DNA of 50,025 nt from a virus (lineage: Duplodnaviria; Caudoviricetes). The position numbers were made by a program, and so were the translations under genes. This document shows positions 1-50,025 of this stretch, piece by piece. Location: the IMG/VR virus record IMGVR_UViG_3300031716_000014, positions 1 through 50,025 of that record; one strand, written 5' to 3'. The notes below the pieces were generated by a model, which saw only the letters and a list, made by a program, of their open reading frames with translations, had not been told where the DNA came from and ran no database searches. How positions within the stretch are numbered: the stretch's first letter is position 1; the number at the start of each line of letters is the position of its first letter.

Positions 1-145
1 TGATGTCCCGCACCCGGAAGGGCTCGCTTCCGAAGGTCCGGTACACAGCGCTGACGAAGTCCCCCCATTCGCGATCATCATCGCTCTCGACCTTCTGAAC
101 GTCCTTGAAGCCGAACTGTCCTGAGACTCCAGCCCAGTTCAAGAG
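1..145. repeat. Terminal direct repeat / circular overlap, copy 1
   Basis: 1-145 matches 49881-50025 except one base (127 C vs 50007 A); falls inside a coding sequence, so probably assembly overlap of a circular 49,880-bp sequence. Confidence 0.95.
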
Positions 146-2395
146 CCCCTCTATCGCGGCATCCCACACCGCGTAGTCGTCCGAGCGCTTCAGCTCAGCA
201 CTCGGCGAGCCCGCGAGCACCCACCCCCGGATGATCGTCAGGATCGCCCGGATGATCTCCCCACGGTTCGCCTGAGGCCACGTCCGCAGATCGAGCGCGA
301 AGCCGGTCCGCTCATGCGGACGGGGCATCTTGGGATCGATCGTGATCCAGTAGCACCGGCGAGCGAGGTCGCCCCCGATCTCGGCGTTGTTCGCCGTGAT
401 CGTCCACAGCCGGTCATTGGGTCCCGAAGCCTCTCGGGACTGACCGAGAAGACGATCACTGAAGCTCGACGACGTCAAGAGACCCTCGAACTTGCTCGAC
501 CGGATCTTGCCCCGGACGTTGTCGAAGGTCACGACGGGTGCCGTCGTGCCGACCAGGATCGACAGAACCGACTTGCCGAACTCGGCATCATCGGACGGCC
601 ATCCGGTACGGATCACCCCACCGTGAACGGTGCGCAAGATCGACGCGAGATACGACTTCCCCGAGCCGGGGGAAGGTGCGTCGATCACGAACGCCGGATA
701 CGGAGGGGGCAGCATCGCGCGCATGAACGGCGTGAACAGAGCGCCGAACCAGTTCGCGCGGTGATGCTCTTCGACGAACGGGAACTCAGCGACGATCTCT
801 TTCAGGAAGCCGACCGCGCTCCCGATGTCCGTCCGCATGATCGGGCTCGGGAGTTCGGGCACGACAAGGCCACCGGTCGGCAGATACAGCAACCGGGTAG
901 CCGAGTCGTATCCGGGCTCAGAGATGATCGACCCATCCGGCCGCATGATCGGTGTGTGGGTCACACCGGCCAGAGTCCGGAGGTTCGGGACGTCGTCTCG
1001 CGTCCGAGCCGCGTTGTGAACGTGGTTGGCCACTTCGAGCGGAAGCATCTTCGGTTCCCAGCTCACGCGCTGAGACTCGATCTCTTCGCCGTCGTCATCG
1101 GTCGTGGTCACCGTGCGACGGCGACCGGCACCCGGCGACATGGCGATCTCGATCTTCGTCTTCAGGTCGAGCGGAAGCATGATCCGAACCTGAGCCGGGC
1201 CGTCGTCGCTGCCGTCCGGCGTCGGGATGTACCCGCGATCACCGATCCGGGGGCAGTACACGAGTTCGCCGTCACGGTGAAACAGGCCGGATAGTTCGTC
1301 GGCACCGATCAGAGACCGAAGAAGATCACCGGCCGTCTTCTTGTTCCGGACGTTGATCCGGCGTCGGCCGTCTCGACCGCGAGCGAGGTTCCCCCCGTCG
1401 TCGTCTTCCGGCTCGCCGTCGTCGAGGTCGTCAGGGTCGGCCGTGTCGTCTTCTGCCGGGGGCTCTTCGGGAAGGTCGTCTTCGCATCCCCTGAAGCCGT
1501 CCGGAGTGAGTTCCGCCATGACCGTCTGACCAGCTCCGATGATCCCGTCTCGCCACTCCTTCGACACGTCGCGGTCGCCCCCGATCGCCTCGAAGAAGAG
1601 CCGCTTCAGTTCCGCGAGCGCGGTCCGGCCGCCGGTGTGACCGGCTTCGCCGTACCTGATGATCGCGAGTTGAGCCTGAAGCGCCGAGTCGTGACGGGCT
1701 TCGCCGTCCGTGACGTGACGACGGAAGTCGTTGATCACGGCCGCCATGTGCGAGCACGGCTCACCCTTCGAGCACCACACCGCGAGCGCTCGATCAAGGT
1801 CGGTCTTCTCGACGGCCGCCTTCCCGTTGTTCGACTCGGCACCGGCGCGAAGCCGGTCGAGCCACCGTTCCGGAAGATCCGGGATGTTGTCGATATGCGG
1901 GATCATGCCGAGAGCGTCGCCGGTCTCCGAGTCGATCCACTGGTACAGACGGCCGGTCTTGTCGTGCGTCGAAGGCCAGACCAGCGCGTACCGGTGATGC
2001 GCCTGAACGATCTCGATCCCCGGAAGCTTCGTGATGAACTCGACGCCTTCGGGCACGCGGAAGACCCGGATGCCGGACACACCGTCATCACGTGATGTGG
2101 AGATCACCGTTCGCGGAAGATCGCCGCACTCGCCGATCAAGGCCGCGAAGGTCGCCGCCCCCGGCTTGCCGTCGTACGCGTCAACGTCGATCCCGATCAA
2201 CCCGCCACAAAGCCGGGTCGCGATGTTCGCGTTCGGCTGGTCGGCCGCCTCGGTCTCGATCTCTTCGAGGCTCGCGTTCCTGCCGTTGCGACCGGTCCGG
2301 CCGGACGGTGGCGGGAACTTCTCGCCGTCCGGCAACGGGAAGATCGGCCACCCCATGCGCCGGTACGTAGCCGCGTAGTCGCCGTAACCGCTCAT
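1..2395 (-). CDS. Bifunctional DNA primase/polymerase (Prim-Pol) fused to P-loop helicase-like domain; continues across the junction to 49594 (~893 aa)
   Basis: Not in the ORF track because it runs off the edge. Hand translation gives MSGYGDYAATYRRMGWPIFPLPDGEKFPPPSG...NIATRL...GIDVDAYDGK...HHRYALVWPSTH (Prim-Pol), Walker A APSPGSGKS and VVTFDNV. In frame with ORF 49594..50022. Confidence 0.85.
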   Translation of the reverse strand, partial: MSGYGDYAATYRRMGWPIFPLPDGEKFPPPSGRTGRNGRNASLEEIETEAADQPNANIATRLCGGLIGIDVDAYDGKPGAATFAALIGECGDLPRTVISTSRDDGVSGIRVFRVPEGVEFITKLPGIEIVQAHHRYALVWPSTHDKTGRLYQWIDSETGDALGMIPHIDNIPDLPERWLDRLRAGAESNNGKAAVEKTDLDRALAVWCSKGEPCSHMAAVINDFRRHVTDGEARHDSALQAQLAIIRYGEAGHTGGRTALAELKRLFFEAIGGDRDVSKEWRDGIIGAGQTVMAELTPDGFRGCEDDLPEEPPAEDDTADPDDLDDGEPEDDDGGNLARGRDGRRRINVRNKKTAGDLLRSLIGADELSGLFHRDGELVYCPRIGDRGYIPTPDGSDDGPAQVRIMLPLDLKTKIEIAMSPGAGRRRTVTTTDDDGEEIESQRVSWEPKMLPLEVANHVHNAARTRDDVPNLRTLAGVTHTPIMRPDGSIISEPGYDSATRLLYLPTGGLVVPELPSPIMRTDIGSAVGFLKEIVAEFPFVEEHHRANWFGALFTPFMRAMLPPPYPAFVIDAPSPGSGKSYLASILRTVHGGVIRTGWPSDDAEFGKSVLSILVGTTAPVVTFDNVRGKIRSSKFEGLLTSSSFSDRLLGQSREASGPNDRLWTITANNAEIGGDLARRCYWITIDPKMPRPHERTGFALDLRTWPQANRGEIIRAILTIIRGWVLAGSPSAELKRSDDYAVWDAAIEGLLNWAGVSGQFGFKDVQKVESDDDREWGDFVSAVYRTFGSEPFRVRDI

Positions 2396-2619
2396 GCCGC
2401 GACCCCCTCGAAAAGATCAGCCGTCGTGATCCCGAGCGCCGTCACGATCTCGTGAAGGTTCTCGGCACTCGGCAGGCACCGGCCTTGCTCGTACAGCCTG
2501 ATCGCGTAGACCGACGATTCGATCTTCTCGGACAGCTCGACCTGAGTCAGCGCGCATCGGATGCGCGCGGCCTTCAGGTTCCGGCCGAACGTACGCTTCT
2601 CTGTCTTGCTCATGGCCAT
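2392..2619 (-). CDS. XRE/Cro-like helix-turn-helix regulator
   Basis: LKAARIRCALTQVELSEKIESSVYAIRLYEQGRCLP is a typical HTH_3 pattern; ATGA overlap with the prim-pol gene. Confidence 0.85.
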   Translation of the reverse strand: MAMSKTEKRTFGRNLKAARIRCALTQVELSEKIESSVYAIRLYEQGRCLPSAENLHEIVTALGITTADLFEGVAA

Positions 2620-2684
2620 GAGGCTTACCCCCTCTCAGTGAGTGTCATGGACTCTACGCTCATACTGCCGTACTCAGCTAGCGA

Positions 2685-2713
2685 TTGACAAGCCGTCACG
2701 CTCGCCGGAGAAT
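2685..2713 (+). promoter_or_regulatory. Promoter with TTGAC-N5-GTCAC operator
   Basis: TTGACA-17bp-GAGAAT; ttgac aagcc gtcac. Confidence 0.7.
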
Positions 2714-2747
2714 GGAGACCTGACCAGCCCAAAGGGAGATGAGAGGA

Positions 2748-2990
2748 ATGATCAACGGAAGCCGACGACCGGGGGGTCTGTGCGAGAACGCCGAGATCGA
2801 GTACGGCGACGCTCCGAACCGGCACTTCCCGAACCGCCGGGAGATCAAGCGCCTTCTGTGGTGTGACAACGTCGCTGAGTACAAGGTGACCGGCCGCAAC
2901 ATCAAGCGATCTTCGTTCTACTGCGGTGCCTGTACCGAGAAGATCGACCCTGACGTGATGCTGATCGAGAAGATCGATAAGGAGGGATGA
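2748..2990 (+). CDS. Hypothetical Cys-containing protein
   Basis: RBS gagagga before ATG; CGAC motif. Confidence 0.6.
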   Translation: MINGSRRPGGLCENAEIEYGDAPNRHFPNRREIKRLLWCDNVAEYKVTGRNIKRSSFYCGACTEKIDPDVMLIEKIDKEG

Positions 2991-2993
2991 TCA

Positions 2994-3275
2994 ATGTCAA
3001 GCCGCAAGCTTCCGGCCGGTGCCAGGGTCTACGAGAACGACCGCTTCAAGATCCCGGACGGCTGGACCACCGACGACGAAGGCCGGACCTTCGTCAAGAA
3101 CTCGGGTGAGTTCACGATGACCGCGACCCGTGGCGCGACGTACGACGACTGGTCTTTCAAGGTCGAGAACGCCGGGGTCTTCGGAGACCGGCCGATCGAG
3201 GGGATCGCGTCGTCACGGCTCGCCGTCATGCGGAAGGCCGAACTCGCTGTGTGGGGAGTGACCCGCCGTGCCTGA
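2994..3275 (+). CDS. Hypothetical protein
   Basis: RBS ggaggg, operon packing. Confidence 0.65.
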   Translation: MSSRKLPAGARVYENDRFKIPDGWTTDDEGRTFVKNSGEFTMTATRGATYDDWSFKVENAGVFGDRPIEGIASSRLAVMRKAELAVWGVTRRA

Positions 3276-3507
3276 CGTCAGCCCGAAGCCGAAGTTCCGA
3301 GCCTCGAAGTACACGATCGCGATCGAGTTCGCCGAGTCCGCACTGACCTGGTTCAGCGCGGTTCGGTTCCTCGCGGGTGATCTTCTGGTTGCGATCATGG
3401 CCTTCGTCGGTGTCCTGATCGTCGGTGGACTGGTCATGTCCGCCATGGCGGCCGACTACGCGAAGTATCGAGCTGGACTCGAAGAGAAGGGACCGGCCGG
3501 TGAGTGA
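3268..3507 (+). CDS. Small membrane protein
   Basis: Hydrophobic segment; overlaps both neighbours. Confidence 0.55.
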   Translation: MPDVSPKPKFRASKYTIAIEFAESALTWFSAVRFLAGDLLVAIMAFVGVLIVGGLVMSAMAADYAKYRAGLEEKGPAGE

Positions 3508-5140
3508 GCTTCTCAACCTCAGGAAGTACCAGGAAGACGCGCTGATCTCCGTCGCCGGTGAGTGGGCGAAGGGGATCAAGCGCACGGCGATCGTGCTCGC
3601 CACCGGCACCGGCAAGACCGTGATCTTCTCGCACGCCGCGAAGATGCATCTCAGCATGAACACCGGCGACGCGGTCTTGATCCTGGTTCACCGTGACGAG
3701 TTGGTCGATCAAGCCGTCTCGAAGCTTCGGGACGTCGCGACCGGCTTCAAGATCGGGGTCGTGAAGGGCAACCGGAACGACGTGAACGCCGACGTGATCG
3801 TTGGGTCTGTCCAGACCCTTCGCCGCGCGAACCGGCTCGACCAGCTTCGGCCGATCGGACTCGTGATCGTTGACGAGTGCCACCATGCCGCCGCGAAGTC
3901 GTACGTCGAGATCATGACCGCGCTCGGGTGCTTCGACCTCGACCGGCCGACGTTGGCACTCGGGGTCACGGCCACGCTGAGCCGGAACGACGGGAAGGCT
4001 CTCGGCAACGTCTGGGAGTCCGTAGCGGGCAAGCCGTACGACATTCTCGACGGCATCGCGGACGGGTATCTCTGCGACGTGTCCGGCCGCCTGGTGACCG
4101 TCGAGGGTCTCTCGCTCGGGGACGTCGCCATGCGTGGCGGAGACTTTGGGGACGGTTCCCTCTCGGACGCCTTGACCACGGCCGACGCACGCCGGTTCGT
4201 CGTCAGCGCGTACGGCGAGCACGCTCGCGACCTTCCGGGGATCGTGTTCGTCCCGAGCGTCAAGAGCGCCTTCGACTTCACCGAAGCGTTCGCCGACGCC
4301 GGGTACGACGTCGCGGCCGTGTGGGGTGCGATGGACCCCGGCGACCGGAAGCGCGTGCTCGCCGACTACCGGGACGGCAAGGTTCAGATCTTGGTCAACT
4401 GTCAGGTCTTGACGGAAGGCTTCGACGCGCCACGGGCACAGTGCGCCGTGATCGCCCGTCCGACCACATCGGCCGCCCTGTACGTGCAAATGGTCGGCCG
4501 CGTGCTTCGGCCGTTCCCCGGTAAAGATCGCGCTCTCGTGTTGGACGTCGTCGGCGCGAGCGAAGATCACCGGCTCGCGACGATCGTCGATCTCACCACG
4601 CGGCGAATCGAAGAGATCAAGGAAGGCGAGTCGCTTCGGGAAGCCGTCGAGCGCGAGCGCAAGCGGAAGAACCCGAAGTTCACGAACTACGTGCTCGACG
4701 TCGAAGAGTTCGACCTGTTCCACCGGTCGCGCGCCGCGTGGCTTCAGACGTACGGGGGTGTCTGGTTCCTGCCGGTCATGAACGCGGCCGTGTTCATCTG
4801 GCCTGGTTCCGACGACCGGTACCGCGTCGGCATCCGGCCGACCGGCCGACCCGGCGGACGCTTCCTCAGGGAAGATCTCGGTCTCGACGCTGCCCTGAGT
4901 TGGGGTGAGCAGACGGCCGACCAGTACGCGACGGCATTCGTCGAGAGCTACCCCGGCGAACGGAAGGACTTCGACCGGTCGAGCCGTGCGTCATGGCGAC
5001 GTCAGCCCGCGACCGGTGCCCAGATCAGGGAAGCGAACCGGATCGGGCTCAGGCTCGATCCCGACACGCCGTACTCGCGCGGTGACCTGTCCGACCGGAT
5101 CAACGTCCACAAGATCAGCCCGCTACTCGATAGGAAGTGA
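3500..5140 (+). CDS. SF2 DEAD/DEAH-box helicase
   Basis: LRKYQ, ATGTGKT, VDECHH, VTATL, LTEGFD, QMVGRVLR motifs; GTG start at 3500. Confidence 0.93.
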   Translation: MSELLNLRKYQEDALISVAGEWAKGIKRTAIVLATGTGKTVIFSHAAKMHLSMNTGDAVLILVHRDELVDQAVSKLRDVATGFKIGVVKGNRNDVNADVIVGSVQTLRRANRLDQLRPIGLVIVDECHHAAAKSYVEIMTALGCFDLDRPTLALGVTATLSRNDGKALGNVWESVAGKPYDILDGIADGYLCDVSGRLVTVEGLSLGDVAMRGGDFGDGSLSDALTTADARRFVVSAYGEHARDLPGIVFVPSVKSAFDFTEAFADAGYDVAAVWGAMDPGDRKRVLADYRDGKVQILVNCQVLTEGFDAPRAQCAVIARPTTSAALYVQMVGRVLRPFPGKDRALVLDVVGASEDHRLATIVDLTTRRIEEIKEGESLREAVERERKRKNPKFTNYVLDVEEFDLFHRSRAAWLQTYGGVWFLPVMNAAVFIWPGSDDRYRVGIRPTGRPGGRFLREDLGLDAALSWGEQTADQYATAFVESYPGERKDFDRSSRASWRRQPATGAQIREANRIGLRLDPDTPYSRGDLSDRINVHKISPLLDRK

Positions 5141-5145
5141 TCAAG

Positions 5146-5325
5146 ATGGCTGACAAGCTGTTCAGCGCCGACGACCTCGACGACAACGGGTACGGCCCGA
5201 TCGTCGAAGCCGGGTTCGAGTCCGAATGCGCCGGGGACTGGGAAACGTGCGACGGGACGATCTACCCCGGCGACCAGATCAGGGGCAAGGGTGGCGAGTG
5301 GTTCCACGTCGGGTGCATCGCGTGA
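5146..5325 (+). CDS. Small Cys/His (Zn-binding-like) protein
   Basis: C...CDGTIYPGDQI...WFHVGC. Confidence 0.55.
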   Translation: MADKLFSADDLDDNGYGPIVEAGFESECAGDWETCDGTIYPGDQIRGKGGEWFHVGCIA

Positions 5326-6233
5326 GCCTGTTCGACACCGACGAAGCCGAGACCGACGCCGTTCCGTGGAATCCCTTCGGGGAAGAGTTCGCGGAACCGG
5401 CGTCGGCCGGTCACCCGGACGGCAAGCGTCGGCCGCACTTCAATAAGCACAACGGCCGGTACGACGATCTTCCGCCGGTGCCGGGGTACGAGAAGGTCAA
5501 GAGCTGGACTCGGGTCACGACCCTGAAGAGCACGCTCGAAGATCAGGCGTTGCTCGACGCGTGGAAGCGCCGTCAGGTCTTGCTCGGGATCAAGAAAGAC
5601 ACTCGGCTTCTCGGCGAGATCGGTCCCCAGCTCGACCCCTCGACCCGCTTCGGTCGTAACAAGCTGAATTCGCTCTGTGAGCGAGCCATGGAAGCCGCCG
5701 GGTCTCACGACGGCCGCGAGAAGGGAACAGATCTTCACACCCTGATCGAGGGTGATCATCAGACCTCGCTCGACCTCGACTCGCTCGACGACGAATACCG
5801 AGCCTGGTTCACGGAGTACCGCCGGGTGATCAACGACGGCGACGTCAAGATCTTGCCTGAGTTCGTAGAACGGACGGTCGTGATCCCCGAGATCGGCTGT
5901 GCGGGAACGCTCGACATGATCGTCAGCCATCGCGGCAAGCTCAGGATCGGGGACCTGAAGTCTCAGAAGACTTTGATCTTCGGTCAGATGGCGCTGTGCA
6001 TTCAGCTAGCTTGCTACTCGCGAGCGTCGTACATGCTTGACGAGAAGTCATGGACCTGGAAGACTATGCCTCAGGTCGAGCAAGACTTGGGGGTGATCAT
6101 CTGGGTTCCGGCGATCGAGCCGGAACAGGCTGGACTCAAGAAAGTAGATCTTGAATTCGGCTGGCACATGGCTCTCAAGAGCCGCGAGGTCCGGAAGGAC
6201 CGGACTCGCAAGGGGATCGTCACTGACTGGTGA
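5322..6233 (+). CDS. PD-(D/E)XK exonuclease (Cas4/RecB-like phage recombination nuclease)
   Basis: RVTT, GTDLH, E...AGTLD...IGDLKS...QLACY motifs. Confidence 0.85.
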   Translation: MSLFDTDEAETDAVPWNPFGEEFAEPASAGHPDGKRRPHFNKHNGRYDDLPPVPGYEKVKSWTRVTTLKSTLEDQALLDAWKRRQVLLGIKKDTRLLGEIGPQLDPSTRFGRNKLNSLCERAMEAAGSHDGREKGTDLHTLIEGDHQTSLDLDSLDDEYRAWFTEYRRVINDGDVKILPEFVERTVVIPEIGCAGTLDMIVSHRGKLRIGDLKSQKTLIFGQMALCIQLACYSRASYMLDEKSWTWKTMPQVEQDLGVIIWVPAIEPEQAGLKKVDLEFGWHMALKSREVRKDRTRKGIVTDW

Positions 6234-6269
6234 CATCCAGAAATCGAAACGATCTTAGGAGTACACGAA

Positions 6270-6857
6270 ATGACTCGTCAGAACCCGGACGCCAATGATC
6301 TTCTGTTCGGCAACGCGATTCCCGCCGTCGCCTTCGACAAGGGGACCGTCGTCCGGTTCCGCGTCGTCGATCAGTCCTCGATCCACCGGCGCGAGGTCAA
6401 GTACAACGCGGACACCAACCGGTACGAACAGGGCGACTTCCTGTACTGGGACGGTAAGAAGCCCGTCACCTACGAGACCGACCGGAAGGTTCTCGACCCG
6501 GTGATCACGGTTCAGACGACCTTCCTCAAGTGGGAAGCCGTCAGCGACCAGACGAAGAAGGTCGGTGCCGACGACGGCATGCGCCGGATCGTGATCAAGG
6601 GCCGGAAGGCCGAAGGCTCGATCATGGACGCGGTCCGGAAGGCGTGCGAGGTCGCCGGGGTCCGCAAGATCGCTGCCGGGCAGTACGGCGAGATCTCATG
6701 CACCGGCGAAGGCAAGGCTCTTCGGAAGGGCATGAACGCGCCGAAGCTGTACGCGGCCGTGTGGCATCTCGAAGCCCCCGAGTGGGCCGACCAGGTCCCG
6801 AGCGGTGACGCGAGCACCGGCGACGACACGGACGACGACGACTCGCCGTTCAACTAG
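6270..6857 (+). CDS. Putative single-stranded DNA-binding protein
   Basis: Follows the exonuclease; PKLYAA motif and acidic C-terminal tail DDTDDDDSPFN. Confidence 0.6.
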   Translation: MTRQNPDANDLLFGNAIPAVAFDKGTVVRFRVVDQSSIHRREVKYNADTNRYEQGDFLYWDGKKPVTYETDRKVLDPVITVQTTFLKWEAVSDQTKKVGADDGMRRIVIKGRKAEGSIMDAVRKACEVAGVRKIAAGQYGEISCTGEGKALRKGMNAPKLYAAVWHLEAPEWADQVPSGDASTGDDTDDDDSPFN

Positions 6858-6867
6858 ATGATCACCT

Positions 6868-6916
6868 GAAAGAGCCCCTGATCTCTGGCTTCGGCCGGAC
6901 GGTCAGGGGCTCTTTC
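6868..6916 (+). terminator. Intrinsic terminator
   Basis: gaaagagcccctga...tcaggggctctttc hairpin followed by T-rich tail. Confidence 0.75.
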
Positions 6917-6938
6917 TGTTGTGACAGGAGGTACCAGG

Positions 6939-7676
6939 ATGGGGAAGCACGGTGACCCCAACCGGCACGACACGAATCCGCTTCACGGGCTCTTCAGGAA
7001 GTTCGAGCCGGGTCACACCGGCTTCGAGCCAGACGAACCCGAGCCGGACCGCGTCGAGCGAGATCCCGACCAGCTCGAAGCCTTCGAGCCGATCACCTCG
7101 ACCTCGACCGGCGAGACCGAAGTGATCCGCTACGGCCGGTCGCCCGCGTATCCGGCGTTCGAGTCCGACCCCGAGCCGTACCCGAGCGGGCCGGACGACG
7201 TCGAGCCCCCGCCGGATGTGAACCTAGCCGATTACGAGATAGCCAGGAACCGAGCGCCTCGACGGTGGCCCATCTTCCTAGGGCTCTCAGTAGCCCTGTG
7301 CGCCGTCGTGCTCGCCGTTTGGGCCGGACGTACCAGCGCGCCGATAGAGACCGTCAGCGACCCGCACAGCGCCGGGAAGACGGTATTCGTGACCCTCCCC
7401 CCGAGTCCGGCACCGAAGGGCAAGACCCCGAAGGCGAAGCCGGGTCCGACCGTCACGAAGACGATCAGCACGACCGAGCGACCGGCACCGAAGGTGATCA
7501 CGTCGTACGTGCCGGGACCCCGGACGACGGTCCGGATCACGCCGAAGCCGAAGGTCTCGATCAAGGTGTCTCGGGTGCCGGTGCCGGGTCCGACGAAGAC
7601 CGTCGAGTGTGTGATCACGATCACCGTGAACCGGAACGGGGTCCAGCTCAACCGGGAGACGTCCGGAGTCTGTTAG
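6939..7676 (+). CDS. Single-pass membrane protein with Pro/Thr-rich C-terminal region
   Basis: Acidic/Pro N-terminus, TM WPIFLGLSVALCAVVLAVWAG, repeated PGPTVTKT-like stretches. Confidence 0.7.
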   Translation: MGKHGDPNRHDTNPLHGLFRKFEPGHTGFEPDEPEPDRVERDPDQLEAFEPITSTSTGETEVIRYGRSPAYPAFESDPEPYPSGPDDVEPPPDVNLADYEIARNRAPRRWPIFLGLSVALCAVVLAVWAGRTSAPIETVSDPHSAGKTVFVTLPPSPAPKGKTPKAKPGPTVTKTISTTERPAPKVITSYVPGPRTTVRITPKPKVSIKVSRVPVPGPTKTVECVITITVNRNGVQLNRETSGVC

Positions 7677-7679
7677 GGC

Positions 7680-7708
7680 TTGACACGTGGTCACCCTAGA
7701 GAGACTAT
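7680..7708 (+). promoter_or_regulatory. Promoter with TTGAC-N5-GTCAC operator
   Basis: TTGACA-17bp-GACTAT; ttgac acgtg gtcac. Confidence 0.75.
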
Positions 7709-7889
7709 GAATCCAGGCAAGTACAACAGAACAGCGGACGGGAACCTGATCACCTTGGGTCCGGAGAACGACCCGGCTTCCAGCCGGACGGATGGACCGG
7801 ATTCGACCTGAGGGGGCTTCACCGGAAACCACCGGCCGTAGCCGGTGATCAGGTCCCGTACCGCGAACCTCACCTCAGGAGGAAAGATC

Positions 7890-8426
7890 ATGACCTTCCA
7901 CAACCTTCCGATGACCGGCTCTGGCGTGACCGACTGTGCCGGGGGATGCGGCGAGCACGTCATGACCAGCGACCTCAGCAAGCCCGCGTTCTGCGGTGAC
8001 GGCGAGTGCGTCGCCGACGACCTCGACGACGACACGGCCGCCCCCGAGCACTCCGGTAACCGGGTGTGGACGGTTCGCGCCGGTACGGACGGAATCGGTC
8101 TCGACCTGTTCCACGTGTACGCGCCGGATATGGACGCTGCCCGCGAGAGCGCTCGGGAAGCCGGGAAGGCCGCCGGGTTCGTCTTCGGCGACAACTTCAC
8201 CGTTCACGCGCACCGTGACGGCGAGCCGCTCGACTGGTTCGTGAAGCTCGGGAACAACATCGTGACCGACCGTCCGGCGATCGACTTCCCCGCGTGGACT
8301 CAGGAAGAGATCATGAACGCGGCGGCCGACCTGATCGCGCTCGCGCTGATCGAGATGATCCTTGACGAGATCGGCAAGCTCGACGTCGAGCCGCTCGAAG
8401 GCGACGGGTTCTCGCCGTACATGTGA
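7890..8426 (+). CDS. Hypothetical protein with N-terminal Cys cluster
   Basis: RBS aggagga; strongly biased codon usage. Confidence 0.7.
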   Translation: MTFHNLPMTGSGVTDCAGGCGEHVMTSDLSKPAFCGDGECVADDLDDDTAAPEHSGNRVWTVRAGTDGIGLDLFHVYAPDMDAARESAREAGKAAGFVFGDNFTVHAHRDGEPLDWFVKLGNNIVTDRPAIDFPAWTQEEIMNAAADLIALALIEMILDEIGKLDVEPLEGDGFSPYM

Positions 8427-8437
8427 TCAAGGAACGA

Positions 8438-8477
8438 CGAAGCCCCCGGATCGGGATCATTCCCGCCGGGGGCTTCG
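8438..8477 (+). terminator. Intrinsic terminator
   Basis: cgaagcccccgg...ccgggggcttcg. Confidence 0.65.
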
Positions 8478-8669
8478 CTGTGTTCGCGATCTACCCCGTT
8501 CGCCTGATCATGGTCCGGCCGTCGCGCGACCTAACCGGAAATCGATCATATGGCGTTCTCTGCCGTGATCATTCGGCCGGTGATCCAACACGTCTCGGAA
8601 GACGGTCGAGGTCTCCCGAGCGTCGCTCGCGGTTCAGGCGAGCCGAGACCTGAATCATACGATGCCCGC

Positions 8670-9011
8670 ATGAGCGAGTCACAACAGGACGCGTACGACC
8701 GTGGCGAGATCGCGGGGGCGATCAACGCGCGACTAGCCGATCATGACAAGCACTTCGCCGCGATCAACGGCCACCTTGCCGATATCGCTCGCGAACTCGG
8801 GATCATGAGTCTCGCGATTCAGCGACTCGGGGATCAAGCCGTCTCGCGCGACGCGACCGTGATCACGACGGCCGCCGCACTGAAGGATGCCGACGAAGCC
8901 CGCCGGAACCAGAGCGAACGATCATGGTCCCCCTGGTCGAAGATCTTCGCTGTGCTCGCCGGAATCGCGACCGTGATCGGGATCATCCTCGCTATCCGTG
9001 GTTGGTCATGA
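8670..9011 (+). CDS. Coiled-coil protein with C-terminal TM helix; probably leaderless
   Basis: TACGAT -10 box 6 nt before ATG; C-terminal hydrophobic helix. Confidence 0.6.
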   Translation: MSESQQDAYDRGEIAGAINARLADHDKHFAAINGHLADIARELGIMSLAIQRLGDQAVSRDATVITTAAALKDADEARRNQSERSWSPWSKIFAVLAGIATVIGIILAIRGWS

Positions 9012-9035
9012 CCGCTAGTCACGGAGAGTGAAATA

Positions 9036-9232
9036 GCCCTGTACGGCCCTGAGAGCCATTCTGAGCGCCTCGACCCCTTCCCCGGTACGCCCTATCCGGC
9101 AACTTCTGTGCGTCGTTTTGCCTGGTCAAGTGGGGTGCGAGAGCGGCCGTCGTGATCGCGATCCGCCGGGGGTCGGCCGACCGGCTCGGGTCCGGGGTCG
9201 CTGAGCGTCATCAAAAATTCAGCGGAATACAT
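9036..9232 (+). repeat. Dispersed intergenic repeat, copy A
   Basis: ccctgtacggccctgagagcca..ctgagcgcctcgacccc...ggtac..ctatccgg...cgtcgttt..ctggtca...tacatg. Confidence 0.85.
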
Positions 9233-9244
9233 GCCGGAAGCCGC

Positions 9245-9273
9245 TTGACACGGGGTCACCCTCATGAAACTAT
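9245..9273 (+). promoter_or_regulatory. Promoter with TTGAC-N5-GTCAC operator
   Basis: TTGACA-17bp-AACTAT. Confidence 0.75.
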
Positions 9274-9402
9274 CTGAGTACAAGAGCAGAACGGAACGGA
9301 CCGAAGGCCACACGGCACGCGGGGACCGACCGGGGGGAAGTCCCTCCCTATGTGAGTGAAAAGGGACCCGCGCTAGCGGCAAACTCAAGAGGAGAAAAGA
9401 TC

Positions 9403-10638
9403 ATGACGAACACCAACGACGTCAACGCTCAGTTCGACGGCGAGAAGATCGCTCAGCTTGCCGCACAGGCCGCCAAGATCGAGCGCGCGGCCGAACGGCT
9501 CGCGATGTTCCGCCAGAAGGAAGCGAACGGCGACGTCAAGATCACCGAGCAGGGGAACGGCACCTTCGCCGTGACCATGCTCACCGGATGGGACCGGGGG
9601 GAGACGTTCACCGTTCGCACGAACGGGACGGTGCTCATGAACCACGGTCTCGACCTGAAGGAGAACGGCGACGCCGCTCTGTACCTCATGAGCGACGGTC
9701 CGGCGTGGCATGGTCTCGGGACCGTGGTCCCTGAGGGTCTGGCGACCGGCGCGGAAGTCCTTCGCGCTGCCGGGCTCGACTGGACCGTTGAGCAGACGGC
9801 CGCGACCTTCACCGGTCCGGACGGCAAGACTCGCGAGGTTCCCGACACCTTCGTCAACTACCGTTCCGACACCTTCGAGCCTCTCGGCTCGGTCGGCAAG
9901 ATCTACTACCCGTTCCAGAACCTCACGGCGTACTCGATCTTGGATGAGCTTCTCGGTTACGGGATGATCGCCAAGAGCGCCGGTTCGTTCCGGTCCGGCA
10001 AGAAGGTCTTCGTCTCGGCTGAGGTCCCCACCGATCTCGTGATCGACCCGACCGGGGTCGCCGACCCCGTCTCGCAGTACGTGATCATCACGAACACGCA
10101 CGACGGGAACGGGTCCTTGATCGCGAACATCAGTGAGTGGTACCCGCGCTGTGCGAACACTCACCGGCTCGCGCTGAAGAACGCGACCTCGACGTACAAG
10201 ATCCGCCACACCAAGGGGGGTCTGAACAAGATCGAGGAAGCCCGGAAGGTGCTCGGTCTGGCTCACGAGTATCACGCCGAGTTCGTCGCCGAAGAGACCG
10301 CGCTTGCTCAGGTGGCCTTCGACGCGAACGACCTCGACGACCTGATCTTGCAGGTCTGGGGAGAGCCCGACGCCGACTCGAAGCGTGGCGTCACGCTCGC
10401 CGCGAACCGGCGGGACAAGGTTCATGAGGTCTGGGCCGTCGAGCTGGGTCGGCTCGGGGCAACGGCCTTCGCCGCAGAGAACGCGGTGACCGGCTACCTC
10501 GACCACATGAGCGAGCTTCGCCCGCGCGGTGACCTGAAGGGGAACCGGCTCGCGGCGCTCGGTCAGACCCTTCTCGAAGACACCACGACCGAGAAGAAGT
10601 CGGCCGCTCACGCGGTTCTCATGAACCGGGTCCGCTGA
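9403..10638 (+). CDS. DUF932 family (phage/plasmid-like TIGR03299) protein
   Basis: PAWHGLG, AGLDWTV, LGSVGKIYYPFQN, NTHDGNGS, RCANT, IRHT motifs. Confidence 0.85.
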   Translation: MTNTNDVNAQFDGEKIAQLAAQAAKIERAAERLAMFRQKEANGDVKITEQGNGTFAVTMLTGWDRGETFTVRTNGTVLMNHGLDLKENGDAALYLMSDGPAWHGLGTVVPEGLATGAEVLRAAGLDWTVEQTAATFTGPDGKTREVPDTFVNYRSDTFEPLGSVGKIYYPFQNLTAYSILDELLGYGMIAKSAGSFRSGKKVFVSAEVPTDLVIDPTGVADPVSQYVIITNTHDGNGSLIANISEWYPRCANTHRLALKNATSTYKIRHTKGGLNKIEEARKVLGLAHEYHAEFVAEETALAQVAFDANDLDDLILQVWGEPDADSKRGVTLAANRRDKVHEVWAVELGRLGATAFAAENAVTGYLDHMSELRPRGDLKGNRLAALGQTLLEDTTTEKKSAAHAVLMNRVR

Positions 10639-10644
10639 TCGATC

Positions 10645-10683
10645 GAAAAAGCCCCCGCCGGTGATCCGGACGGGGGCTTTTTC
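10645..10683 (+). terminator. Intrinsic terminator
   Basis: gaaaaagcccccgccgg-tgat-ccggacgggggctttttc. Confidence 0.85.
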
Positions 10684-10694
10684 ATGCCCTGGCT

Positions 10695-10850
10695 CTGTAC
10701 GGCCCTGAGAGCCACGCTGAGCGCCTCGACCCCCCTCTCGGGTGTCATCTATCCGGGGAAGGCGTGACAGGCCGTCAGCGTGCATCTCAGAGCCCCCAAT
10801 CTGGCACTGAAGCCCGAACAAACGCCGGGCTGAGTACATGAGCCCTTCAG
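10695..10850 (+). repeat. Dispersed intergenic repeat, copy B
   Basis: ctgtacggccctgagagccacgctgagcgcctcgacccc...ctatccgg...aaacgccgggctgagtacatgagccc. Confidence 0.85.
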
Positions 10851-10880
10851 GGCCGATTGTGCGCCGGGCTGGATACATCC

Positions 10881-10909
10881 TTGACTGCCGGTCACGTTCG
10901 TGAGATGTT
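10881..10909 (+). promoter_or_regulatory. Promoter with TTGAC-N5-GTCAC operator
   Basis: TTGACT-17bp-GATGTT. Confidence 0.65.
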
Positions 10910-10947
10910 GGGACCCGGCAAGCAACCGACTCTGAGGAGACGATCAC

Positions 10948-11199
10948 ATGGACGCGATCTCGATCGAGATCGAGACCGGCGACCGGTTCACGATCAAGTT
11001 CGATCGCTCGACGATCCACATCGCGGGGATCACGACCCCGTCAGGCCGCGAGGTCTGTTCGGCCGTCGCCACCGTCCGCAGTCTGGACACCGGCCACACC
11101 TTCGGCTCGCTCGCCGACGCGCTGACCGCGATGGACCACAACCGGCGTACGCCGTGCCGGGTCTGCCGGGTCGCCGCTCTGATGATTCTCAACCGCTAG
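10948..11199 (+). CDS. Hypothetical protein (CxxC)
   Basis: RBS gaggag; PCRVC motif. Confidence 0.65.
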   Translation: MDAISIEIETGDRFTIKFDRSTIHIAGITTPSGREVCSAVATVRSLDTGHTFGSLADALTAMDHNRRTPCRVCRVAALMILNR

Positions 11200-11264
11200 A
11201 CCAGCGCGACCCCCGGCGAGCGACCGGCCGCCGGGGGCTTCCAACTCCACTCAGGGAGACGATC

Positions 11265-11522
11265 ATGGCCCGCATGCTCGGAGGAACCGGCAACCGCGAT
11301 CACGACGGCGCGAGCGCCGACCCCGTGAAGCTGAAGCCGACGAAGGCTCAGGGCATCCCGATCAACCTCACAGCCTCGACGCGCTGTGAGCAGTGCGGAA
11401 CCGGCGAGATCTTCGCGGGCAAGCCGGGAAGCCGGATCACCAAGTTCACATGCCGGACGTGCGGGTTCACTCCCGAGACGATCAACAACGGAACCGGCTT
11501 CACCTACCAAAGCCCCAACTGA
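11265..11522 (+). CDS. Zinc-ribbon protein
   Basis: CEQC...CRTC; RBS gggag before ATG 11265. Confidence 0.6.
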   Translation: MARMLGGTGNRDHDGASADPVKLKPTKAQGIPINLTASTRCEQCGTGEIFAGKPGSRITKFTCRTCGFTPETINNGTGFTYQSPN

Positions 11523-11540
11523 TCAAGGAAGGATCGGATC

Positions 11541-11807
11541 ATGGCCGTTGTGATCAATGAGACCGAGTACCAGCGCATGAAGGCCGCGAGCGCCGAGAAG
11601 GACGCGACGATCTCGTACCTTCGCGATCAGCTCAAAGAGCTTCAGGACGCGCACGACTCGACCGTGAACGGGATCTTGGATCTCGCTCCCGAGTGCTGGG
11701 ACGGCGACGCGTACGCCGGGTCGATCGCCGTTGACTTCGTCCGGTCCTTGATCGAGGGGACCACGACTCAGCCCGGACACCGCGACGACTGTACGTGCTT
11801 CGAGTGA
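11541..11807 (+). CDS. Hypothetical coiled-coil protein
   Basis: RBS aaggaagga. Confidence 0.65.
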   Translation: MAVVINETEYQRMKAASAEKDATISYLRDQLKELQDAHDSTVNGILDLAPECWDGDAYAGSIAVDFVRSLIEGTTTQPGHRDDCTCFE

Positions 11808-11817
11808 TCAACCCCTG

Positions 11818-11853
11818 AGAGCCCCCGCCGGTCCGCCGGACGGGGGTTCTTTC
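11818..11853 (+). terminator. Intrinsic terminator
   Basis: agagcccccgccgg..ccggacgggggttctttc. Confidence 0.75.
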
Positions 11854-11872
11854 ATGTCCAGCCGGATTCATG

Positions 11873-11901
11873 TTGACAAGGGGTCACGGCAAGCGCATTA
11901 T
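11873..11901 (+). promoter_or_regulatory. Promoter with TTGAC-N5-GTCAC operator
   Basis: TTGACA-17bp-CATTAT. Confidence 0.75.
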
Positions 11902-11944
11902 GAATTCAGGCAAGTTCAAGTCCACAAGACACGGAGTGATCGAA

Positions 11945-12466
11945 ATGGCCAGCTTCACCACCGCGACCGAGCGTCAGATCTCCTTCCTCGACTCCCTGAT
12001 CACCGAGCGCGGGCTGACGCTGGACAAGGCCGTCATGCTCACCTTCGACACCGACGCGACCGAGACCTTCGAGATCGGCCGCCGCGAGTGCTCCCAGATG
12101 ATCGACGCCGTCAAGGCCGTCCGTCGTCCCGAGCGCGAGCGCACCGTTCCGGCCGCCGGGCTCGAAGCCGGGATGTACAAGATCGGTCAGGACATCTTCC
12201 GCGTCAAGATCTCGGGTGCCGGTCGGCCGTACGCGAACGCGCTCATGACCGAGAACATCCTGAACGGCAACTACGCCGACGCTGCCGTCTGGTTCGAGTA
12301 CGCGCCGGGTGCGATCTACCGGATCAAGCCTGAGCACCGGATGACCGTCGAAGAGTGCGCCGCGTTCGGTGTCCTGTACGGCACGTGCTGTGTCTGCGCT
12401 CGCACCCTGACCGACCCGAAGAGCGTCGCGAAGGGGATCGGGCCGGTCTGCGAGAAGCGCGTGTGA
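11945..12466 (+). CDS. DUF6011-domain protein
   Basis: C-terminal CCVCARTLTDPKSVAKGIGPVC signature; N-terminal ATERQISFL. Confidence 0.8.
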   Translation: MASFTTATERQISFLDSLITERGLTLDKAVMLTFDTDATETFEIGRRECSQMIDAVKAVRRPERERTVPAAGLEAGMYKIGQDIFRVKISGAGRPYANALMTENILNGNYADAAVWFEYAPGAIYRIKPEHRMTVEECAAFGVLYGTCCVCARTLTDPKSVAKGIGPVCEKRV

Positions 12467-12482
12467 CCCCGAGTCCTAGACT

Positions 12483-12516
12483 GAAGCCCCCGCCGGATCA
12501 CCGGTCGGGGGCTTCT
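12483..12516 (+). terminator. Intrinsic terminator
   Basis: gaagcccccgccgg..ccggtcgggggcttc. Confidence 0.7.
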
Positions 12517-12535
12517 CTCGTTCGGAGGTACGGAC

Positions 12536-12880
12536 ATGGCCCAACTCGACGGCGCGGTACCGCTGGTACCGGAACCGGCCGTACCGGGTACCGGTGCGAT
12601 CGACCTCGACGCGACGGTACGCGAGTACGTCGGTCACGCGGTACTGAAGTACCGGCTCGGGGAAACGTACTGGTACTCGGTCGCCGGTACGGTGATCAAC
12701 GCTCCCACGGGACCGAGCCCGGCGTTCGTGGTGACCATGTACGCGCGTTCCCCGGTACTCGGCTCGGTACTGGTCGAGGGTGCCGTTCAGACCGGCTTCC
12801 CGACCGCGACCGAGTTCGACGCGATCGTGTCCAGCCTGATCGAGTCGCTTCGCAAGCAAGCCCGCGCGGCTCTGAGATGA
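12536..12880 (+). CDS. Hypothetical protein encoded by GTAC-dense DNA
   Basis: RBS ggagg; about 15 GTAC in 12528-12772 by hand count. Confidence 0.6.
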   Translation: MAQLDGAVPLVPEPAVPGTGAIDLDATVREYVGHAVLKYRLGETYWYSVAGTVINAPTGPSPAFVVTMYARSPVLGSVLVEGAVQTGFPTATEFDAIVSSLIESLRKQARAALR

Positions 12881-12898
12881 ACTGAGCCGGACATACGA

Positions 12899-12933
12899 AG
12901 AGCCCCCGCCGGTGTGTACCGGACGGGGGCTCT
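12899..12933. terminator. Bidirectional terminator between convergent genes
   Basis: agagcccccgccgg..ccggacgggggctct. Confidence 0.7.
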
Positions 12934-12951
12934 GTCGTCTCAGCGTGGCTC

Positions 12952-13221
12952 TCAGGCCGTCAGGCCGTACGGCGAGCCAGGATCGTTCCGGGGGTCTTCC
13001 TCGACGTCGAGCCGGTCGGCGCACTTGGCGCACATGATCCCCTTCTCGTAGATCTCGCATCCCGCGCGGTAACCCCACTGCCACGCTGGGAGCGCCGCGA
13101 CGATCACGAGAAACCAGAAGCCGGACACGGCACCGATCACGAGCATGCCGAGTGCCAGCAACGCCCAGAAGATCGGGCTCTCGTTCGTGGCCCTGAGCGC
13201 GCCCTGAAGTTCCTTGTACAT
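12952..13221 (-). CDS. Small two-TM membrane protein
   Basis: RBS gaaggga, MYKELQG start; own promoter at 13282. Confidence 0.6.
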   Translation of the reverse strand: MYKELQGALRATNESPIFWALLALGMLVIGAVSGFWFLVIVAALPAWQWGYRAGCEIYEKGIMCAKCADRLDVEEDPRNDPGSPYGLTA

Positions 13222-13253
13222 GATCCGTTTCCCTTCGTTGACTGCCTGAGTCC

Positions 13254-13282
13254 ATGGTGATTCGGGCGTGACCACTTGTCAA
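13254..13282 (-). promoter_or_regulatory. Promoter with TTGAC-N5-GTCAC operator
   Basis: Minus strand TTGACA agtggtcacgcccgaat CACCAT. Confidence 0.65.
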
Positions 13283-13372
13283 CTTAGCCCAGTACTAGAC
13301 TTCGCGATCTTTCGCCCGCGCGTATGTGATCAGGGGCGACGTCTTAGCCTTAGCCCTTAGCCTTCGTTTCGG

Positions 13373-14125
13373 TCAGCCCCACCACTCGGAAAAAAGGGTC
13401 ACAAAATGGGCCACCGGATGCCAGATCATGACCCCGATCGAGAAGGCGATTCCGGCGCACATCAGGGGGACGATCAAGACCTTCTCGATCTTCCCGCCTG
13501 CCTTGATCTTGGCGAGCCGGTACGTCCGTTTCGAGAACGGCCAGAAGATCCGAAGTCCCATCCGAGTGATCATGTCGCCGATCATGTGGACCACGCATCC
13601 GGCCATGATCGCGACGGGGATCAACTGGAGATTGATCGTCGAGAAGCACACGACGGAGATCACGAACGGGAAGGGTGCAAGATCATCCAACCATGATCGC
13701 CGGAACCACGACCCGACCCGTCCGGGTACCGCGCGGAACAACCGGAGGAACGCCGCGAGTACCAAGATCAGTACCGCACAAAGGATCACCCGAGCGAGTA
13801 CCTGTACCGCAGTCAGCGCCACGCCTTCGAGCGGTACCGGGTAGCCGTCCCGTACCGCGACGGCACCGGCGAGCACGGTACCGAGTGCCAGTACCCCCGG
13901 TACCGAGTGCGTGATCTGCCGGTGTCCCACGAGCTTCGAGAACCCTCGCGTCACCGGTCCGTACGTTCGGGACACGGTACTTTTCGCGTGGTCCACGTCC
14001 GGTAGCAGGGACGATCCCGGTACCACCATGCCGAGTACCACAAGGGACGCGACGTCGAGGTTCAGGTACGCACCGGCGAGCGTAACGGCGAGTACTCCGC
14101 TGATTGCATGTGACCGACCCATCAT
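13373..14125 (-). CDS. YdjM-family (LexA-binding, inner-membrane) metal-dependent hydrolase
   Basis: MMGRSH, LLPDVDH, GHRQITHS, HMIGDMIT..G..FWP motifs; RBS aggagg. Confidence 0.88.
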   Translation of the reverse strand: MMGRSHAISGVLAVTLAGAYLNLDVASLVVLGMVVPGSSLLPDVDHAKSTVSRTYGPVTRGFSKLVGHRQITHSVPGVLALGTVLAGAVAVRDGYPVPLEGVALTAVQVLARVILCAVLILVLAAFLRLFRAVPGRVGSWFRRSWLDDLAPFPFVISVVCFSTINLQLIPVAIMAGCVVHMIGDMITRMGLRIFWPFSKRTYRLAKIKAGGKIEKVLIVPLMCAGIAFSIGVMIWHPVAHFVTLFSEWWG

Positions 14126-14148
14126 CGGTACCACCTCCTGAACTGAGC

Positions 14149-14177
14149 TTGACATAGAGTCACGAGTAACGCACACT
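14149..14177 (+). promoter_or_regulatory. Promoter/operator of the spd-tra-like operon (leaderless)
   Basis: TTGACA tagagtcacgagtaacg CACACT, 6 nt before ATG 14184. Confidence 0.65.
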
Positions 14178-14183
14178 CGATCT

Positions 14184-14501
14184 ATGGCAAAGGAAATCGC
14201 GCGCAGAAGCCGGGACGTACCGGCCACTCGTACCGGCGACGTTGACCCGGACGGGTACGCCGGTATGCCTATCGTCATCGCTGAAGATCCGGAATGGCTG
14301 ACGTTCATGGCACCGGAGACCGCACCGTTCGGTACCTGGGTACAGGGCTGGTACCGGTACGCGATCATTCCGGTACGTGGTCTCGGCTACGTCATGCGCC
14401 GTACCGGTGACGTGATCTTGCGCGTCACCATGTACTGGTACGCGACTCTCGGGATCATCCTCAGCGTGATCACGCTGATCATCATCTGGGTAACACGCTA
14501 A
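14184..14501 (+). CDS. Small membrane protein (Spd-like position)
   Basis: C-terminal TM helix; first gene of the operon containing the TraB-like gene. Confidence 0.6.
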   Translation: MAKEIARRSRDVPATRTGDVDPDGYAGMPIVIAEDPEWLTFMAPETAPFGTWVQGWYRYAIIPVRGLGYVMRRTGDVILRVTMYWYATLGIILSVITLIIIWVTR

Positions 14502-14521
14502 GTCCCTGGAAGGACACGATC

Positions 14522-15688
14522 ATGAAACTGTTCACCCGTACCGCGTCGGTCCCAGAGCCGACCGAGACCGTCAAGCCGAAGACGGCCGCCCAACTGGCGA
14601 AGGAAGCCGAGATCGCTCGCGACCAGGCGATCAAGGACGCTCAGGCGAAGGCCGAACTCGACCGGATCAACCGAGCCGCTTCGTTCGAGCGCGAGACCGA
14701 AGAGCGTGAGCGTGCCCGCGTCCGGCAGGCTGAAGAGCTGAAGGACAAGGCGACCAAGCGCAAGATCGACACGACCGAGTTCCGCGCGTTCGCGAACAAG
14801 GCCGTCCCGTACGCGCCCCTGTTCCTGGTGAACGTCGCCGCGATCACCGGTCAGATTGGTTGGGCTCTCGATCATCTGGAGATCGGCGACGCCGGGACCG
14901 TGCTCCGCTGGTTCGCGTCGATCATGTTCGGTGTCACTGCCGAGTCGATCGCCCTGTTCCTTCAGTACTACGCGAACCGGGCTCTGTTGAACCGGGACAG
15001 TGCGGCTTCGCTCTACCTCGCGGCCTTCCTGGTCGCCGGGCTGGTCGCGGCCGTCAACTTCTCGCACTGGTCGAACCCGGCTGACGGCGAGTTCTTCGGC
15101 AAGGTCAACGCGACGGCCGTGATCTTCGCGCTGTGCTCGTTCGCGTCCCCGTGGCTCTGGAGAATCCACAACCGGGCTGAGTACCGCGAAGCGCTTCGGT
15201 CGGCCGGTGAGATCGACTCGCGCGCCGTCAAGCTCAGCGTCAGCCGGAAGATCCTTTACCCGATCCGTTCGTTCCAGGTGATCCGGCTCGCCGCGTGGCA
15301 GGGTGAGACGAACCCGACGAAGGCCGTCGAGATGTACGAGACGCGCCGGATCGCGAAGGCCACCGTCAAGGCGAGCGAGAAGGCTCTTCGGGACGCTGAG
15401 AAGGCTCAGGGCAAGACCACGAAGGAAGTCGAGGCACCGGCACCGGCCGAGACCCCGAAGCCCGCCACCGTGGCGCACAGCAACGGGAACGGCACGCTCA
15501 ACGGCCGCCGCGACATGTCGAACCACACGAAGTGGAACGACGGTCTCGCGACCTACGCCGCTTCGGTGGACTCGGGTTCGCCCCTGAACACCCGTGAGCT
15601 TGCCGCCGCACTCGGACAGAAGAACAAGGTTCTCGCGTCCGCGATCATCCGTCACTACAAGACCGCTCAGGGGGTCAACGGATCATGA
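14522..15688 (+). CDS. DUF2637/SpdA-SpdB2-like protein: coiled coil + 4 TM + C-terminal HTH
   Basis: Charged N-terminal coiled coil, four hydrophobic helices (AAVNFSHW), Pro/Ala linker, LNTRELAAALGQKNKVLASAII HTH-like end. Confidence 0.65.
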   Translation: MKLFTRTASVPEPTETVKPKTAAQLAKEAEIARDQAIKDAQAKAELDRINRAASFERETEERERARVRQAEELKDKATKRKIDTTEFRAFANKAVPYAPLFLVNVAAITGQIGWALDHLEIGDAGTVLRWFASIMFGVTAESIALFLQYYANRALLNRDSAASLYLAAFLVAGLVAAVNFSHWSNPADGEFFGKVNATAVIFALCSFASPWLWRIHNRAEYREALRSAGEIDSRAVKLSVSRKILYPIRSFQVIRLAAWQGETNPTKAVEMYETRRIAKATVKASEKALRDAEKAQGKTTKEVEAPAPAETPKPATVAHSNGNGTLNGRRDMSNHTKWNDGLATYAASVDSGSPLNTRELAAALGQKNKVLASAIIRHYKTAQGVNGS

Positions 15689-17580
15689 CAGCATCGGTCC
15701 GGCGGTTGTACCTGAACCCGCCGAAGTACCGATCATCTAAGAAGGGTGCCGGGTCCTCAGACGGGCTCGGCACCTTCCTTAATGATCACAGAGAAGAGAT
15801 CGCGCCGTACGTGCTCGCCTGGTTCTACTGGCTCGCGACGGCGCTTGTCGGCCGCGACCCCCTTCGGGTCGCCTGGTTCGTCAGCGTGTCGGCGCTGTGC
15901 TCGGTAATGATCTACTTCTTCGGCTACAAGTTCCGCGCGCTCCGTCAGTTCACGGCGAAGGGCAAGAACGGCCGGTCGAGGAAGCAGAAGATCAGGCTCG
16001 CGTACGTGCTCGCCGCGCCGTTCGTGCTCGCCGCATGGGCGACATGGGCGACATGGCCGAACGCCGCGAGCGACGGTCTTCCGCACCGGCCGACCCTTTG
16101 GGATTCGGTCGTGTTGATCCTGGTAACGCTGGTCGCTGCCGGACCATGGCTCTTCGAGCTGAGATCGAAGCGGAAGGTCGTACTCACGCTCGACGGTCTG
16201 AGCCGCGAAGAGCACGACACGGCTCGCCGGGACGCACGGACGTTGATCAACGGTTGGGTCGGCTGGACCGGCCGATCCGGCTTGACCGGCGCGCGACTGA
16301 AGGGGCTCACCTTCTCGCGCTGGTCACGTTGTATCGAGCTGGAAATGCGACACGGCTCGACGACGCTCAACTTCACCGCGCTTCGGATGAACAAGATCGA
16401 GACGGCTTCGCTCTGGACGATCGCCCCCGGCATGGCTCGGGTCGATCGCTCGGAGACCGACGCGCGCCGGTTGACGATCCGGTACATGCTCGCCGATCCG
16501 CACGCCGAGACCATGCCCCCGCCGGACTTCGACGAGATGGACGACAAGATGATCTCGCTCGGGGTCTTCGAGAACGCCATGACCGTCTGGTTCGAGTGGG
16601 TCAACACGCTGGTTGCCGGACTCACCCGAGCCGGGAAGTCGGCTCTCGTGAACACCTTGATCCGCGCGTTCGCGAAGATCCCTCACGTCGCGATCGTCGG
16701 TATCGACCTGAAGCCGGGTGCTCCCGAACTCGGACCGTGGCGCGACGTCTTCGCGGCGCTCGCCGACAGTCCCGAGAAGACTCACGCGCTACTCGATCAG
16801 ATCTTGATCGGGCTTCAGCGTCGCGGCGATCTCATGCTTCAGCGTGGTTGGCGAAACTGGCGAGTGACGGTCAAGGAACCGTTCCTCGTTCTGATCGTTG
16901 ACGAGATCCAGCGACTCGACCGGAAGGCTCGGGACAAGGTCGCGGACATCGCGGCGATCATCGGCGCGTACGGCGGGATCGTGGTGATCGCGACTCAGTA
17001 TCCGGTGAAGGAGAACCTTCCTTCCAAGATCAAGCAAAACCTGAGCCAGCGAATCGGGTTCCGTACGGCGGACGCCGTCGCCGACCGAGTGATCTTCGGG
17101 GACTCGGCGACGCGTACCGGCTGGAAGCCTTCGGAGCTTTGCCCTGAAGGTCGTCCCGGTTCGTTCTTGATCAGGAACGGGACGCACGTCCGGCCGGTGC
17201 TCGCTCGCGGCTGGTTCAACGACGAAGCCGAAGTGATCAGGGAAGCCGACGTTCTGAGTCGTCACCGGACCGAGATCGACCGCGCCACCTGGAACGGCGA
17301 TCTTGAGTCGGCGATCATGGATGCCGAGTTGGTCGAGCACGATTCGCGACCAGCGATCGAGTCCGTGAAGACGACTCGTGATCAAGTTCTCGAAGCGATC
17401 GAGATCGGGCACGGGACCCCGAAGGCCGTCAGTGCCTATACCGAGATCCCGTACTCGACCGTGAAATTGATCATCAGTCAGCTTGCCGAAGCCGGGCAGA
17501 TCGAGCATGACGGACCGCGCTCGCCATGGCGGCCGACCGCGTTCGACCCGGACGACGGCGAGCCGGACCCGATAGACTGA
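15685..17580 (+). CDS. FtsK/SpoIIIE-family DNA translocase, TraB-like (actinomycete conjugation)
   Basis: N-terminal TMs, Walker A GLTRAGKS, IDLKPG, Walker B LVLIVDE, ATQYP, RIGFR, C-terminal winged-HTH (TPKAVSAYTEIPYSTVKLIISQLAEAGQI). Confidence 0.85.
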   Translation: MTASVRRLYLNPPKYRSSKKGAGSSDGLGTFLNDHREEIAPYVLAWFYWLATALVGRDPLRVAWFVSVSALCSVMIYFFGYKFRALRQFTAKGKNGRSRKQKIRLAYVLAAPFVLAAWATWATWPNAASDGLPHRPTLWDSVVLILVTLVAAGPWLFELRSKRKVVLTLDGLSREEHDTARRDARTLINGWVGWTGRSGLTGARLKGLTFSRWSRCIELEMRHGSTTLNFTALRMNKIETASLWTIAPGMARVDRSETDARRLTIRYMLADPHAETMPPPDFDEMDDKMISLGVFENAMTVWFEWVNTLVAGLTRAGKSALVNTLIRAFAKIPHVAIVGIDLKPGAPELGPWRDVFAALADSPEKTHALLDQILIGLQRRGDLMLQRGWRNWRVTVKEPFLVLIVDEIQRLDRKARDKVADIAAIIGAYGGIVVIATQYPVKENLPSKIKQNLSQRIGFRTADAVADRVIFGDSATRTGWKPSELCPEGRPGSFLIRNGTHVRPVLARGWFNDEAEVIREADVLSRHRTEIDRATWNGDLESAIMDAELVEHDSRPAIESVKTTRDQVLEAIEIGHGTPKAVSAYTEIPYSTVKLIISQLAEAGQIEHDGPRSPWRPTAFDPDDGEPDPID

Positions 17581-17620
17581 GCAGTGATCGGAACCGGACT
17601 CGCGGCCGGTATCCAAGATC

Positions 17621-17659
17621 GGAGAGCCCCCGGACGACCACGGTCGCCGGGGGTTTTTC
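17621..17659 (+). terminator. Intrinsic terminator
   Basis: gagagcccccggacgacc..ggtcgccgggggtttttc. Confidence 0.7.
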
Positions 17660-17685
17660 GTGTCTTCGTGACTCTCCGTCGATAT

Positions 17686-17845
17686 GCCCCTGTACGGCCC
17701 TGAGAGCCACGCTGAGCGCCTCGACCCCCTTCCCGGTACTCGCTATCCGGGTACCCCGAGTTCGTCGTTTCCCCTGGTCATCAGGGCTTCGCTTCGGGCC
17801 GTCGAGGCTCATTAAACGCCGGGCTGAATACATGCGCCCCTGAGG
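17686..17845 (+). repeat. Dispersed intergenic repeat, copy C
   Basis: cccctgtacggccctgagagccacgctgagcgcctcgacccc...ctatccgg...ttcgtcgtttcccctggtcatcaggg...aaacgccgggctgaatacatg. Confidence 0.88.
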
Positions 17846-17864
17846 GTGTCACGCGCCGTATCGC

Positions 17865-17893
17865 TTGACCGGGTGTCACTCGGATGAGAGAAT
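17865..17893 (+). promoter_or_regulatory. Promoter with TTGAC-N5-GTCAC operator
   Basis: TTGACC-17bp-GAGAAT. Confidence 0.7.
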
Positions 17894-17931
17894 CAGGTCA
17901 TGCCCCAAGAACACGGAGGGATACCAGGATC

Positions 17932-18837
17932 ATGAAACAGGCGTACATCGAAAAGCGGTTCAACCGGTCGAGCGTCGAGATCATCGCGATTGCCGAAACG
18001 ATCTGTCAGGAGTACGCACGTCGGGGACTGAGCCTGACCCTTCGTCAGCTCTACTACCAGTTCGTAGCCCGTGGCTATATCGACAACCGGCAGACCGAGT
18101 ACAAGCGGATCGGGTCGATCGTCGCTGACGCGCGGCTCGCCGGGTTGATCGACTGGGACCACATCGAAGACCGGACCCGGTTCCTTCGTGGGGTGACCAC
18201 GTGGACAAGCCCGAACCAGATCTTGCGCGCCGTCGCCGGTCAGTTCCAGACGAACCGTTGGCGGAACCAAGATCAGCATGTCGAAGTGTGGATCGAGAAG
18301 GATGCTCTCGTGGGAGTGATCCAAAACCCGTGCTCACGCTGGCACGTCGATTACTTCGCATGCCGGGGGTACGCGAGCGCGAGCGAGGTCCGGTCGGCCG
18401 GTGTCCGCTTCGTCCATCACGAGAGCATGGGCCGACACACGACCGTGATCCATCTCGGCGACCACGACCCGTCAGGGCTCGACATGACCCGCGACCTCGA
18501 AGACCGGCTTCGGCTCTTCGGCTCGCGTGTGGACGTCCACCGGATCGCGCTCAACATGAACCAGGTCGAGCAGTACACACCCCCGCCGAACCCGGCGAAG
18601 ATGACCGACTCGCGAGCGAACGATTACGTCGATCTCTACGGCTTCGAGAGCTGGGAACTCGACGCGCTCGACCCCACGGTCATTCAGGATCTTGTCGAGG
18701 GGGAGATCTTGGCTCGCCTCGACATGAACGAGTGGAACAGGGTCACGGCCGAAGACCTCGCGGTTCGGGAGACGCTGAAGCGGCTCGCGGACAACTGGGA
18801 CGACGTCCGGGACCACGTCGAAGAAACCTACGAGTAG
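17932..18837 (+). CDS. TopoVI-A/Spo11-like wHTH + TOPRIM protein
   Basis: TLRQLYYQ, EVWIEKDAL, GYAS, HLGDHDPSG, RIALN, ELDAL motifs. Confidence 0.8.
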   Translation: MKQAYIEKRFNRSSVEIIAIAETICQEYARRGLSLTLRQLYYQFVARGYIDNRQTEYKRIGSIVADARLAGLIDWDHIEDRTRFLRGVTTWTSPNQILRAVAGQFQTNRWRNQDQHVEVWIEKDALVGVIQNPCSRWHVDYFACRGYASASEVRSAGVRFVHHESMGRHTTVIHLGDHDPSGLDMTRDLEDRLRLFGSRVDVHRIALNMNQVEQYTPPPNPAKMTDSRANDYVDLYGFESWELDALDPTVIQDLVEGEILARLDMNEWNRVTAEDLAVRETLKRLADNWDDVRDHVEETYE

Positions 18838-18849
18838 GGAGAAAAGATC

Positions 18850-19140
18850 ATGAACCGTAAGATCGCTGTCGCGCTGAGCGCGCTCGCCGTCGCCGTGAGC
18901 CTCACCGCGTGCTCGGGATGGAACGACGCGAACGGTCGCGGTGACGCGCCGGTCGGAGAGGTCAACCACGGAACCGCCGAGATCATGAATTACCCGGACA
19001 CGTACGGCAACGTCGCCCACAAGTGCGACGGCCACGGGCACCGGGTGTTCACCAACACCCACGGCAGCGACGGCGAGACGACGTCGAGCTTCATTGTCGT
19101 GATCGACGACCCGACGTGTCCCGGCGGTCCGGCGAAGTGA
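18850..19140 (+). CDS. Lipoprotein
   Basis: Signal peptide with lipobox LTAC. Confidence 0.75.
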   Translation: MNRKIAVALSALAVAVSLTACSGWNDANGRGDAPVGEVNHGTAEIMNYPDTYGNVAHKCDGHGHRVFTNTHGSDGETTSSFIVVIDDPTCPGGPAK

Positions 19141-19307
19141 TCCGGATCATCGTCGTGACCATGATCGTGCTCACAGCCCTACTGATCGTTCTCATAGTCG
19201 GGCTGTGGGCGACGTTCACCGGCATACCGGCCGGACCGTTCATCGTAGTGATCGCCGTCGCCGGGCTGATCGGGCTCGGCTTCGGCTCGGGAATCCACAG
19301 GAGGTAA
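19137..19307 (+). CDS. Small two-TM membrane protein
   Basis: GTGA overlap; fully hydrophobic. Confidence 0.55.
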   Translation: MIRIIVVTMIVLTALLIVLIVGLWATFTGIPAGPFIVVIAVAGLIGLGFGSGIHRR

Positions 19308-19313
19308 TCAGCC

Positions 19314-19460
19314 GTGTTCAAAGCACCGAAGGGGTTCACGCCGGTTCAGCGCGTGAGCTGGTACGTCGGACTCGTGATCGCGTTCGTGCTCATGCTGACC
19401 GTGCTCGCGCTCGGTTTCCGGGGCATGGTCGCCGTCTGGCAATGGGTCTTGGGGATCTGA
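19314..19460 (+). CDS. Small membrane protein (48 aa, not in ORF track)
   Basis: RBS aggagg; MFKAPKGFTPVQRVSWYVGLVIAFVLML... Confidence 0.55.
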   Translation: MFKAPKGFTPVQRVSWYVGLVIAFVLMLTVLALGFRGMVAVWQWVLGI

Positions 19461-19461
19461 C

Positions 19462-19695
19462 ATGACGATCTTCTACACGCTCGGGATCGTGCTCGGGACC
19501 ATGCTCCGATACCTCGACCTCGCGTCCGAATGGTTCATGGACGGTTACAACGCGGCTCGGTACTACTCCGAACCTCGCGAGGTTCCCGAGCGCCGGACGC
19601 CGGTAATCGACCTCGCGGAGATGGGCCGTCCCGAGCCTGAGCCGCACGGAGACGACGGCAACGGAGTTCCGGGGGTGCCTGTACCCCATCGGTAG
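19462..19695 (+). CDS. Hypothetical protein
   Basis: Operon packing, followed by hairpin 19707-19744. Confidence 0.5.
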   Translation: MTIFYTLGIVLGTMLRYLDLASEWFMDGYNAARYYSEPREVPERRTPVIDLAEMGRPEPEPHGDDGNGVPGVPVPHR

Positions 19696-19747
19696 CCGAG
19701 ACCGTCACAGAGCCCCTGAGCGCTTCGAGCGCCGGGGGCTCTTCCTA

Positions 19748-19776
19748 TTGACCGGCCGTCATGCTCATGAGACGAT
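19748..19776 (+). promoter_or_regulatory. Promoter with TTGAC-N5-GTCA operator
   Basis: TTGACC ggccgtcatgctcatga GACGAT. Confidence 0.6.
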
Positions 19777-19814
19777 TTGACGAGTGGTCAAAGACATGGG
19801 CGAAGGGAACGATC

Positions 19815-19976
19815 ATGGCGAACGCTAAGCAGCAGAGGGAAGCCAAGGATTCCGAGATCGCGCGCCGGTTCGAGCGTGGCGAGAGGGTCTCGGACATCAT
19901 GCGCGTGACCGGCACCAACTACACGCGCGTTCACGAGACGCTCGTTACGGCCGGTCTGGTGACCGACCCCGAGTAG
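19815..19976 (+). CDS. Small HTH DNA-binding protein
   Basis: EIARRFERGERVSDIMRVTGTNYTRVHETL. Confidence 0.65.
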   Translation: MANAKQQREAKDSEIARRFERGERVSDIMRVTGTNYTRVHETLVTAGLVTDPE

Positions 19977-20013
19977 TCTCGCCGACCTCGACCTTCTGAA
20001 AGGTGGTGATCAC

Positions 20014-20085
20014 GTGAGGAAGATCAAGATCCGGCGAGTGCCGGTCTGTCCCGGTTGCAAGCGGGTTCGCTGCATTTGCAACTAG
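20014..20085 (+). CDS. Tiny basic Cys-rich peptide (23 aa)
   Basis: RBS aaggtgg + GTG; MRKIKIRRVPVCPGCKRVRCICN. Confidence 0.35.
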   Translation: MRKIKIRRVPVCPGCKRVRCICN

Positions 20086-20095
20086 CTGGACACAA

Positions 20096-20143
20096 GAGAG
20101 CCCCCGCACCGGTCATCCCTGGGAACCGGAACGGGGGCTCTCG
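20096..20143. terminator. Bidirectional terminator between accessory arm and late operon
   Basis: gagagcccccg...cgggggctctc. Confidence 0.75.
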
Positions 20144-20159
20144 CATGTGGCGGGTTGAT

Positions 20160-20411
20160 CTAGGGAGCGCCGCCCCACCATCCGAAAATGATGTGCGGGA
20201 TGAACCAGACATTGAACGCGATCAGCGCGACGACGAAAACGATCGACGTCCACACGCGCCGGGGTGCTCCCGACTCGATCCCGAGCCATGTCCGGATCTT
20301 GTACGTCAGCGTCCATTCCCGATGACCGGTCACGATCGCCGACGTCTCCCACAGACCGAACCCGATCGTGACGGCCGCGAGGTACCACGGCCAGTAGTCG
20401 AACGCGCTCAC
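20160..20411 (-). CDS. Membrane protein, lysis cassette
   Basis: Two TMs, GTGA overlap with holin. Confidence 0.6.
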   Translation of the reverse strand: MSAFDYWPWYLAAVTIGFGLWETSAIVTGHREWTLTYKIRTWLGIESGAPRRVWTSIVFVVALIAFNVWFIPHIIFGWWGGAP

Positions 20412-20851
20412 GCCTTCGCGGCCTTCGCCTTCGAGGTCTCGAAGGTCACCTGAAGGTAAGCCACGACCGCAGTCACGACGGCCGCGACGGCACCCTTCGC
20501 GATGTCCGCCGGGCTGTAGTTGCCGCCGGTGACGGTCGCATAGATCGAGTCCCATCCGGCCATGAGCCCGACCGCGACGACGGTCTGAACCAGGGTTCGA
20601 CCGGCTCGAAGCAAGCCTTCCCATGACGGCGAGCCGGACACGCCGACGCGCGGAGCGATCACGTTGTACGCGTACGACACGGCCGCACCCACGGCCGCCG
20701 TGATCACGGCCATGACTGCGAACCGGAGATCGAACGATCCCGACGTCAGCGCCGTGTGAAGGGCTTCACCACCGGCGACCAGCACGGCCGCCGCGAGTCC
20801 CTGAAGGAACGTGCGAAGAGCGCGTACGAGTGCGCTCAGTCCTTCCCCCAT
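20408..20851 (-). CDS. Holin (r1t-like unit, tandemly duplicated)
   Basis: RALRTFLQ / RAGRTLVQ repeats, 4 TMs, directly after the endolysin. Confidence 0.7.
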   Translation of the reverse strand: MGEGLSALVRALRTFLQGLAAAVLVAGGEALHTALTSGSFDLRFAVMAVITAAVGAAVSYAYNVIAPRVGVSGSPSWEGLLRAGRTLVQTVVAVGLMAGWDSIYATVTGGNYSPADIAKGAVAAVVTAVVAYLQVTFETSKAKAAKA

Positions 20852-20867
20852 GTCCGTATCCTCTCTT

Positions 20868-21848
20868 CTACTGCCACGCGTCGATCTTGGCGCGTGCGCC
20901 TTCGACGGTCACGGCCGATGCCGACGCGTGCCGTACTTCGAGAACCAGCTTGCGGCCTTCGGCGAGCGAGCCGATCTCGGAGAACGCGGCCGTGACGTCG
21001 GGACCGAGAACGACGGGCTCTGTCCATCCGATCTCTTCGGCGACGTCGGCCGCCGGGGGTCCCGCCTGGTACCGGTACTCGGACCAACGACCCTCGACCA
21101 CATCGCCCGCGACCAGCCCGGCGAACTTGACGAACGCCTTCGCGCTGAAGAGCGACGGATCACCCTGAAGCATCGTGTATCCCGAGCCGGAATGCTCGCC
21201 GGACGGGTCCGAGTACTCGGTATCCCATGTGATCTTGGTCCACTCGTTCGCCGCGACCGTGATCGGGTTCGCGTTCGACCGGCCGTAGCTGAAGTACTGA
21301 GGCACGTCGCCCCCTTCGGGCTCTGGTGACGGTGGCGGATCGACCGGCCCTGAAGGCTTCGGCGCTCCCGCCTGAATCCACGGGTACACGCTCGGTCCCG
21401 GACAATCGGTCGCGTAGCCGTCGCGGTGACCCTTGATCTCGGTACCGGCCGACCCGTGAGCCCGAAGCCAGTCGCGCGCTTCGTGGAAGTGGATCTTCAT
21501 GTTGTCCGTGATCGTCGCCGACCCGGACGTACCGACCAGTACCAGGATTGCGTAATGGCCTGAGTTCAAACCGGCACCGTTCGCCGCCGGTAGGACGTGA
21601 GCGCCACGGCCGATCATCACCGCGTGTTCGCATGCGATCATGCTGTACCCGATGTCGTTCCAGCCGTTGCCGTCCATGTGCCCGTTCTGGATTCCCCGGA
21701 CGGCCGCACGGCACTTCTCGTGATCGGTAAGCGTGCCGACGTTCACCACACCACCGGTGTAATGACCCTTCACGCCCTTCGTGCTCGCGAGGTAGCTAGT
21801 ACCGCGCGTTGCTCGCGCGCCCCAACTCGCTCGACTCTCGACGGTCAT
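20868..21848 (-). CDS. Endolysin, N-acetylmuramoyl-L-alanine amidase (PGRP-like)
   Basis: SRASWGAR, HYTG, HMDGNGWNDIGYS, GHRD..TDCPG. Confidence 0.9.
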   Translation of the reverse strand: MTVESRASWGARATRGTSYLASTKGVKGHYTGGVVNVGTLTDHEKCRAAVRGIQNGHMDGNGWNDIGYSMIACEHAVMIGRGAHVLPAANGAGLNSGHYAILVLVGTSGSATITDNMKIHFHEARDWLRAHGSAGTEIKGHRDGYATDCPGPSVYPWIQAGAPKPSGPVDPPPSPEPEGGDVPQYFSYGRSNANPITVAANEWTKITWDTEYSDPSGEHSGSGYTMLQGDPSLFSAKAFVKFAGLVAGDVVEGRWSEYRYQAGPPAADVAEEIGWTEPVVLGPDVTAAFSEIGSLAEGRKLVLEVRHASASAVTVEGARAKIDAWQ

Positions 21849-22123
21849 GTATCGGACTCCATTCCTAGCCGGGCTTCGAGATGCCGGACCTTGATCTCTA
21901 GGGCGACGCGCTGACGGCGCTCGGTTTCCAGCTCTTGCCGGACGTCCTTCAGTTCGGACCGAAGAAGCGTGTTCATTTCGACAAGGGTCTTGAACGTGTG
22001 CGTGTCTTCTTCGATCCTGCCCCGTCGCCGGTCGTTCAGGTAGTCGAAGAACGCCTTGATCGCACCCCCGCCGAGTAGCGCGACCAGGATCGAGCCGATC
22101 AAGGTAATCGTCTGCGTGCTCAA
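21845..22123 (-). CDS. TM + coiled-coil protein
   Basis: N-terminal TM, heptad C-terminus; precedes the lysin. Confidence 0.65.
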   Translation of the reverse strand: MSTQTITLIGSILVALLGGGAIKAFFDYLNDRRRGRIEEDTHTFKTLVEMNTLLRSELKDVRQELETERRQRVALEIKVRHLEARLGMESDT

Positions 22124-22566
22124 AGATCACCTTCTTCGTCTCGGAACCGGCTGACAAGATCGACTCGCCGAAGCCATGTGCCCCCGGCGAAGACCAGCAC
22201 CGGCCACGCCGGAAGGACGCCCGACCAACCCCCAATCATGATCAAGGCCACACCGTAGACCAGCGCCGCGAGCGAGGACAGGTACAAGCCAAAGATCAAA
22301 ATTGGCATTCGGGTCACGACCATGTGACCGTTGTTTTCCTTGATCGACGATAGTCCGATCAGCCACAACAGGCACCCGAAGAACAGGCAGATCGACCAGA
22401 CCAGCCGACCCCAACCGGGAAGGAACTCGGACAAGGCTCGGGACTGGACCACGCCGACGACGGCGAGCGTCGCGCCGGGGATGCCGAGAACACAGAACGT
22501 CGCGTCGAGCGGTGCCGTCCGAATCCATATCGGAAGCCGTCTAACGATCCGGTCCTGAACACCCAT
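22120..22566 (-). CDS. Four-TM membrane protein
   Basis: Hydrophobic helices; operon packing. Confidence 0.65.
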   Translation of the reverse strand: MGVQDRIVRRLPIWIRTAPLDATFCVLGIPGATLAVVGVVQSRALSEFLPGWGRLVWSICLFFGCLLWLIGLSSIKENNGHMVVTRMPILIFGLYLSSLAALVYGVALIMIGGWSGVLPAWPVLVFAGGTWLRRVDLVSRFRDEEGDL

Positions 22567-23240
22567 CAAAGATCCCATTCGTACGTGAGCCGCTTTAGCT
22601 GTGCGTACGCTTCAGCGCGTTGATCAGGAGTCATGTTACGAGAGTGTGAGTCCGGATGCGTCCGGTAGCGGAAGCCGGGTCGCCGAGTGCCGACGATCTT
22701 CGCCGAGAGATGCGCGAAGCCGACCCAGAACGCCGAGTCGATCCAGTCGTTCGCCTCGATCCACGGACGGCGCTCCCAGAACGACCGGCGGAACGCGGCA
22801 CACGAGAAGCACACCGACATGCCCATGAGAGCGCGCTCTGTCGAAGCCCACCGGTGCAAGATCGATTGCCCATCCTTGACCGCGCCGATCGAGACCACGT
22901 CGGCGCGGTGTGCTTCGTTGGCCACGTCGGCGAGCGCGTACGGAAACAGCATGTCGTCCGCGTCGAGATGCATGATCCATTCGGTCTCGGTCGCCTCGAC
23001 GGCAGCGTTGCGAGCCCGACCCATCCCCGCGTACTCGATCTTCTTCCAGCGCCACGGGATCGGGCAGCGCGCGAGCCTGAGCCGTGCGGCCGTCGAGTCG
23101 GTTATGCCCGCGTCAATGATCGTGATCTGAGCCGGTCTCAACGTCTGAGTCTCGACGCTCTCGATCCACTCGGGGAGGTATCGGCCGTAGTCGCCCCATG
23201 CCGACGTCACGACCCCGATGTTGAAACCGGCCACGTTCAC
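22566..23240 (-). CDS. Glycosyltransferase family 2
   Basis: YLPEWIESV..Q, IIDAG, GMGRARN, LDADD, YRTH..S. Confidence 0.88.
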   Translation of the reverse strand: MNVAGFNIGVVTSAWGDYGRYLPEWIESVETQTLRPAQITIIDAGITDSTAARLRLARCPIPWRWKKIEYAGMGRARNAAVEATETEWIMHLDADDMLFPYALADVANEAHRADVVSIGAVKDGQSILHRWASTERALMGMSVCFSCAAFRRSFWERRPWIEANDWIDSAFWVGFAHLSAKIVGTRRPGFRYRTHPDSHSRNMTPDQRAEAYAQLKRLTYEWDL

Positions 23241-24259
23241 AACCTTCCGAGCGCGTACATCTTCCGGTCGTACCGCTTGTCGTAGCCCGGCGTGAGAGCC
23301 ACGATGATTCCCCCTAGGGAGTTGACCGCGTCATGCATCGCGAACGTCTCAGCGTGCGCTACAGCGCCGGGAAGACGCTCCCTAGCGTCGGCGAGTTCGA
23401 CGAACGTCAGCCTCGACGACGTGACGGCCGCCGCGAGCATCTCGCGCCACCACGGAACGTGATGTAGCACGCTGAGTAGAAGCGTGACGTCGTACCCCGA
23501 GAGCCGGTCGAGGTCGTCTCGGCTGAAGCGCTGCCGGATGAACTCGACCCTCCCGTTCTCGGTCGTGACCACCTGTTCGGGAAGCCCCCGGTAGTCGTCA
23601 ACGGCCGTACACACCGCGCCGAACTCTTCGGCGAGCCGGACCGAGAAGTACCCTTCGTACGCGCCGACGTCGAGCACCCGGAATCCGGTCTTCGGGAAGA
23701 CCTCGCGCCGGATCGCTTCGTACCGTCCGGCACAGTCGCGCTGTCCGGGACGTACCTCGCGGCCGTCCTTCCATTGCGCCTGGTAACCCATGGGCATAAC
23801 CCCCCACTGATTCATGATCGAGGTTCTGTCGGTCGATCCCCACCACGCCGGGATGTGGCGAGCGTGGATCGTCGGCACCGGCACCCGAGAGACGTCGGGA
23901 CCCCAGAGATCGTATGAGTACTCGGCTGGTTGCTCGATCGCCGTTTCCCAGTCGATCAAGAGCGGTACGCCGTGCTTGCCCTTGACCACGTTCCGAAGAT
24001 GGACGTCCCGATGATGGATGCCTTCTGCATGTAGCGCGCTGAGTAGCTCGCGAAGAGCGTCGGCCGGTCTCCAGTGCGGGAAGGCCGTACCGGCGTGCCG
24101 AGTCTCGATCGTCAGCTTCAGCCCGTCGAAGTCGAGAAGCCGGGGGGTCGCCCACGGAACCCGCCGGTACCATTCCGCTTCGGCCGCCGCGAGTGACGGG
24201 ATCTTGTACGTCTTGGTCGTGTGGTCCGGCAACACCGCGACCCGAGCCCGATCGCCCAT
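23237..24259 (-). CDS. Kinase-like (Kdo/RIO/APH fold) domain fused to class I SAM methyltransferase
   Basis: HHRDVHLRN and LIDWE in the N-half; VLDVGAYEGYFS and LLSVLHH in the C-half; one reading frame. Confidence 0.8.
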   Translation of the reverse strand: MGDRARVAVLPDHTTKTYKIPSLAAAEAEWYRRVPWATPRLLDFDGLKLTIETRHAGTAFPHWRPADALRELLSALHAEGIHHRDVHLRNVVKGKHGVPLLIDWETAIEQPAEYSYDLWGPDVSRVPVPTIHARHIPAWWGSTDRTSIMNQWGVMPMGYQAQWKDGREVRPGQRDCAGRYEAIRREVFPKTGFRVLDVGAYEGYFSVRLAEEFGAVCTAVDDYRGLPEQVVTTENGRVEFIRQRFSRDDLDRLSGYDVTLLLSVLHHVPWWREMLAAAVTSSRLTFVELADARERLPGAVAHAETFAMHDAVNSLGGIIVALTPGYDKRYDRKMYALGRL

Positions 24260-24264
24260 GTCCG

Positions 24265-24885
24265 CTAGACGTTCCGTCGAATCCACGTGGCCGCGAGACA
24301 GGACATGTCACCACCGTTGGTGATGTTCAGGTTTCCGCCTGAGTCCTGGAACACGAAGCATTCGATGTAGTCGGCCGCCGCCATGTTGAACGTGTCGGAA
24401 TGTGACACACGGGTTGCCAGACCAGCACCCACAGACGGGACCGTGATCCGGGTTCGCTCGGAACCGTTCTGGTACAGGTGGACCTGACGGTTACCGGTCG
24501 CGTTGGCCGCGAACTCGACGGCCGCCGTCACGACGTAGATCCCCCCGATCGGTGCTGTGAGTCGCGTCGGAGATCCACCGGCCCACATCGTTCCGGCGTT
24601 GTAATCGGCTGAGCTGAAGCTGACGGCCGTCGCCGAACCGGTCCCGATGCTTTGGGTCGTGGTCCGTTGCGCTCTCGCCGCCGGGGTGTTGCCCGCGATG
24701 ACTTGCCACGCCGCACCGTCATAGATCCGGACGTAATCCGTGTCGGTCTCGTAGATCGTCATGCCCTCGTTCGGCGACCCTGGTCGAGTGCCAGACGTAC
24801 AGGCGATCACCGCCTGTTCCATCAGGTAATCGTTCACGTCGGCCGCCGTCAGGACTGAACCGGCCGTGAAGGTCTTGAATCCCAT
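24265..24885 (-). CDS. Minor tail / receptor-binding protein
   Basis: FTAGSVLTAADVN, GMTIYETDT..YDGAAW, beta-rich C-terminus. Confidence 0.7.
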   Translation of the reverse strand: MGFKTFTAGSVLTAADVNDYLMEQAVIACTSGTRPGSPNEGMTIYETDTDYVRIYDGAAWQVIAGNTPAARAQRTTTQSIGTGSATAVSFSSADYNAGTMWAGGSPTRLTAPIGGIYVVTAAVEFAANATGNRQVHLYQNGSERTRITVPSVGAGLATRVSHSDTFNMAAADYIECFVFQDSGGNLNITNGGDMSCLAATWIRRNV

Positions 24886-24897
24886 GTGTCCAGCCCC

Positions 24898-26181
24898 TTA
24901 GAAACCGAGCGCGTTCTGATCGAGCTTGCCGAGTAGCGGATCATCCAACGTCAGGAACGCGAACTTCGTCGCGCTCTGGAACGTCCATGTCGTGATCCAA
25001 TTCGTGATCGAGATCTCATGCTTGATCGCCCGGATGAACACGTCCCGTTGGATCGGGTCGCCCCCGCCGGGAGGTCGCCGGATACAGGTGATCCGGTCGC
25101 CGATCTGTCTCCCGAGCACTTGCGGGAACAGGTTATCGGGGTCGGCGAGAGGATAGATGATCATCTCTGTGAACCGGTTCTCAGGGTCCTTCGAGAGATT
25201 CAAGATCCACGCGACGTAGTCCGTGACCTGAGTGTCATCCTGAAGAACAAGATCCGTCTTCGACCATGTCTTGATCCGGTTCGAGCCCTGAGACGTCGAG
25301 TCATCCGCCTGTACGACCGAGCCCCCGTCACGCTGCCCGATCACCCGGTTGTACATGGTCTCGCGGTCGGTCGAGAACTTCAGGCCGTTGTACGCATAGG
25401 CAAGCTCTGTCGGTTCGTCGTCTCCGAAGGTCGCCTGAGACGTGACCGAGCGCGACTCTGTGTAGATCGCCGACCGGTTCCGGAAGACCACGTTCCCGGA
25501 CCCGTCAACGTAGAGTTCCCCGATCTCCGAGTCTGAGGCTTGCTGAAGCTCTTCGAGCGCCGGACCTTCGAGCGTGGTCCCGAGAAGGGTCGCGTTACCG
25601 GTCGCGATGATTCGATCTTCGTCCGGCCACTCGGCAGAGTCCAGAATCCGCGTGATGCGTGCGCCGGTCGTGTCGCCGGTGCCGATGATCGCGACGGCCG
25701 CTCGTTCGGTCTGGGACAAGATCGACAGACCGTCCGAGCACGGGACCGAGACTTCAGCCCAGTTGTCCCCGTTCCAATCAAGATCGAAGGACTCGGCGAA
25801 GCCGGTGTACAGCCGGTAGTCCGTAGAGTCCCAGTTCGCCGAGATCACCACCGGCCGTGACGCCGTCACCTGAGACACGCCACCGGCGACATACGGGCCG
25901 TCGAGGTTCTCGGGATCGTAGTCCCGAGTCGCGTTGTCAAGAACGACTTCGGCCGTGCCGGGCTCGTACCTGATCACGGGAGAGTCAACGCGCTGAGCGC
26001 CGCGCGTGATTGTGATCCGGCGAATGTCGTCGGTCACCGTGACGAACGAGTTCGCATTCCCCAGCTTGCCCGTGTCGAGCAAGCCGCGAGCCGGGTCGTT
26101 CAGTACGAGAGTGTCGGCCGGAAGCGTCGGGCCAACCTCGAACCCGATCGCGACCGAGACGATCTCAGGGGGTGAGACCAA
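24898..26181 (-). CDS. Minor tail protein
   Basis: Directly after tape measure; ITRG..., LDN..RDYDP, G.LYVDGSGNVVFRNR. Confidence 0.75.
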   Translation of the reverse strand: MVSPPEIVSVAIGFEVGPTLPADTLVLNDPARGLLDTGKLGNANSFVTVTDDIRRITITRGAQRVDSPVIRYEPGTAEVVLDNATRDYDPENLDGPYVAGGVSQVTASRPVVISANWDSTDYRLYTGFAESFDLDWNGDNWAEVSVPCSDGLSILSQTERAAVAIIGTGDTTGARITRILDSAEWPDEDRIIATGNATLLGTTLEGPALEELQQASDSEIGELYVDGSGNVVFRNRSAIYTESRSVTSQATFGDDEPTELAYAYNGLKFSTDRETMYNRVIGQRDGGSVVQADDSTSQGSNRIKTWSKTDLVLQDDTQVTDYVAWILNLSKDPENRFTEMIIYPLADPDNLFPQVLGRQIGDRITCIRRPPGGGDPIQRDVFIRAIKHEISITNWITTWTFQSATKFAFLTLDDPLLGKLDQNALGF

Positions 26182-29164
26182 TGTTCTTCGCCCATCCCTT
26201 CCCGGCTCGCTTCGTGTAGACCGTCAAGCCTTCCGCGAAGTGCTTGCCCTTCTCGTACATGTTCCGATCGTCGGCGAAGTGGAGATGCATTTCGTTGATC
26301 GTTACGCTACCGGCCTTGTCCGGAGACATGAGCGGTTCCATCCGGCCGGTTCCGTTGTTGACCACGTTCATACCGGGACGAAGGTTTGCGACGCCGTTGT
26401 CAGCCCGCATGAACGACGCCGGGGGACGTCCCCACACATAGCCGGACGCCGACCCGTTCTCGTTCACGTACGCGCCGGTGTGCGGCGCTTGGATGACCTT
26501 CCCCTTGCCTGAGTACATGACCACGTGACCGGGTCCCCGTGATCCAAAGTGCGTGAAGCCGAGATCGCCGGGGATCGCCTTCGACCCGAGTCGGGTTGTC
26601 CACGGGTACTGAGTCTCGGACGTTCGCGGCGCGACGTTGCCGGTCGCTTTGTACCAGGCGTATTGCATGAGCGAAGAGCAGTCGAACCCGACCGTGTTCG
26701 CACCCTGAGCGAAGCCCCTCGACTTGCCGCCGGGTCCGCCACCACCCCACGAGTACGGCACGCCGATTTGAGATCGGGCAGCTTGAACGGCCTTCATGCC
26801 GTTGCCGCCCTCGAAGTCGCTCTTGTGGCTGAGAAGCCAGGTCTTGAAGTCGTTCATGTACGACTTCGGGACCCCGCCGATCATGCCACCGATGCCGGTC
26901 GTCCCAAGGGTGTTGTCGATCAAGCCCTTGATCGGGTTGAACACCCCATCGGCAGCGCTCGCGATGCCGTCAATGAACCAGTCCTTCGCCTTCCGCGCGA
27001 AGTCCGCGACCCATCCCACGATCCCGCCACCGGCGAAACCGGGCAGCATGCCGCCGGGGTCGCCGTACTTCATGGCGTTCTTGACGTCGGCTCGGTTGGC
27101 ACCCGAGTTGATCTGTGCCAGCAACCCCGCGTGCTTCCGGGTTGCCTTCGCGTTGACGACGAACTCGCCCTTAGAGAGCCGCGCGAGCACGTCGTCAGCC
27201 TTGCCCGTGGTCCCGACGTTGACCTTGCCGCCGGTCGCGAACTTCGGCGCTGCCGGAAGATGATCAGCGTGTACGAAGTCGGCGACCTTGTCCCATACGG
27301 CCTTGATCCCCTTCGTGTACACGGTCTCGACAATGAATCGGACTGGTTTCAAGGCAAGCTCTCGGACCTTGTCCCAGACCTTGCCGATAAAGGTCTTCGC
27401 CGACTCGAACGCCTTGCCGACCAGCTCGACGCCCTTCTTCATGACCTCGAAGACGGGCTTGACCCCAGAGTTCCAGACCTTCGAGATCACGGCGCTGATC
27501 GCGTTCCATGCCGGTGTGATGATGTTCTTCCACACCCACAGGAAGACCGGCGCAAGGATCTTCTCGACGTAGAACTTGATCGCCGCGAAGATGATCTTAA
27601 TGATCCCCCAAGCGACCTTGATCGCGAACGAGATCGCCGCCCATGCTGGCTTGATGATGTTGTTCCACAGCCACATGATCACGGGACCGAGAACGTTCTG
27701 ATAGTACGAGACCAGCGCCGCGAGCACGGGCTTAATGATGTTGTTCCATGCGAACTTGACGGCCGCCTGGATACCGGCCCATGCCGCTTGAACGATCTTG
27801 CGGAAGGTCTCCGAGTTCTTGTACGCATAGATGATCCCCGCGACCAGAGCGGCAATGACCGTGATCACGATGCCGATCGGGTTCGCTCGCATGGCCGCGT
27901 TAACCAGCCACGTTGCCGCCGCCCAAAGCTTGGTTGCCACCGTGGCAAGGGCCGTCTCACCACGGAAGGTCAAGATCGCGAAGTTGGCAATCTTGACGGC
28001 CGCCGCGAGCCCGGCGATAGCACCGGCCACGATCACGAAGGCTTCGGGCTTCAGCCCCAGGTTTTGCATGATCGTCTGAAGCTTAGTGATCGCCGGAATC
28101 GCGATGTTCCCGATCGCGTTCGTGAACGCCGACAAGATCGATCTCTTGAACGCCTCGATCCGGCTCGACGCACTGTCGCCGATCGTCTTCGAGGCTCGGT
28201 CGGTCGCACCCCCGAAGCCCGTCATCTTCTTCGACGCGCCGTCGAGGTCGAGCGCGAACAGAGCCTTACCGAGATCTTCCGCCTGAGTGCCGAAGAGCGC
28301 GACGGCCGCCTGAGACTGAAGAACCGGGTCCTTGATCCCGCGAAGCTTGTCGAGCGTGAGCTGAAGGGCAGCGCTCGCCGACTTTCCGCCCTTGCCGATC
28401 CGGCTCGCCATGGTGTCAGCGTTGAGCCCGATCATCTCGAAGCCCTGAGCCGTCAGCTTCGAGCCGTCAACCGCGCGGATCGAGAATTCCTTGATCGCGT
28501 CGGCGACCTTGTCCGAGTCGCGCGCTCCCGCCTGAAGACCTTGAACGAGTAGGCCGGTCGCCGTCTGAGCGTCGATCCCCATGTTCCGGAACAGGGTCGG
28601 GTACTCGGTTAGCGTGTCGAGTAGATCTTGCTGTTTGTTCGCGCCGAGTTGAGCACCGCGAGTGATCACGTCGAAGGCTTGCGTCGAGTCCTTCGCGAGC
28701 CCGGTACGCATGAGCGTTCCCACGGCCGCCGTGACCTTCGTGACGTCTTCGCCCATGACCTGAGCTAGCGTCAGCGCTCGCTCGGTCGTCGCCTGAAGGC
28801 TCGCGCTCGACGCCTTCCGCATGCCGTCCATGTTCTGAACGACGGACGCGACCGCGCCGTTCACTTCTTCCATGGAATCGCCGAAGGCACCGGCGAAGAC
28901 CTTCCCAGCAACACCCCCGATTCGCTTCGCTTCCTTGCCGGTCAAACCTAGCTGAGCACTTAGCTTCGCCTGACCGGCGTCAACGTTGATCGCGCCGACA
29001 AGACCGGCACCGAACGCGACGCCCGCGCCAATGCCGATCTTGTTCGCCGCATCCTGGAACTTCTCAAGATCCTTCTGAGCGTTGTCCAGCGACCGGCCGA
29101 CGCGCTTCAGGGTTCCCGTCAGCTTGTCTACGCCCTGGATTACGAAGCTCAGGCCGCGAGCCAC
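26165..29164 (-). CDS. Tape measure protein with C-terminal NlpC/P60 peptidase domain
   Basis: 999 aa Ala/Gly-rich, DKVADAIKEF, W-periodic repeats, GVPYSWGGG..FDCSSL..HV. Confidence 0.92.
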   Translation of the reverse strand: MARGLSFVIQGVDKLTGTLKRVGRSLDNAQKDLEKFQDAANKIGIGAGVAFGAGLVGAINVDAGQAKLSAQLGLTGKEAKRIGGVAGKVFAGAFGDSMEEVNGAVASVVQNMDGMRKASSASLQATTERALTLAQVMGEDVTKVTAAVGTLMRTGLAKDSTQAFDVITRGAQLGANKQQDLLDTLTEYPTLFRNMGIDAQTATGLLVQGLQAGARDSDKVADAIKEFSIRAVDGSKLTAQGFEMIGLNADTMASRIGKGGKSASAALQLTLDKLRGIKDPVLQSQAAVALFGTQAEDLGKALFALDLDGASKKMTGFGGATDRASKTIGDSASSRIEAFKRSILSAFTNAIGNIAIPAITKLQTIMQNLGLKPEAFVIVAGAIAGLAAAVKIANFAILTFRGETALATVATKLWAAATWLVNAAMRANPIGIVITVIAALVAGIIYAYKNSETFRKIVQAAWAGIQAAVKFAWNNIIKPVLAALVSYYQNVLGPVIMWLWNNIIKPAWAAISFAIKVAWGIIKIIFAAIKFYVEKILAPVFLWVWKNIITPAWNAISAVISKVWNSGVKPVFEVMKKGVELVGKAFESAKTFIGKVWDKVRELALKPVRFIVETVYTKGIKAVWDKVADFVHADHLPAAPKFATGGKVNVGTTGKADDVLARLSKGEFVVNAKATRKHAGLLAQINSGANRADVKNAMKYGDPGGMLPGFAGGGIVGWVADFARKAKDWFIDGIASAADGVFNPIKGLIDNTLGTTGIGGMIGGVPKSYMNDFKTWLLSHKSDFEGGNGMKAVQAARSQIGVPYSWGGGGPGGKSRGFAQGANTVGFDCSSLMQYAWYKATGNVAPRTSETQYPWTTRLGSKAIPGDLGFTHFGSRGPGHVVMYSGKGKVIQAPHTGAYVNENGSASGYVWGRPPASFMRADNGVANLRPGMNVVNNGTGRMEPLMSPDKAGSVTINEMHLHFADDRNMYEKGKHFAEGLTVYTKRAGKGWAKNIGLTP

Positions 29165-29833
29165 CGAGCACCCCCTGAGGTCTCTCGATCGGTACCGGGT
29201 CCGGCGACGGACGACGGGAGTTCGCAGAGACGAAGTGATGATCGAGAACGGCGAGCTTGTCGTTCGCCTGAGCGAGCAACTCGACGGTCAGTGACCATGC
29301 CGCGACCTCCCTTCCTCCCATGAGCTTCTCATTCGTCGCACTGTCCGGCGGAAGGTTCGAGACCAGCACCCACAACCGGCGTAGGGACATGCGTCCCGCG
29401 TACCACTCCGTGAGCTGATCTCTATCGCGAGGGTAGAACCTCGCAAGATCCGCTTCGACGGTCTCGCCGTGCTCGATCAGGAGTCCGGCGAGCGCCGTCA
29501 GTTTTTTGCCGACGTGCCCCCGATCGCTTCCCCGAGCCGTTCCATGAACATCTCGAACTCGTCTTCGTCCATCTCAAGATCTTCGAGGTCCGAGACCTTC
29601 TCGGCACCGAAGATCAGTTCGAGCGCTCCGAGGATGTCGTTCGCCGCGATCAAGCGCGTGAACTTCAGCCTCTTGAACTTCCGGGGAACGATCAGGTCGA
29701 GCTGACGATCTTCGACCTTCTCGCTGCCTTCGTCGTCTTCGACCGTGACCTTGTACTTCCATACGAAGATCCGGTTCTTACCTTTGGCTTCGTCGCTTGC
29801 GGCCTTCGCCGCGCGACCCAGGGATTCAGCCAA
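29064..29833 (-). CDS. Tail assembly chaperone pair; short form 29833-29498, long form by -1 frameshift at A AAA AAC (29507-29501)
   Basis: Slippery heptamer just before the TGA; the -1 frame reads LTALAGLLIEHGETVEADLARFY... into ORF 29064..29390. Confidence 0.8.
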
Positions 29834-29845
29834 GATCGTTCCTTC

Positions 29846-30334
29846 CTATCCTTCGAGTTCCTTCGCGATCTCGTTCAAGACACCGTCCATACCGGCCGCG
29901 ATACGTGGCCTGTACGGCTCTACAGCCTTCCAGAAGAAAGGCTTCGGGGTCTGCCGGACCCACGGGTCATGTCCGAACGTCGGGTGCCTTAGACGCGCGT
30001 TGGTGCCGTCGATATACGGGGGTAGTCCGGCCATGCCCTTAGGCATCTTCTTCCCCGCGATCTTAACCACCATGACCGCGTCCTTCTGAGCCTTGACCTG
30101 AAGAACGGCCGCCTTCGACAAAGATCGTCGGAGAGACGGCCGTCCGCGTCGTGCGTTCTGTCCCTTCGAGGGGGTTCCGAGCGCACCCTGTTTCACAGAG
30201 TTCAAGATCGGTTTCCCCTGAGCCCGGAACTCCTTCGTCAGCTTGCGCAAGATCAGCTTGCCGTCACCGGAAGATCGAAGCTGACGAACGAGAGCGTAGT
30301 ACTCGGGAGAACCAACCTTGATCGGCTTCCCCAT
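29846..30334 (-). CDS. HK97 gp10-like tail completion/neck protein
   Basis: Basic protein with LRHP.FG...Q.PKPFF; position in tail cluster. Confidence 0.6.
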   Translation of the reverse strand: MGKPIKVGSPEYYALVRQLRSSGDGKLILRKLTKEFRAQGKPILNSVKQGALGTPSKGQNARRGRPSLRRSLSKAAVLQVKAQKDAVMVVKIAGKKMPKGMAGLPPYIDGTNARLRHPTFGHDPWVRQTPKPFFWKAVEPYRPRIAAGMDGVLNEIAKELEG

Positions 30335-30346
30335 GTACTCAGCCCC

Positions 30347-30760
30347 TTAGGTTGTGGTGATCCGGTCCCAGAGCCCGGCGAGAGGCCACGAGAGCGACCG
30401 AAGCGCGAGGTCGCCGACCGTGCCGTCTAGCGGGTTGACCTGGTTGATCAGAACCGGCCCGAAGTACCGGGGGTTCGTCGTGGTGACCGTACCGGCGACC
30501 GGCTGAATCTGGACCGTGACCACGGTTCCGAACAACGGCCATAGCGTCGCGTCAACGGCCGACACGGCGAAGTCGTTGATCAGTTCGAGGTCAAGGGTCC
30601 CGTCCTTCAGACCGGCGATCCGGGTACGCCACCCACCGGAACCCATGGTCGTGGTCTCCAGCTCTTCAGCCTCGAACGGGAGCGTTACCGTCCGCGTGAA
30701 GTCGCTGAAGTCCGTCGCGTTGACGTTCACGTACGCATCGGTCAGTGAGAATGCCGACAT
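30347..30760 (-). CDS. Major tail (tube) protein
   Basis: EAEELETTTMGSGGWRTRIAGLKDG, NPRYFG; RBS ggaaggg. Confidence 0.75.
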   Translation of the reverse strand: MSAFSLTDAYVNVNATDFSDFTRTVTLPFEAEELETTTMGSGGWRTRIAGLKDGTLDLELINDFAVSAVDATLWPLFGTVVTVQIQPVAGTVTTTNPRYFGPVLINQVNPLDGTVGDLALRSLSWPLAGLWDRITTT

Positions 30761-30774
30761 GATCCCTTCCTTCC

Positions 30775-31518
30775 CTAGCCGATGCCCACGGCACAGGCGA
30801 TCTTGAACGTCCCGGTAATCGCCGTGACGCGAAGCCGGTACCACGTGTCGGTAATGGGACCGGCTACCCGAGTGCCCCACGTTCCGCCGGTCGTGGTGAT
30901 CGGGCCGAATGTGATCCGAGTCGTCGCGCTCAGGAACGTGTTCGCGTCGTCCGACTCAAGAACGGCCGTGATCGTCGTACCGGCCGTCAGGACATGGAAG
31001 GTCGCGTACAGGTATTGACCTGAGCCCACGGCCGCAAGCTGGACACCGGCCGACCCAGCGACGCCGGTCGCCGTCGTGTTCTCGGCAACCCCGGCGTCGG
31101 TCGTCGCTCGCTTCAGGAGTGCGCCCCTGACCAGACCCTCACGGTTGGTGTTCATCATGGACAGAGAGAACGGCGCGATCGAGCCGACGTCCCCGAACTG
31201 GGAGTACGAGAAGTACCCAGCCCGGAACATGTAAGCCGTTCCGCCTTCGTCGTTCGTCGGCGCGACGGTCACGACTTTCGTCATGGTCCCGAGTTCGAGA
31301 TCAGCGAAGACGGCAGCATCGGGAGTCGGGTCCCAGAATCCGGAGACGTCGAGGTTCGTCGTCTTCAGGCCACCGACCCGCGCACGCTGCCCACCTGACC
31401 GGAACGTCGTCGAGTCGAGCGCTTCGGCTTCCGCCCCGAGCGTGGTCGAGTTCGAGTACCCCGAGAAGTCCTGATCACTTACCAGAACCGTCGCGTCCGT
31501 CATGCTGAAGGCCGTCAT
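30775..31518 (-). CDS. Tail-tube-like paralog with C-terminal extra domain
   Basis: N-terminus aligns by eye with the downstream tube protein (AFS.TDA.V....DFS...EAE.L..TT..SGG.R.R..GLK). Confidence 0.65.
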   Translation of the reverse strand: MTAFSMTDATVLVSDQDFSGYSNSTTLGAEAEALDSTTFRSGGQRARVGGLKTTNLDVSGFWDPTPDAAVFADLELGTMTKVVTVAPTNDEGGTAYMFRAGYFSYSQFGDVGSIAPFSLSMMNTNREGLVRGALLKRATTDAGVAENTTATGVAGSAGVQLAAVGSGQYLYATFHVLTAGTTITAVLESDDANTFLSATTRITFGPITTTGGTWGTRVAGPITDTWYRLRVTAITGTFKIACAVGIG

Positions 31519-31705
31519 CTTCGGTCACCCCCTTACTCTTGATCGTCGTCGGCTTCGACCGAGACGTCTTCACGACCGGCTCGACGTGACCGGCCGCGAT
31601 CAGAGCAGGGATGTTCACCTGATCGGGGTCGAGCGTAGTCGTCCCGCCGGGCTCGACGCCATTGATCGCCCGCGAGCCGACCACCTTGTAAAGATCATCG
31701 CTCAT
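31475..31705 (-). CDS. Small virion-region protein
   Basis: YKVVG...PGG...NIPALIAAGHVEP; operon packing. Confidence 0.55.
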   Translation of the reverse strand: MSDDLYKVVGSRAINGVEPGGTTTLDPDQVNIPALIAAGHVEPVVKTSRSKPTTIKSKGVTEDDGLQHDGRDGSGK

Positions 31706-32121
31706 GAGTTGCCCCTTGCGTAGAGCTGAAGCGTGAATACCCCGCCGTAGTAGTTCAGGGCTGAGTACTCTTCGAGGTTCAACGGCCGGAACTCCCGAAC
31801 GATGCAGTCCTGAACCAGACCCCCGAGCGTCTTGTCACCCTCGATCGCTGCCCTGACCGACTTCGAGCCGACCGGGTTCGCGTACTCCGAGAGCATGCGC
31901 TGACCTTCGAGATCGATCGCCGATCCGGTGAAGATGTGAATCGTCGGTTCGAGCGACATGGTTCCGCGACCCATGCTCGCGTGATAGTCCGTTACCGGCG
32001 GTACGCCGACGATCGCCACCGGCGCGACGATCTGACCGGGGAAGTACTTAGCCACGTTCAGCCCGGCGATCGTCTTCAGCCGGGTTTCGATGCCGCCCGC
32101 GATTTGATCAAGAGTGGACAT
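31702..32121 (-). CDS. Tail terminator-like protein
   Basis: SVRAAIEGDKTLGGLV; position. Confidence 0.6.
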   Translation of the reverse strand: MSTLDQIAGGIETRLKTIAGLNVAKYFPGQIVAPVAIVGVPPVTDYHASMGRGTMSLEPTIHIFTGSAIDLEGQRMLSEYANPVGSKSVRAAIEGDKTLGGLVQDCIVREFRPLNLEEYSALNYYGGVFTLQLYARGNS

Positions 32122-32125
32122 GTGA

Positions 32126-32761
32126 TCAACTCCTGACCTTCACGCGCTGACGCTCGTACGGGTACAGCAGCTTGCCGACCTTCGGGATATCCCGGACCCG
32201 GACCGCGCCGAACTCGGACCAACCGGCCACGCCGAAGGGGGCTTCCCGCATCTTGAACGTCTCGGCCGCAAGCATGAGCTGAGCCTGTTTCACGTCCGCC
32301 GGGACAGCCGCCCATCCGAAATGCGCCGTGACCCGAAGCGACGCGACGTACCCGAGCACAGGGAACCTGAGCGCGTTGATCGCCCTGATCTTGAAGTACG
32401 GCCAACCGGTGTTACCGTCCCGGATGCCGTTCAGGGGTTCGAGCTGGTAGTCACTCGCCGTCCATGCTTCGGTGTACGTGCCGTCGCCGTTCGGGTCGGT
32501 GTCGATCTCAAGATCGGTGATCGTGTGGACGTCGTCGATCTCGGCAAGCCACGAGTACCGGCACGCGTACACGCGGGTCTGTGTACCGGTACTCGTGATC
32601 ACATTGTCGCGGTTGAACTGACGGGAACAGTGGTTGTTGATCTCTCGCGTCGAGCTTTCGAGCACGTCGTCAAGATCAGCGTCGTAGTCCGTGATCGAGC
32701 TGTCGATCTTGAGATATGACTTCAGCTCAGCTCTCGTCACGTACGGGTCGAGGAAGGCCAC
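32126..32761 (-). CDS. Head-to-tail adaptor (gp6/gp15-like)
   Basis: YVTRAELKSYL, INNHCSRQF, GWAAVPADVKQA, LLYPY. Confidence 0.8.
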   Translation of the reverse strand: MAFLDPYVTRAELKSYLKIDSSITDYDADLDDVLESSTREINNHCSRQFNRDNVITSTGTQTRVYACRYSWLAEIDDVHTITDLEIDTDPNGDGTYTEAWTASDYQLEPLNGIRDGNTGWPYFKIRAINALRFPVLGYVASLRVTAHFGWAAVPADVKQAQLMLAAETFKMREAPFGVAGWSEFGAVRVRDIPKVGKLLYPYERQRVKVRS

Positions 32762-33506
32762 CCGGATCAACCCCTTCCCGCGTGAGCCCGTTCGAGGTCA
32801 GGTACAGCTCTTCGTCGAGGTAGACGAGTCCCTTGTGATGGGTCGTGCGAACGGCCGTGTTGACGTGCATCGGTACCCCGAGTTCGGCGAGCCGGATACA
32901 GAACGAAAGATCTTCGCTGTAGAAGCCTTCGCCGTCTTCGGTACGAACCCGCGTGAACCAGTCGGTACCGAACTTCTCGCGTACCGCGTCGAGTACCGAT
33001 CGGTGTACCAGGATCGCGGCCGTACCGGTCGCGTCCACCGGTACCACGGCATCGATCGGGTACCGGGGGTACGGCGTGAAGCCGGTCATCCCGTCCGGGT
33101 TCTTCTGGTACATGGTCGGGTGAACGTGGTACGTGTCCGCGTACATCCCGAGTACCGGACCCCGGCGAGCCGCGAAGCACAGAGCGCCGACGACGGGCCG
33201 ATCTTCCTTGTGAGCCGACGTGACGAGATCATCGACGATCTCGCGCGAGAATCCCATGTCGGTGTCCACAAAGAACAACCACTCGCCGTCAGTGGTGTCT
33301 AGAAAGGCCCTGACGACGTCGTTACGGCTGTCTGGGAGGTTCCCTGAGGTACAGAGACTCCGAAGCTCTCTACCGCCGTTACGGACGATCCTACGGCTCT
33401 TCATGAGGTCGAAGAGAGTGAGGTCCCGATACGAGAGACCGAAGCACGCGGACCATGATCCGTTATCCAGGTAGCCGACGACCACCGACCCCGCCGTGAT
33501 CTTCAC
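32727..33506 (-). CDS. Glycosyltransferase (GT-A fold)
   Basis: SRNDVVRAFL, WLFFVDTDMGF, TGTAAILVHR, SEDLSFC.R. Confidence 0.8.
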   Translation of the reverse strand: MKITAGSVVVGYLDNGSWSACFGLSYRDLTLFDLMKSRRIVRNGGRELRSLCTSGNLPDSRNDVVRAFLDTTDGEWLFFVDTDMGFSREIVDDLVTSAHKEDRPVVGALCFAARRGPVLGMYADTYHVHPTMYQKNPDGMTGFTPYPRYPIDAVVPVDATGTAAILVHRSVLDAVREKFGTDWFTRVRTEDGEGFYSEDLSFCIRLAELGVPMHVNTAVRTTHHKGLVYLDEELYLTSNGLTREGVDPGGLPRPVRDES

Positions 33507-33784
33507 TTGTCGTCGTCTCCCTTCGTGCGCGGTCCGCGACGCGTGGTCCGGGCAGAGCTGACGGAACGTCGCTCGCCGGGTGCTGCCGTCGCCGTCTCGA
33601 CCGGTGCCGAGACCGGCTCGGACGAAGCGGTACTGAAGTCGATCTTCTGAGGTTCCCAGAGGTCCGGGTGAGCCCGGACGATCGGGTGATCTTCGTGTGC
33701 CGTCGTGATCTTTCCCTTGACCACGATCCGGCGTCCTTCGTAAACGATCAGTGCGTTGGTCTTCGCGACCAGGATAAGGCTCAT
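33503..33784 (-). CDS. Small protein downstream of capsid
   Basis: HPIVRAHPDLWEP, VETATAAPGERR. Confidence 0.65.
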   Translation of the reverse strand: MSLILVAKTNALIVYEGRRIVVKGKITTAHEDHPIVRAHPDLWEPQKIDFSTASSEPVSAPVETATAAPGERRSVSSARTTRRGPRTKGDDDK

Positions 33785-33862
33785 GATCTCCCCAGGGATG
33801 GGACGGTACCGGCGTGGTACCGGGGGTACGTCGCTGCGGATTCCGTACCCCCGGTACCGGTA

Positions 33863-36127
33863 CTAGCTGATGTTCGCGAGGAACCGGAACGCGTTCTGAA
33901 CCAGAACCTTCGAGTTGTTCCGCCAGAAGGCGTACAGCCCGCGAGTTCCGTTCGGAAGGTTGTTCGCCGTCGCGAACAGGTGAGGAACCAGCTCGACGGA
34001 CATCCCGACCCGATCGACGATCAGGAGTTGCGAGAAGTCGCCGAACACCAAGAGCCGGTCGTTCGTTCCGGCCGTCGTGGTGGTCATCGCCGACGCTTCG
34101 TACGCCGGGTAGCCGATCAGCTCAGGGGGCAAACCCTGACCGAGCCGAACCCACAGGTCCCCGCCGTCGCTCGCGGAACCGAGCTGACGAACGCGGTTGT
34201 AGATCGACCGGTTCGCGAGCCACGAAGCCCGCGTACGCCACCGGGGAGCAAGATCCTCTTCCACGGCGTAGATGTCGGCCGACGTGAACGAACCGCCACC
34301 GTCAACCTGACACGTCGCGTAGTCGAGCGAGCCGGGAACGCCACCGGGGTTGTTGCCGGTGCCGTCGCCCGTGATGAACGACGTACCCTCTTCGGTCGCC
34401 TTCGCGTCCGCGAGCATGGTCGTCATCTCGGACCGCATCGAAGCCCAGTCCTGATCGAGTTCGATCGAGAACGGGACGAAGCCCTGAACCTTGACGGTCC
34501 GGACGGTCGGCTGTGCGAAGGTCGGGCCGTCGTTGCTGACTTCGGCCGCTTCGTTGTCACGCGAGACCGTGATACCGGCCGACGTGAGACCCTGCCATTC
34601 CTTACCGACGATCTGAACGACTCGCGCGAGCGAACGAAGCGGGTTGATCACTCCGTCGCTGGTCAGGATCACGCTCGGGTCGAGCATGAACGGAACCGCG
34701 TAGCCACCGGCCGTGTCGGTACCGAGCGAGAGGTTCGCGCGCTCTTCGCTGGTAAGGCCGTTGGTGTTCATCGCGAGCACGGCCTTACCGAACGCACGCT
34801 CATAGACCGGCGAGCCGGTCGCGAGAACGCGGCGCGCGAGGGTGCCGGTCGAGTCGTCGATCGAGTCGAGAAGCCGCGCGACCTGAGCCTGAGCCGCTTC
34901 GCGATCCTTGACGCCGGGGTACTTGCCGATCTCGACGGCACGCATCGCGTGATCCCGGTAGAGCCCTCCGAGATCGTCGAAGGACCGAGCGAGATTCCGG
35001 ATCTCGGTCAGGTCATAGATGTTCTTCGCCGTCCGGGCACCCATGACCGGCCGTGCGAAGTCGGCCGGACGCTCGACGCGACCGGGCTCGTTCGCCAGAC
35101 GTGCGAGACGCTCGCGGCGCTGGTTCGCGTCCGTGATCGCGCGCTCGTGAAGGTCGTACTCTTCGTCGAGCGTGGTCCACTCGGACCGGATGTCGTCGGG
35201 AAGTTCGGAACCGGCGTACTCGCCGTCGATCTCTGCGAGCCGTGCGCGGATCTCAGCCTGTCGCGCGGCACGCTCTTCGACCGTCATGTTCACGGTCTTG
35301 TCCCTTCGTTGTGTGTTGGGCTGAGTAGGAAGCTCAGCGCGAACAGGTTCCGAAGTGGGATCGGGTCCCGGCGACGGTTCTACCGAAGGTGAGACGGGCT
35401 CGACGTCCGGTTCAGGGCGATCATACGTCCTGTCACGGTTCTTCTGTCCAGCCTGGTTCTTCTCCAGTTCGGCACGTAGCGCCGCGATCTCTTCGGGGGT
35501 AAGCCGGTCGAGCATGGTCCGCACGCCGACGCTGGTCTGTTCGTATGCCGGGAAGACGACCGGTCCAGCCTCGAACAGCTTGACTTCCTTGATCGTCCTC
35601 ATGATCTTCGCCGGGTCGTCGTTCTCCCACAGTGCATCCCAGAGATCGGGACCGGCCTTGATCACCTTGTCGGTTTCGACGTCCCGCCACTCTTCCCGAA
35701 GGATCTCGAAGCGGAAGGACATGCCCGTGATCGCGTTGCCCTCGATCGCCTGACGGATCGGCTCGACGACCGGGTTGTCAAAGAGCCGGGCTCGGACGGC
35801 AAGGCCGGTCTCGTCTTCGCTCAGGGACTCGAAGGCACCGATCGGGACCGATCCGGTTCGCTGGTCGCGACCGTGATCGAACTGGAGAACCGGCGTGCGC
35901 TCTCGAAGCGTCTTCCGGAAGGCACCCTTCGCGATCGTCTCTGTGAACGCGCCTTCCCATGAGTTGATCTCGGTCGGTGCGTCGAAGACGGCCGCGTACC
36001 CTTCGAGGGTCCGGCCGTCCATCTCGTCAGGGTCCATCGGCATCTTCGCCGGGTCCATGGGCATCTTCGCCGCGCGGAAGTCAACCGCACGGGAGACAAG
36101 ACGCGGGGGCTGACGTCGGTCGGTCAT
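33863..36127 (-). CDS. Prohead protease - HK97-fold major capsid protein in one ORF
   Basis: LEGYAAVFD..E.IAKGAF..FDHG..GMSFRF..E.GPVVFPAY (protease); GGYAVP, EGTSFITGDG, LIGYP, FGDFS (capsid). Confidence 0.9.
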   Translation of the reverse strand: MTDRRQPPRLVSRAVDFRAAKMPMDPAKMPMDPDEMDGRTLEGYAAVFDAPTEINSWEGAFTETIAKGAFRKTLRERTPVLQFDHGRDQRTGSVPIGAFESLSEDETGLAVRARLFDNPVVEPIRQAIEGNAITGMSFRFEILREEWRDVETDKVIKAGPDLWDALWENDDPAKIMRTIKEVKLFEAGPVVFPAYEQTSVGVRTMLDRLTPEEIAALRAELEKNQAGQKNRDRTYDRPEPDVEPVSPSVEPSPGPDPTSEPVRAELPTQPNTQRRDKTVNMTVEERAARQAEIRARLAEIDGEYAGSELPDDIRSEWTTLDEEYDLHERAITDANQRRERLARLANEPGRVERPADFARPVMGARTAKNIYDLTEIRNLARSFDDLGGLYRDHAMRAVEIGKYPGVKDREAAQAQVARLLDSIDDSTGTLARRVLATGSPVYERAFGKAVLAMNTNGLTSEERANLSLGTDTAGGYAVPFMLDPSVILTSDGVINPLRSLARVVQIVGKEWQGLTSAGITVSRDNEAAEVSNDGPTFAQPTVRTVKVQGFVPFSIELDQDWASMRSEMTTMLADAKATEEGTSFITGDGTGNNPGGVPGSLDYATCQVDGGGSFTSADIYAVEEDLAPRWRTRASWLANRSIYNRVRQLGSASDGGDLWVRLGQGLPPELIGYPAYEASAMTTTTAGTNDRLLVFGDFSQLLIVDRVGMSVELVPHLFATANNLPNGTRGLYAFWRNNSKVLVQNAFRFLANIS

Positions 36128-37620
36128 TCCCGTTCACTCCCTTCGCCGCTACCGCGCGGCAACTGAGCCTGATAGAAGTTGCGCCGGGCTTCCCGTTCCA
36201 GCTCTCGCGTGAAGAGCTGGGACAGAAGAGCACGCATCGCGGGATCGGTGCCCGCGACGGTTCCGGCCGCCGCATCGGCCGCCGCCTGAATCTGTTCGAG
36301 GCTCTGAAGCTGCACACTGAAGAGCCCCGAGTGACCACCGACCAGAGCCCCGAGATCGCCGGACGTGACGGCTTGAACCGCGACGTCGGGATCATAGCCC
36401 TGAGTGATCAACGCCGAGATCATGCTCACGCGGATCTGATCGATCTCGGCAAGATCCTTCTCGTCTTCCCTGAGGAAGGCGATATCCCGATCGTCGTACC
36501 AGAGCCGCGCGTCCGGGGGAGTGTTGACGAGATGGGCCATGGCAGCACAGAACGAGCGCCATTGCGGCCGTGCCCAGTGATCGCCGAACTTCCGGCGAGC
36601 CATGCCGTAGTTCGAGTACGTAGCTGATTGCAAGCCTTCGCTCAGGCCAACGATGATCGGGGGAACGCCACCGGCCGCACAGATCCGGGTCTCGCCCGCA
36701 CCCTGAGTTTCCTTGAAGGACATCTGTTCGAGGTTCGCGCCGACGACCCGCACGTCAGCGCCACCGGCAAGGAACAGGGTCTTGTACGCGTTCGTGACCC
36801 CCGCCTGATCGGCCTTGTACAGCTCGACGAAATCGTTGAACTCGTCTTGCGTGACCGACTCTTTGAAGCTCGCGACGAAGTTCGGTGTAGCCGCGTTCTC
36901 GAAGAACCGCGCCTTGTGCTCGGTCGCGGCCTTGTCCGCGTAGATCTCCGAGAGAACCGGCGTGATCCAACTCATCCCGAGATACATAGCGTCGGGGTCC
37001 GGGATCGGTGCCCAGTGCGCGAACTCGTTCGGTAGGTAGAACTGAGCCTTGCCGGTCGGCTCGCCGGGTAGACCAGTGAACCGGCCGCCGCCGGGTGTGT
37101 ACATGATCCCCGCGACGTCCGCCTTCGTGGCCACGGTCGGATCTTCGGTCAAGATCAACTGAGTCCAGTCCGGCCGAAGGCGACGGAACCGGGGACCCAG
37201 CGGACCGACCTCGCGCACGACGTAGAAGTTGCCGCCCATGCTGACGTCTTGCTCAGCGCGAGTCAGAAGATCGCCGGTCGTCCCGTCCGGCCACGGGGTT
37301 TCGAGAAGAAGAAGATCACGGTTCGAGAAGAGATCGGTCCCCCGTCCGTTCCGCATGCGCTGGAACAAGAACCGGGCTTCGCTGAAGAGCGCCATACGCG
37401 CGAGCACGACGGCGAAGACGGGACCGTTCGCCTTGTACGCGCCGTGAACGTAGCCCGTGAAGCTGGCATCGATCTCGTCTCGGGACCCGCCGGACGGGAA
37501 GCCGAAGATCGGGTACCGGATGCCCCCGAAACCGAAGAAGTCGGGATCGGTCAGCTTGTTTCGTTCGAGGTCGGTTCCTGGCTTCGCCGTCGCTCCCCTG
37601 AGCGCTCGCCAGAGCTTCAC
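36124..37620 (-). CDS. Portal protein
   Basis: GNFYV, GMSWI, FFENAATP, ICAAGGVPP..VG, TYSN; position after terminase. Confidence 0.9.
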   Translation of the reverse strand: MKLWRALRGATAKPGTDLERNKLTDPDFFGFGGIRYPIFGFPSGGSRDEIDASFTGYVHGAYKANGPVFAVVLARMALFSEARFLFQRMRNGRGTDLFSNRDLLLLETPWPDGTTGDLLTRAEQDVSMGGNFYVVREVGPLGPRFRRLRPDWTQLILTEDPTVATKADVAGIMYTPGGGRFTGLPGEPTGKAQFYLPNEFAHWAPIPDPDAMYLGMSWITPVLSEIYADKAATEHKARFFENAATPNFVASFKESVTQDEFNDFVELYKADQAGVTNAYKTLFLAGGADVRVVGANLEQMSFKETQGAGETRICAAGGVPPIIVGLSEGLQSATYSNYGMARRKFGDHWARPQWRSFCAAMAHLVNTPPDARLWYDDRDIAFLREDEKDLAEIDQIRVSMISALITQGYDPDVAVQAVTSGDLGALVGGHSGLFSVQLQSLEQIQAAADAAAGTVAGTDPAMRALLSQLFTRELEREARRNFYQAQLPRGSGEGSERE

Positions 37621-37781
37621 GCTTCACGCTCCCGATCTTCGACGTCGATCACAAACAAGATCGTGACGCCCAGGGCAGCACCACACGCGATCATGCCCCA
37701 CGGACCGGTAAGCCACACGAGACCGGCCGTGATCAAAGTGAACGCGACTATCAGGCAGGCTACAGCCTCACGTCTGGTCAT
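37617..37781 (-). CDS. Small two-TM protein between terminase and portal (not in ORF track)
   Basis: RBS gagggga; MTRREAVACLIVAF...; GTGA overlap with portal. Confidence 0.6.
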   Translation of the reverse strand: MTRREAVACLIVAFTLITAGLVWLTGPWGMIACGAALGVTILFVIDVEDREREA

Positions 37782-37793
37782 GTATTCCCCTCA

Positions 37794-39230
37794 TTAGACC
37801 CACGCCGCACGCGGGGGCGACCCCTTGCGCTTCCGAGCGAAGGCGACGTACCCCCACATCGCGAGCGTGATCGAGACAACCGGGCTGATGTCCGCCGTCG
37901 CGTCCTTCCGAGCCCATGCCCAACCGTCCCCGAGTTCGCGCTTGCGCGCGTTCGCGATCGAGAGGTTCAGTGCCGGGTGTGGTGCGAACCGGCCGGTCGG
38001 GCTGTGATCCGGCTCGGACCGACAGTGATCATAGAACTGACCGCACGCTGTGACCATTTCGGGTGCCGACACGCGATAGACCTCGATCCCCTTGTCTTCG
38101 AGCTTGGTCACTTCGGTGTTCGCCGGACTGTTCCCGTTGACCAGGATCTTGATAGGCCGGTGCTTGCGCTTCAGATCGATGATCCGGTCTACCAGCCACC
38201 ACGGGTGACCGGTCCGGTTCTCGATCAACTCGGCTTGAACCAGGTCACCCGGAAGGCCACCGGCGACGGCGATCGAGGTATGGACCCGTTCGTTGTCCAT
38301 GTCGAAGGCGATCACCAACGGTGCCGGGATCGCGGCTTTGTTCTGGAGTTGAGCCCACACCCTCATGTCGATCACGGTCGAGCCGGTGACGTCTTCCTCG
38401 ATCCCGAGCCGCTCACGCGCGTACTCGACTTCGTCCATCGCGTCGCGCTCGGTCTCACAGAATTCCGTACTCAGCCGGATACCTAGACCGGGGTTCGCCA
38501 TGGCGAGCGCTTCGGGGTCGTCGAGGCTCATGTCACGTCGGGCCGACCACTCGTTATAGGCCAGACGGCGAGCCGGTTCGTCCGACCGGCCGCGAGCGAC
38601 GATCTTCCGTAGCTGATCGGAATCCCGAAGCGGCGCTGAGCTGAAGTACCAGATCTGAGGGTTCGGCCGCGCGCTCAGGGTCGGCAGCATGGCCGCGACC
38701 GATGCTGAGCTGAGTTCATACGCTTCGTCGAGAAAAAGATCGTCAGCCGAGAAGCCTCGACCCGAGCCACGCGTTCGCGCCATGAATCGGAGTCTTGCCC
38801 CATTCCGTAGCTCGATCCCTTCTTCGCCGTGCGCCTCCGTGATCTTCTTCACCTTGCGGCGAAGGTCGTCGGTGTTGTCGATCACGAACTTGATCCGGCG
38901 GAAACCTTCGGCCGCCGTCTTGAACTCGTGTGCCGAGTGAAGAAGAAGATTCGAGCCGAATACATACAGCCCGGCAAGCTCGCGGGCTTCGATGATCGTT
39001 CCCTTGCCGTTCTGTCTCGGAACGATCGTCGCGACCTCGAAGGCCGCCCACCGGCCGCCGGGAAGCTCGCCGCATCCGTCTTCGAGAACGATCTTTTGCC
39101 ACGGGTCGAGAGTCTGTCCGCTCGACTCGTACAGCTCGATCGCGTCGAGCCCGCCGGATGTGGCGTACGCCGGAACCTTACTGACGCGCGGAGTCTGCGA
39201 CCCGAGCAGCCCGACGTTTTGCCAACTCAT
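37794..39230 (-). CDS. terL: Terminase large subunit
   Basis: LDPWQ, VPRQNGKG, GRGFSAD.LFLDEA, ANPGLG, RERLG, IAFD, DISP. Confidence 0.93.
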   Translation of the reverse strand: MSWQNVGLLGSQTPRVSKVPAYATSGGLDAIELYESSGQTLDPWQKIVLEDGCGELPGGRWAAFEVATIVPRQNGKGTIIEARELAGLYVFGSNLLLHSAHEFKTAAEGFRRIKFVIDNTDDLRRKVKKITEAHGEEGIELRNGARLRFMARTRGSGRGFSADDLFLDEAYELSSASVAAMLPTLSARPNPQIWYFSSAPLRDSDQLRKIVARGRSDEPARRLAYNEWSARRDMSLDDPEALAMANPGLGIRLSTEFCETERDAMDEVEYARERLGIEEDVTGSTVIDMRVWAQLQNKAAIPAPLVIAFDMDNERVHTSIAVAGGLPGDLVQAELIENRTGHPWWLVDRIIDLKRKHRPIKILVNGNSPANTEVTKLEDKGIEVYRVSAPEMVTACGQFYDHCRSEPDHSPTGRFAPHPALNLSIANARKRELGDGWAWARKDATADISPVVSITLAMWGYVAFARKRKGSPPRAAWV

Positions 39231-39402
39231 CCGACTTCCGACCTTCCTCAGGCTTCGGGTTCACGCTCTGAAGCGCCTCGATTCGATCAAGGCAGTCGAG
39301 ATACGCCTTCGCGATCGGTGCCGTGTCGCGCGTGCTCGCTTCCTTCAGCCGACCGAGAAGAAGATCCCTTAGGTCTTCGACTTGCTCACGATATGTAGCC
39401 AC
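39178..39402 (-). CDS. Terminase small subunit (putative)
   Basis: Overlaps terL start; RD.APIA...DELAKRRAAR. Confidence 0.7.
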   Translation of the reverse strand: MATYREQVEDLRDLLLGRLKEASTRDTAPIAKAYLDCLDRIEALQSVNPKPEEGRKSDELAKRRAARVADSARQ

Positions 39403-39496
39403 CTGAGTTCATCCCAACGCCCGCCGGTGATCTCCGTTGCCCGCATGCTACCGCCTGACCTCGATCGGCTCTTCTGAATGTGACGGACAGTCACAT

Positions 39497-39695
39497 AGCC
39501 CTGTATGGCCCTGAGAGCCACGCTGACGGCTTTGACCCCCTGTCAGGTACGCTCTATCCAACCCCTTCGAGTTCGTCGTTTCCGCTGGTCATCAGGGGTG
39601 CGAGTCGGCCGCGAGTGAGCATCAAAAAACCGGCCCTGTACATGAGCCCCTGAAGCGCGTCACAGGGGGTTATGTACTCAGCCGGTTCTTTGATC
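39497..39695 (+). repeat. Dispersed intergenic repeat, copy D
   Basis: ccctgtatggccctgagagccacgctga...ggtac..ctatcc...ttcgtcgtttccgctggtcatcagggg...tacatgagccc; preceded by gtgac ggaca gtcac (39480-39494). Confidence 0.85.
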
Positions 39696-39743
39696 GTGCT
39701 AGGCGTGTCCAGCGCCACCGCTCAGGGTAGCGGATCGTGACGG

Positions 39744-40268
39744 TTACCCGATGCGGACGCGGTACGACGTGTAGGTGATCCACGCGACGACGGTTCCGTC
39801 AGCGTCGCGGACGTAGATCGTATCCCCGCCGTTGTTCAGGTAGTGCTTGAAGTTCCGGTAGATCGCGGCCGTGTTGTTCGTCGGGGTCGTGTCCGTTCCC
39901 GACCCGCTGTAGACGTAGACCTGTCCACCGACCGGGATCACGAAGCGAGCCGGGGTCCCGACCTTGAACGGCGAGCCGGTCGGAAGATCAGTCGCGCGGA
40001 AGGTATACCGGTTGCCCCAGTCTCCCCCGGCAGTCTGGTACGAGTCGTGCAAGATCCAGCCCTCGACGTCGAGCGCCGCACCCGAGACGTTGAGCAGACG
40101 AACGAACTCGGCGTTCCGGTTCGCGCTGGTGTCCTTGCCGGGAGCGTTGAACCCGTACTCGCTGATCTTGACTTTGCCGACGTTGGTCGGGTCGGCGAAC
40201 GCGGCCGACGCTCCCAGTCCGAGAACGATCACACATACCGTGATGATCCCCGCGATGATCCGCTTCAC
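39744..40268 (-). CDS. Secreted lamin-tail-domain protein
   Basis: Signal peptide; VKISE...N.PG.D...NAEFVRLLN.S...DVEGWILHD...V.VYSGSG...LNNGGDTIYVRD. Confidence 0.8.
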   Translation of the reverse strand: MKRIIAGIITVCVIVLGLGASAAFADPTNVGKVKISEYGFNAPGKDTSANRNAEFVRLLNVSGAALDVEGWILHDSYQTAGGDWGNRYTFRATDLPTGSPFKVGTPARFVIPVGGQVYVYSGSGTDTTPTNNTAAIYRNFKHYLNNGGDTIYVRDADGTVVAWITYTSYRVRIG

Positions 40269-40603
40269 TGATGATCTCCTGTCCACTGCATCGCATCCCC
40301 CCAGTAGAAGGGATCTTCTTCTGTCCGGTGCCGTTCGAGAATATACGCGTTGTGCTTGATCGCTTCGTCGATCGCGCGAGCCATCCGAGCCGGTGAGAAG
40401 TCGGCCGCCGGTTCGGGCTCGGTCACGGCAGCGTCCCACGTCGCCGAAGGGATCATCGGGGGCCGTTCACATCCGGAAGGGCAATGCCGGGGACCTTCGA
40501 TGTACTGAGGATTGTTCGGGCCGTCCGCCCACGTGGTCACCTCGATCATCTCGATCTCGATTTGCCTTCCGCACGTCGGACACGCGCCCCCGAGTCTGAT
40601 CAC
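40265..40603 (-). CDS. Hypothetical protein (CPTC...CPSGC)
   Basis: GTGA overlaps on both sides. Confidence 0.55.
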   Translation of the reverse strand: MIRLGGACPTCGRQIEIEMIEVTTWADGPNNPQYIEGPRHCPSGCERPPMIPSATWDAAVTEPEPAADFSPARMARAIDEAIKHNAYILERHRTEEDPFYWGDAMQWTGDHQ

Positions 40604-41121
40604 TCGACACGTCCTCTCAATATCTCGATCTTGGCTTCGACCATCTCGCCGTACGTCTTCGAGGGTGCCCACAAGCCCCCCAGATCCCTCACGAAGGCCG
40701 CGCGGCCGAAGTTGGGGGTACCGGGCTGGATATACACGGCTCGGGGGTCGTTGGTGGTTCTCGGGTCCACCGGGAACCCGGCGTACAGGCGAAGGTGGTC
40801 GGCATGCGCGAAGGCACCGATGATCGGGTATCCGTCCGGGCTGAGACCGAAGTCCGCGTGATCTTCCTTCCGGTCGCCGTGCGGGTTCCTGATCTTCAGG
40901 CCGCATGTGTTGCCCATGTCCGGCGTGACCGCGCCCCCGAAGTTTCCCCATCCGGTCTCATGCGCGCACTGACCCGCGAGTACGGCCGGATCGACCCCGT
41001 CCGCTATGCCCGCGTCCCAGAGCGCGACCAGCGCCTTTCGGAACCACGCTGAGGCTCGCGCCGGTGTGTTCGCGATCAACATCGTGAACGGGACGCTCGG
41101 ACCGTTCATGATCGGAATCAT
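40600..41121 (-). CDS. Glucosaminidase-like (GH73/lysozyme-like) cell-wall hydrolase
   Basis: AGQCAHETGWG.F, N.CGLK, L.G.WAP..YG. Confidence 0.75.
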   Translation of the reverse strand: MIPIMNGPSVPFTMLIANTPARASAWFRKALVALWDAGIADGVDPAVLAGQCAHETGWGNFGGAVTPDMGNTCGLKIRNPHGDRKEDHADFGLSPDGYPIIGAFAHADHLRLYAGFPVDPRTTNDPRAVYIQPGTPNFGRAAFVRDLGGLWAPSKTYGEMVEAKIEILRGRVE

Positions 41122-41945
41122 CGGAGTCCCTTCACGGTCGCCCATGCCTTCATGGACGCCCAGAGCTGAAGATCGGCAGCACTCGGCTTGTCCGGTGCCG
41201 GGGTCGGGGGTGCCGGGTCGAGCGGAACGAATTGGGTCACGTCGCCCTGTTCCCCGAGAAGCCGGGTCATGGTCACGTCCGAGATCGTGAACCGGCCGTT
41301 GATCCCCCATCCCGAGCCCCACGAGTTCTGTGCGAGGAACATGATCGACGATCCGGTGACCTTCGCCCCATAGATCATGAACTCATGACCCCCGGCGATC
41401 TCGGCACCCTTCGATATCGTCACTTCACCTTCGGGACTCGGGTTGAACATGGAGTCGTACCAGTTCACGCCGACGATCACCGGCGCTAGCTGAATCGACT
41501 TCACGAACGCCTCGAAGCTGAACGCGTGAAGGTACCCCTTGATGAACCCGTGCTTGTGAGCCGCCTTCGCACCCCCGAGCCCTGAAGAGCCCGTGTCGGT
41601 GCCGGTGCCGTCCGTGTACCACGTGCCGGGGAACTCGTCTTCCTGAGTCGCCCATGAGTAGAACTGGAACGCCTGAGCGTTGGTCATGACGGCCGTCGCC
41701 TGAGCGTCGCTGAGCGCTCGATACAGGGGACCGGACCCAACGGCCGCATCGGTGGCGAAGCCGACGCACGCGCCGACCGCGCCTTGATCGAGAACGGGAA
41801 CGTAAACGTCCCACTGTCCCGAGATGATCGAGAGGTCTCGAACCTGATCGTCGAGCGAGAACGCTCGGGACCGGGGGTCGTGCTCGACGTGCCGACCGAG
41901 AGGGAACTCATTGAACGGGTTCGGCATGATCTCGTTCGTGATCAC
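41118..41945 (-). CDS. Papain-like (C1) cysteine peptidase
   Basis: DQGAVGACVGFA, GGHEF, QNSWGSGWG.NG.F. Confidence 0.85.
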   Translation of the reverse strand: MITNEIMPNPFNEFPLGRHVEHDPRSRAFSLDDQVRDLSIISGQWDVYVPVLDQGAVGACVGFATDAAVGSGPLYRALSDAQATAVMTNAQAFQFYSWATQEDEFPGTWYTDGTGTDTGSSGLGGAKAAHKHGFIKGYLHAFSFEAFVKSIQLAPVIVGVNWYDSMFNPSPEGEVTISKGAEIAGGHEFMIYGAKVTGSSIMFLAQNSWGSGWGINGRFTISDVTMTRLLGEQGDVTQFVPLDPAPPTPAPDKPSAADLQLWASMKAWATVKGLR

Positions 41946-42241
41946 CTGATGATCTCCTTCACCTTGTCCTGATCGTGGATCTTTAGCCACCGTTCGAGAA
42001 GCTGGTTCACGAAGCGCTCACACATCGAAGCTTCGCTGACTGACGTCGTGTCACGCCACCGGCGACGAACTTCTATGATCTTGCCTTCGATGATGACCAG
42101 GTTCGGGTTTTTGGATCTTGCCCCTGACCTGCGCAAACGCCCTACCTCCCTTGGGGCTGATCTTCGGGGAGAGAAAAGAAAGAGAGCCGGGGTCTTCCTG
42201 CCGTACCAGTCAGCCACGATTCCGACCCCCACCCCCCGCCT

Positions 42242-42550
42242 TCACCACTCACGAGATGACCAAGCTTCAGCTTGTGACTCGCGTCCGGCCTTCGAGTTGC
42301 AACGTCGGTGTTCGAGCTGAAGGTTCGCGGGATCGTACGGCGCACCACCGAACTGAAGATCGATGATGTGACCGACTGATCTCGATCGAGGATGATTGGG
42401 GTTGTAGTCAGGTGAGTTCTTGTCGTTGTACTTCGCCTGATCTACGTACTCACCACATCGACCACACAGTGAGCCAGGTCTTGACCAGACTTCACGCTGT
42501 GCGTTCCACCACTTGCGACCTCGACAGTAGATCTTGTGTAGATCGCTCAT
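42242..42550 (-). CDS. HNH endonuclease (packaging-associated type)
   Basis: CGRCG, SVGHII....GG..DPANLQLEHRRCNSKAG. Confidence 0.85.
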   Translation of the reverse strand: MSDLHKIYCRGRKWWNAQREVWSRPGSLCGRCGEYVDQAKYNDKNSPDYNPNHPRSRSVGHIIDLQFGGAPYDPANLQLEHRRCNSKAGRESQAEAWSSREW

Positions 42551-42809
42551 GCTCTTCTACCTCAACCATGATCAGGTGGATAGCCAGAGCAGAGAGCGCA
42601 CCAATGAGAGCGACTGATGATGCTCTGTGCCATGGCTTCCTAGGCTGGATACCCAGTGCCCACCGTAGGTGTGCCGAGAGGGTAGCCCCTGAAGGTGAGC
42701 CCTCCCTGAGCGCAACCCCCTCGATCACACCGAACCCCGTCACAGTCACCACACCCCATGTGATCCATGCCCGTGTGATGTGCCGTGCCCTGTCTTCGTT
42801 GGTACCCAC
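42492..42809 (-). CDS. Membrane protein
   Basis: AW..W...F..IE..AL...TLSAHLR..LG; resembles 20160..20411. Confidence 0.55.
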   Translation of the reverse strand: MGTNEDRARHITRAWITWGVVTVTGFGVIEGVALREGSPSGATLSAHLRWALGIQPRKPWHRASSVALIGALSALAIHLIMVEVEEHERSTQDLLSRSQVVERTA

Positions 42810-42816
42810 CTGAGTA

Positions 42817-42996
42817 CTACTCGGCAGACGGTGAAGCCTTGCCCACGATCTCGGAGACCCAGAGCCACGGAAGCCCGCCGATCACCGCGAAGGCGATCAT
42901 GCCCATGACGTCGCCCTGACCGAAGACGGCCGAAGCCGCACACCCGAGCCAGAACAGAGCCCACACACCGAGAACGATCATGACGAGTGCGCGCAT
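42817..42996 (-). CDS. Small two-TM protein (not in ORF track)
   Basis: RBS ggaagggg; MRALVMIVLGVWALFWLG... Confidence 0.55.
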   Translation of the reverse strand: MRALVMIVLGVWALFWLGCAASAVFGQGDVMGMIAFAVIGGLPWLWVSEIVGKASPSAE

Positions 42997-43041
42997 GCTG
43001 AACCCCTTCCTTCCCGGTATCGGTTGTGTAACGATGCCGGG

Positions 43042-43070
43042 TTGCCTGTTGACTATGGGTCAAGCATACT
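43042..43070 (+). promoter_or_regulatory. Leaderless promoter of the HTH gene with operator TTGAC-TATGG-GTCAA in the spacer
   Basis: TTGCCT-17bp-CATACT-6nt-ATG; palindrome at 43049-43063. Confidence 0.65.
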
Positions 43071-43076
43071 GAGTCC

Positions 43077-43361
43077 ATGAGCGCACGCAAGATGACCAAC
43101 AGAGAGTTCGGTACGCGCGTCGGGTGTGACCCGTCGTTCGCGTCGTACCTTCGGTCGGGCAAGCGGATGCCGGGGACCGATCTCTTCATTGAGATCATCC
43201 TTGCGTTCGAGCTGGACCCGATCGAAGCCATGGACGCGTACCGCGAGGGAACCGAAGGGTTCAGCGCGTATCTCCGTCGTACCGTGTTCGAGGTCGAGGT
43301 ACCGGAAGGTACCGATACCGAGCGCGGTACCGAGAACGCCGGTACTGATCAGGTAGGGTGA
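43077..43361 (+). CDS. XRE-family HTH repressor candidate
   Basis: MTNREFGTRVGCDPSFASYLRSGKRMPG; only plus-strand gene in this arm. Confidence 0.8.
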   Translation: MSARKMTNREFGTRVGCDPSFASYLRSGKRMPGTDLFIEIILAFELDPIEAMDAYREGTEGFSAYLRRTVFEVEVPEGTDTERGTENAGTDQVG

Positions 43362-43394
43362 CGTACGCCGAACCCCGCCATGTCCGGCACACAA

Positions 43395-43436
43395 AGAAGG
43401 ACCCGAGCGCTCCCCCGTTGCGCTCGGGTCCTTCTG
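43395..43436. terminator. Bidirectional terminator
   Basis: agaaggacccgagcgc...gcgctcgggtccttct. Confidence 0.75.
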
Positions 43437-43446
43437 TCTTTCCTGG

Positions 43447-43551
43447 TCAGTCCTGGTCGCCGTCGTCTTCGTCGAGGTACTGAGCCTGATCGAGTATCGA
43501 GCTGAGCGGACGATCCGGCCCGAACACGATCGCGTCAGGAGACCTCAGCAT
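43447..43551 (-). CDS. Tiny acidic peptide (SPD..FGPDRP motif)
   Basis: MLRSPDAIVFGPDRPLSSILDQAQYLDEDDGDQD. Confidence 0.4.
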   Translation of the reverse strand: MLRSPDAIVFGPDRPLSSILDQAQYLDEDDGDQD

Positions 43552-43555
43552 CCGA

Positions 43556-43690
43556 TCACCCGGCATAGTCGGGGGACTCATTGTCGATCACCCATTTCGC
43601 GTACTCGATCTCGTCCCATTCGTCACCTTCCCGAACCGGCCGGTCAGGGCCGAAGCACCGATCAGGCGACGGGATCAATCGTGGTGCCAT
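43556..43690 (-). CDS. Tiny acidic peptide (SPD..FGPDRP motif)
   Basis: RBS ggagg; MAPRLIPSPDRCFGPDRPVREGDEWDEIEYAKW... Confidence 0.45.
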   Translation of the reverse strand: MAPRLIPSPDRCFGPDRPVREGDEWDEIEYAKWVIDNESPDYAG

Positions 43691-43895
43691 GTGCGGTACC
43701 TCCTTCCGGTACGTCCGGTTCCGCGATCAGGTACCGCATGGTACGGGTCTGTTCGAGCCTGGTACCGGCCGGAAGCCGTTCCCATGGGATCGACCGGCCG
43801 ACCAGATCGAGTACGTCGCGTTCGAGCCGTACCTGAGTCGTGTCGTCCGGTACGTCGAGTACCAGCGTCACGCGTACACCCTTCCGGACGCTCAT
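43662..43895 (-). CDS. Hypothetical protein (GTAC-dense)
   Basis: ATGA overlap with upstream gene. Confidence 0.5.
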   Translation of the reverse strand: MSVRKGVRVTLVLDVPDDTTQVRLERDVLDLVGRSIPWERLPAGTRLEQTRTMRYLIAEPDVPEGGTAHGTTIDPVA

Positions 43896-44218
43896 ATGTC
43901 GATCACCGGCCGCATGGGCAGATCCTTGACGAGAGCCTGGAACAAGGCCGTGTTCCTGAGCCAGTAGCGCGGATCTTGCGCGACCATGCTCAGCACGTCG
44001 CGAAGCTCGCCGGTGCCGTCGTCGGCAAGAACGCCTTCGTTGGTCTGGCACTCGACGATCGTGATCAATGCCTGAGACCTGTTCATGAGCCACCGCGCGG
44101 CCTTGCGCCGGTGCTCGATATCCATGTCTGCGATCTTCAGCGTTGGACCCGGCTCGCCGTTTCTGGGACCGGCCGTGATCCAGATTTCGCCTTGATCGAG
44201 GTACGCGCGAAGGTCCAT
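43892..44218 (-). CDS. Hypothetical phage protein
   Basis: IADMD..HR..AARWL...WL..T.L.QAL. Confidence 0.65.
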   Translation of the reverse strand: MDLRAYLDQGEIWITAGPRNGEPGPTLKIADMDIEHRRKAARWLMNRSQALITIVECQTNEGVLADDGTGELRDVLSMVAQDPRYWLRNTALFQALVKDLPMRPVIDI

Positions 44219-44227
44219 GAGCCCGGC

Positions 44228-44527
44228 TCAGTTCATACCGGACGAAGAGACGGCCGCGACCTCGATCGCTGCCATGACGGCCGCCGCGAGGTCGTACAGG
44301 TCATGCTCGTTCAGGCCGTAGTCCGTGACCTTGATCTCGGACTCGGGAACGAACTCTTCGTTCCGGTAGCTCTCGCCGGGGTCGCCGTGCGACACGACCC
44401 GGAAGGCGAACATGACACCGTCCGGCGTCGGGATCGGGACGATCGCGGTCCGGTGCATGCACTGGACATCGTTCGGGATCTTGCGGTTCAGAGCGTTCTC
44501 GGCATCTTCAGGCCGCATGCGAGTCAT
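44228..44527 (-). CDS. Hypothetical protein
   Basis: RBS gagagaag. Confidence 0.55.
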   Translation of the reverse strand: MTRMRPEDAENALNRKIPNDVQCMHRTAIVPIPTPDGVMFAFRVVSHGDPGESYRNEEFVPESEIKVTDYGLNEHDLYDLAAAVMAAIEVAAVSSSGMN

Positions 44528-44619
44528 GATCGTCTTCTCTCTGTGTGAGGATTTGGTACGGAGCGAGCACGGTCGCCCGTGGTCTCGCCGTGCTCGCTCC
44601 GTGGCTTGTGTCGAGCTGG

Positions 44620-44796
44620 TCACTTGAACAGGGTTGACCAGAAGATCCCTAGTGCGTCCTTCATGTCGCTGAGCGTCTTCCCGATGCCCGATGCCGCTTC
44701 ACCGGCGTTCGCCGGGTTGTCGAGGAACCATGCGCCGAAGCTGTACAGCACGAAGGCGATCACTAGGAACCAGAAGATCGCCTTCAGCTTCCCCAT
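44620..44796 (-). CDS. Small membrane protein (not in ORF track)
   Basis: RBS aggagaagga; MGKLKAIFWFLVIAFVLYSFGAWFLDNPANAGEAA... Confidence 0.6.
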   Translation of the reverse strand: MGKLKAIFWFLVIAFVLYSFGAWFLDNPANAGEAASGIGKTLSDMKDALGIFWSTLFK

Positions 44797-44806
44797 GATC
44801 CTTCTC

Positions 44807-44914
44807 CTAGTTCTTGTGCTCGGTCTGTCCCGAAGGCGAACGCCGGTCGATCGAGTCGGCCGGTGTCCGCCTGGTCGAGGTCTTGACTTTCTTGATCCTT
44901 ACTTGCTTCGCCAT
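44807..44914 (-). CDS. Tiny basic peptide
   Basis: TGATG overlap; MAKQVRIKKVKTSTRR... Confidence 0.4.
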   Translation of the reverse strand: MAKQVRIKKVKTSTRRTPADSIDRRSPSGQTEHKN

Positions 44915-45105
44915 CACTGGCAGCACTTACGGCTACACCGTGCCGTACGCGCGTCGTGAAGGCAGAACGGCGAGATGCAGAAGTTGAGCGTCGTCGCCGT
45001 CCCCCGAGCCGTAGCCCGAACCGCCTTCGCCGTGCCCACGGCCGCCTTACCAGCGCCGCGAGCGACCTTCTTCGTCTTGCTGACGGGCTTCTCGTGCTTC
45101 GCCAT
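44914..45105 (-). CDS. Small basic Cys-rich protein
   Basis: RBS gagaggg. Confidence 0.5.
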   Translation of the reverse strand: MAKHEKPVSKTKKVARGAGKAAVGTAKAVRATARGTATTLNFCISPFCLHDARTARCSRKCCQ

Positions 45106-45119
45106 GTCCGTACCCTCTC

Positions 45120-45521
45120 TCACCGAACGGCGAGTTCGCCGCTCATGACCTTGTTCTCACTGATGAACCGGTGTGCGTCCCTGAGCATCGGAAGTTCCTT
45201 CCAGCCCCGGCGTGCGGGCTTGTACATGATCTTGCCGATGTGGAACGTCGTGTGCTCGCAGACCCACGGGACTCGAAGCGTGAAACCAGCCGTATTGTCG
45301 TCGGCCGGACGAACCAGCACGACGGCGACGATCAAGTCACTGTCCACGTTGGTACGAACCGGAAGGCCGTCACTCGCGACACGCCAACCGTGCTCCCTCG
45401 CGAACTCGATCAGCTCGACCGCGTTCTTCGGGTAGGCGGTCCAGCCCTTTTCCGTGAAGATCTCCGTCTTGCCTTCCTTGACGCGCGTCTTGCCGTACGC
45501 GTTCTGTGCCTGAACCGCCAT
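45120..45521 (-). CDS. Hypothetical protein
   Basis: RBS gggaagg. Confidence 0.6.
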   Translation of the reverse strand: MAVQAQNAYGKTRVKEGKTEIFTEKGWTAYPKNAVELIEFAREHGWRVASDGLPVRTNVDSDLIVAVVLVRPADDNTAGFTLRVPWVCEHTTFHIGKIMYKPARRGWKELPMLRDAHRFISENKVMSGELAVR

Positions 45522-45535
45522 GTCCGTACCTTCCC

Positions 45536-45694
45536 TTAGCCGGTCGCCCGACTGTCTCTCTTGCTCGCGTACTTGCTCTTGCGGGTCCCACGTCGGCCGG
45601 AAGCCAGCACCGAAGCACCGGCCTTCCGGCGACGCGAACCGCCCTTACGTCCGGACTGGTGCCAGACGCCGTAAGAGCGATCATGACGTGCCAC
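45536..45694 (-). CDS. Highly basic small protein
   Basis: RBS gggagg + GTG, downstream of promoter 45750. Confidence 0.45.
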   Translation of the reverse strand: MARHDRSYGVWHQSGRKGGSRRRKAGASVLASGRRGTRKSKYASKRDSRATG

Positions 45695-45721
45695 GTGATC
45701 ACCTCCCTTCGCTCTCACTCG

Positions 45722-45750
45722 ATTGTCGCCTAGATGTGACGTGCGGTCAA
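45722..45750 (-). promoter_or_regulatory. Promoter with TTGAC-N5-GTCAC operator
   Basis: Minus strand TTGACC gcacgtcacatctaggc GACAAT. Confidence 0.7.
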
Positions 45751-46193
45751 GCCTTGTCGATCTTGCTGAGATCGTCGTGCGGGGGCTGGCATGAGCAACG
45801 CCAGTCGTACGGCTGACGGTTCTCCCGTGGCTTGCGGTACACCCGGAAGCCGGTGATCTCATCCATGAGCAGACGGCCGCGAGGGTCCTTGTACGCGATG
45901 ATCGGGATCACCCGGCACACCGTGAAATCCTTGTACCGTTCGGCCGACCACAGCGAGATCTCGTACAACCGGTTCCACTCGTCTTCCGAGATGATCCCGT
46001 TGGTCTTCGCCTGAATGATCAGGATCGGGCCGTGTGGGCTGAAGGCCACAAGATCGGCCTTGCTCGATCCCTTCGATCCGGCACCACGGCAGACCGCGTA
46101 TCCAGCCGAGTGCAAGACGTCGCGAATGCGGCGCTCGAAGGCCGTGCCCTTCTGGTACTTCCCGCGAGCCTCACCGGCCGTCATGGTCGTCAT
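45747..46193 (-). CDS. Holliday junction resolvase, archaeal Hjc-type PD-(D/E)XK
   Basis: KGTAFERRIRD.L...GYAV.RGAGS....DLVA....ILIIQAK. Confidence 0.8.
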   Translation of the reverse strand: MTTMTAGEARGKYQKGTAFERRIRDVLHSAGYAVCRGAGSKGSSKADLVAFSPHGPILIIQAKTNGIISEDEWNRLYEISLWSAERYKDFTVCRVIPIIAYKDPRGRLLMDEITGFRVYRKPRENRQPYDWRCSCQPPHDDLSKIDKA

Positions 46194-46570
46194 GACGCTT
46201 CCCCTCGAAGCCACTTGATCGCCTTACGACCGGCGCGAAGCTGGTCGGCTAGATCGTCGTACCGGGTGAAGATCTCGACCAGCTCGACGACCCATGCCGG
46301 GACGCTCGCCGGGTCGTGACTCTCCTGATCGGGAAACCACACCCGGATACCGAAGCCGGGCTGATCTTTGGTCGCGTCCACACGCGGACCCCTGACCTTG
46401 ATCTTGAACACCTTCTCGGGTGCGTCCTTCCCCCATCGCTCGTACGTGATCTCGACGCCTTCCGGCATGATCTCGAAGGCACCCTGACCCTTCACGGGCT
46501 CGGGGATGCCCTCGACGGCGACCGTGACCGTCCGCCGGGCTTCCTCCGTCCATTCACCGATCTTTGGCAT
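46190..46570 (-). CDS. Hypothetical protein
   Basis: RBS ggag, ATGA overlap. Confidence 0.6.
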   Translation of the reverse strand: MPKIGEWTEEARRTVTVAVEGIPEPVKGQGAFEIMPEGVEITYERWGKDAPEKVFKIKVRGPRVDATKDQPGFGIRVWFPDQESHDPASVPAWVVELVEIFTRYDDLADQLRAGRKAIKWLRGEAS

Positions 46571-46589
46571 CTTTGTGACTCCCAGTCTG

Positions 46590-46685
46590 CCCGTACGGGC
46601 CTATCTCGGGTTGGTTGGATAGCTGGTACCGAAGAAGCCCCCGAGTGCCTTAGAAGGGCTCTCAGGGGCTTCTAGGGGCCTACGC
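46590..46685 (-). repeat. Degenerate inverted copy of the dispersed repeat
   Basis: Minus strand gcccctgagagccc...ggtaccagctatccaacc. Confidence 0.5.
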
Positions 46686-46693
46686 CTTTTGGA

Positions 46694-47218
46694 TCATGCC
46701 GCCAGGTCGGGGATCTGGTGCTGACAGTCACACCATGTTCCGCCCCGGCACTGAGCGTGATATTCCTTGATCTTGTCTCGGGTGAGCGTGACCATGGTCG
46801 GCTGATCGGTGATCTTGCCCAGCACCGGAACGAGATCACCGGCCGACTTGCACGGGGGACAGATCATGTCCGTGTTCCCCTCCTTCTCGGCGCGAGTGCG
46901 CCACGCGCGCCGACGCTGGTTCTCCTCCTGTGTGACCAGCTCCATACATGCCGGGTTCAGGCAGAGTGATCGATTGCAGACGTGCTCACGGTGGTACCCG
47001 ATCGGAACTTCCCACGTGCCGTAGAACGCGGCGAAGATCAGCCGGTGTCCCCGGATCGAGGTCTTCAGCTCTGGTACCCATACGGTCGGGTACGGGTCGC
47101 CCTTCCGGCCGCCGCCGCGTGAGACACCGCCGGTCCACATGAAGTGACCGTTGTCGAGCACGCACCGCGCGAAGACGCTTCGGATGATCTGGGACTCGGG
47201 AGTCAGAACGATGATCAT
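46694..47218 (-). CDS. HNH (HNH_3-type) endonuclease in frame with a small Cys-rich ORF
   Basis: WTG..., HRLIF, EHVCNRSLCLNP.CMELVT.EEN; internal RBS aaggaggg before MICPPC. Confidence 0.7.
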   Translation of the reverse strand: MIIVLTPESQIIRSVFARCVLDNGHFMWTGGVSRGGGRKGDPYPTVWVPELKTSIRGHRLIFAAFYGTWEVPIGYHREHVCNRSLCLNPACMELVTQEENQRRRAWRTRAEKEGNTDMICPPCKSAGDLVPVLGKITDQPTMVTLTRDKIKEYHAQCRGGTWCDCQHQIPDLAA

Positions 47219-47348
47219 GAGTGATCTTTCCGGGGAACCGACCCCCGCGTACAGGTTGGCAACCCTGTACGCGGGTCCGGCCGCCCCTTGCCATGGACTT
47301 GCAGCCCTTCCGGGGTATGAGCCCGGCGACTGCCGTTGCCTGATTCTC

Positions 47349-47582
47349 TCACCTGTATGACGACTGGTCAACGGCCTTGCCGTGATCGGGACACTCGGGG
47401 TTGTTGTACTCGACCGTCGTCGGGACCCCGTACGGTCCGCCGTCATGCGTGATGTACCGGCATCCGAACAGGCATGCGCTCGGGTCGTACCGGCACGTCC
47501 ACAACGGGGACAGAACCCAGATCATCCCGAGCACGAACACGCTCAGGAAGGCCATGGTCGCGACCCATTCGCTCGAAGTCAT
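47349..47582 (-). CDS. Small membrane-anchored Cys-rich protein
   Basis: RBS gaggga; N-terminal TM, CPDHG. Confidence 0.55.
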   Translation of the reverse strand: MTSSEWVATMAFLSVFVLGMIWVLSPLWTCRYDPSACLFGCRYITHDGGPYGVPTTVEYNNPECPDHGKAVDQSSYR

Positions 47583-47591
47583 GATCTTCCC

Positions 47592-49328
47592 TCACTTCTC
47601 GTAGACCTGAGCCCAGTTCCTACCGGGCTTGCTACATCCGATCGTGATCGGCACCGACGCGAGTCGGCCGTTCGTGACGTCCGCGAGGTCGAAGGACATC
47701 GCAGCCTTGATCTCCCGAGCGATCTCGACGTGATCGGCTTCGGGGACCGAGAACACGATCTCGTCATGGACCACGGTTCGCAGATACGGCCAGTACTCGA
47801 CCGGAAGCCGAAGCATGCCTTCGGCCATGATGTCGCGCGTGCATCCCTGACCGACCAACGCGGGGGCTTGCGTGTACGCGAAGTCGGGGTTCGCCCGCAT
47901 CATCCGGCCGAAGCCGTTATCCAGAAGATCACCGTCGCCCGCGACCCGTCGTACCTCGTTCTGCCACTCGACGACGTCCGGGTACGTCTCGCGCATCGCT
48001 CGATCGAACTCGATCGCGTGATCACGGGGGACACCGTTCAAGACCTGACGGTTGATCCCCATGCCGTAGTTCCAGCCGTGCCCGATCGGCTTCGCGTCCT
48101 CCCGCCGGGACCGGTCGCCGAAGGCGACGGCCGCGTTCTCGGCGTGAAGATCGAGACCGTCGCGGAAGACCTTCAGGTAACGCTCGTCTCCCGAGTGCGC
48201 CGCGACGGCGCGAGCGTCCACCTGATCAGCGTCGAAGGCGAGAAGAACATGACCTTCTTCGGCCGCGAAGATCCGGCGCTCGACGTACCGGCCGTTCCGC
48301 TTGCCGAAGACCGTCAGCCCCGGACCCGTGACCGACCACCGGCCGGACGCCTGAAGCGGCCGTACCTGAGGGTGAACGCGATCATCGATCCGGCACGTCT
48401 CGGCAGTCTGGTACACCGTGCGCTCGCCGGTGATCGACACCATGAGTTCGATCACACGAAGGATCTTCGAGATGTCCCGTCCACCGGCCTTGCTGATCAG
48501 CATGTCGCGGAAGGCCGCCATGTCCTCACGGCCGGTCGCGAGCTTGCCGGTCTTACCCGTCCGGGGGAGAGCCTTCGGCTTCAGACCTTGATCGATAAAG
48601 AACGCCTCGATCGCGGCCTTGCCCGCGTCGCTGGCAAGCGGTGACTTGCCCGTGACCGGCATGCCGGTGATCCGGGACAACTCAGCCACGTTCGCGGCCT
48701 TCCGCTTCGCCTGATCGACCAGCGCTCGACCGAGTTCCGGCACGTCCACCCGGAAGCCATTGACGGTCATCTGAGCCGTCATGAGCCCGACGTTCATCTC
48801 TCGCCGCGCGTAGTCGTCGAGCGGTCCGAGATGGTTCGCGAGAGCGGCCGTCGCGTACAGGTCGCCTTCGAGGTAGCTCAGGTACTCGGGATGATCGAGA
48901 GGGATCTGATCGAAGCCCCCGAGCCGTCGAGCGAGCGCCTTCAGGTTGTCGGTCTTGTGCGGCAACTCGTACCGCATGCATGCCTGATCGAGACCGTAGT
49001 AACCACGCGGGTACATGGCGTTGCCGTCCTTGCCGGACGGTGGCGGATCTACCAGCCGAAGCCGAAGGTCCGTGTCGTACGTCCGGTTCCGCATGGCAGG
49101 CAGTGACAGACCGGCGTGACGCGCGAGCGCCACAAGATCGAACGCGCTGATGTTGTGCCCGATCGCGGGTTCGGCCGCCATGAGTCGCCGAGTCGTCTCG
49201 GCATGGTCGGTAGTGATGACCGGCTTGCCGCCGGACGGGTACAGGCCGTCGATCCGAAGGAAGTCGTCCCGGCGGAACAACTCGTCAGATGCGGCCGTCT
49301 CAAGATCGAAGACGACGCCGTTGATCAT
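47592..49328 (-). CDS. DNA polymerase family A (3'-5' exonuclease + polymerase)
   Basis: FDLET, GHNI.AFD, YLEGD, SGRWS, D.DQVDAR, R..AK.IGHGWNYG, VHDEI. Confidence 0.92.
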   Translation of the reverse strand: MINGVVFDLETAASDELFRRDDFLRIDGLYPSGGKPVITTDHAETTRRLMAAEPAIGHNISAFDLVALARHAGLSLPAMRNRTYDTDLRLRLVDPPPSGKDGNAMYPRGYYGLDQACMRYELPHKTDNLKALARRLGGFDQIPLDHPEYLSYLEGDLYATAALANHLGPLDDYARREMNVGLMTAQMTVNGFRVDVPELGRALVDQAKRKAANVAELSRITGMPVTGKSPLASDAGKAAIEAFFIDQGLKPKALPRTGKTGKLATGREDMAAFRDMLISKAGGRDISKILRVIELMVSITGERTVYQTAETCRIDDRVHPQVRPLQASGRWSVTGPGLTVFGKRNGRYVERRIFAAEEGHVLLAFDADQVDARAVAAHSGDERYLKVFRDGLDLHAENAAVAFGDRSRREDAKPIGHGWNYGMGINRQVLNGVPRDHAIEFDRAMRETYPDVVEWQNEVRRVAGDGDLLDNGFGRMMRANPDFAYTQAPALVGQGCTRDIMAEGMLRLPVEYWPYLRTVVHDEIVFSVPEADHVEIAREIKAAMSFDLADVTNGRLASVPITIGCSKPGRNWAQVYEK

Positions 49329-49422
49329 GAATGATCTTCCTCTCTGAGTGCGTAGCTATGACTATACGTCATGGTGAACCGGTCGGCGAGTCCCCGAGTT
49401 CCACAGTCAGGGCAACGCCGGT

Positions 49423-49584
49423 GATCATGGGGAGGGGGTTTGGGGGTTTCAAACCCCCTTTTTCAACCGGTCCCCCCGTATGTGATGTCATTTACATGAT
49501 CACGTATATATGATCTTGATGTTTACATCACATAGAACGTCATGGGTATGAAAAGGGGGTTTTGAAACCCCCTCCCCAAGATCT
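49423..49584. other. Candidate replication origin: AT-rich core flanked by long inverted repeats
   Basis: ggggagggggttt..tttcaaaccccctttt / aaaagggggtttttgaaaccccctcccc around tgtgatgtcatttacatgatcacgtatatatgatcttgatgtttacatcaca. Confidence 0.5.
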
Positions 49585-49593
49585 CTCCAGCCT

Positions 49594-50025
49594 TCAGGCG
49601 AACCGGTCAATCCGGTAGATATCCCCCTTCTTAGCGTCTGCCTTCACGTGCTGGAAGGCGAGATCCCCGACGTAGCGACCGGCGCGGTTTTTGATCCACC
49701 GGCCGAGTGACTTCGAGAACCCCGCCGGACTGCCGAGACCGGTCTTGCTCCACTTGTCCGCGAGTTCCCCCGGCAGGCTTCCGGGATCGATCTTGTCCGA
49801 CACGGCCGCCTGAAGCCCTTCGTCCTCGATCGTGAACGGCGAGTCGTCGCCGTCTCCCGCCGAGTCCTTCAGCCGTGCCGTGATGTCCCGCACCCGGAAG
49901 GGCTCGCTTCCGAAGGTCCGGTACACAGCGCTGACGAAGTCCCCCCATTCGCGATCATCATCGCTCTCGACCTTCTGAACGTCCTTGAAGCCGAACTGTC
50001 CTGAGAATCCAGCCCAGTTCAAGAG
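49594..50025 (-). CDS. C-terminal part of the prim-pol/helicase gene
   Basis: In frame with 2395-1 through the terminal overlap. Confidence 0.8.
   Translation of the reverse strand, partial: LLNWAGFSGQFGFKDVQKVESDDDREWGDFVSAVYRTFGSEPFRVRDITARLKDSAGDGDDSPFTIEDEGLQAAVSDKIDPGSLPGELADKWSKTGLGSPAGFSKSLGRWIKNRAGRYVGDLAFQHVKADAKKGDIYRIDRFA
49881..50025. repeat. Terminal direct repeat / circular overlap, copy 2
   Basis: Matches 1-145 with one mismatch. Confidence 0.95.

Follow-up and report, generated by a model that had tools for sequence, protein, structure and literature searches.

The window, by which we mean the whole 50,025-base stretch analyzed here (positions 1 to 50,025 of IMG/VR record IMGVR_UViG_3300031716_000014), is a single 50-kb contig encoding a tape measure protein, a capsid-protease, a portal protein, and a large terminase. 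Judged from these gene products, the replicon is a tailed phage and not a plasmid, and the plasmid setting on which an earlier sequence-only reading of this DNA drew had to be given up. The stretch was present in metagenomes from 14 studies, which sampled soil, rhizosphere, and manure, so the lineage is common; no RNA datasets were found among the sequencing runs listed as carrying it.

The module examined here comprises, in order, a YdjM-like gene on the minus strand, a small membrane ORF, a gene for a DUF2637/SpdB2-like membrane protein with a C-terminal helix-turn-helix (HTH) domain, and a gene for a TraB/FtsK-like DNA pump (Table 1). The product of the additional ORF 12536–12880 had 11 database matches, one of them its own product (99%) and the other 10 with 54–93% identity, and 40 alignment columns were invariant; it matched no Pfam or PHROG family. 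Some GTAC sites of this ORF fall on invariant Tyr codons (Y45, Y47, and Y69). Wherever a related locus extends far enough, the YdjM-like gene, which has a clear Pfam match, adjoins the module (L044, L046, L048, L141, and L142, by tblastn), and counterparts of the small ORF were located by position in L044 (46% identity), L048, and L142. Judged from these matches, 12536–12880, 13373–14125, and 14184–14501 are real and mutually unrelated genes, in agreement with the initial description of GTAC clusters running through three unrelated genes on both strands. A promoter and terminator scan of 12300–14700 returned no sites, with no full sigma-70 match at the promoter-like stretch 14139–14165; a related copy of that stretch occurs at 12878–12895.

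The AlphaFold model of the 14522–15688 product (mean pLDDT 71) has a long helix (residues 22–118), further helices at 127–156, 161–183, and 197–220, a linker with pLDDT under 50 (299–337), and a C-terminal three-helix domain with pLDDT 85–92 (338–382). Its insertion into the membrane is predicted from hydrophobicity. A local fold comparison gave a match to the DNA-binding domain of LexA over 58 columns (probability 0.94, E 0.87). The whole-model fold search gave nothing at E <= 0.001 in the PDB; in a wider fold search, coiled coils filled the matches, and the C-terminal domain was barely probed. On Pfam DUF2637 the protein scored 13.8 bits, under the cut-off of 22.8, which was passed by its positional counterpart in L048 (29 bits) and by 7 of the 10 scanned proteins encoded upstream of pump genes. 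We read it as a probable divergent member of DUF2637. Its HTH motif, LGxKN(K/R), was widespread among 45 aligned homologs (35–83% identity), in which only G352 and N368 of the HTH were invariant, and was also kept in L046 and L048.

The pump gene and 14522–15688 overlap by 4 bases (start over stop), which suggests translational coupling. The pump matched PDB FtsK chains at E 2e-4, and G317, K318, and S319 of its P-loop were invariant in 11 homologs. Over the ATPase core, it was 28–31% identical to loci in five named Streptomyces genomes, and two Kitasatospora loci matched it over short segments only; the upstream gene arrangement was the same as in the window in the four Streptomyces-type TraB-like loci examined. 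At its C-terminus we found a weak DUF742 match (residues 581–614; E 0.0077), and homologs with 36–42% identity carry precomputed HTH_5, HTH_IclR, and HTH_20 annotations. Of the two C-terminal HTH domains originally assigned, that of the membrane protein is backed by a modeled three-helix domain, and that of the pump by a weak match of its own and by HTH annotations on its homologs. Further downstream, a PDB sequence search with 17884–18837 gave no match.

Table 1. Features of the pump module and GTAC islands in the window
Feature	Position	Strand	Remarks
GTAC island 1	12528..12770		15 sites in 243 bp (starts 12528–12767); within the 5' two thirds of ORF 12536–12880
Conserved hypothetical protein, 114 aa	12536..12880	+	Carries island 1; bracketed by two similar hairpins
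YdjM-like membrane protein gene	13373..14125	−	Pfam PF04307, 7.6e-26
GTAC island 2	13726..14441		28 sites in 716 bp (starts 13726–14438); 5' half of the YdjM-like gene (−), divergent intergenic region, and ORF 14184–14501
Promoter-like stretch with TTGACA	14139..14165		Intergenic, between the divergently oriented YdjM-like gene and pump operon; near-identical in L044
Small ORF, 105 aa, hydrophobic C-terminus	14184..14501	+	Opens the pump operon; includes part of island 2
SpdB2-like/divergent DUF2637 membrane protein (putative), 388 aa	14522..15688	+	Candidate reader of the arrays
TraB/FtsK-like DNA translocase, putative C-terminal winged-helix domain	15685..17580	+	Pfam FtsK_SpoIIIE (PF01580), 1e-9, residues 306–479
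Distant GTAC island	32741..33155		16 sites; inside glycosyltransferase-like gene 32727–33506 (−), head-tail region
Distant GTAC island	33806..33935		7 sites, mostly in an intergenic inverted repeat directly after the capsid-protease gene
Distant GTAC island	43238..43366		7 sites; 3' end of small HTH gene 43077–43361 (+)
Distant GTAC island	43696..43877		10 sites; probably within ORF 43662–43895 (−)

GTAC islands and codon choice

The window contained 358 GTAC sites, compared with 102.5 ± 10.1 (largest 142) in 100 dinucleotide-preserving shuffles, and 42 GGTACC words, compared with 7.3 ± 2.7 expected; 24 of these 42 fell inside the islands, which total 1.9 kb. Where the sequence-only reading had counted about 15 GTAC (12528–12772) and about 28 (13725–14442), exactly 15 and 28 were found. 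The densities of 61.7 per kb in island 1 and about 39 per kb in island 2 (roughly 40–60 per kb) compare with 5.8 per kb outside every island (263 sites in 45,328 bp). Among the 43 sites of these two islands, 11 formed a full GGTACC, 26 had a G or C on one side, and six had neither, and the outer dinucleotide most frequent beside GTAC was CG (31 of 86 half-flanks). An unbiased 6-mer scan returned CGGTAC as the most clustered 6-mer in the window, L047, and L048, and placed it among the top six in L044 and L043. The half-sites, in which a palindromic GTAC core is flanked by G/C, occurred in mixed orientations in every island, with no bias between CGGTAC and GTACCG in any of them. The spacing of the sites lacked helical periodicity and showed a mild excess of multiples of three, no tandem array was found in the islands with Tandem Repeats Finder, and the GC content of the islands was ordinary.

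The islands beside the tra/spd-type module proved not to be the only ones. Four strong islands lie 18–30 kb from the pump module, at 32.7–33.9 kb and 43.2–43.9 kb, and two further weak islands have 5 GTAC each. Gene 32727–33506, which matched the glycosyltransferase family phrog_34859 (1.2e-19), contained 17 GTAC compared with 6.2 expected; gene 43077–43361, with an E value of 0.0057 for Pfam HTH_3 (below the cut-off), contained 8 compared with 2.8. The start of ORF 43662–43895 overlaps the stop of the preceding gene, and GTA made up 6 of its 10 Val codons. The inverted repeat of the 33806–33935 island, identified by eye, has the arms GGTACCGGGGGTACG and CGTACCCCCGGTACC.

GTAC counts in 56 ORFs were compared with two nulls, 1000 within-gene synonymous shuffles and 1000 resamplings from genome codon usage. 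We found 14 GTAC in 12536–12880 (8.8 by synonymous shuffle and 4.7 by codon-usage resampling), 17 in 13373–14125 (7.0 and 3.1), and 11 in 14184–14501 (5.8 and 4.3), each above all 1000 draws of either null. Six of the 56 ORFs beat every codon-usage resampling, and their GTAC excess survived both nulls. Since the other 50 mostly fit the codon-usage null (three had p = 0.002–0.009), the background of about 6 GTAC per kb is essentially codon usage. Among Val codons, GTA accounted for 7 of 15 in 12536–12880, 12 of 36 in 13373–14125, and 4 of 10 in 14184–14501, and for 38 of 103 in the six island ORFs, compared with 74 of 979 over all 56 ORFs; its use in island ORFs was about five times the genome mean. 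GTAC occupied all three reading frames in each of the three genes, and the island sites lie in genes of both strands as well as in intergenic DNA. Together, these results show that selection acts on the DNA itself at the GTAC islands, bearing out what had been proposed from the enrichment over background and the use of rare GTA codons, including under the codon-shuffled null that had been suggested as a check.

Two other causes were considered and rejected. Tandem or peptide repeats do not account for the islands, since there are no tandem arrays and all three frames are used; nor does base composition or imported DNA, since island GC is ordinary and the excess survives codon-preserving nulls. 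Among close strain variants (contigs of four DNA runs), none of the 10 listed variant places in islands hit GTAC, with about 1.8 expected; the listing covered 40 of 72 variant places, and the variants were not numerous enough to test whether sites are conserved.

Arrays in related and distant loci

Related pump loci were recovered using alignment-based scans, with pumps 61%, 42%, and 32% identical to that of the window. Single-protein scans of viral and genome contigs with the pump and YdjM gave no matches, and blastn of 12000–18000 returned nothing in plasmids and, in phages, only short DUF6011 matches. Within the sequence compared, the YdjM-like, DUF2637-like, and TraB-like genes were the only genes common to all related loci. 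We compared GTAC density in the module region, defined as running from the YdjM-like gene to nt 400 of the pump gene, with that in the rest of each locus. The module region was 2.1-fold denser in the window (p = 7e-5), 2.5-fold in L044 (2e-5), 2.6-fold in L048 (4e-6), and, weakly, 1.8-fold in L142 (0.03), that is, enriched in all four loci tested by count; in L141 and L046, GTAC peaked by position between the YdjM-like and DUF2637-like genes. GTAC thus peaks at the same module in relatives with pumps as little as 32% identical, and the link to tra/spd-type genes drawn in the sequence-only reading held.

The sites themselves were less fixed. The islands of L048 occupied the DUF2637 gene and the beginning of the pump coding sequence, not the YdjM-like gene. 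Synonymous shuffles gave fewer GTAC than observed for the small ORF of L044 (5.0 versus 11), its DUF2637-like gene (8.8 versus 14), and the DUF2637 gene of L048 (6.6 versus 13), with 0 of 1000 shuffles reaching the observed count in each case; the window's own DUF2637-like gene had no excess (5 versus 4.9 expected). Half of the GTAC sites of island 2 (14 of 28) were kept in place in L044, and other sites were shifted or replaced nearby. This in-place retention of 50%, compared with 32% pooled for 44 frequent 4-mers (rank 3 of 44), makes site conservation moderately above average. Together, these results show that the GTAC arrays are conserved beside the module, with density kept while positions turn over. 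Among 42 portal-based relatives (41 IMG/VR loci and REQ1), three had islands of at least 6 sites; since these contigs mostly stop short of the pump module, they say little about the arrays.

Clustered words also accompany more distant pumps. Of 18 distant TraB-like loci that include upstream DNA, 15 had their most clustered 6-mer, judged over the whole locus, in the gene upstream, and six of eight such array-bearing genes scanned were DUF2637. The array word varied by lineage and in most of these loci occupied more than one frame or orientation; the array of L058 was single-frame and resembled a peptide repeat. The winged HTH (wHTH) of TraB was almost invariant across the distant loci while the neighboring array word changed, and the match between array word and HTH type there may reflect mere physical linkage.

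Candidate readers of the arrays

In Streptomyces plasmids, clt is a set of short repeats bound by TraB, as described in two reports (PMC4447253, PMC3583192), and on this point the sequence-only reading stated an established fact. Known clt loci lie on plasmids and span 50–175 bp with 3–9 direct repeats of 5–9 bp (9 bp in pJV1, 7 bp in pWTY27, and 8 bp in pSVH1; PMC3583192), and 16 bp of the pWTY27 clt lie inside traA (PMC3583192, PMC4447253). Like the clt of pSVH1, pJV1, pWTY27, and pIJ101, which lies in or adjacent to an FtsK-like tra gene, the islands are clustered short words, partly in coding DNA, and islands 1 and 2 have their copies within a few hundred bp. These two, in the same module, begin 3.2 kb and end 1.2 kb upstream of the pump gene, a placement conserved in relatives, whereas four other islands are 18–30 kb away. 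The pump resembles TraB in its FtsK/SpoIIIE ATPase core with a P-loop and in its relatedness to Streptomyces TraB-like genes. Clt selects the DNA for pumping through binding by the translocation protein that the element itself encodes, and such binding is proposed for the window. Unlike clt, the window has 15 + 28 palindromic 4–6-bp cores over 243 + 716 bp, rather than asymmetric direct repeats of 5–9 bp, together with four distant islands; the carrier is a tailed phage and neither a plasmid nor an integrative conjugative element; and the probable reader is the membrane HTH protein, not the pump.

In SpdB2, a coiled coil is followed by four membrane helices and a C-terminal domain; the protein binds dsDNA, reportedly in a non-specific manner, and interacts with TraB, and homologs have been noted on actinophages (PMC4447253). 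The AlphaFold model suggests that the 14522–15688 product shares the layout of pSVH1 SpdB2 (coiled coil at the N-terminus, then membrane helices, then a C-terminal domain), and both genes lie directly upstream of, and overlap, the pump gene. It departs from the SpdB2 norm in scoring only 13.8 bits on DUF2637, and is likened to pSVH1 SpdB2 by architecture. SpdA proteins, which had been invoked as the palindrome precedent, are soluble, have 117–163 aa and a conserved DNA-binding region at the N-terminus, bind the 12-bp palindrome CGTCACGTGACG present in one to three copies in or next to spdA, and affect stability, not transfer (PMC4170104). The SpdA2–sps pair of pIJ101 offers a parallel in that a DNA-binding protein and a short palindrome in coding DNA were tested by synonymous recoding (PMC4170104). 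Identity with SpdA/sps was nevertheless rejected, and with it that precedent: the sps word had no exact occurrence in the window and two at up to 2 mismatches (1709 and 2086) compared with 9.9 expected, and the 388-aa protein is SpdB2/DUF2637-like, not a small SpdA-like protein. Listings and abstracts on GGTACC repeats in actinobacteriophages, FtsK-like translocases of these phages, and DUF2637 describe no such arrays.

We propose, with a probability of about one half, that the GTAC/GGTACC islands are docking arrays of the clt kind belonging to the DNA-translocation module, and that the membrane HTH is a likelier reader than the pump wHTH. The short palindromic core (GTAC, preferably (C)GGTACC(G)), present in many copies, would be bound by the predicted three-helix HTH of 14522–15688, which would hang from the membrane protein on a flexible linker of about 40 residues. 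Binding would tie the phage DNA to the membrane beside the putatively hexameric pump 15685–17580, which might move DNA across a septum or into a neighboring cell, or segregate it, and the distant islands may serve as additional capture points on the 50-kb genome. We infer the binding of a protein to the arrays, the identity of that protein, and the role of the pump for the phage. Counting against docking are the four strong islands 18–30 kb away, inside unrelated genes, and the palindromic 4–6-bp core without orientation bias, unlike the 7–9-bp direct repeats of clt.

The arrays could instead be read, as in pSVH1, by the C-terminal winged helix of the TraB-like pump, the membrane HTH not being sequence-specific. 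TraB binds repeated short clt motifs via helix 3 of its C-terminal wHTH (PMC3583192, PMC4447253), the window pump has a wHTH-like tail (the DUF742 match and the HTH families on its homologs), and the distance from pump gene to arrays is no more than about 3 kb, both in the window and in all related loci that include upstream DNA. We nevertheless regard the pump as a rather unlikely reader, because GTAC arrays occur with two strongly different recognition helices, IPYSTVKLII in the window type and IPRPTLYRHLKIL in the L046/L048 type. Conversely, the wHTH of Streptomyces-type TraB is nearly invariant though the neighboring array word changes, and known repeats are asymmetric, 7–9 bp long, and present in 3–9 copies, as opposed to a palindromic core in 15–28 copies. 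The initial suggestion of a cis-acting array for either the Spd-like HTH or the TraB wHTH is partly supported, by DNA-level selection and module linkage, while the differing recognition helix speaks against the pump as reader. A regulatory role fits as well, in that every lineage has its arrays centered on the region of divergent promoters that separates the YdjM-like gene from the pump operon: they might be operators for a repressor or spreading silencer (the membrane HTH protein, acting on its own promoter, or one of two small XRE-type HTH proteins) that mutes a toxic membrane/pump operon and accessory genes, as kil-kor control does for traB. The intergenic promoter-like stretch is itself conserved, one distant island lies inside the HTH gene 43077–43361, and unregulated traB is toxic in Streptomyces plasmids (PMC4447253). 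This role is unlikely, however, given that 15–28 sites over 250–700 bp of coding DNA far exceed the needs of an operator, that the L048 sites are mostly deep in the DUF2637 and pump genes, that distant islands follow the capsid gene or lie within a gene of the late structural region, and that no GntR-type TraR/KorA homolog was found among about 50 ORFs scanned.

The remaining alternatives place the reader outside the module or dispense with one. Clustered GATC at oriC and at phage P1 pac forms islands of a 4-bp palindrome on which Dam methylation acts together with SeqA or the packaging enzyme. By analogy, the GTAC islands may be a 4-bp palindrome far above background that is read as a cluster, by a host protein or a GTAC-specific methyltransferase, with a role in timing, protection, or replication and not with the pump. 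A 4-bp palindrome without orientation bias resembles methylation words, the word is kept across phage lineages with diverged DNA-binding domains, and the islands are dispersed over the genome. Unlike the oriC and P1 pac cases, no DNA methyltransferase or such reader was found in the window, where the one methyltransferase domain (23237–24286) is kinase-fused and lies amid glycosyltransferases; other words occupy the same place in distant lineages, which points to element-encoded readers, and we consider this explanation improbable. It is more improbable still that the islands have no function as DNA sites and are by-products of protein composition, imported DNA, or RNA hairpins. The sites on invariant Tyr codons of 12536–12880 would suit such an origin, as would the terminator-like hairpin that forms one island and the RNA of island 1, whose folding is somewhat more favorable than that of shuffled sequences (z −2.58; 3 of 200 as good), but the GTAC excess persists with the protein sequence fixed, GTA use is raised about fivefold, island GC is ordinary, a fold test on part of island 2 was not significant (z −1.14), and relatives keep the density while positions change. 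The RNA-fold signal of the islands is weak and expected for self-complementary words.

To our knowledge, no system other than actinomycete conjugation transfers unprocessed dsDNA from cell to cell, and the selection of that DNA is ascribed to TraB–clt. Here, the same machinery is found in a tailed phage, together with an array that is far larger, palindromic, and spread over several loci; it overprints coding DNA, and what is conserved is its kind, not its position. As a tentative extension, against which we would put the odds, a widespread soil actinophage lineage may have taken over a Streptomyces-type TraB pump and an SpdB2-like tether, with GTAC arrays marking its genome, and may spread as naked dsDNA, free of virions, to other cells or hyphal compartments, the tether and not the pump being the reader. 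The pairing of pump and arrays is a hint that phage DNA may pass from cell to cell outside virus particles. Should the membrane HTH protein dock on the arrays, they would provide a handle on the roles of phage-borne FtsK/TraB and SpdB2 homologs, would suggest that phage genomes spread or segregate independently of virions in filamentous hosts, and would be a clear case of strong DNA-level selection that reshapes several unrelated genes at once, in their codon choice as well as their protein sequence. If the tether is the reader, the one-protein TraB–clt picture of DNA selection in actinomycetes would need revision.

GTAC islands in excess of codon usage

The sequence-only reading had counted by hand about 15 and about 28 GTAC words in two stretches beside the pump genes, and the computed counts matched both figures exactly. 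The window as a whole contained 358 GTAC, as against 102.5 ± 10.1 in dinucleotide shuffles, and this window-wide excess is mostly codon usage. When proteins were kept fixed and synonymous codons were redrawn from genome usage, 50 of the 56 ORFs tested fell within the range of the null, including three with p = 0.002–0.009. GTAC in the three genes under islands 1 and 2 exceeded the codon-usage expectation (see the table) as well as all 1000 within-gene synonymous shuffles; the enrichment, earlier ascribed to selection on the DNA itself, thus persisted when codons were preserved. GTA, a rare codon in the window (74 of 979 valine codons), made up 7/15, 12/36, and 4/10 of the valine codons in the island 1 ORF, the YdjM-like gene, and the small ORF, respectively. 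GTAC occurred in all three reading frames of these genes, with (C)GGTACC(G) as the preferred extended form, and CGGTACC was present in 32 copies in the 1.9 kb of islands versus 14 in the remaining 48 kb. Within the islands, no orientation bias of the words, no helical phasing of GTAC spacing, and no tandem repeat was detected. An unbiased 6-mer clustering scan ranked CGGTAC first in the window and in L047 and L048, two loci carrying pump homologues.

Both proposed islands are genuine, and they are accompanied by further strong islands at 32.7–33.9 and 43.2–43.9 kb that had not been listed before. Genes under these distant islands likewise exceeded the codon nulls, and the flanks of the words displayed the same G/C preference as those of islands 1 and 2.

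Features of the window and of the compared loci (window coordinates unless a locus is named)
Feature	Position	Strand	Remarks
Island 1, GTAC starts	12528-12767		15 sites
Island 2, GTAC starts	13726-14438		28 sites
Island 1 ORF	12536-12880	+	GTAC 14 observed, 4.7 expected from codon usage
YdjM-like gene	13373-14125	-	GTAC 17 observed, 3.1 expected
Small ORF	14184-14501	+	GTAC 11 observed, 4.3 expected
Membrane-HTH protein	14522-15688	+	388 aa
TraB/FtsK-like pump	15685-17580	+	631 aa
phrog_6247-like gene	17884-18837		317 aa
18-base direct repeat	14139-14156; 12878-12895
G+C-rich hairpins	12485-12515; 12900-12932
Tandem repeat	13343-13364		CTTAGC(C) x 3-3.5
GTAC island	32741-33155		16 sites, inside glycosyltransferase-like gene
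GTAC island	33806-33935		7 sites, inverted repeat after capsid gene
GTAC island	43238-43366		7 sites, 3' end of small HTH gene
GTAC island	43696-43877		10 sites, probably in small minus-strand ORF
Prohead protease + major capsid	33863-36127		754 aa, fused in one gene
Glycosyltransferase-type genes	22566-24286; 32727-33506		three genes
Prim-pol/helicase-type gene	2-2395; 49594-50022	-	~800+ residues, runs off left end
CCCC and AAACCC cluster	49390-49470		5 AAACCC within 300 bp
TGGCAC/GTGCCA clusters	L048:9226-12640; L142:7243-7806, 10303-10818
DUF2637-linker arrays	L059:8350-8700; L064:8270-8620; L065:8200-8640		12 further loci alike

The pump module and its relatives

Islands 1 and 2 bracket and extend into a compact pump module, in which the YdjM-like gene, a conserved promoter-like intergenic stretch, the small ORF with its hydrophobic tail, the membrane-HTH protein, and the FtsK/SpoIIIE-family pump follow in order, the pump gene start overlapping the preceding stop by four bases. 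The three island genes are real, because one product is YdjM-like, that of the island 1 ORF has 10 conserved homologues besides its own database entry, and the small ORF has a counterpart in the related locus L044. The membrane-HTH protein was modelled from a 45-homologue alignment; the model starts with a long helix at the N-terminus, followed by helices of membrane type and a disordered linker of ~40 residues, and ends in a three-helix domain predicted with confidence, whose sole local fold match was the LexA DNA-binding domain (probability 0.94, E 0.87). This predicted architecture is the same as that described for SpdB2 of pSVH1 (PMC4447253). The DUF2637 score of the membrane-HTH protein stays below the cut-off, which its L048 counterpart passes. 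The pump has the ATPase core, and the corresponding tail of homologues is assigned to winged-helix families.

Several smaller features surround these genes. One copy of the 18-base direct repeat, TGAACTGAGC(T/C)(T/G)GACATA, lies in the divergent intergenic region (14139-14156), includes TTGACA, and has an almost unchanged equivalent in L044; the repeat is a possible promoter or operator. Two similar G+C-rich hairpins sharing AGCCCCCGCCGG flank the island 1 ORF, which they turn into a self-contained cassette, and a small tandem repeat lies just downstream of the YdjM-like gene. The 317-aa protein matched phrog_6247 ("DNA topoisomerase", 1.6e-116) and no Pfam family or PDB sequence; its counterpart is found 3' of the pump gene in L043–L045 and does not occupy that place in the L048 or L142 DNA covered.

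Pump homologues with 45–87% identity were present in metagenome assemblies, and pattern scans yielded L043–L048 and then L141–L142, L047 being counted together with L048 since the two are 99% identical. The gene order of the module was kept across these loci. GTAC density from the YdjM-like gene through base 400 of the pump gene, relative to the rest of the locus, was raised 2.1-fold in the window (p = 7e-5), 2.5-fold in L044 (p = 2e-5), 2.6-fold in L048 (p = 4e-6), and 1.8-fold in L142 (p = 0.03), and in L141 and L046 minor peaks stood between the YdjM-like gene and that of the membrane protein. In L048, most sites fell within the membrane-protein gene or at the beginning of the pump gene. 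L044 shares 68% DNA identity with the window and had 14 of 28 GTAC in the same place, as compared with 32% for frequent 4-mers generally, and the others recurred a few bases off. For the small ORF of L044 and for the membrane-protein genes of L044 and L048, none of 1000 synonymous shuffles each reached the observed GTAC number. Judged from sequence comparison, density that is kept while positions turn over is the signature of a putative binding-site array.

A second word, TGGCAC/GTGCCA, was clustered around and inside the TraB-like gene in the L046–L048 and L142 lineages (35 copies in 21 kb of L048 and 30 in 13 kb of L142) and possibly forms another array that has a separate reader; the window contained only 17 copies in 50 kb and no cluster.

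The phage genome carrying the arrays

The window is a single contig of 50,025 bases with ~63% G+C. It encodes tape-measure, fused capsid-protease, and portal proteins, a large terminase, an endolysin-like protein, HNH endonucleases, and a family-A DNA polymerase, helicase, and exonuclease; because of this structural, terminase, and replication gene content, the replicon is a tailed phage genome and not a plasmid. The prim-pol gene probably continues at the right end, suggesting that the assembly is circular or permuted. No integrase was found among ~50 ORFs scanned, a subset of those in the window. The portal is ~50% identical to portals of Rhodococcus and Gordonia phages, and a protease–capsid fusion is likewise reported in Rhodococcus cluster CF phages (PMC13313380). 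The stretch 12000-18000 was present in soil, rhizosphere, and manure metagenome runs from 14 studies.

The three glycosyltransferase-type genes, with a kinase-methyltransferase fusion in front of one, are located among or beside the structural genes, which suggests virion glycosylation; two of the three were enriched in GTAC. CCCC and AAACCC words were clustered between the polymerase gene and the 3' part of the prim-pol gene and could represent an origin or a packaging-related repeat.

Candidate reader and proposed role of the arrays

In the DNA compared, only the YdjM-like, membrane-HTH, and pump genes were common to all GTAC-array loci. In the window type, the presumed recognition helix of the pump is strongly unlike that of the L046/L048 type, while GTAC arrays occur in both, and the membrane-protein HTH motif LGxKN(K/R) is kept in both lineages and in most of the 45 aligned homologues (35–83% identity). 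Roughly 150 homologues were found, and one subgroup (P0149–P0154) has an altered recognition helix, "NGNRHHA". More distant TraB-like loci (26–34% identity; ~20-kb loci from Streptomyces genomes and viral contigs) were also examined. In 15 of the 18 with upstream DNA (two more were cut off), the top-clustered 6-mer of the whole locus lay inside the gene that immediately precedes the pump gene; this upstream gene was DUF2637 in 6/8 scanned, and the Streptomyces-type loci carry these dense arrays in its C-terminal linker region. The word was lineage-specific (CGAACA-type, GAGCGC-type, (GGACC)n-like with 37 CGGACC in 300 bp, and others), and the TraB tail was almost invariant despite this change. 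In most of these loci the word appeared in both orientations or in more than one frame; that of L058 occurred in one frame only and may be a peptide repeat. Since the pump helix diverges while the HTH motif is kept, and the TraB tail stays constant while the words change, these comparisons favour the membrane HTH as the candidate sequence-specific partner of the arrays. They do not prove it, since physical linkage alone would cause array and HTH to be inherited jointly.

The same divergence bears on a classical clt, the TraB recognition repeats of Streptomyces plasmids, in which the pump itself would read the arrays, and makes this a doubtful alternative. Known clt loci are plasmid-borne, span 50–175 bp, and contain three to nine asymmetric repeats (PMC3583192). 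The GTAC arrays would share the underlying logic, but differ in word symmetry and copy number, in being dispersed over the genome and overprinted on several unrelated genes, and in residing in a phage with a probably different reader; at the level of listings and abstracts, the literature search brought up no phage arrays of this kind. An operator or silencer array is consistent with every lineage centring its arrays on the divergent promoter, and is an unlikely explanation overall. That GTAC is a word for a host factor or methylation is improbable, and a functionless by-product is very improbable given islands that outnumber every synonymous shuffle. The SpdA/sps system, which the sequence-only reading had invoked, is real but distinct: a small protein binds one to three copies of a 12-bp palindrome, CGTCACGTGACG, and affects stability, not transfer (PMC4170104). 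Protein and word both differ, CGTCACGTGACG is absent from the window, and this identity was rejected; the earlier interpretation is supported in part, as regards selection on the DNA and the link of the islands to the module.

We favour, with a probability of about 0.5, docking of the phage genome on the membrane-anchored HTH protein. Against it count the absence of excess GTAC in the window's own membrane-protein gene, the distant islands, which it leaves without explanation, a word whose palindromic form and shorter length set it apart from known clt repeats, and only moderately raised GTAC site conservation, on which strain variants in the islands gave no usable signal. If docking is correct, the GTAC arrays would be the sites at which phage DNA is held by the membrane-anchored protein beside the TraB-like pump, and would act as a clt-like cis element through which double-stranded phage DNA may be moved or segregated.

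Follow-up and report, generated by a model that had tools for sequence, protein, structure and literature searches.

The window, meaning the whole 50,025-nucleotide stretch of DNA analysed here, is a complete virus record (completeness rated at 100%) from a soil, presumably actinobacterial, phage and carries the virion gene set of a siphovirus, with terminase, portal, capsid/protease, tail, tape measure, and endolysin genes. The terminase resembles those of Arthrobacter, Gordonia, and Mycobacterium phages, with an identity of at most 41%. Inside this genome, positions 14149–17666 form a single unit consisting of a promoter-like motif, three translationally coupled genes, and a strong terminator. 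The features of the locus are:

13373–14128, minus strand: gene for a YdjM-family inner-membrane protein (Pfam YdjM, 1.6e-25), divergent from the operon
13726–14438, no strand: GTAC-rich island, its sites reading cGGTACc in all codon phases, covering the 5′ half of the YdjM gene, the divergent promoter region, and the 105-aa gene
14149–14163, plus strand: promoter-like motif TTGAC-N5-GTCAC, common to the phage early/replication region (from motif counts; promoter role putative)
14184–14501, plus strand: gene for a 105-aa tail-anchored protein with one C-terminal transmembrane (TM) helix (from hydropathy and AlphaFold2)
14522–15688, plus strand: gene for a 388-aa SpdB2-like protein, a divergent DUF2637 relative (from family searches and AlphaFold2, pLDDT 88)
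15685–17580, plus strand: gene for a predicted 631-aa membrane-anchored FtsK/TraB-like dsDNA translocase (from Pfam, PHROG, and AlphaFold2, pLDDT 84)
17615–17666, plus strand: intrinsic terminator at the operon end, a hairpin followed by a U-run

The TTGAC-N5-GTCAC motif lies 21 nt upstream of the first ATG of the operon and would act as the promoter there. The window holds nine exact copies and 24 with at most one mismatch (3.9 expected; at most nine in any of 100 shuffles), and a further copy, at 17865, precedes the gene that follows the operon. At the other end, the terminator hairpin has a folding energy of −36.6 kcal/mol (z −4.6), and none of 200 shuffles folds as well. The genes for the 388-aa and 631-aa proteins overlap by four bases (ATGA). 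A preliminary description of this DNA had proposed exactly such a promoter-to-terminator operon, encoding a small TM protein, a coiled-coil/four-TM/HTH protein, and an FtsK-family ATPase with N-terminal TM helices and a C-terminal winged helix, in a genome with a full virion gene set; open reading frames (ORFs), motif, terminator fold, hydropathy, and AlphaFold2 models bear this out. The objection that the operon might be a product of chimeric assembly was also examined. In one independent metagenome assembly (run X3), a single 7216-nt contig spans positions 12800–17719 with 70 differences, and in another (run X5), a single 3134-nt contig spans 14573–17712; with the same arrangement in independent assemblies, the operon is not chimeric. 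A near-identity DNA search with the operon found no match among isolated phages.

The divergent YdjM gene probably starts at an ATG near 14128, behind an AGGAGG-like site, rather than at the first ATG of the long ORF (14368), and the Pfam match begins at residue 82 of that ORF. A YdjM homologue is divergent and upstream in 14 of the 15 related loci whose upstream sequence extends to 2 kb or more. The sites of the GTAC-rich islands are palindromic. The island in the window may be a cis-acting array. The 105-aa protein has no family match in Pfam, PHROG, NCBIfam, or PADLOC; the same slot holds similar proteins of 87–134 aa in loci L005, L085, L088/L108, L091, L095, L097, L100, and L104.

In its structural model, the 631-aa protein comprises four TM helices (residues 36–163), an alpha/beta domain (165–270), a RecA-type motor (290–530), and a winged helix (564–617). 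It belongs to the FtsK/SpoIIIE superfamily (PF01580, 38.6 bits against a cut-off of 24), with intact Walker A (G312..G317-K318-S319) and Walker B (D406-E407) motifs, in which G312, G317, K318, S319, D406, and E407 do not vary among 34 homologues. It also matches phrog_1358 (6.9e-31), and ArsR/IclR-type HTH families are present in its homologues. Foldseek matches the model to the FtsK motor (4.7e-17), TcpA (1.1e-15), and EccC (7.8e-12), and identifies the FtsK alpha+beta motor fold, with TM-scores, taken by target, of 0.58–0.68 over about 400 aligned columns.

[quoted passage not shown] Plasmid_TraB is the best NCBIfam match, though a weak one: the TraB equivalog model (NF041214) gives 29.6 bits against a required 800, with the motor region alone matched, and relatives L003–L011 score 48–64 bits. 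The curated FtsK and EccCb models likewise fall short (18.2 against 1566 bits and 23 against 346.6 bits, respectively). With an HMM of the window's own motor family, canonical TraB proteins score 11–32 bits, below FtsK or EccC at about 25–39 bits. TraB proteins of the pSVH1, pSN22, and pJV1 type share with the 631-aa protein a single FtsK-family motor that is anchored in the membrane and followed, at the C-terminus, by a winged helix (which reads DNA in TraB; membrane association and winged helix are predicted here), and they too often have DUF2637 genes nearby. They differ in being carried by conjugative plasmids or AICEs, whereas the replicon here is a complete, virion-forming tailed-phage genome. 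No clt-like 8-bp repeat array and no tandem or clustered 8-mers were found near the operon, and a search for a clt or KOPS analogue among over-represented or strand-skewed 8-mers and repeats gave nothing convincing.

Two motor-domain trees were built, a quick one of 71 domains and a careful one of 37 rows. In both, FtsK, EccC, and the 450–500-aa Tra proteins of AICEs split from all others (SH-aLRT 89 in the quick tree; UFBoot/SH-aLRT 86/96 in the careful one), and canonical and divergent TraB, phage and prophage proteins, and the Tra of plasmid pSGL1 lie on the opposite side. In neither tree does the ATPase group with chromosomal FtsK or EccC, which agrees with the preliminary description. Canonical TraB forms a separate clade, distant from it. 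The motor family of the window pairs with the small-plasmid Tra of pSGL1 and contig L024 (91 in the 71-domain tree; 80/86 in the 37-row tree), so that the closest non-phage relatives are Tra proteins of 6–7 kb Streptomyces plasmids, with moderate support; deep branches are supported only moderately, and the branch leading to the pSGL1 pair is long. The pSGL1 Tra (plasmid NZ_CP013740.1, 7.2 kb) is a 660-aa protein in which FtsK_SpoIIIE and an IclR/MarR-type HTH follow the same domain order as in the 631-aa protein, with 27.6% identity over residues 306–609, winged helix included; the 293-aa protein encoded downstream of it, by contrast, shows no detectable relationship to the 388-aa protein. 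The kinship with plasmid Tra would fit a selfish or relict cassette, acquired from small Streptomyces plasmids or AICEs and of no benefit to the phage. We consider this very improbable, because the gene pair, with its motifs intact, persists in relatives that share as little as about 31% identity and in several lineages of prophages.

Phage proteins annotated as ‘FtsK-like DNA translocase’ (Gilgamesh gp10 and those of the ~130-kb Streptomyces phages Karimac, Peebs, Samisti12, and Yaboi) are likewise found on the TraB side of the tree, at 25–29% motor identity, but the alignment is limited to the motor. The ~130-kb phages have DUF2637 genes too, but about 60 kb from the FtsK-like gene, and the two scanned proteins of Gilgamesh, gp4 and gp9, include no DUF2637 neighbour of gp10. 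Chromosomal FtsK and EccC share the FtsK/HerA-type motor fold with the 631-aa protein; they differ in forming separate clades with good support, and a single motor domain, rather than three, is present in the window's protein. SmeA–SffA also resembles the operon, by published description, in that an FtsK-like protein has a small membrane protein as its partner (in the available part of PMC4255298).

These likenesses bear on an alternative in which the pump targets host DNA or the division and segregation machinery of the host, as interference with septation or sporulation, or as chromosome clearing; the phage literature takes this view when it counts ftsK among genes related to development. 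The fold is that of an FtsK motor; the small membrane protein SmeA offers a precedent by bringing its FtsK-like partner to septa (same part of PMC4255298); and Streptomyces phage papers, in the portions available, class ftsK with whiB, parB, and ssgA among the genes that may manipulate development (PMC10117723; PMC13587820). Host take-over of this kind nevertheless appears unlikely to us: the motor falls outside the clade of chromosomal FtsK, an IclR/MarR-type winged helix of its own replaces the FtsK-type C-terminus, and the protein that constantly accompanies it is of the DUF2637 kind, which is also the case in transfer modules.

That partner, the 388-aa protein, is modelled with a charged long helix (about residues 22–95), four TM helices (about 96–220), a linker of helices, and an HTH-like bundle at the C-terminus (338–387). 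Its own match to Pfam DUF2637 (PF10935) is 13.8 bits, under the cut-off of 22.8, and it matches phrog_10376 (1.1e-8). A search of 1.84 billion representatives yielded 449 relatives. DUF2637 is matched at E≤0.01 by 15 of 59 family members; several proteins match both DUF2637 and the HMM of the 388-aa family, and some of that HMM's matches pass the DUF2637 cut-off (e.g. in L018 with 38–41 bits and L106 with 62 bits). The product of the gene in the same position passes Pfam DUF2637 in 11 of 19 cases tested in related phages and in five of six in prophages. Transitive evidence thus supports a DUF2637 affiliation of the 388-aa protein. An Atlas feature search ranked DUF2637-bearing clusters at the top (0.91–0.93), with SpdB_N/HTH_SpdB_C clusters at 0.84, which we treat as a lead only. 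Other searches were negative: hhalign gave no signal between the 388-aa family and Tra/TraB-adjacent DUF2637 proteins, or the 371-aa protein of pJV1 and the 293-aa protein of pSGL1; Foldseek of the model against PDB gave no match at E≤0.001; tblastn against phages and plasmids gave none; and a degenerate 21-nt pattern for genes of this type hit 109 genome stretches, none encoding a protein like the 388-aa one or a translocase.

SpdB2 of pSVH1 has an N-terminal coiled coil (residues 1–99), four TM helices, and a C-terminal domain; it is a dsDNA-binding, pore-forming protein that co-purifies with TraB (as stated in the accessible sections of PMC4447253). The layout of the modelled 388-aa protein agrees with that published description, and the spdB2 gene, again according to those sections, is likewise translationally coupled to its neighbours. 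The suggestion of a DUF2637/SpdB2-like partner survives in part: the transitive DUF2637 link, the shared layout, and the presence of DUF2637 genes beside Tra and TraB genes speak for it, but Pfam does not assign the Spd proteins of pJV1 and pSN22 to DUF2637, and they show no relation to the 388-aa family. A complex prediction for translocase residues 1–290 with the 388-aa protein, run without controls, scored 0.00 and gave no verdict.

A survey of related phages for the same operon, as the preliminary description had proposed, found the 388-aa/631-aa-type pair in all 20 related phage contigs that have at least 800 bp of upstream DNA, in 17 by HMM and in the other three by a 347–352-aa multi-TM protein in the same slot (two of these were scanned, and both pass DUF2637). 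The pair is also conserved in all seven Streptomycetaceae prophage loci inspected. These counts apply to loci other than L014, L015, L019, L022, L023, L025, and the chromosomal homologue L080; the loci come from alignment-based scans, as single-protein locus scans of the viral and genome collections confirmed nothing. All 14 loci found in genomes are from Streptomycetaceae, and every FtsK-like match among isolated actinophages is to a Streptomyces phage (11 of 11 and 88 of 88 records of actinophages). In Streptomyces genomes, DUF2637 genes adjoin FtsK-family transfer genes, at least eight short Tra genes among them, and they also lie beside TraB or TraB-like genes of G146, G022, G016:C20, L077, and L078. 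FtsK-like and DUF2637 genes of isolated Streptomyces phages are already known, annotated separately. The module is thus a common and conserved feature of phages and prophages, and the idea of a singular phage/conjugative-element hybrid overstates the case.

Outside Streptomyces, DUF2637 occurs in 206 Mycobacterium, four Gordonia, and two Rhodococcus phage records, for which the translocase searches returned no FtsK-like match. Mycobacteria are not mycelial, and DUF2637 in phages of non-mycelial hosts indicates that the family is not specific to hyphal spreading. In mycobacteriophages, the DUF2637 genes adjoin the integration cassette, near which exclusion genes are common. Together with the early-region membrane nature of the operon products and a weak local PADLOC match to mad8 (39 bits, residues 397–475 of the ATPase; the sole match among five proteins scanned), this position would suit superinfection exclusion or another membrane-level defence, in which the complex blocks or expels the DNA of competing phages or plasmids. 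We think this improbable: PADLOC matched no known anti-phage defence system as a whole, no integrase was found among the scanned ORFs of this phage, and the prophage pair lies between replication genes and terminase, among genes in lytic orientation, and not at the immunity end. That position argues for use in phage growth rather than in lysogeny.

Use in phage growth need not involve more than one cell. A predicted membrane-anchored dsDNA pump with a sequence-reading domain, behind an early-type promoter, might pull in the rest of a partly injected genome, or might tether replicating genomes to the membrane or partition them there. This, too, has little likelihood in our view; we know of no precedent for a phage-encoded entry motor of the FtsK type, and the restriction of actinophage translocase matches to Streptomyces phages would be left unexplained.

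Streptomyces plasmids use a membrane-anchored DNA pump and partner membrane proteins for DNA movement between hyphal compartments. For a phage of a multicellular, compartmented bacterium, one injected genome reaches one compartment of a long hypha, unlike in single-cell hosts. We tentatively favour, with somewhat less than even confidence, a reading in which the operon is a TraB/Spd-type membrane apparatus for dsDNA translocation, set in the early programme of the phage and moving phage genomes across hyphal cross-walls or septa. Anchored in the membrane, the 631-aa protein would assemble into a hexameric pump of the FtsK type and would select phage DNA through its C-terminal winged helix, and the 388-aa DUF2637/SpdB2-like and 105-aa tail-anchored proteins would form or position a channel at the septum or cross-wall. 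Most likely, the apparatus would carry phage genomes, once replicated, in dsDNA form through the cross-walls of hyphae or through sporulation septa, possibly also into touching hyphae, so that a single infection might reach neighbouring compartments without virions. We infer the formation of the complex, its DNA substrate, its site of action, and its effect on spread; as to spread independent of virions, we can only speculate. A role in spreading phage DNA was suggested in 2015 for the SpdB2 homologues of phiC31 and VWB (in the accessible sections of PMC4447253). Taken as a whole, the preliminary interpretation is partly supported.

By extension, many actinophages and Streptomyces prophages might pump their replicated genomes as naked dsDNA through cross-walls or septa, perhaps into adjoining hyphae, with GTAC-rich arrays as conceivable loading sites for the winged helix; this wider proposal is the more doubtful of the two. 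As the operon is also found in prophages of cultivable Streptomyces, the idea is directly testable. Should it be wrong, the module would still be a widespread and unexplained membrane machine of actinophages. Should it be right, a function would be at hand for the ‘FtsK-like DNA translocase’ and DUF2637 genes that many Streptomyces phages carry with none assigned, the border between phages and Streptomyces conjugative elements would be blurred, and a phage-encoded TraB/Spd-like pump acting across cross-walls would be a new route of viral spread.

The operon comprises three genes on the + strand, running from a promoter-like motif to a terminator-like hairpin, with a divergent membrane protein gene upstream:

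13373–14128, − strand: YdjM-family membrane protein gene, divergent from the operon
14149, + strand: TTGAC-N5-GTCAC motif, 5′ of the operon
14184–14501, + strand: ORF of 105 aa
14522–15688, + strand: ORF of 388 aa
15685–17580, + strand: ORF of 631 aa
17615–17666: hairpin followed by a U-run at the operon end (−36.6 kcal/mol)

The 388-aa and 631-aa ORFs share an ATGA overlap, and with the spacing of the motif at 14149, transcription would begin at the ATG or right beside it, yielding a leaderless message. The window holds nine exact copies of TTGAC-N5-GTCAC (2685, 7680, 9245, 10881, 11873, 13268 [−], 14149, 17865 and 45736 [−]) and 24 when up to one mismatch is allowed, where 3.9 would be expected; none of 100 shuffles reached 24. 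Of the nine exact copies, eight fall within 2.6–18 kb (the early/replication region) and the ninth at 45.7 kb; most are directly 5′ of early-region ORFs. The true start of the YdjM gene is probably near 14128, and this gene may functionally belong to the translocase module. Downstream, a gene at 17884–18837 (+) matches phrog_6247, annotated ‘DNA topoisomerase’ (1.6e-116), without a Pfam family; a TTGAC-N5-GTCAC motif of its own accompanies this gene, which is kept downstream of the translocase gene in three close relatives (L084–L086).

The 105-aa protein has a single C-terminal transmembrane (TM) helix; a match to a known family was sought and none was found. In the model of the 388-aa protein (pLDDT 88), a long helix (22–118) forms a charged stalk that continues into TM1; then come three more TM helices, a helical stretch and, at the C-terminus, a small helical bundle; no solved structure resembling it was found. 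The model of the 631-aa protein, the translocase (pLDDT 84), has four TM helices, after which come an alpha/beta domain, a motor of the RecA type and a winged helix. Foldseek places FtsK motors first (4.7e-17), followed by the conjugative coupling protein TcpA and then EccC. The residues of Walker A and B do not vary across 34 homologues; that the operon is a selfish relict appears very improbable. According to passages of Thoma et al. (2015; PMC4447253), TraB of the Streptomyces plasmid pSVH1 is the translocase, its spd genes are translationally coupled, and SpdB2 is a four-TM, coiled-coil, pore-forming protein that binds dsDNA and peptidoglycan and interacts with TraB.

The same arrangement recurs in independent public assemblies at ~98–99% identity, so the operon is not a chimeric assembly: run X3 has a single contig across 12800–17719, run X5 a single contig across 14573–17712, and run X4 three abutting contigs. 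At 17687–17750, at the terminator hairpin, contigs from three independent runs break or branch; several contigs of one run match a ~60-nt stretch there, which makes a short repeated element likely. The 50,025-bp record is a whole IMG/VR virus with a completeness rating of 100%. Exact terminal repeats of 11–200 nt were sought at its ends and none was found, and joining the ends gives a single in-frame primase/polymerase ORF (1–2395 plus 49961–50025, ~21 more codons), as expected for a circularly permuted assembly; this points to a complete one. A PHROG scan identified the following:

37794–39230, − strand: large terminase
portal, capsid/protease fusion, head-tail connectors and major tail proteins
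999-aa tape measure; endolysin
replication set: PolA-type polymerase, primase/polymerase, helicase and exonuclease

The window ORFs that were scanned included no integrase or partition family, and a 75-aa Xre-type HTH protein was the only regulator family. Since its terminase shares 41% identity at the most with the terminases of isolated actinophages (those of Arthrobacter, Gordonia and Mycobacterium), the phage is, judged by sequence, an actinobacteriophage without a close cultured relative. DUF932 and DUF6011 proteins are encoded in the early region (9352–10638 [+] and 11870–12466 [+]), and their synteny is kept in several related phage contigs. Among the tail/head genes, at 22566–24286 (−) and 32727–33506 (−), are some whose products resemble glycosyltransferases, methyltransferases and kinases and may serve modification of the virion or DNA.

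A word-indexed search returned 82 homologues of the translocase, many on contigs of 45–62 kb, and for the 388-aa protein 449 relatives turned up among 1.84 billion representatives. We considered 36 related loci, 33 of them metagenomic and 3 from IMG/VR, including one duplicate and three distant loci. In 17 of the 20 family loci with at least 800 bp of upstream DNA, the gene directly upstream of the translocase matches either the HMM of the 388-aa family or a second HMM, built from DUF2637 proteins adjoining Tra/TraB genes. The other three (L088, L089 and L108) have a 347–352-aa multi-TM protein in this position; two of these proteins were scanned, and both pass Pfam DUF2637. Among 19 upstream proteins run against Pfam, 11 score above the DUF2637 cut-off, one slightly below and seven have no match, these seven being the closest to the 388-aa protein. 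Because several proteins (those of L004, L087, L090, L106 and L109) match both profiles, the 388-aa type is best read from these profiles as a divergent DUF2637 subfamily, in agreement with the sub-threshold DUF2637 score of the 388-aa protein itself (13.8 bits) and the matches of 15/59 family members. Of the 15 loci whose upstream DNA extends for 2 kb or more, 14 have an upstream YdjM homologue in divergent orientation, and in nine loci a small tail-anchored protein is encoded between it and the DUF2637-type gene.

GTAC-rich islands lie in the window at 12501–13000, 13501–14500, 32501–34000 and 43001–44000, with 8–17 GTAC sites per 500-bp bin versus ~3 elsewhere. The sites read cGGTACc and occur in all codon phases, hence the signal resides in the DNA itself. 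Clusters of this kind surround the YdjM gene/divergent promoter in 11 of 15 related loci (naive Poisson p<0.01), the densest (L104) having up to 19 sites in 300 bp. The islands may act as an operator array, as a site where the translocase loads, or as the target of a DNA-binding or DNA-modifying protein.

The family alignment located 14 genome loci, every one of them in Streptomycetaceae and one of them L024. Inspection covered L012, L013, L016, L017, L018, L020 and L021 (leaving out L014, L015, L019, L022, L023 and L025); all seven have terminase and portal genes 3–6 kb downstream of the translocase gene and are therefore prophages. Each has a DUF2637-type gene directly upstream of the translocase (five of the six scanned pass the cut-off). 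The preliminary description had proposed a phage/conjugative-element hybrid that may spread without virions; the operon itself is real and conserved, as independent assemblies, related phage loci and prophages agree, but it is not a unique hybrid, being shared by a ~50-kb phage clade and Streptomycetaceae prophages. A role in exclusion or defence is a rather improbable alternative. Among isolated phages, FtsK-like matches come from Streptomyces phages and from unrelated Bacillus and Staphylococcus phages. The arrangement differs in ~130-kb Streptomyces phages, where a DUF2637 gene lies near 13–15 kb and the gene for an ‘FtsK-like DNA translocase’ at about 75 kb, and gp10 of Gilgamesh stands alone among the neighbours checked. 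Five Streptomyces ‘plasmids’ of 130–133 kb (NZ_CP122459.1, CP108533.1, NZ_CP070374.1, NZ_CP108441.1 and NZ_CP107821.1) have FtsK-like genes resembling those of the ~130-kb phages and may represent misfiled phage genomes or phage-plasmids.

The top NCBIfam match of the translocase is plasmid_TraB, at 29.6 bits versus a cut-off of 800; on this score the protein falls outside TraB as curated. For phylogenetic placement, motor domains were taken from four Streptomycetaceae genomes (FtsK, EccC, 450–500-aa Tra proteins and a long FtsK-like protein) and from 151 more genomes (canonical TraB in 18, plus divergent forms). A quick tree of 71 domains, leaving out L008, L013 and the duplicate loci L071–L076, separated FtsK, EccC and short Tra proteins from TraB, phage, prophage and small-plasmid proteins (SH-aLRT 89), and a careful tree of 37 chosen rows gave the same split (86/96). 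Thus, the ATPase does not group with non-conjugative FtsK/T7SS proteins, a grouping that the preliminary description had named as refuting, but its link to TraB, as proposed earlier, is only moderate. Take-over of the host through an FtsK mimic, for which the Foldseek ranking might speak, is unlikely. The window's family is sister to the Tra proteins of plasmid pSGL1 and of L024, a pSGL1-like 6.4-kb contig (91 in the quick tree, 80/86 in the careful tree), a pair on a long branch; the trees give no firm order for the other groups. Canonical TraB motors score 11–32 bits against the family motor HMM, below FtsK or EccC, and are very distant from the family. DUF2637 genes adjoin at least eight short Tra genes in Streptomyces and the TraB or TraB-like genes of G146, G022, G016:C20, L077 and L078; by Pfam, those of pJV1 and pSN22 known as Spd proteins fall outside DUF2637.

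Of the readings weighed, the best supported, which we hold tentatively, is a phage-owned TraB/Spd-like apparatus whose anatomy, conservation, coupling and phylogenetic neighbourhood are established here. As to substrate, location and effect, we infer that it would translocate dsDNA at cross-walls or septa. Against this reading stand the failed TraB model, the lack of a profile-profile signal between the 388-aa family and Tra-adjacent DUF2637 proteins, a search for a clt-like array that found none, and the occurrence of DUF2637 proteins where the phage host is unicellular (the records number 206 for Mycobacterium phages, 4 for Gordonia phages and 2 for Rhodococcus phages), the present phage's own host being unassigned. 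Recent phage papers, in the portions consulted, report FtsK-like genes without tested function and tie them to development or replication (PMC11536984; 10.1101/2024.02.16.580700; PMC10117723; PMC13587820). Intracellular handling or entry of phage DNA is, for the present operon, a fairly improbable explanation. A published description of a paired DUF2637/FtsK-like phage operon was not found in a search that subscription journals lay outside.

The operon is a variant of phage FtsK-like translocases and TraB/Spd systems, and the central idea had already been floated before this analysis. What this analysis adds is the systematic picture of an operon conserved across the whole ~50-kb phage clade and Streptomycetaceae prophages, and the placement of its motor on the TraB side of the tree; with this picture, the idea becomes testable.
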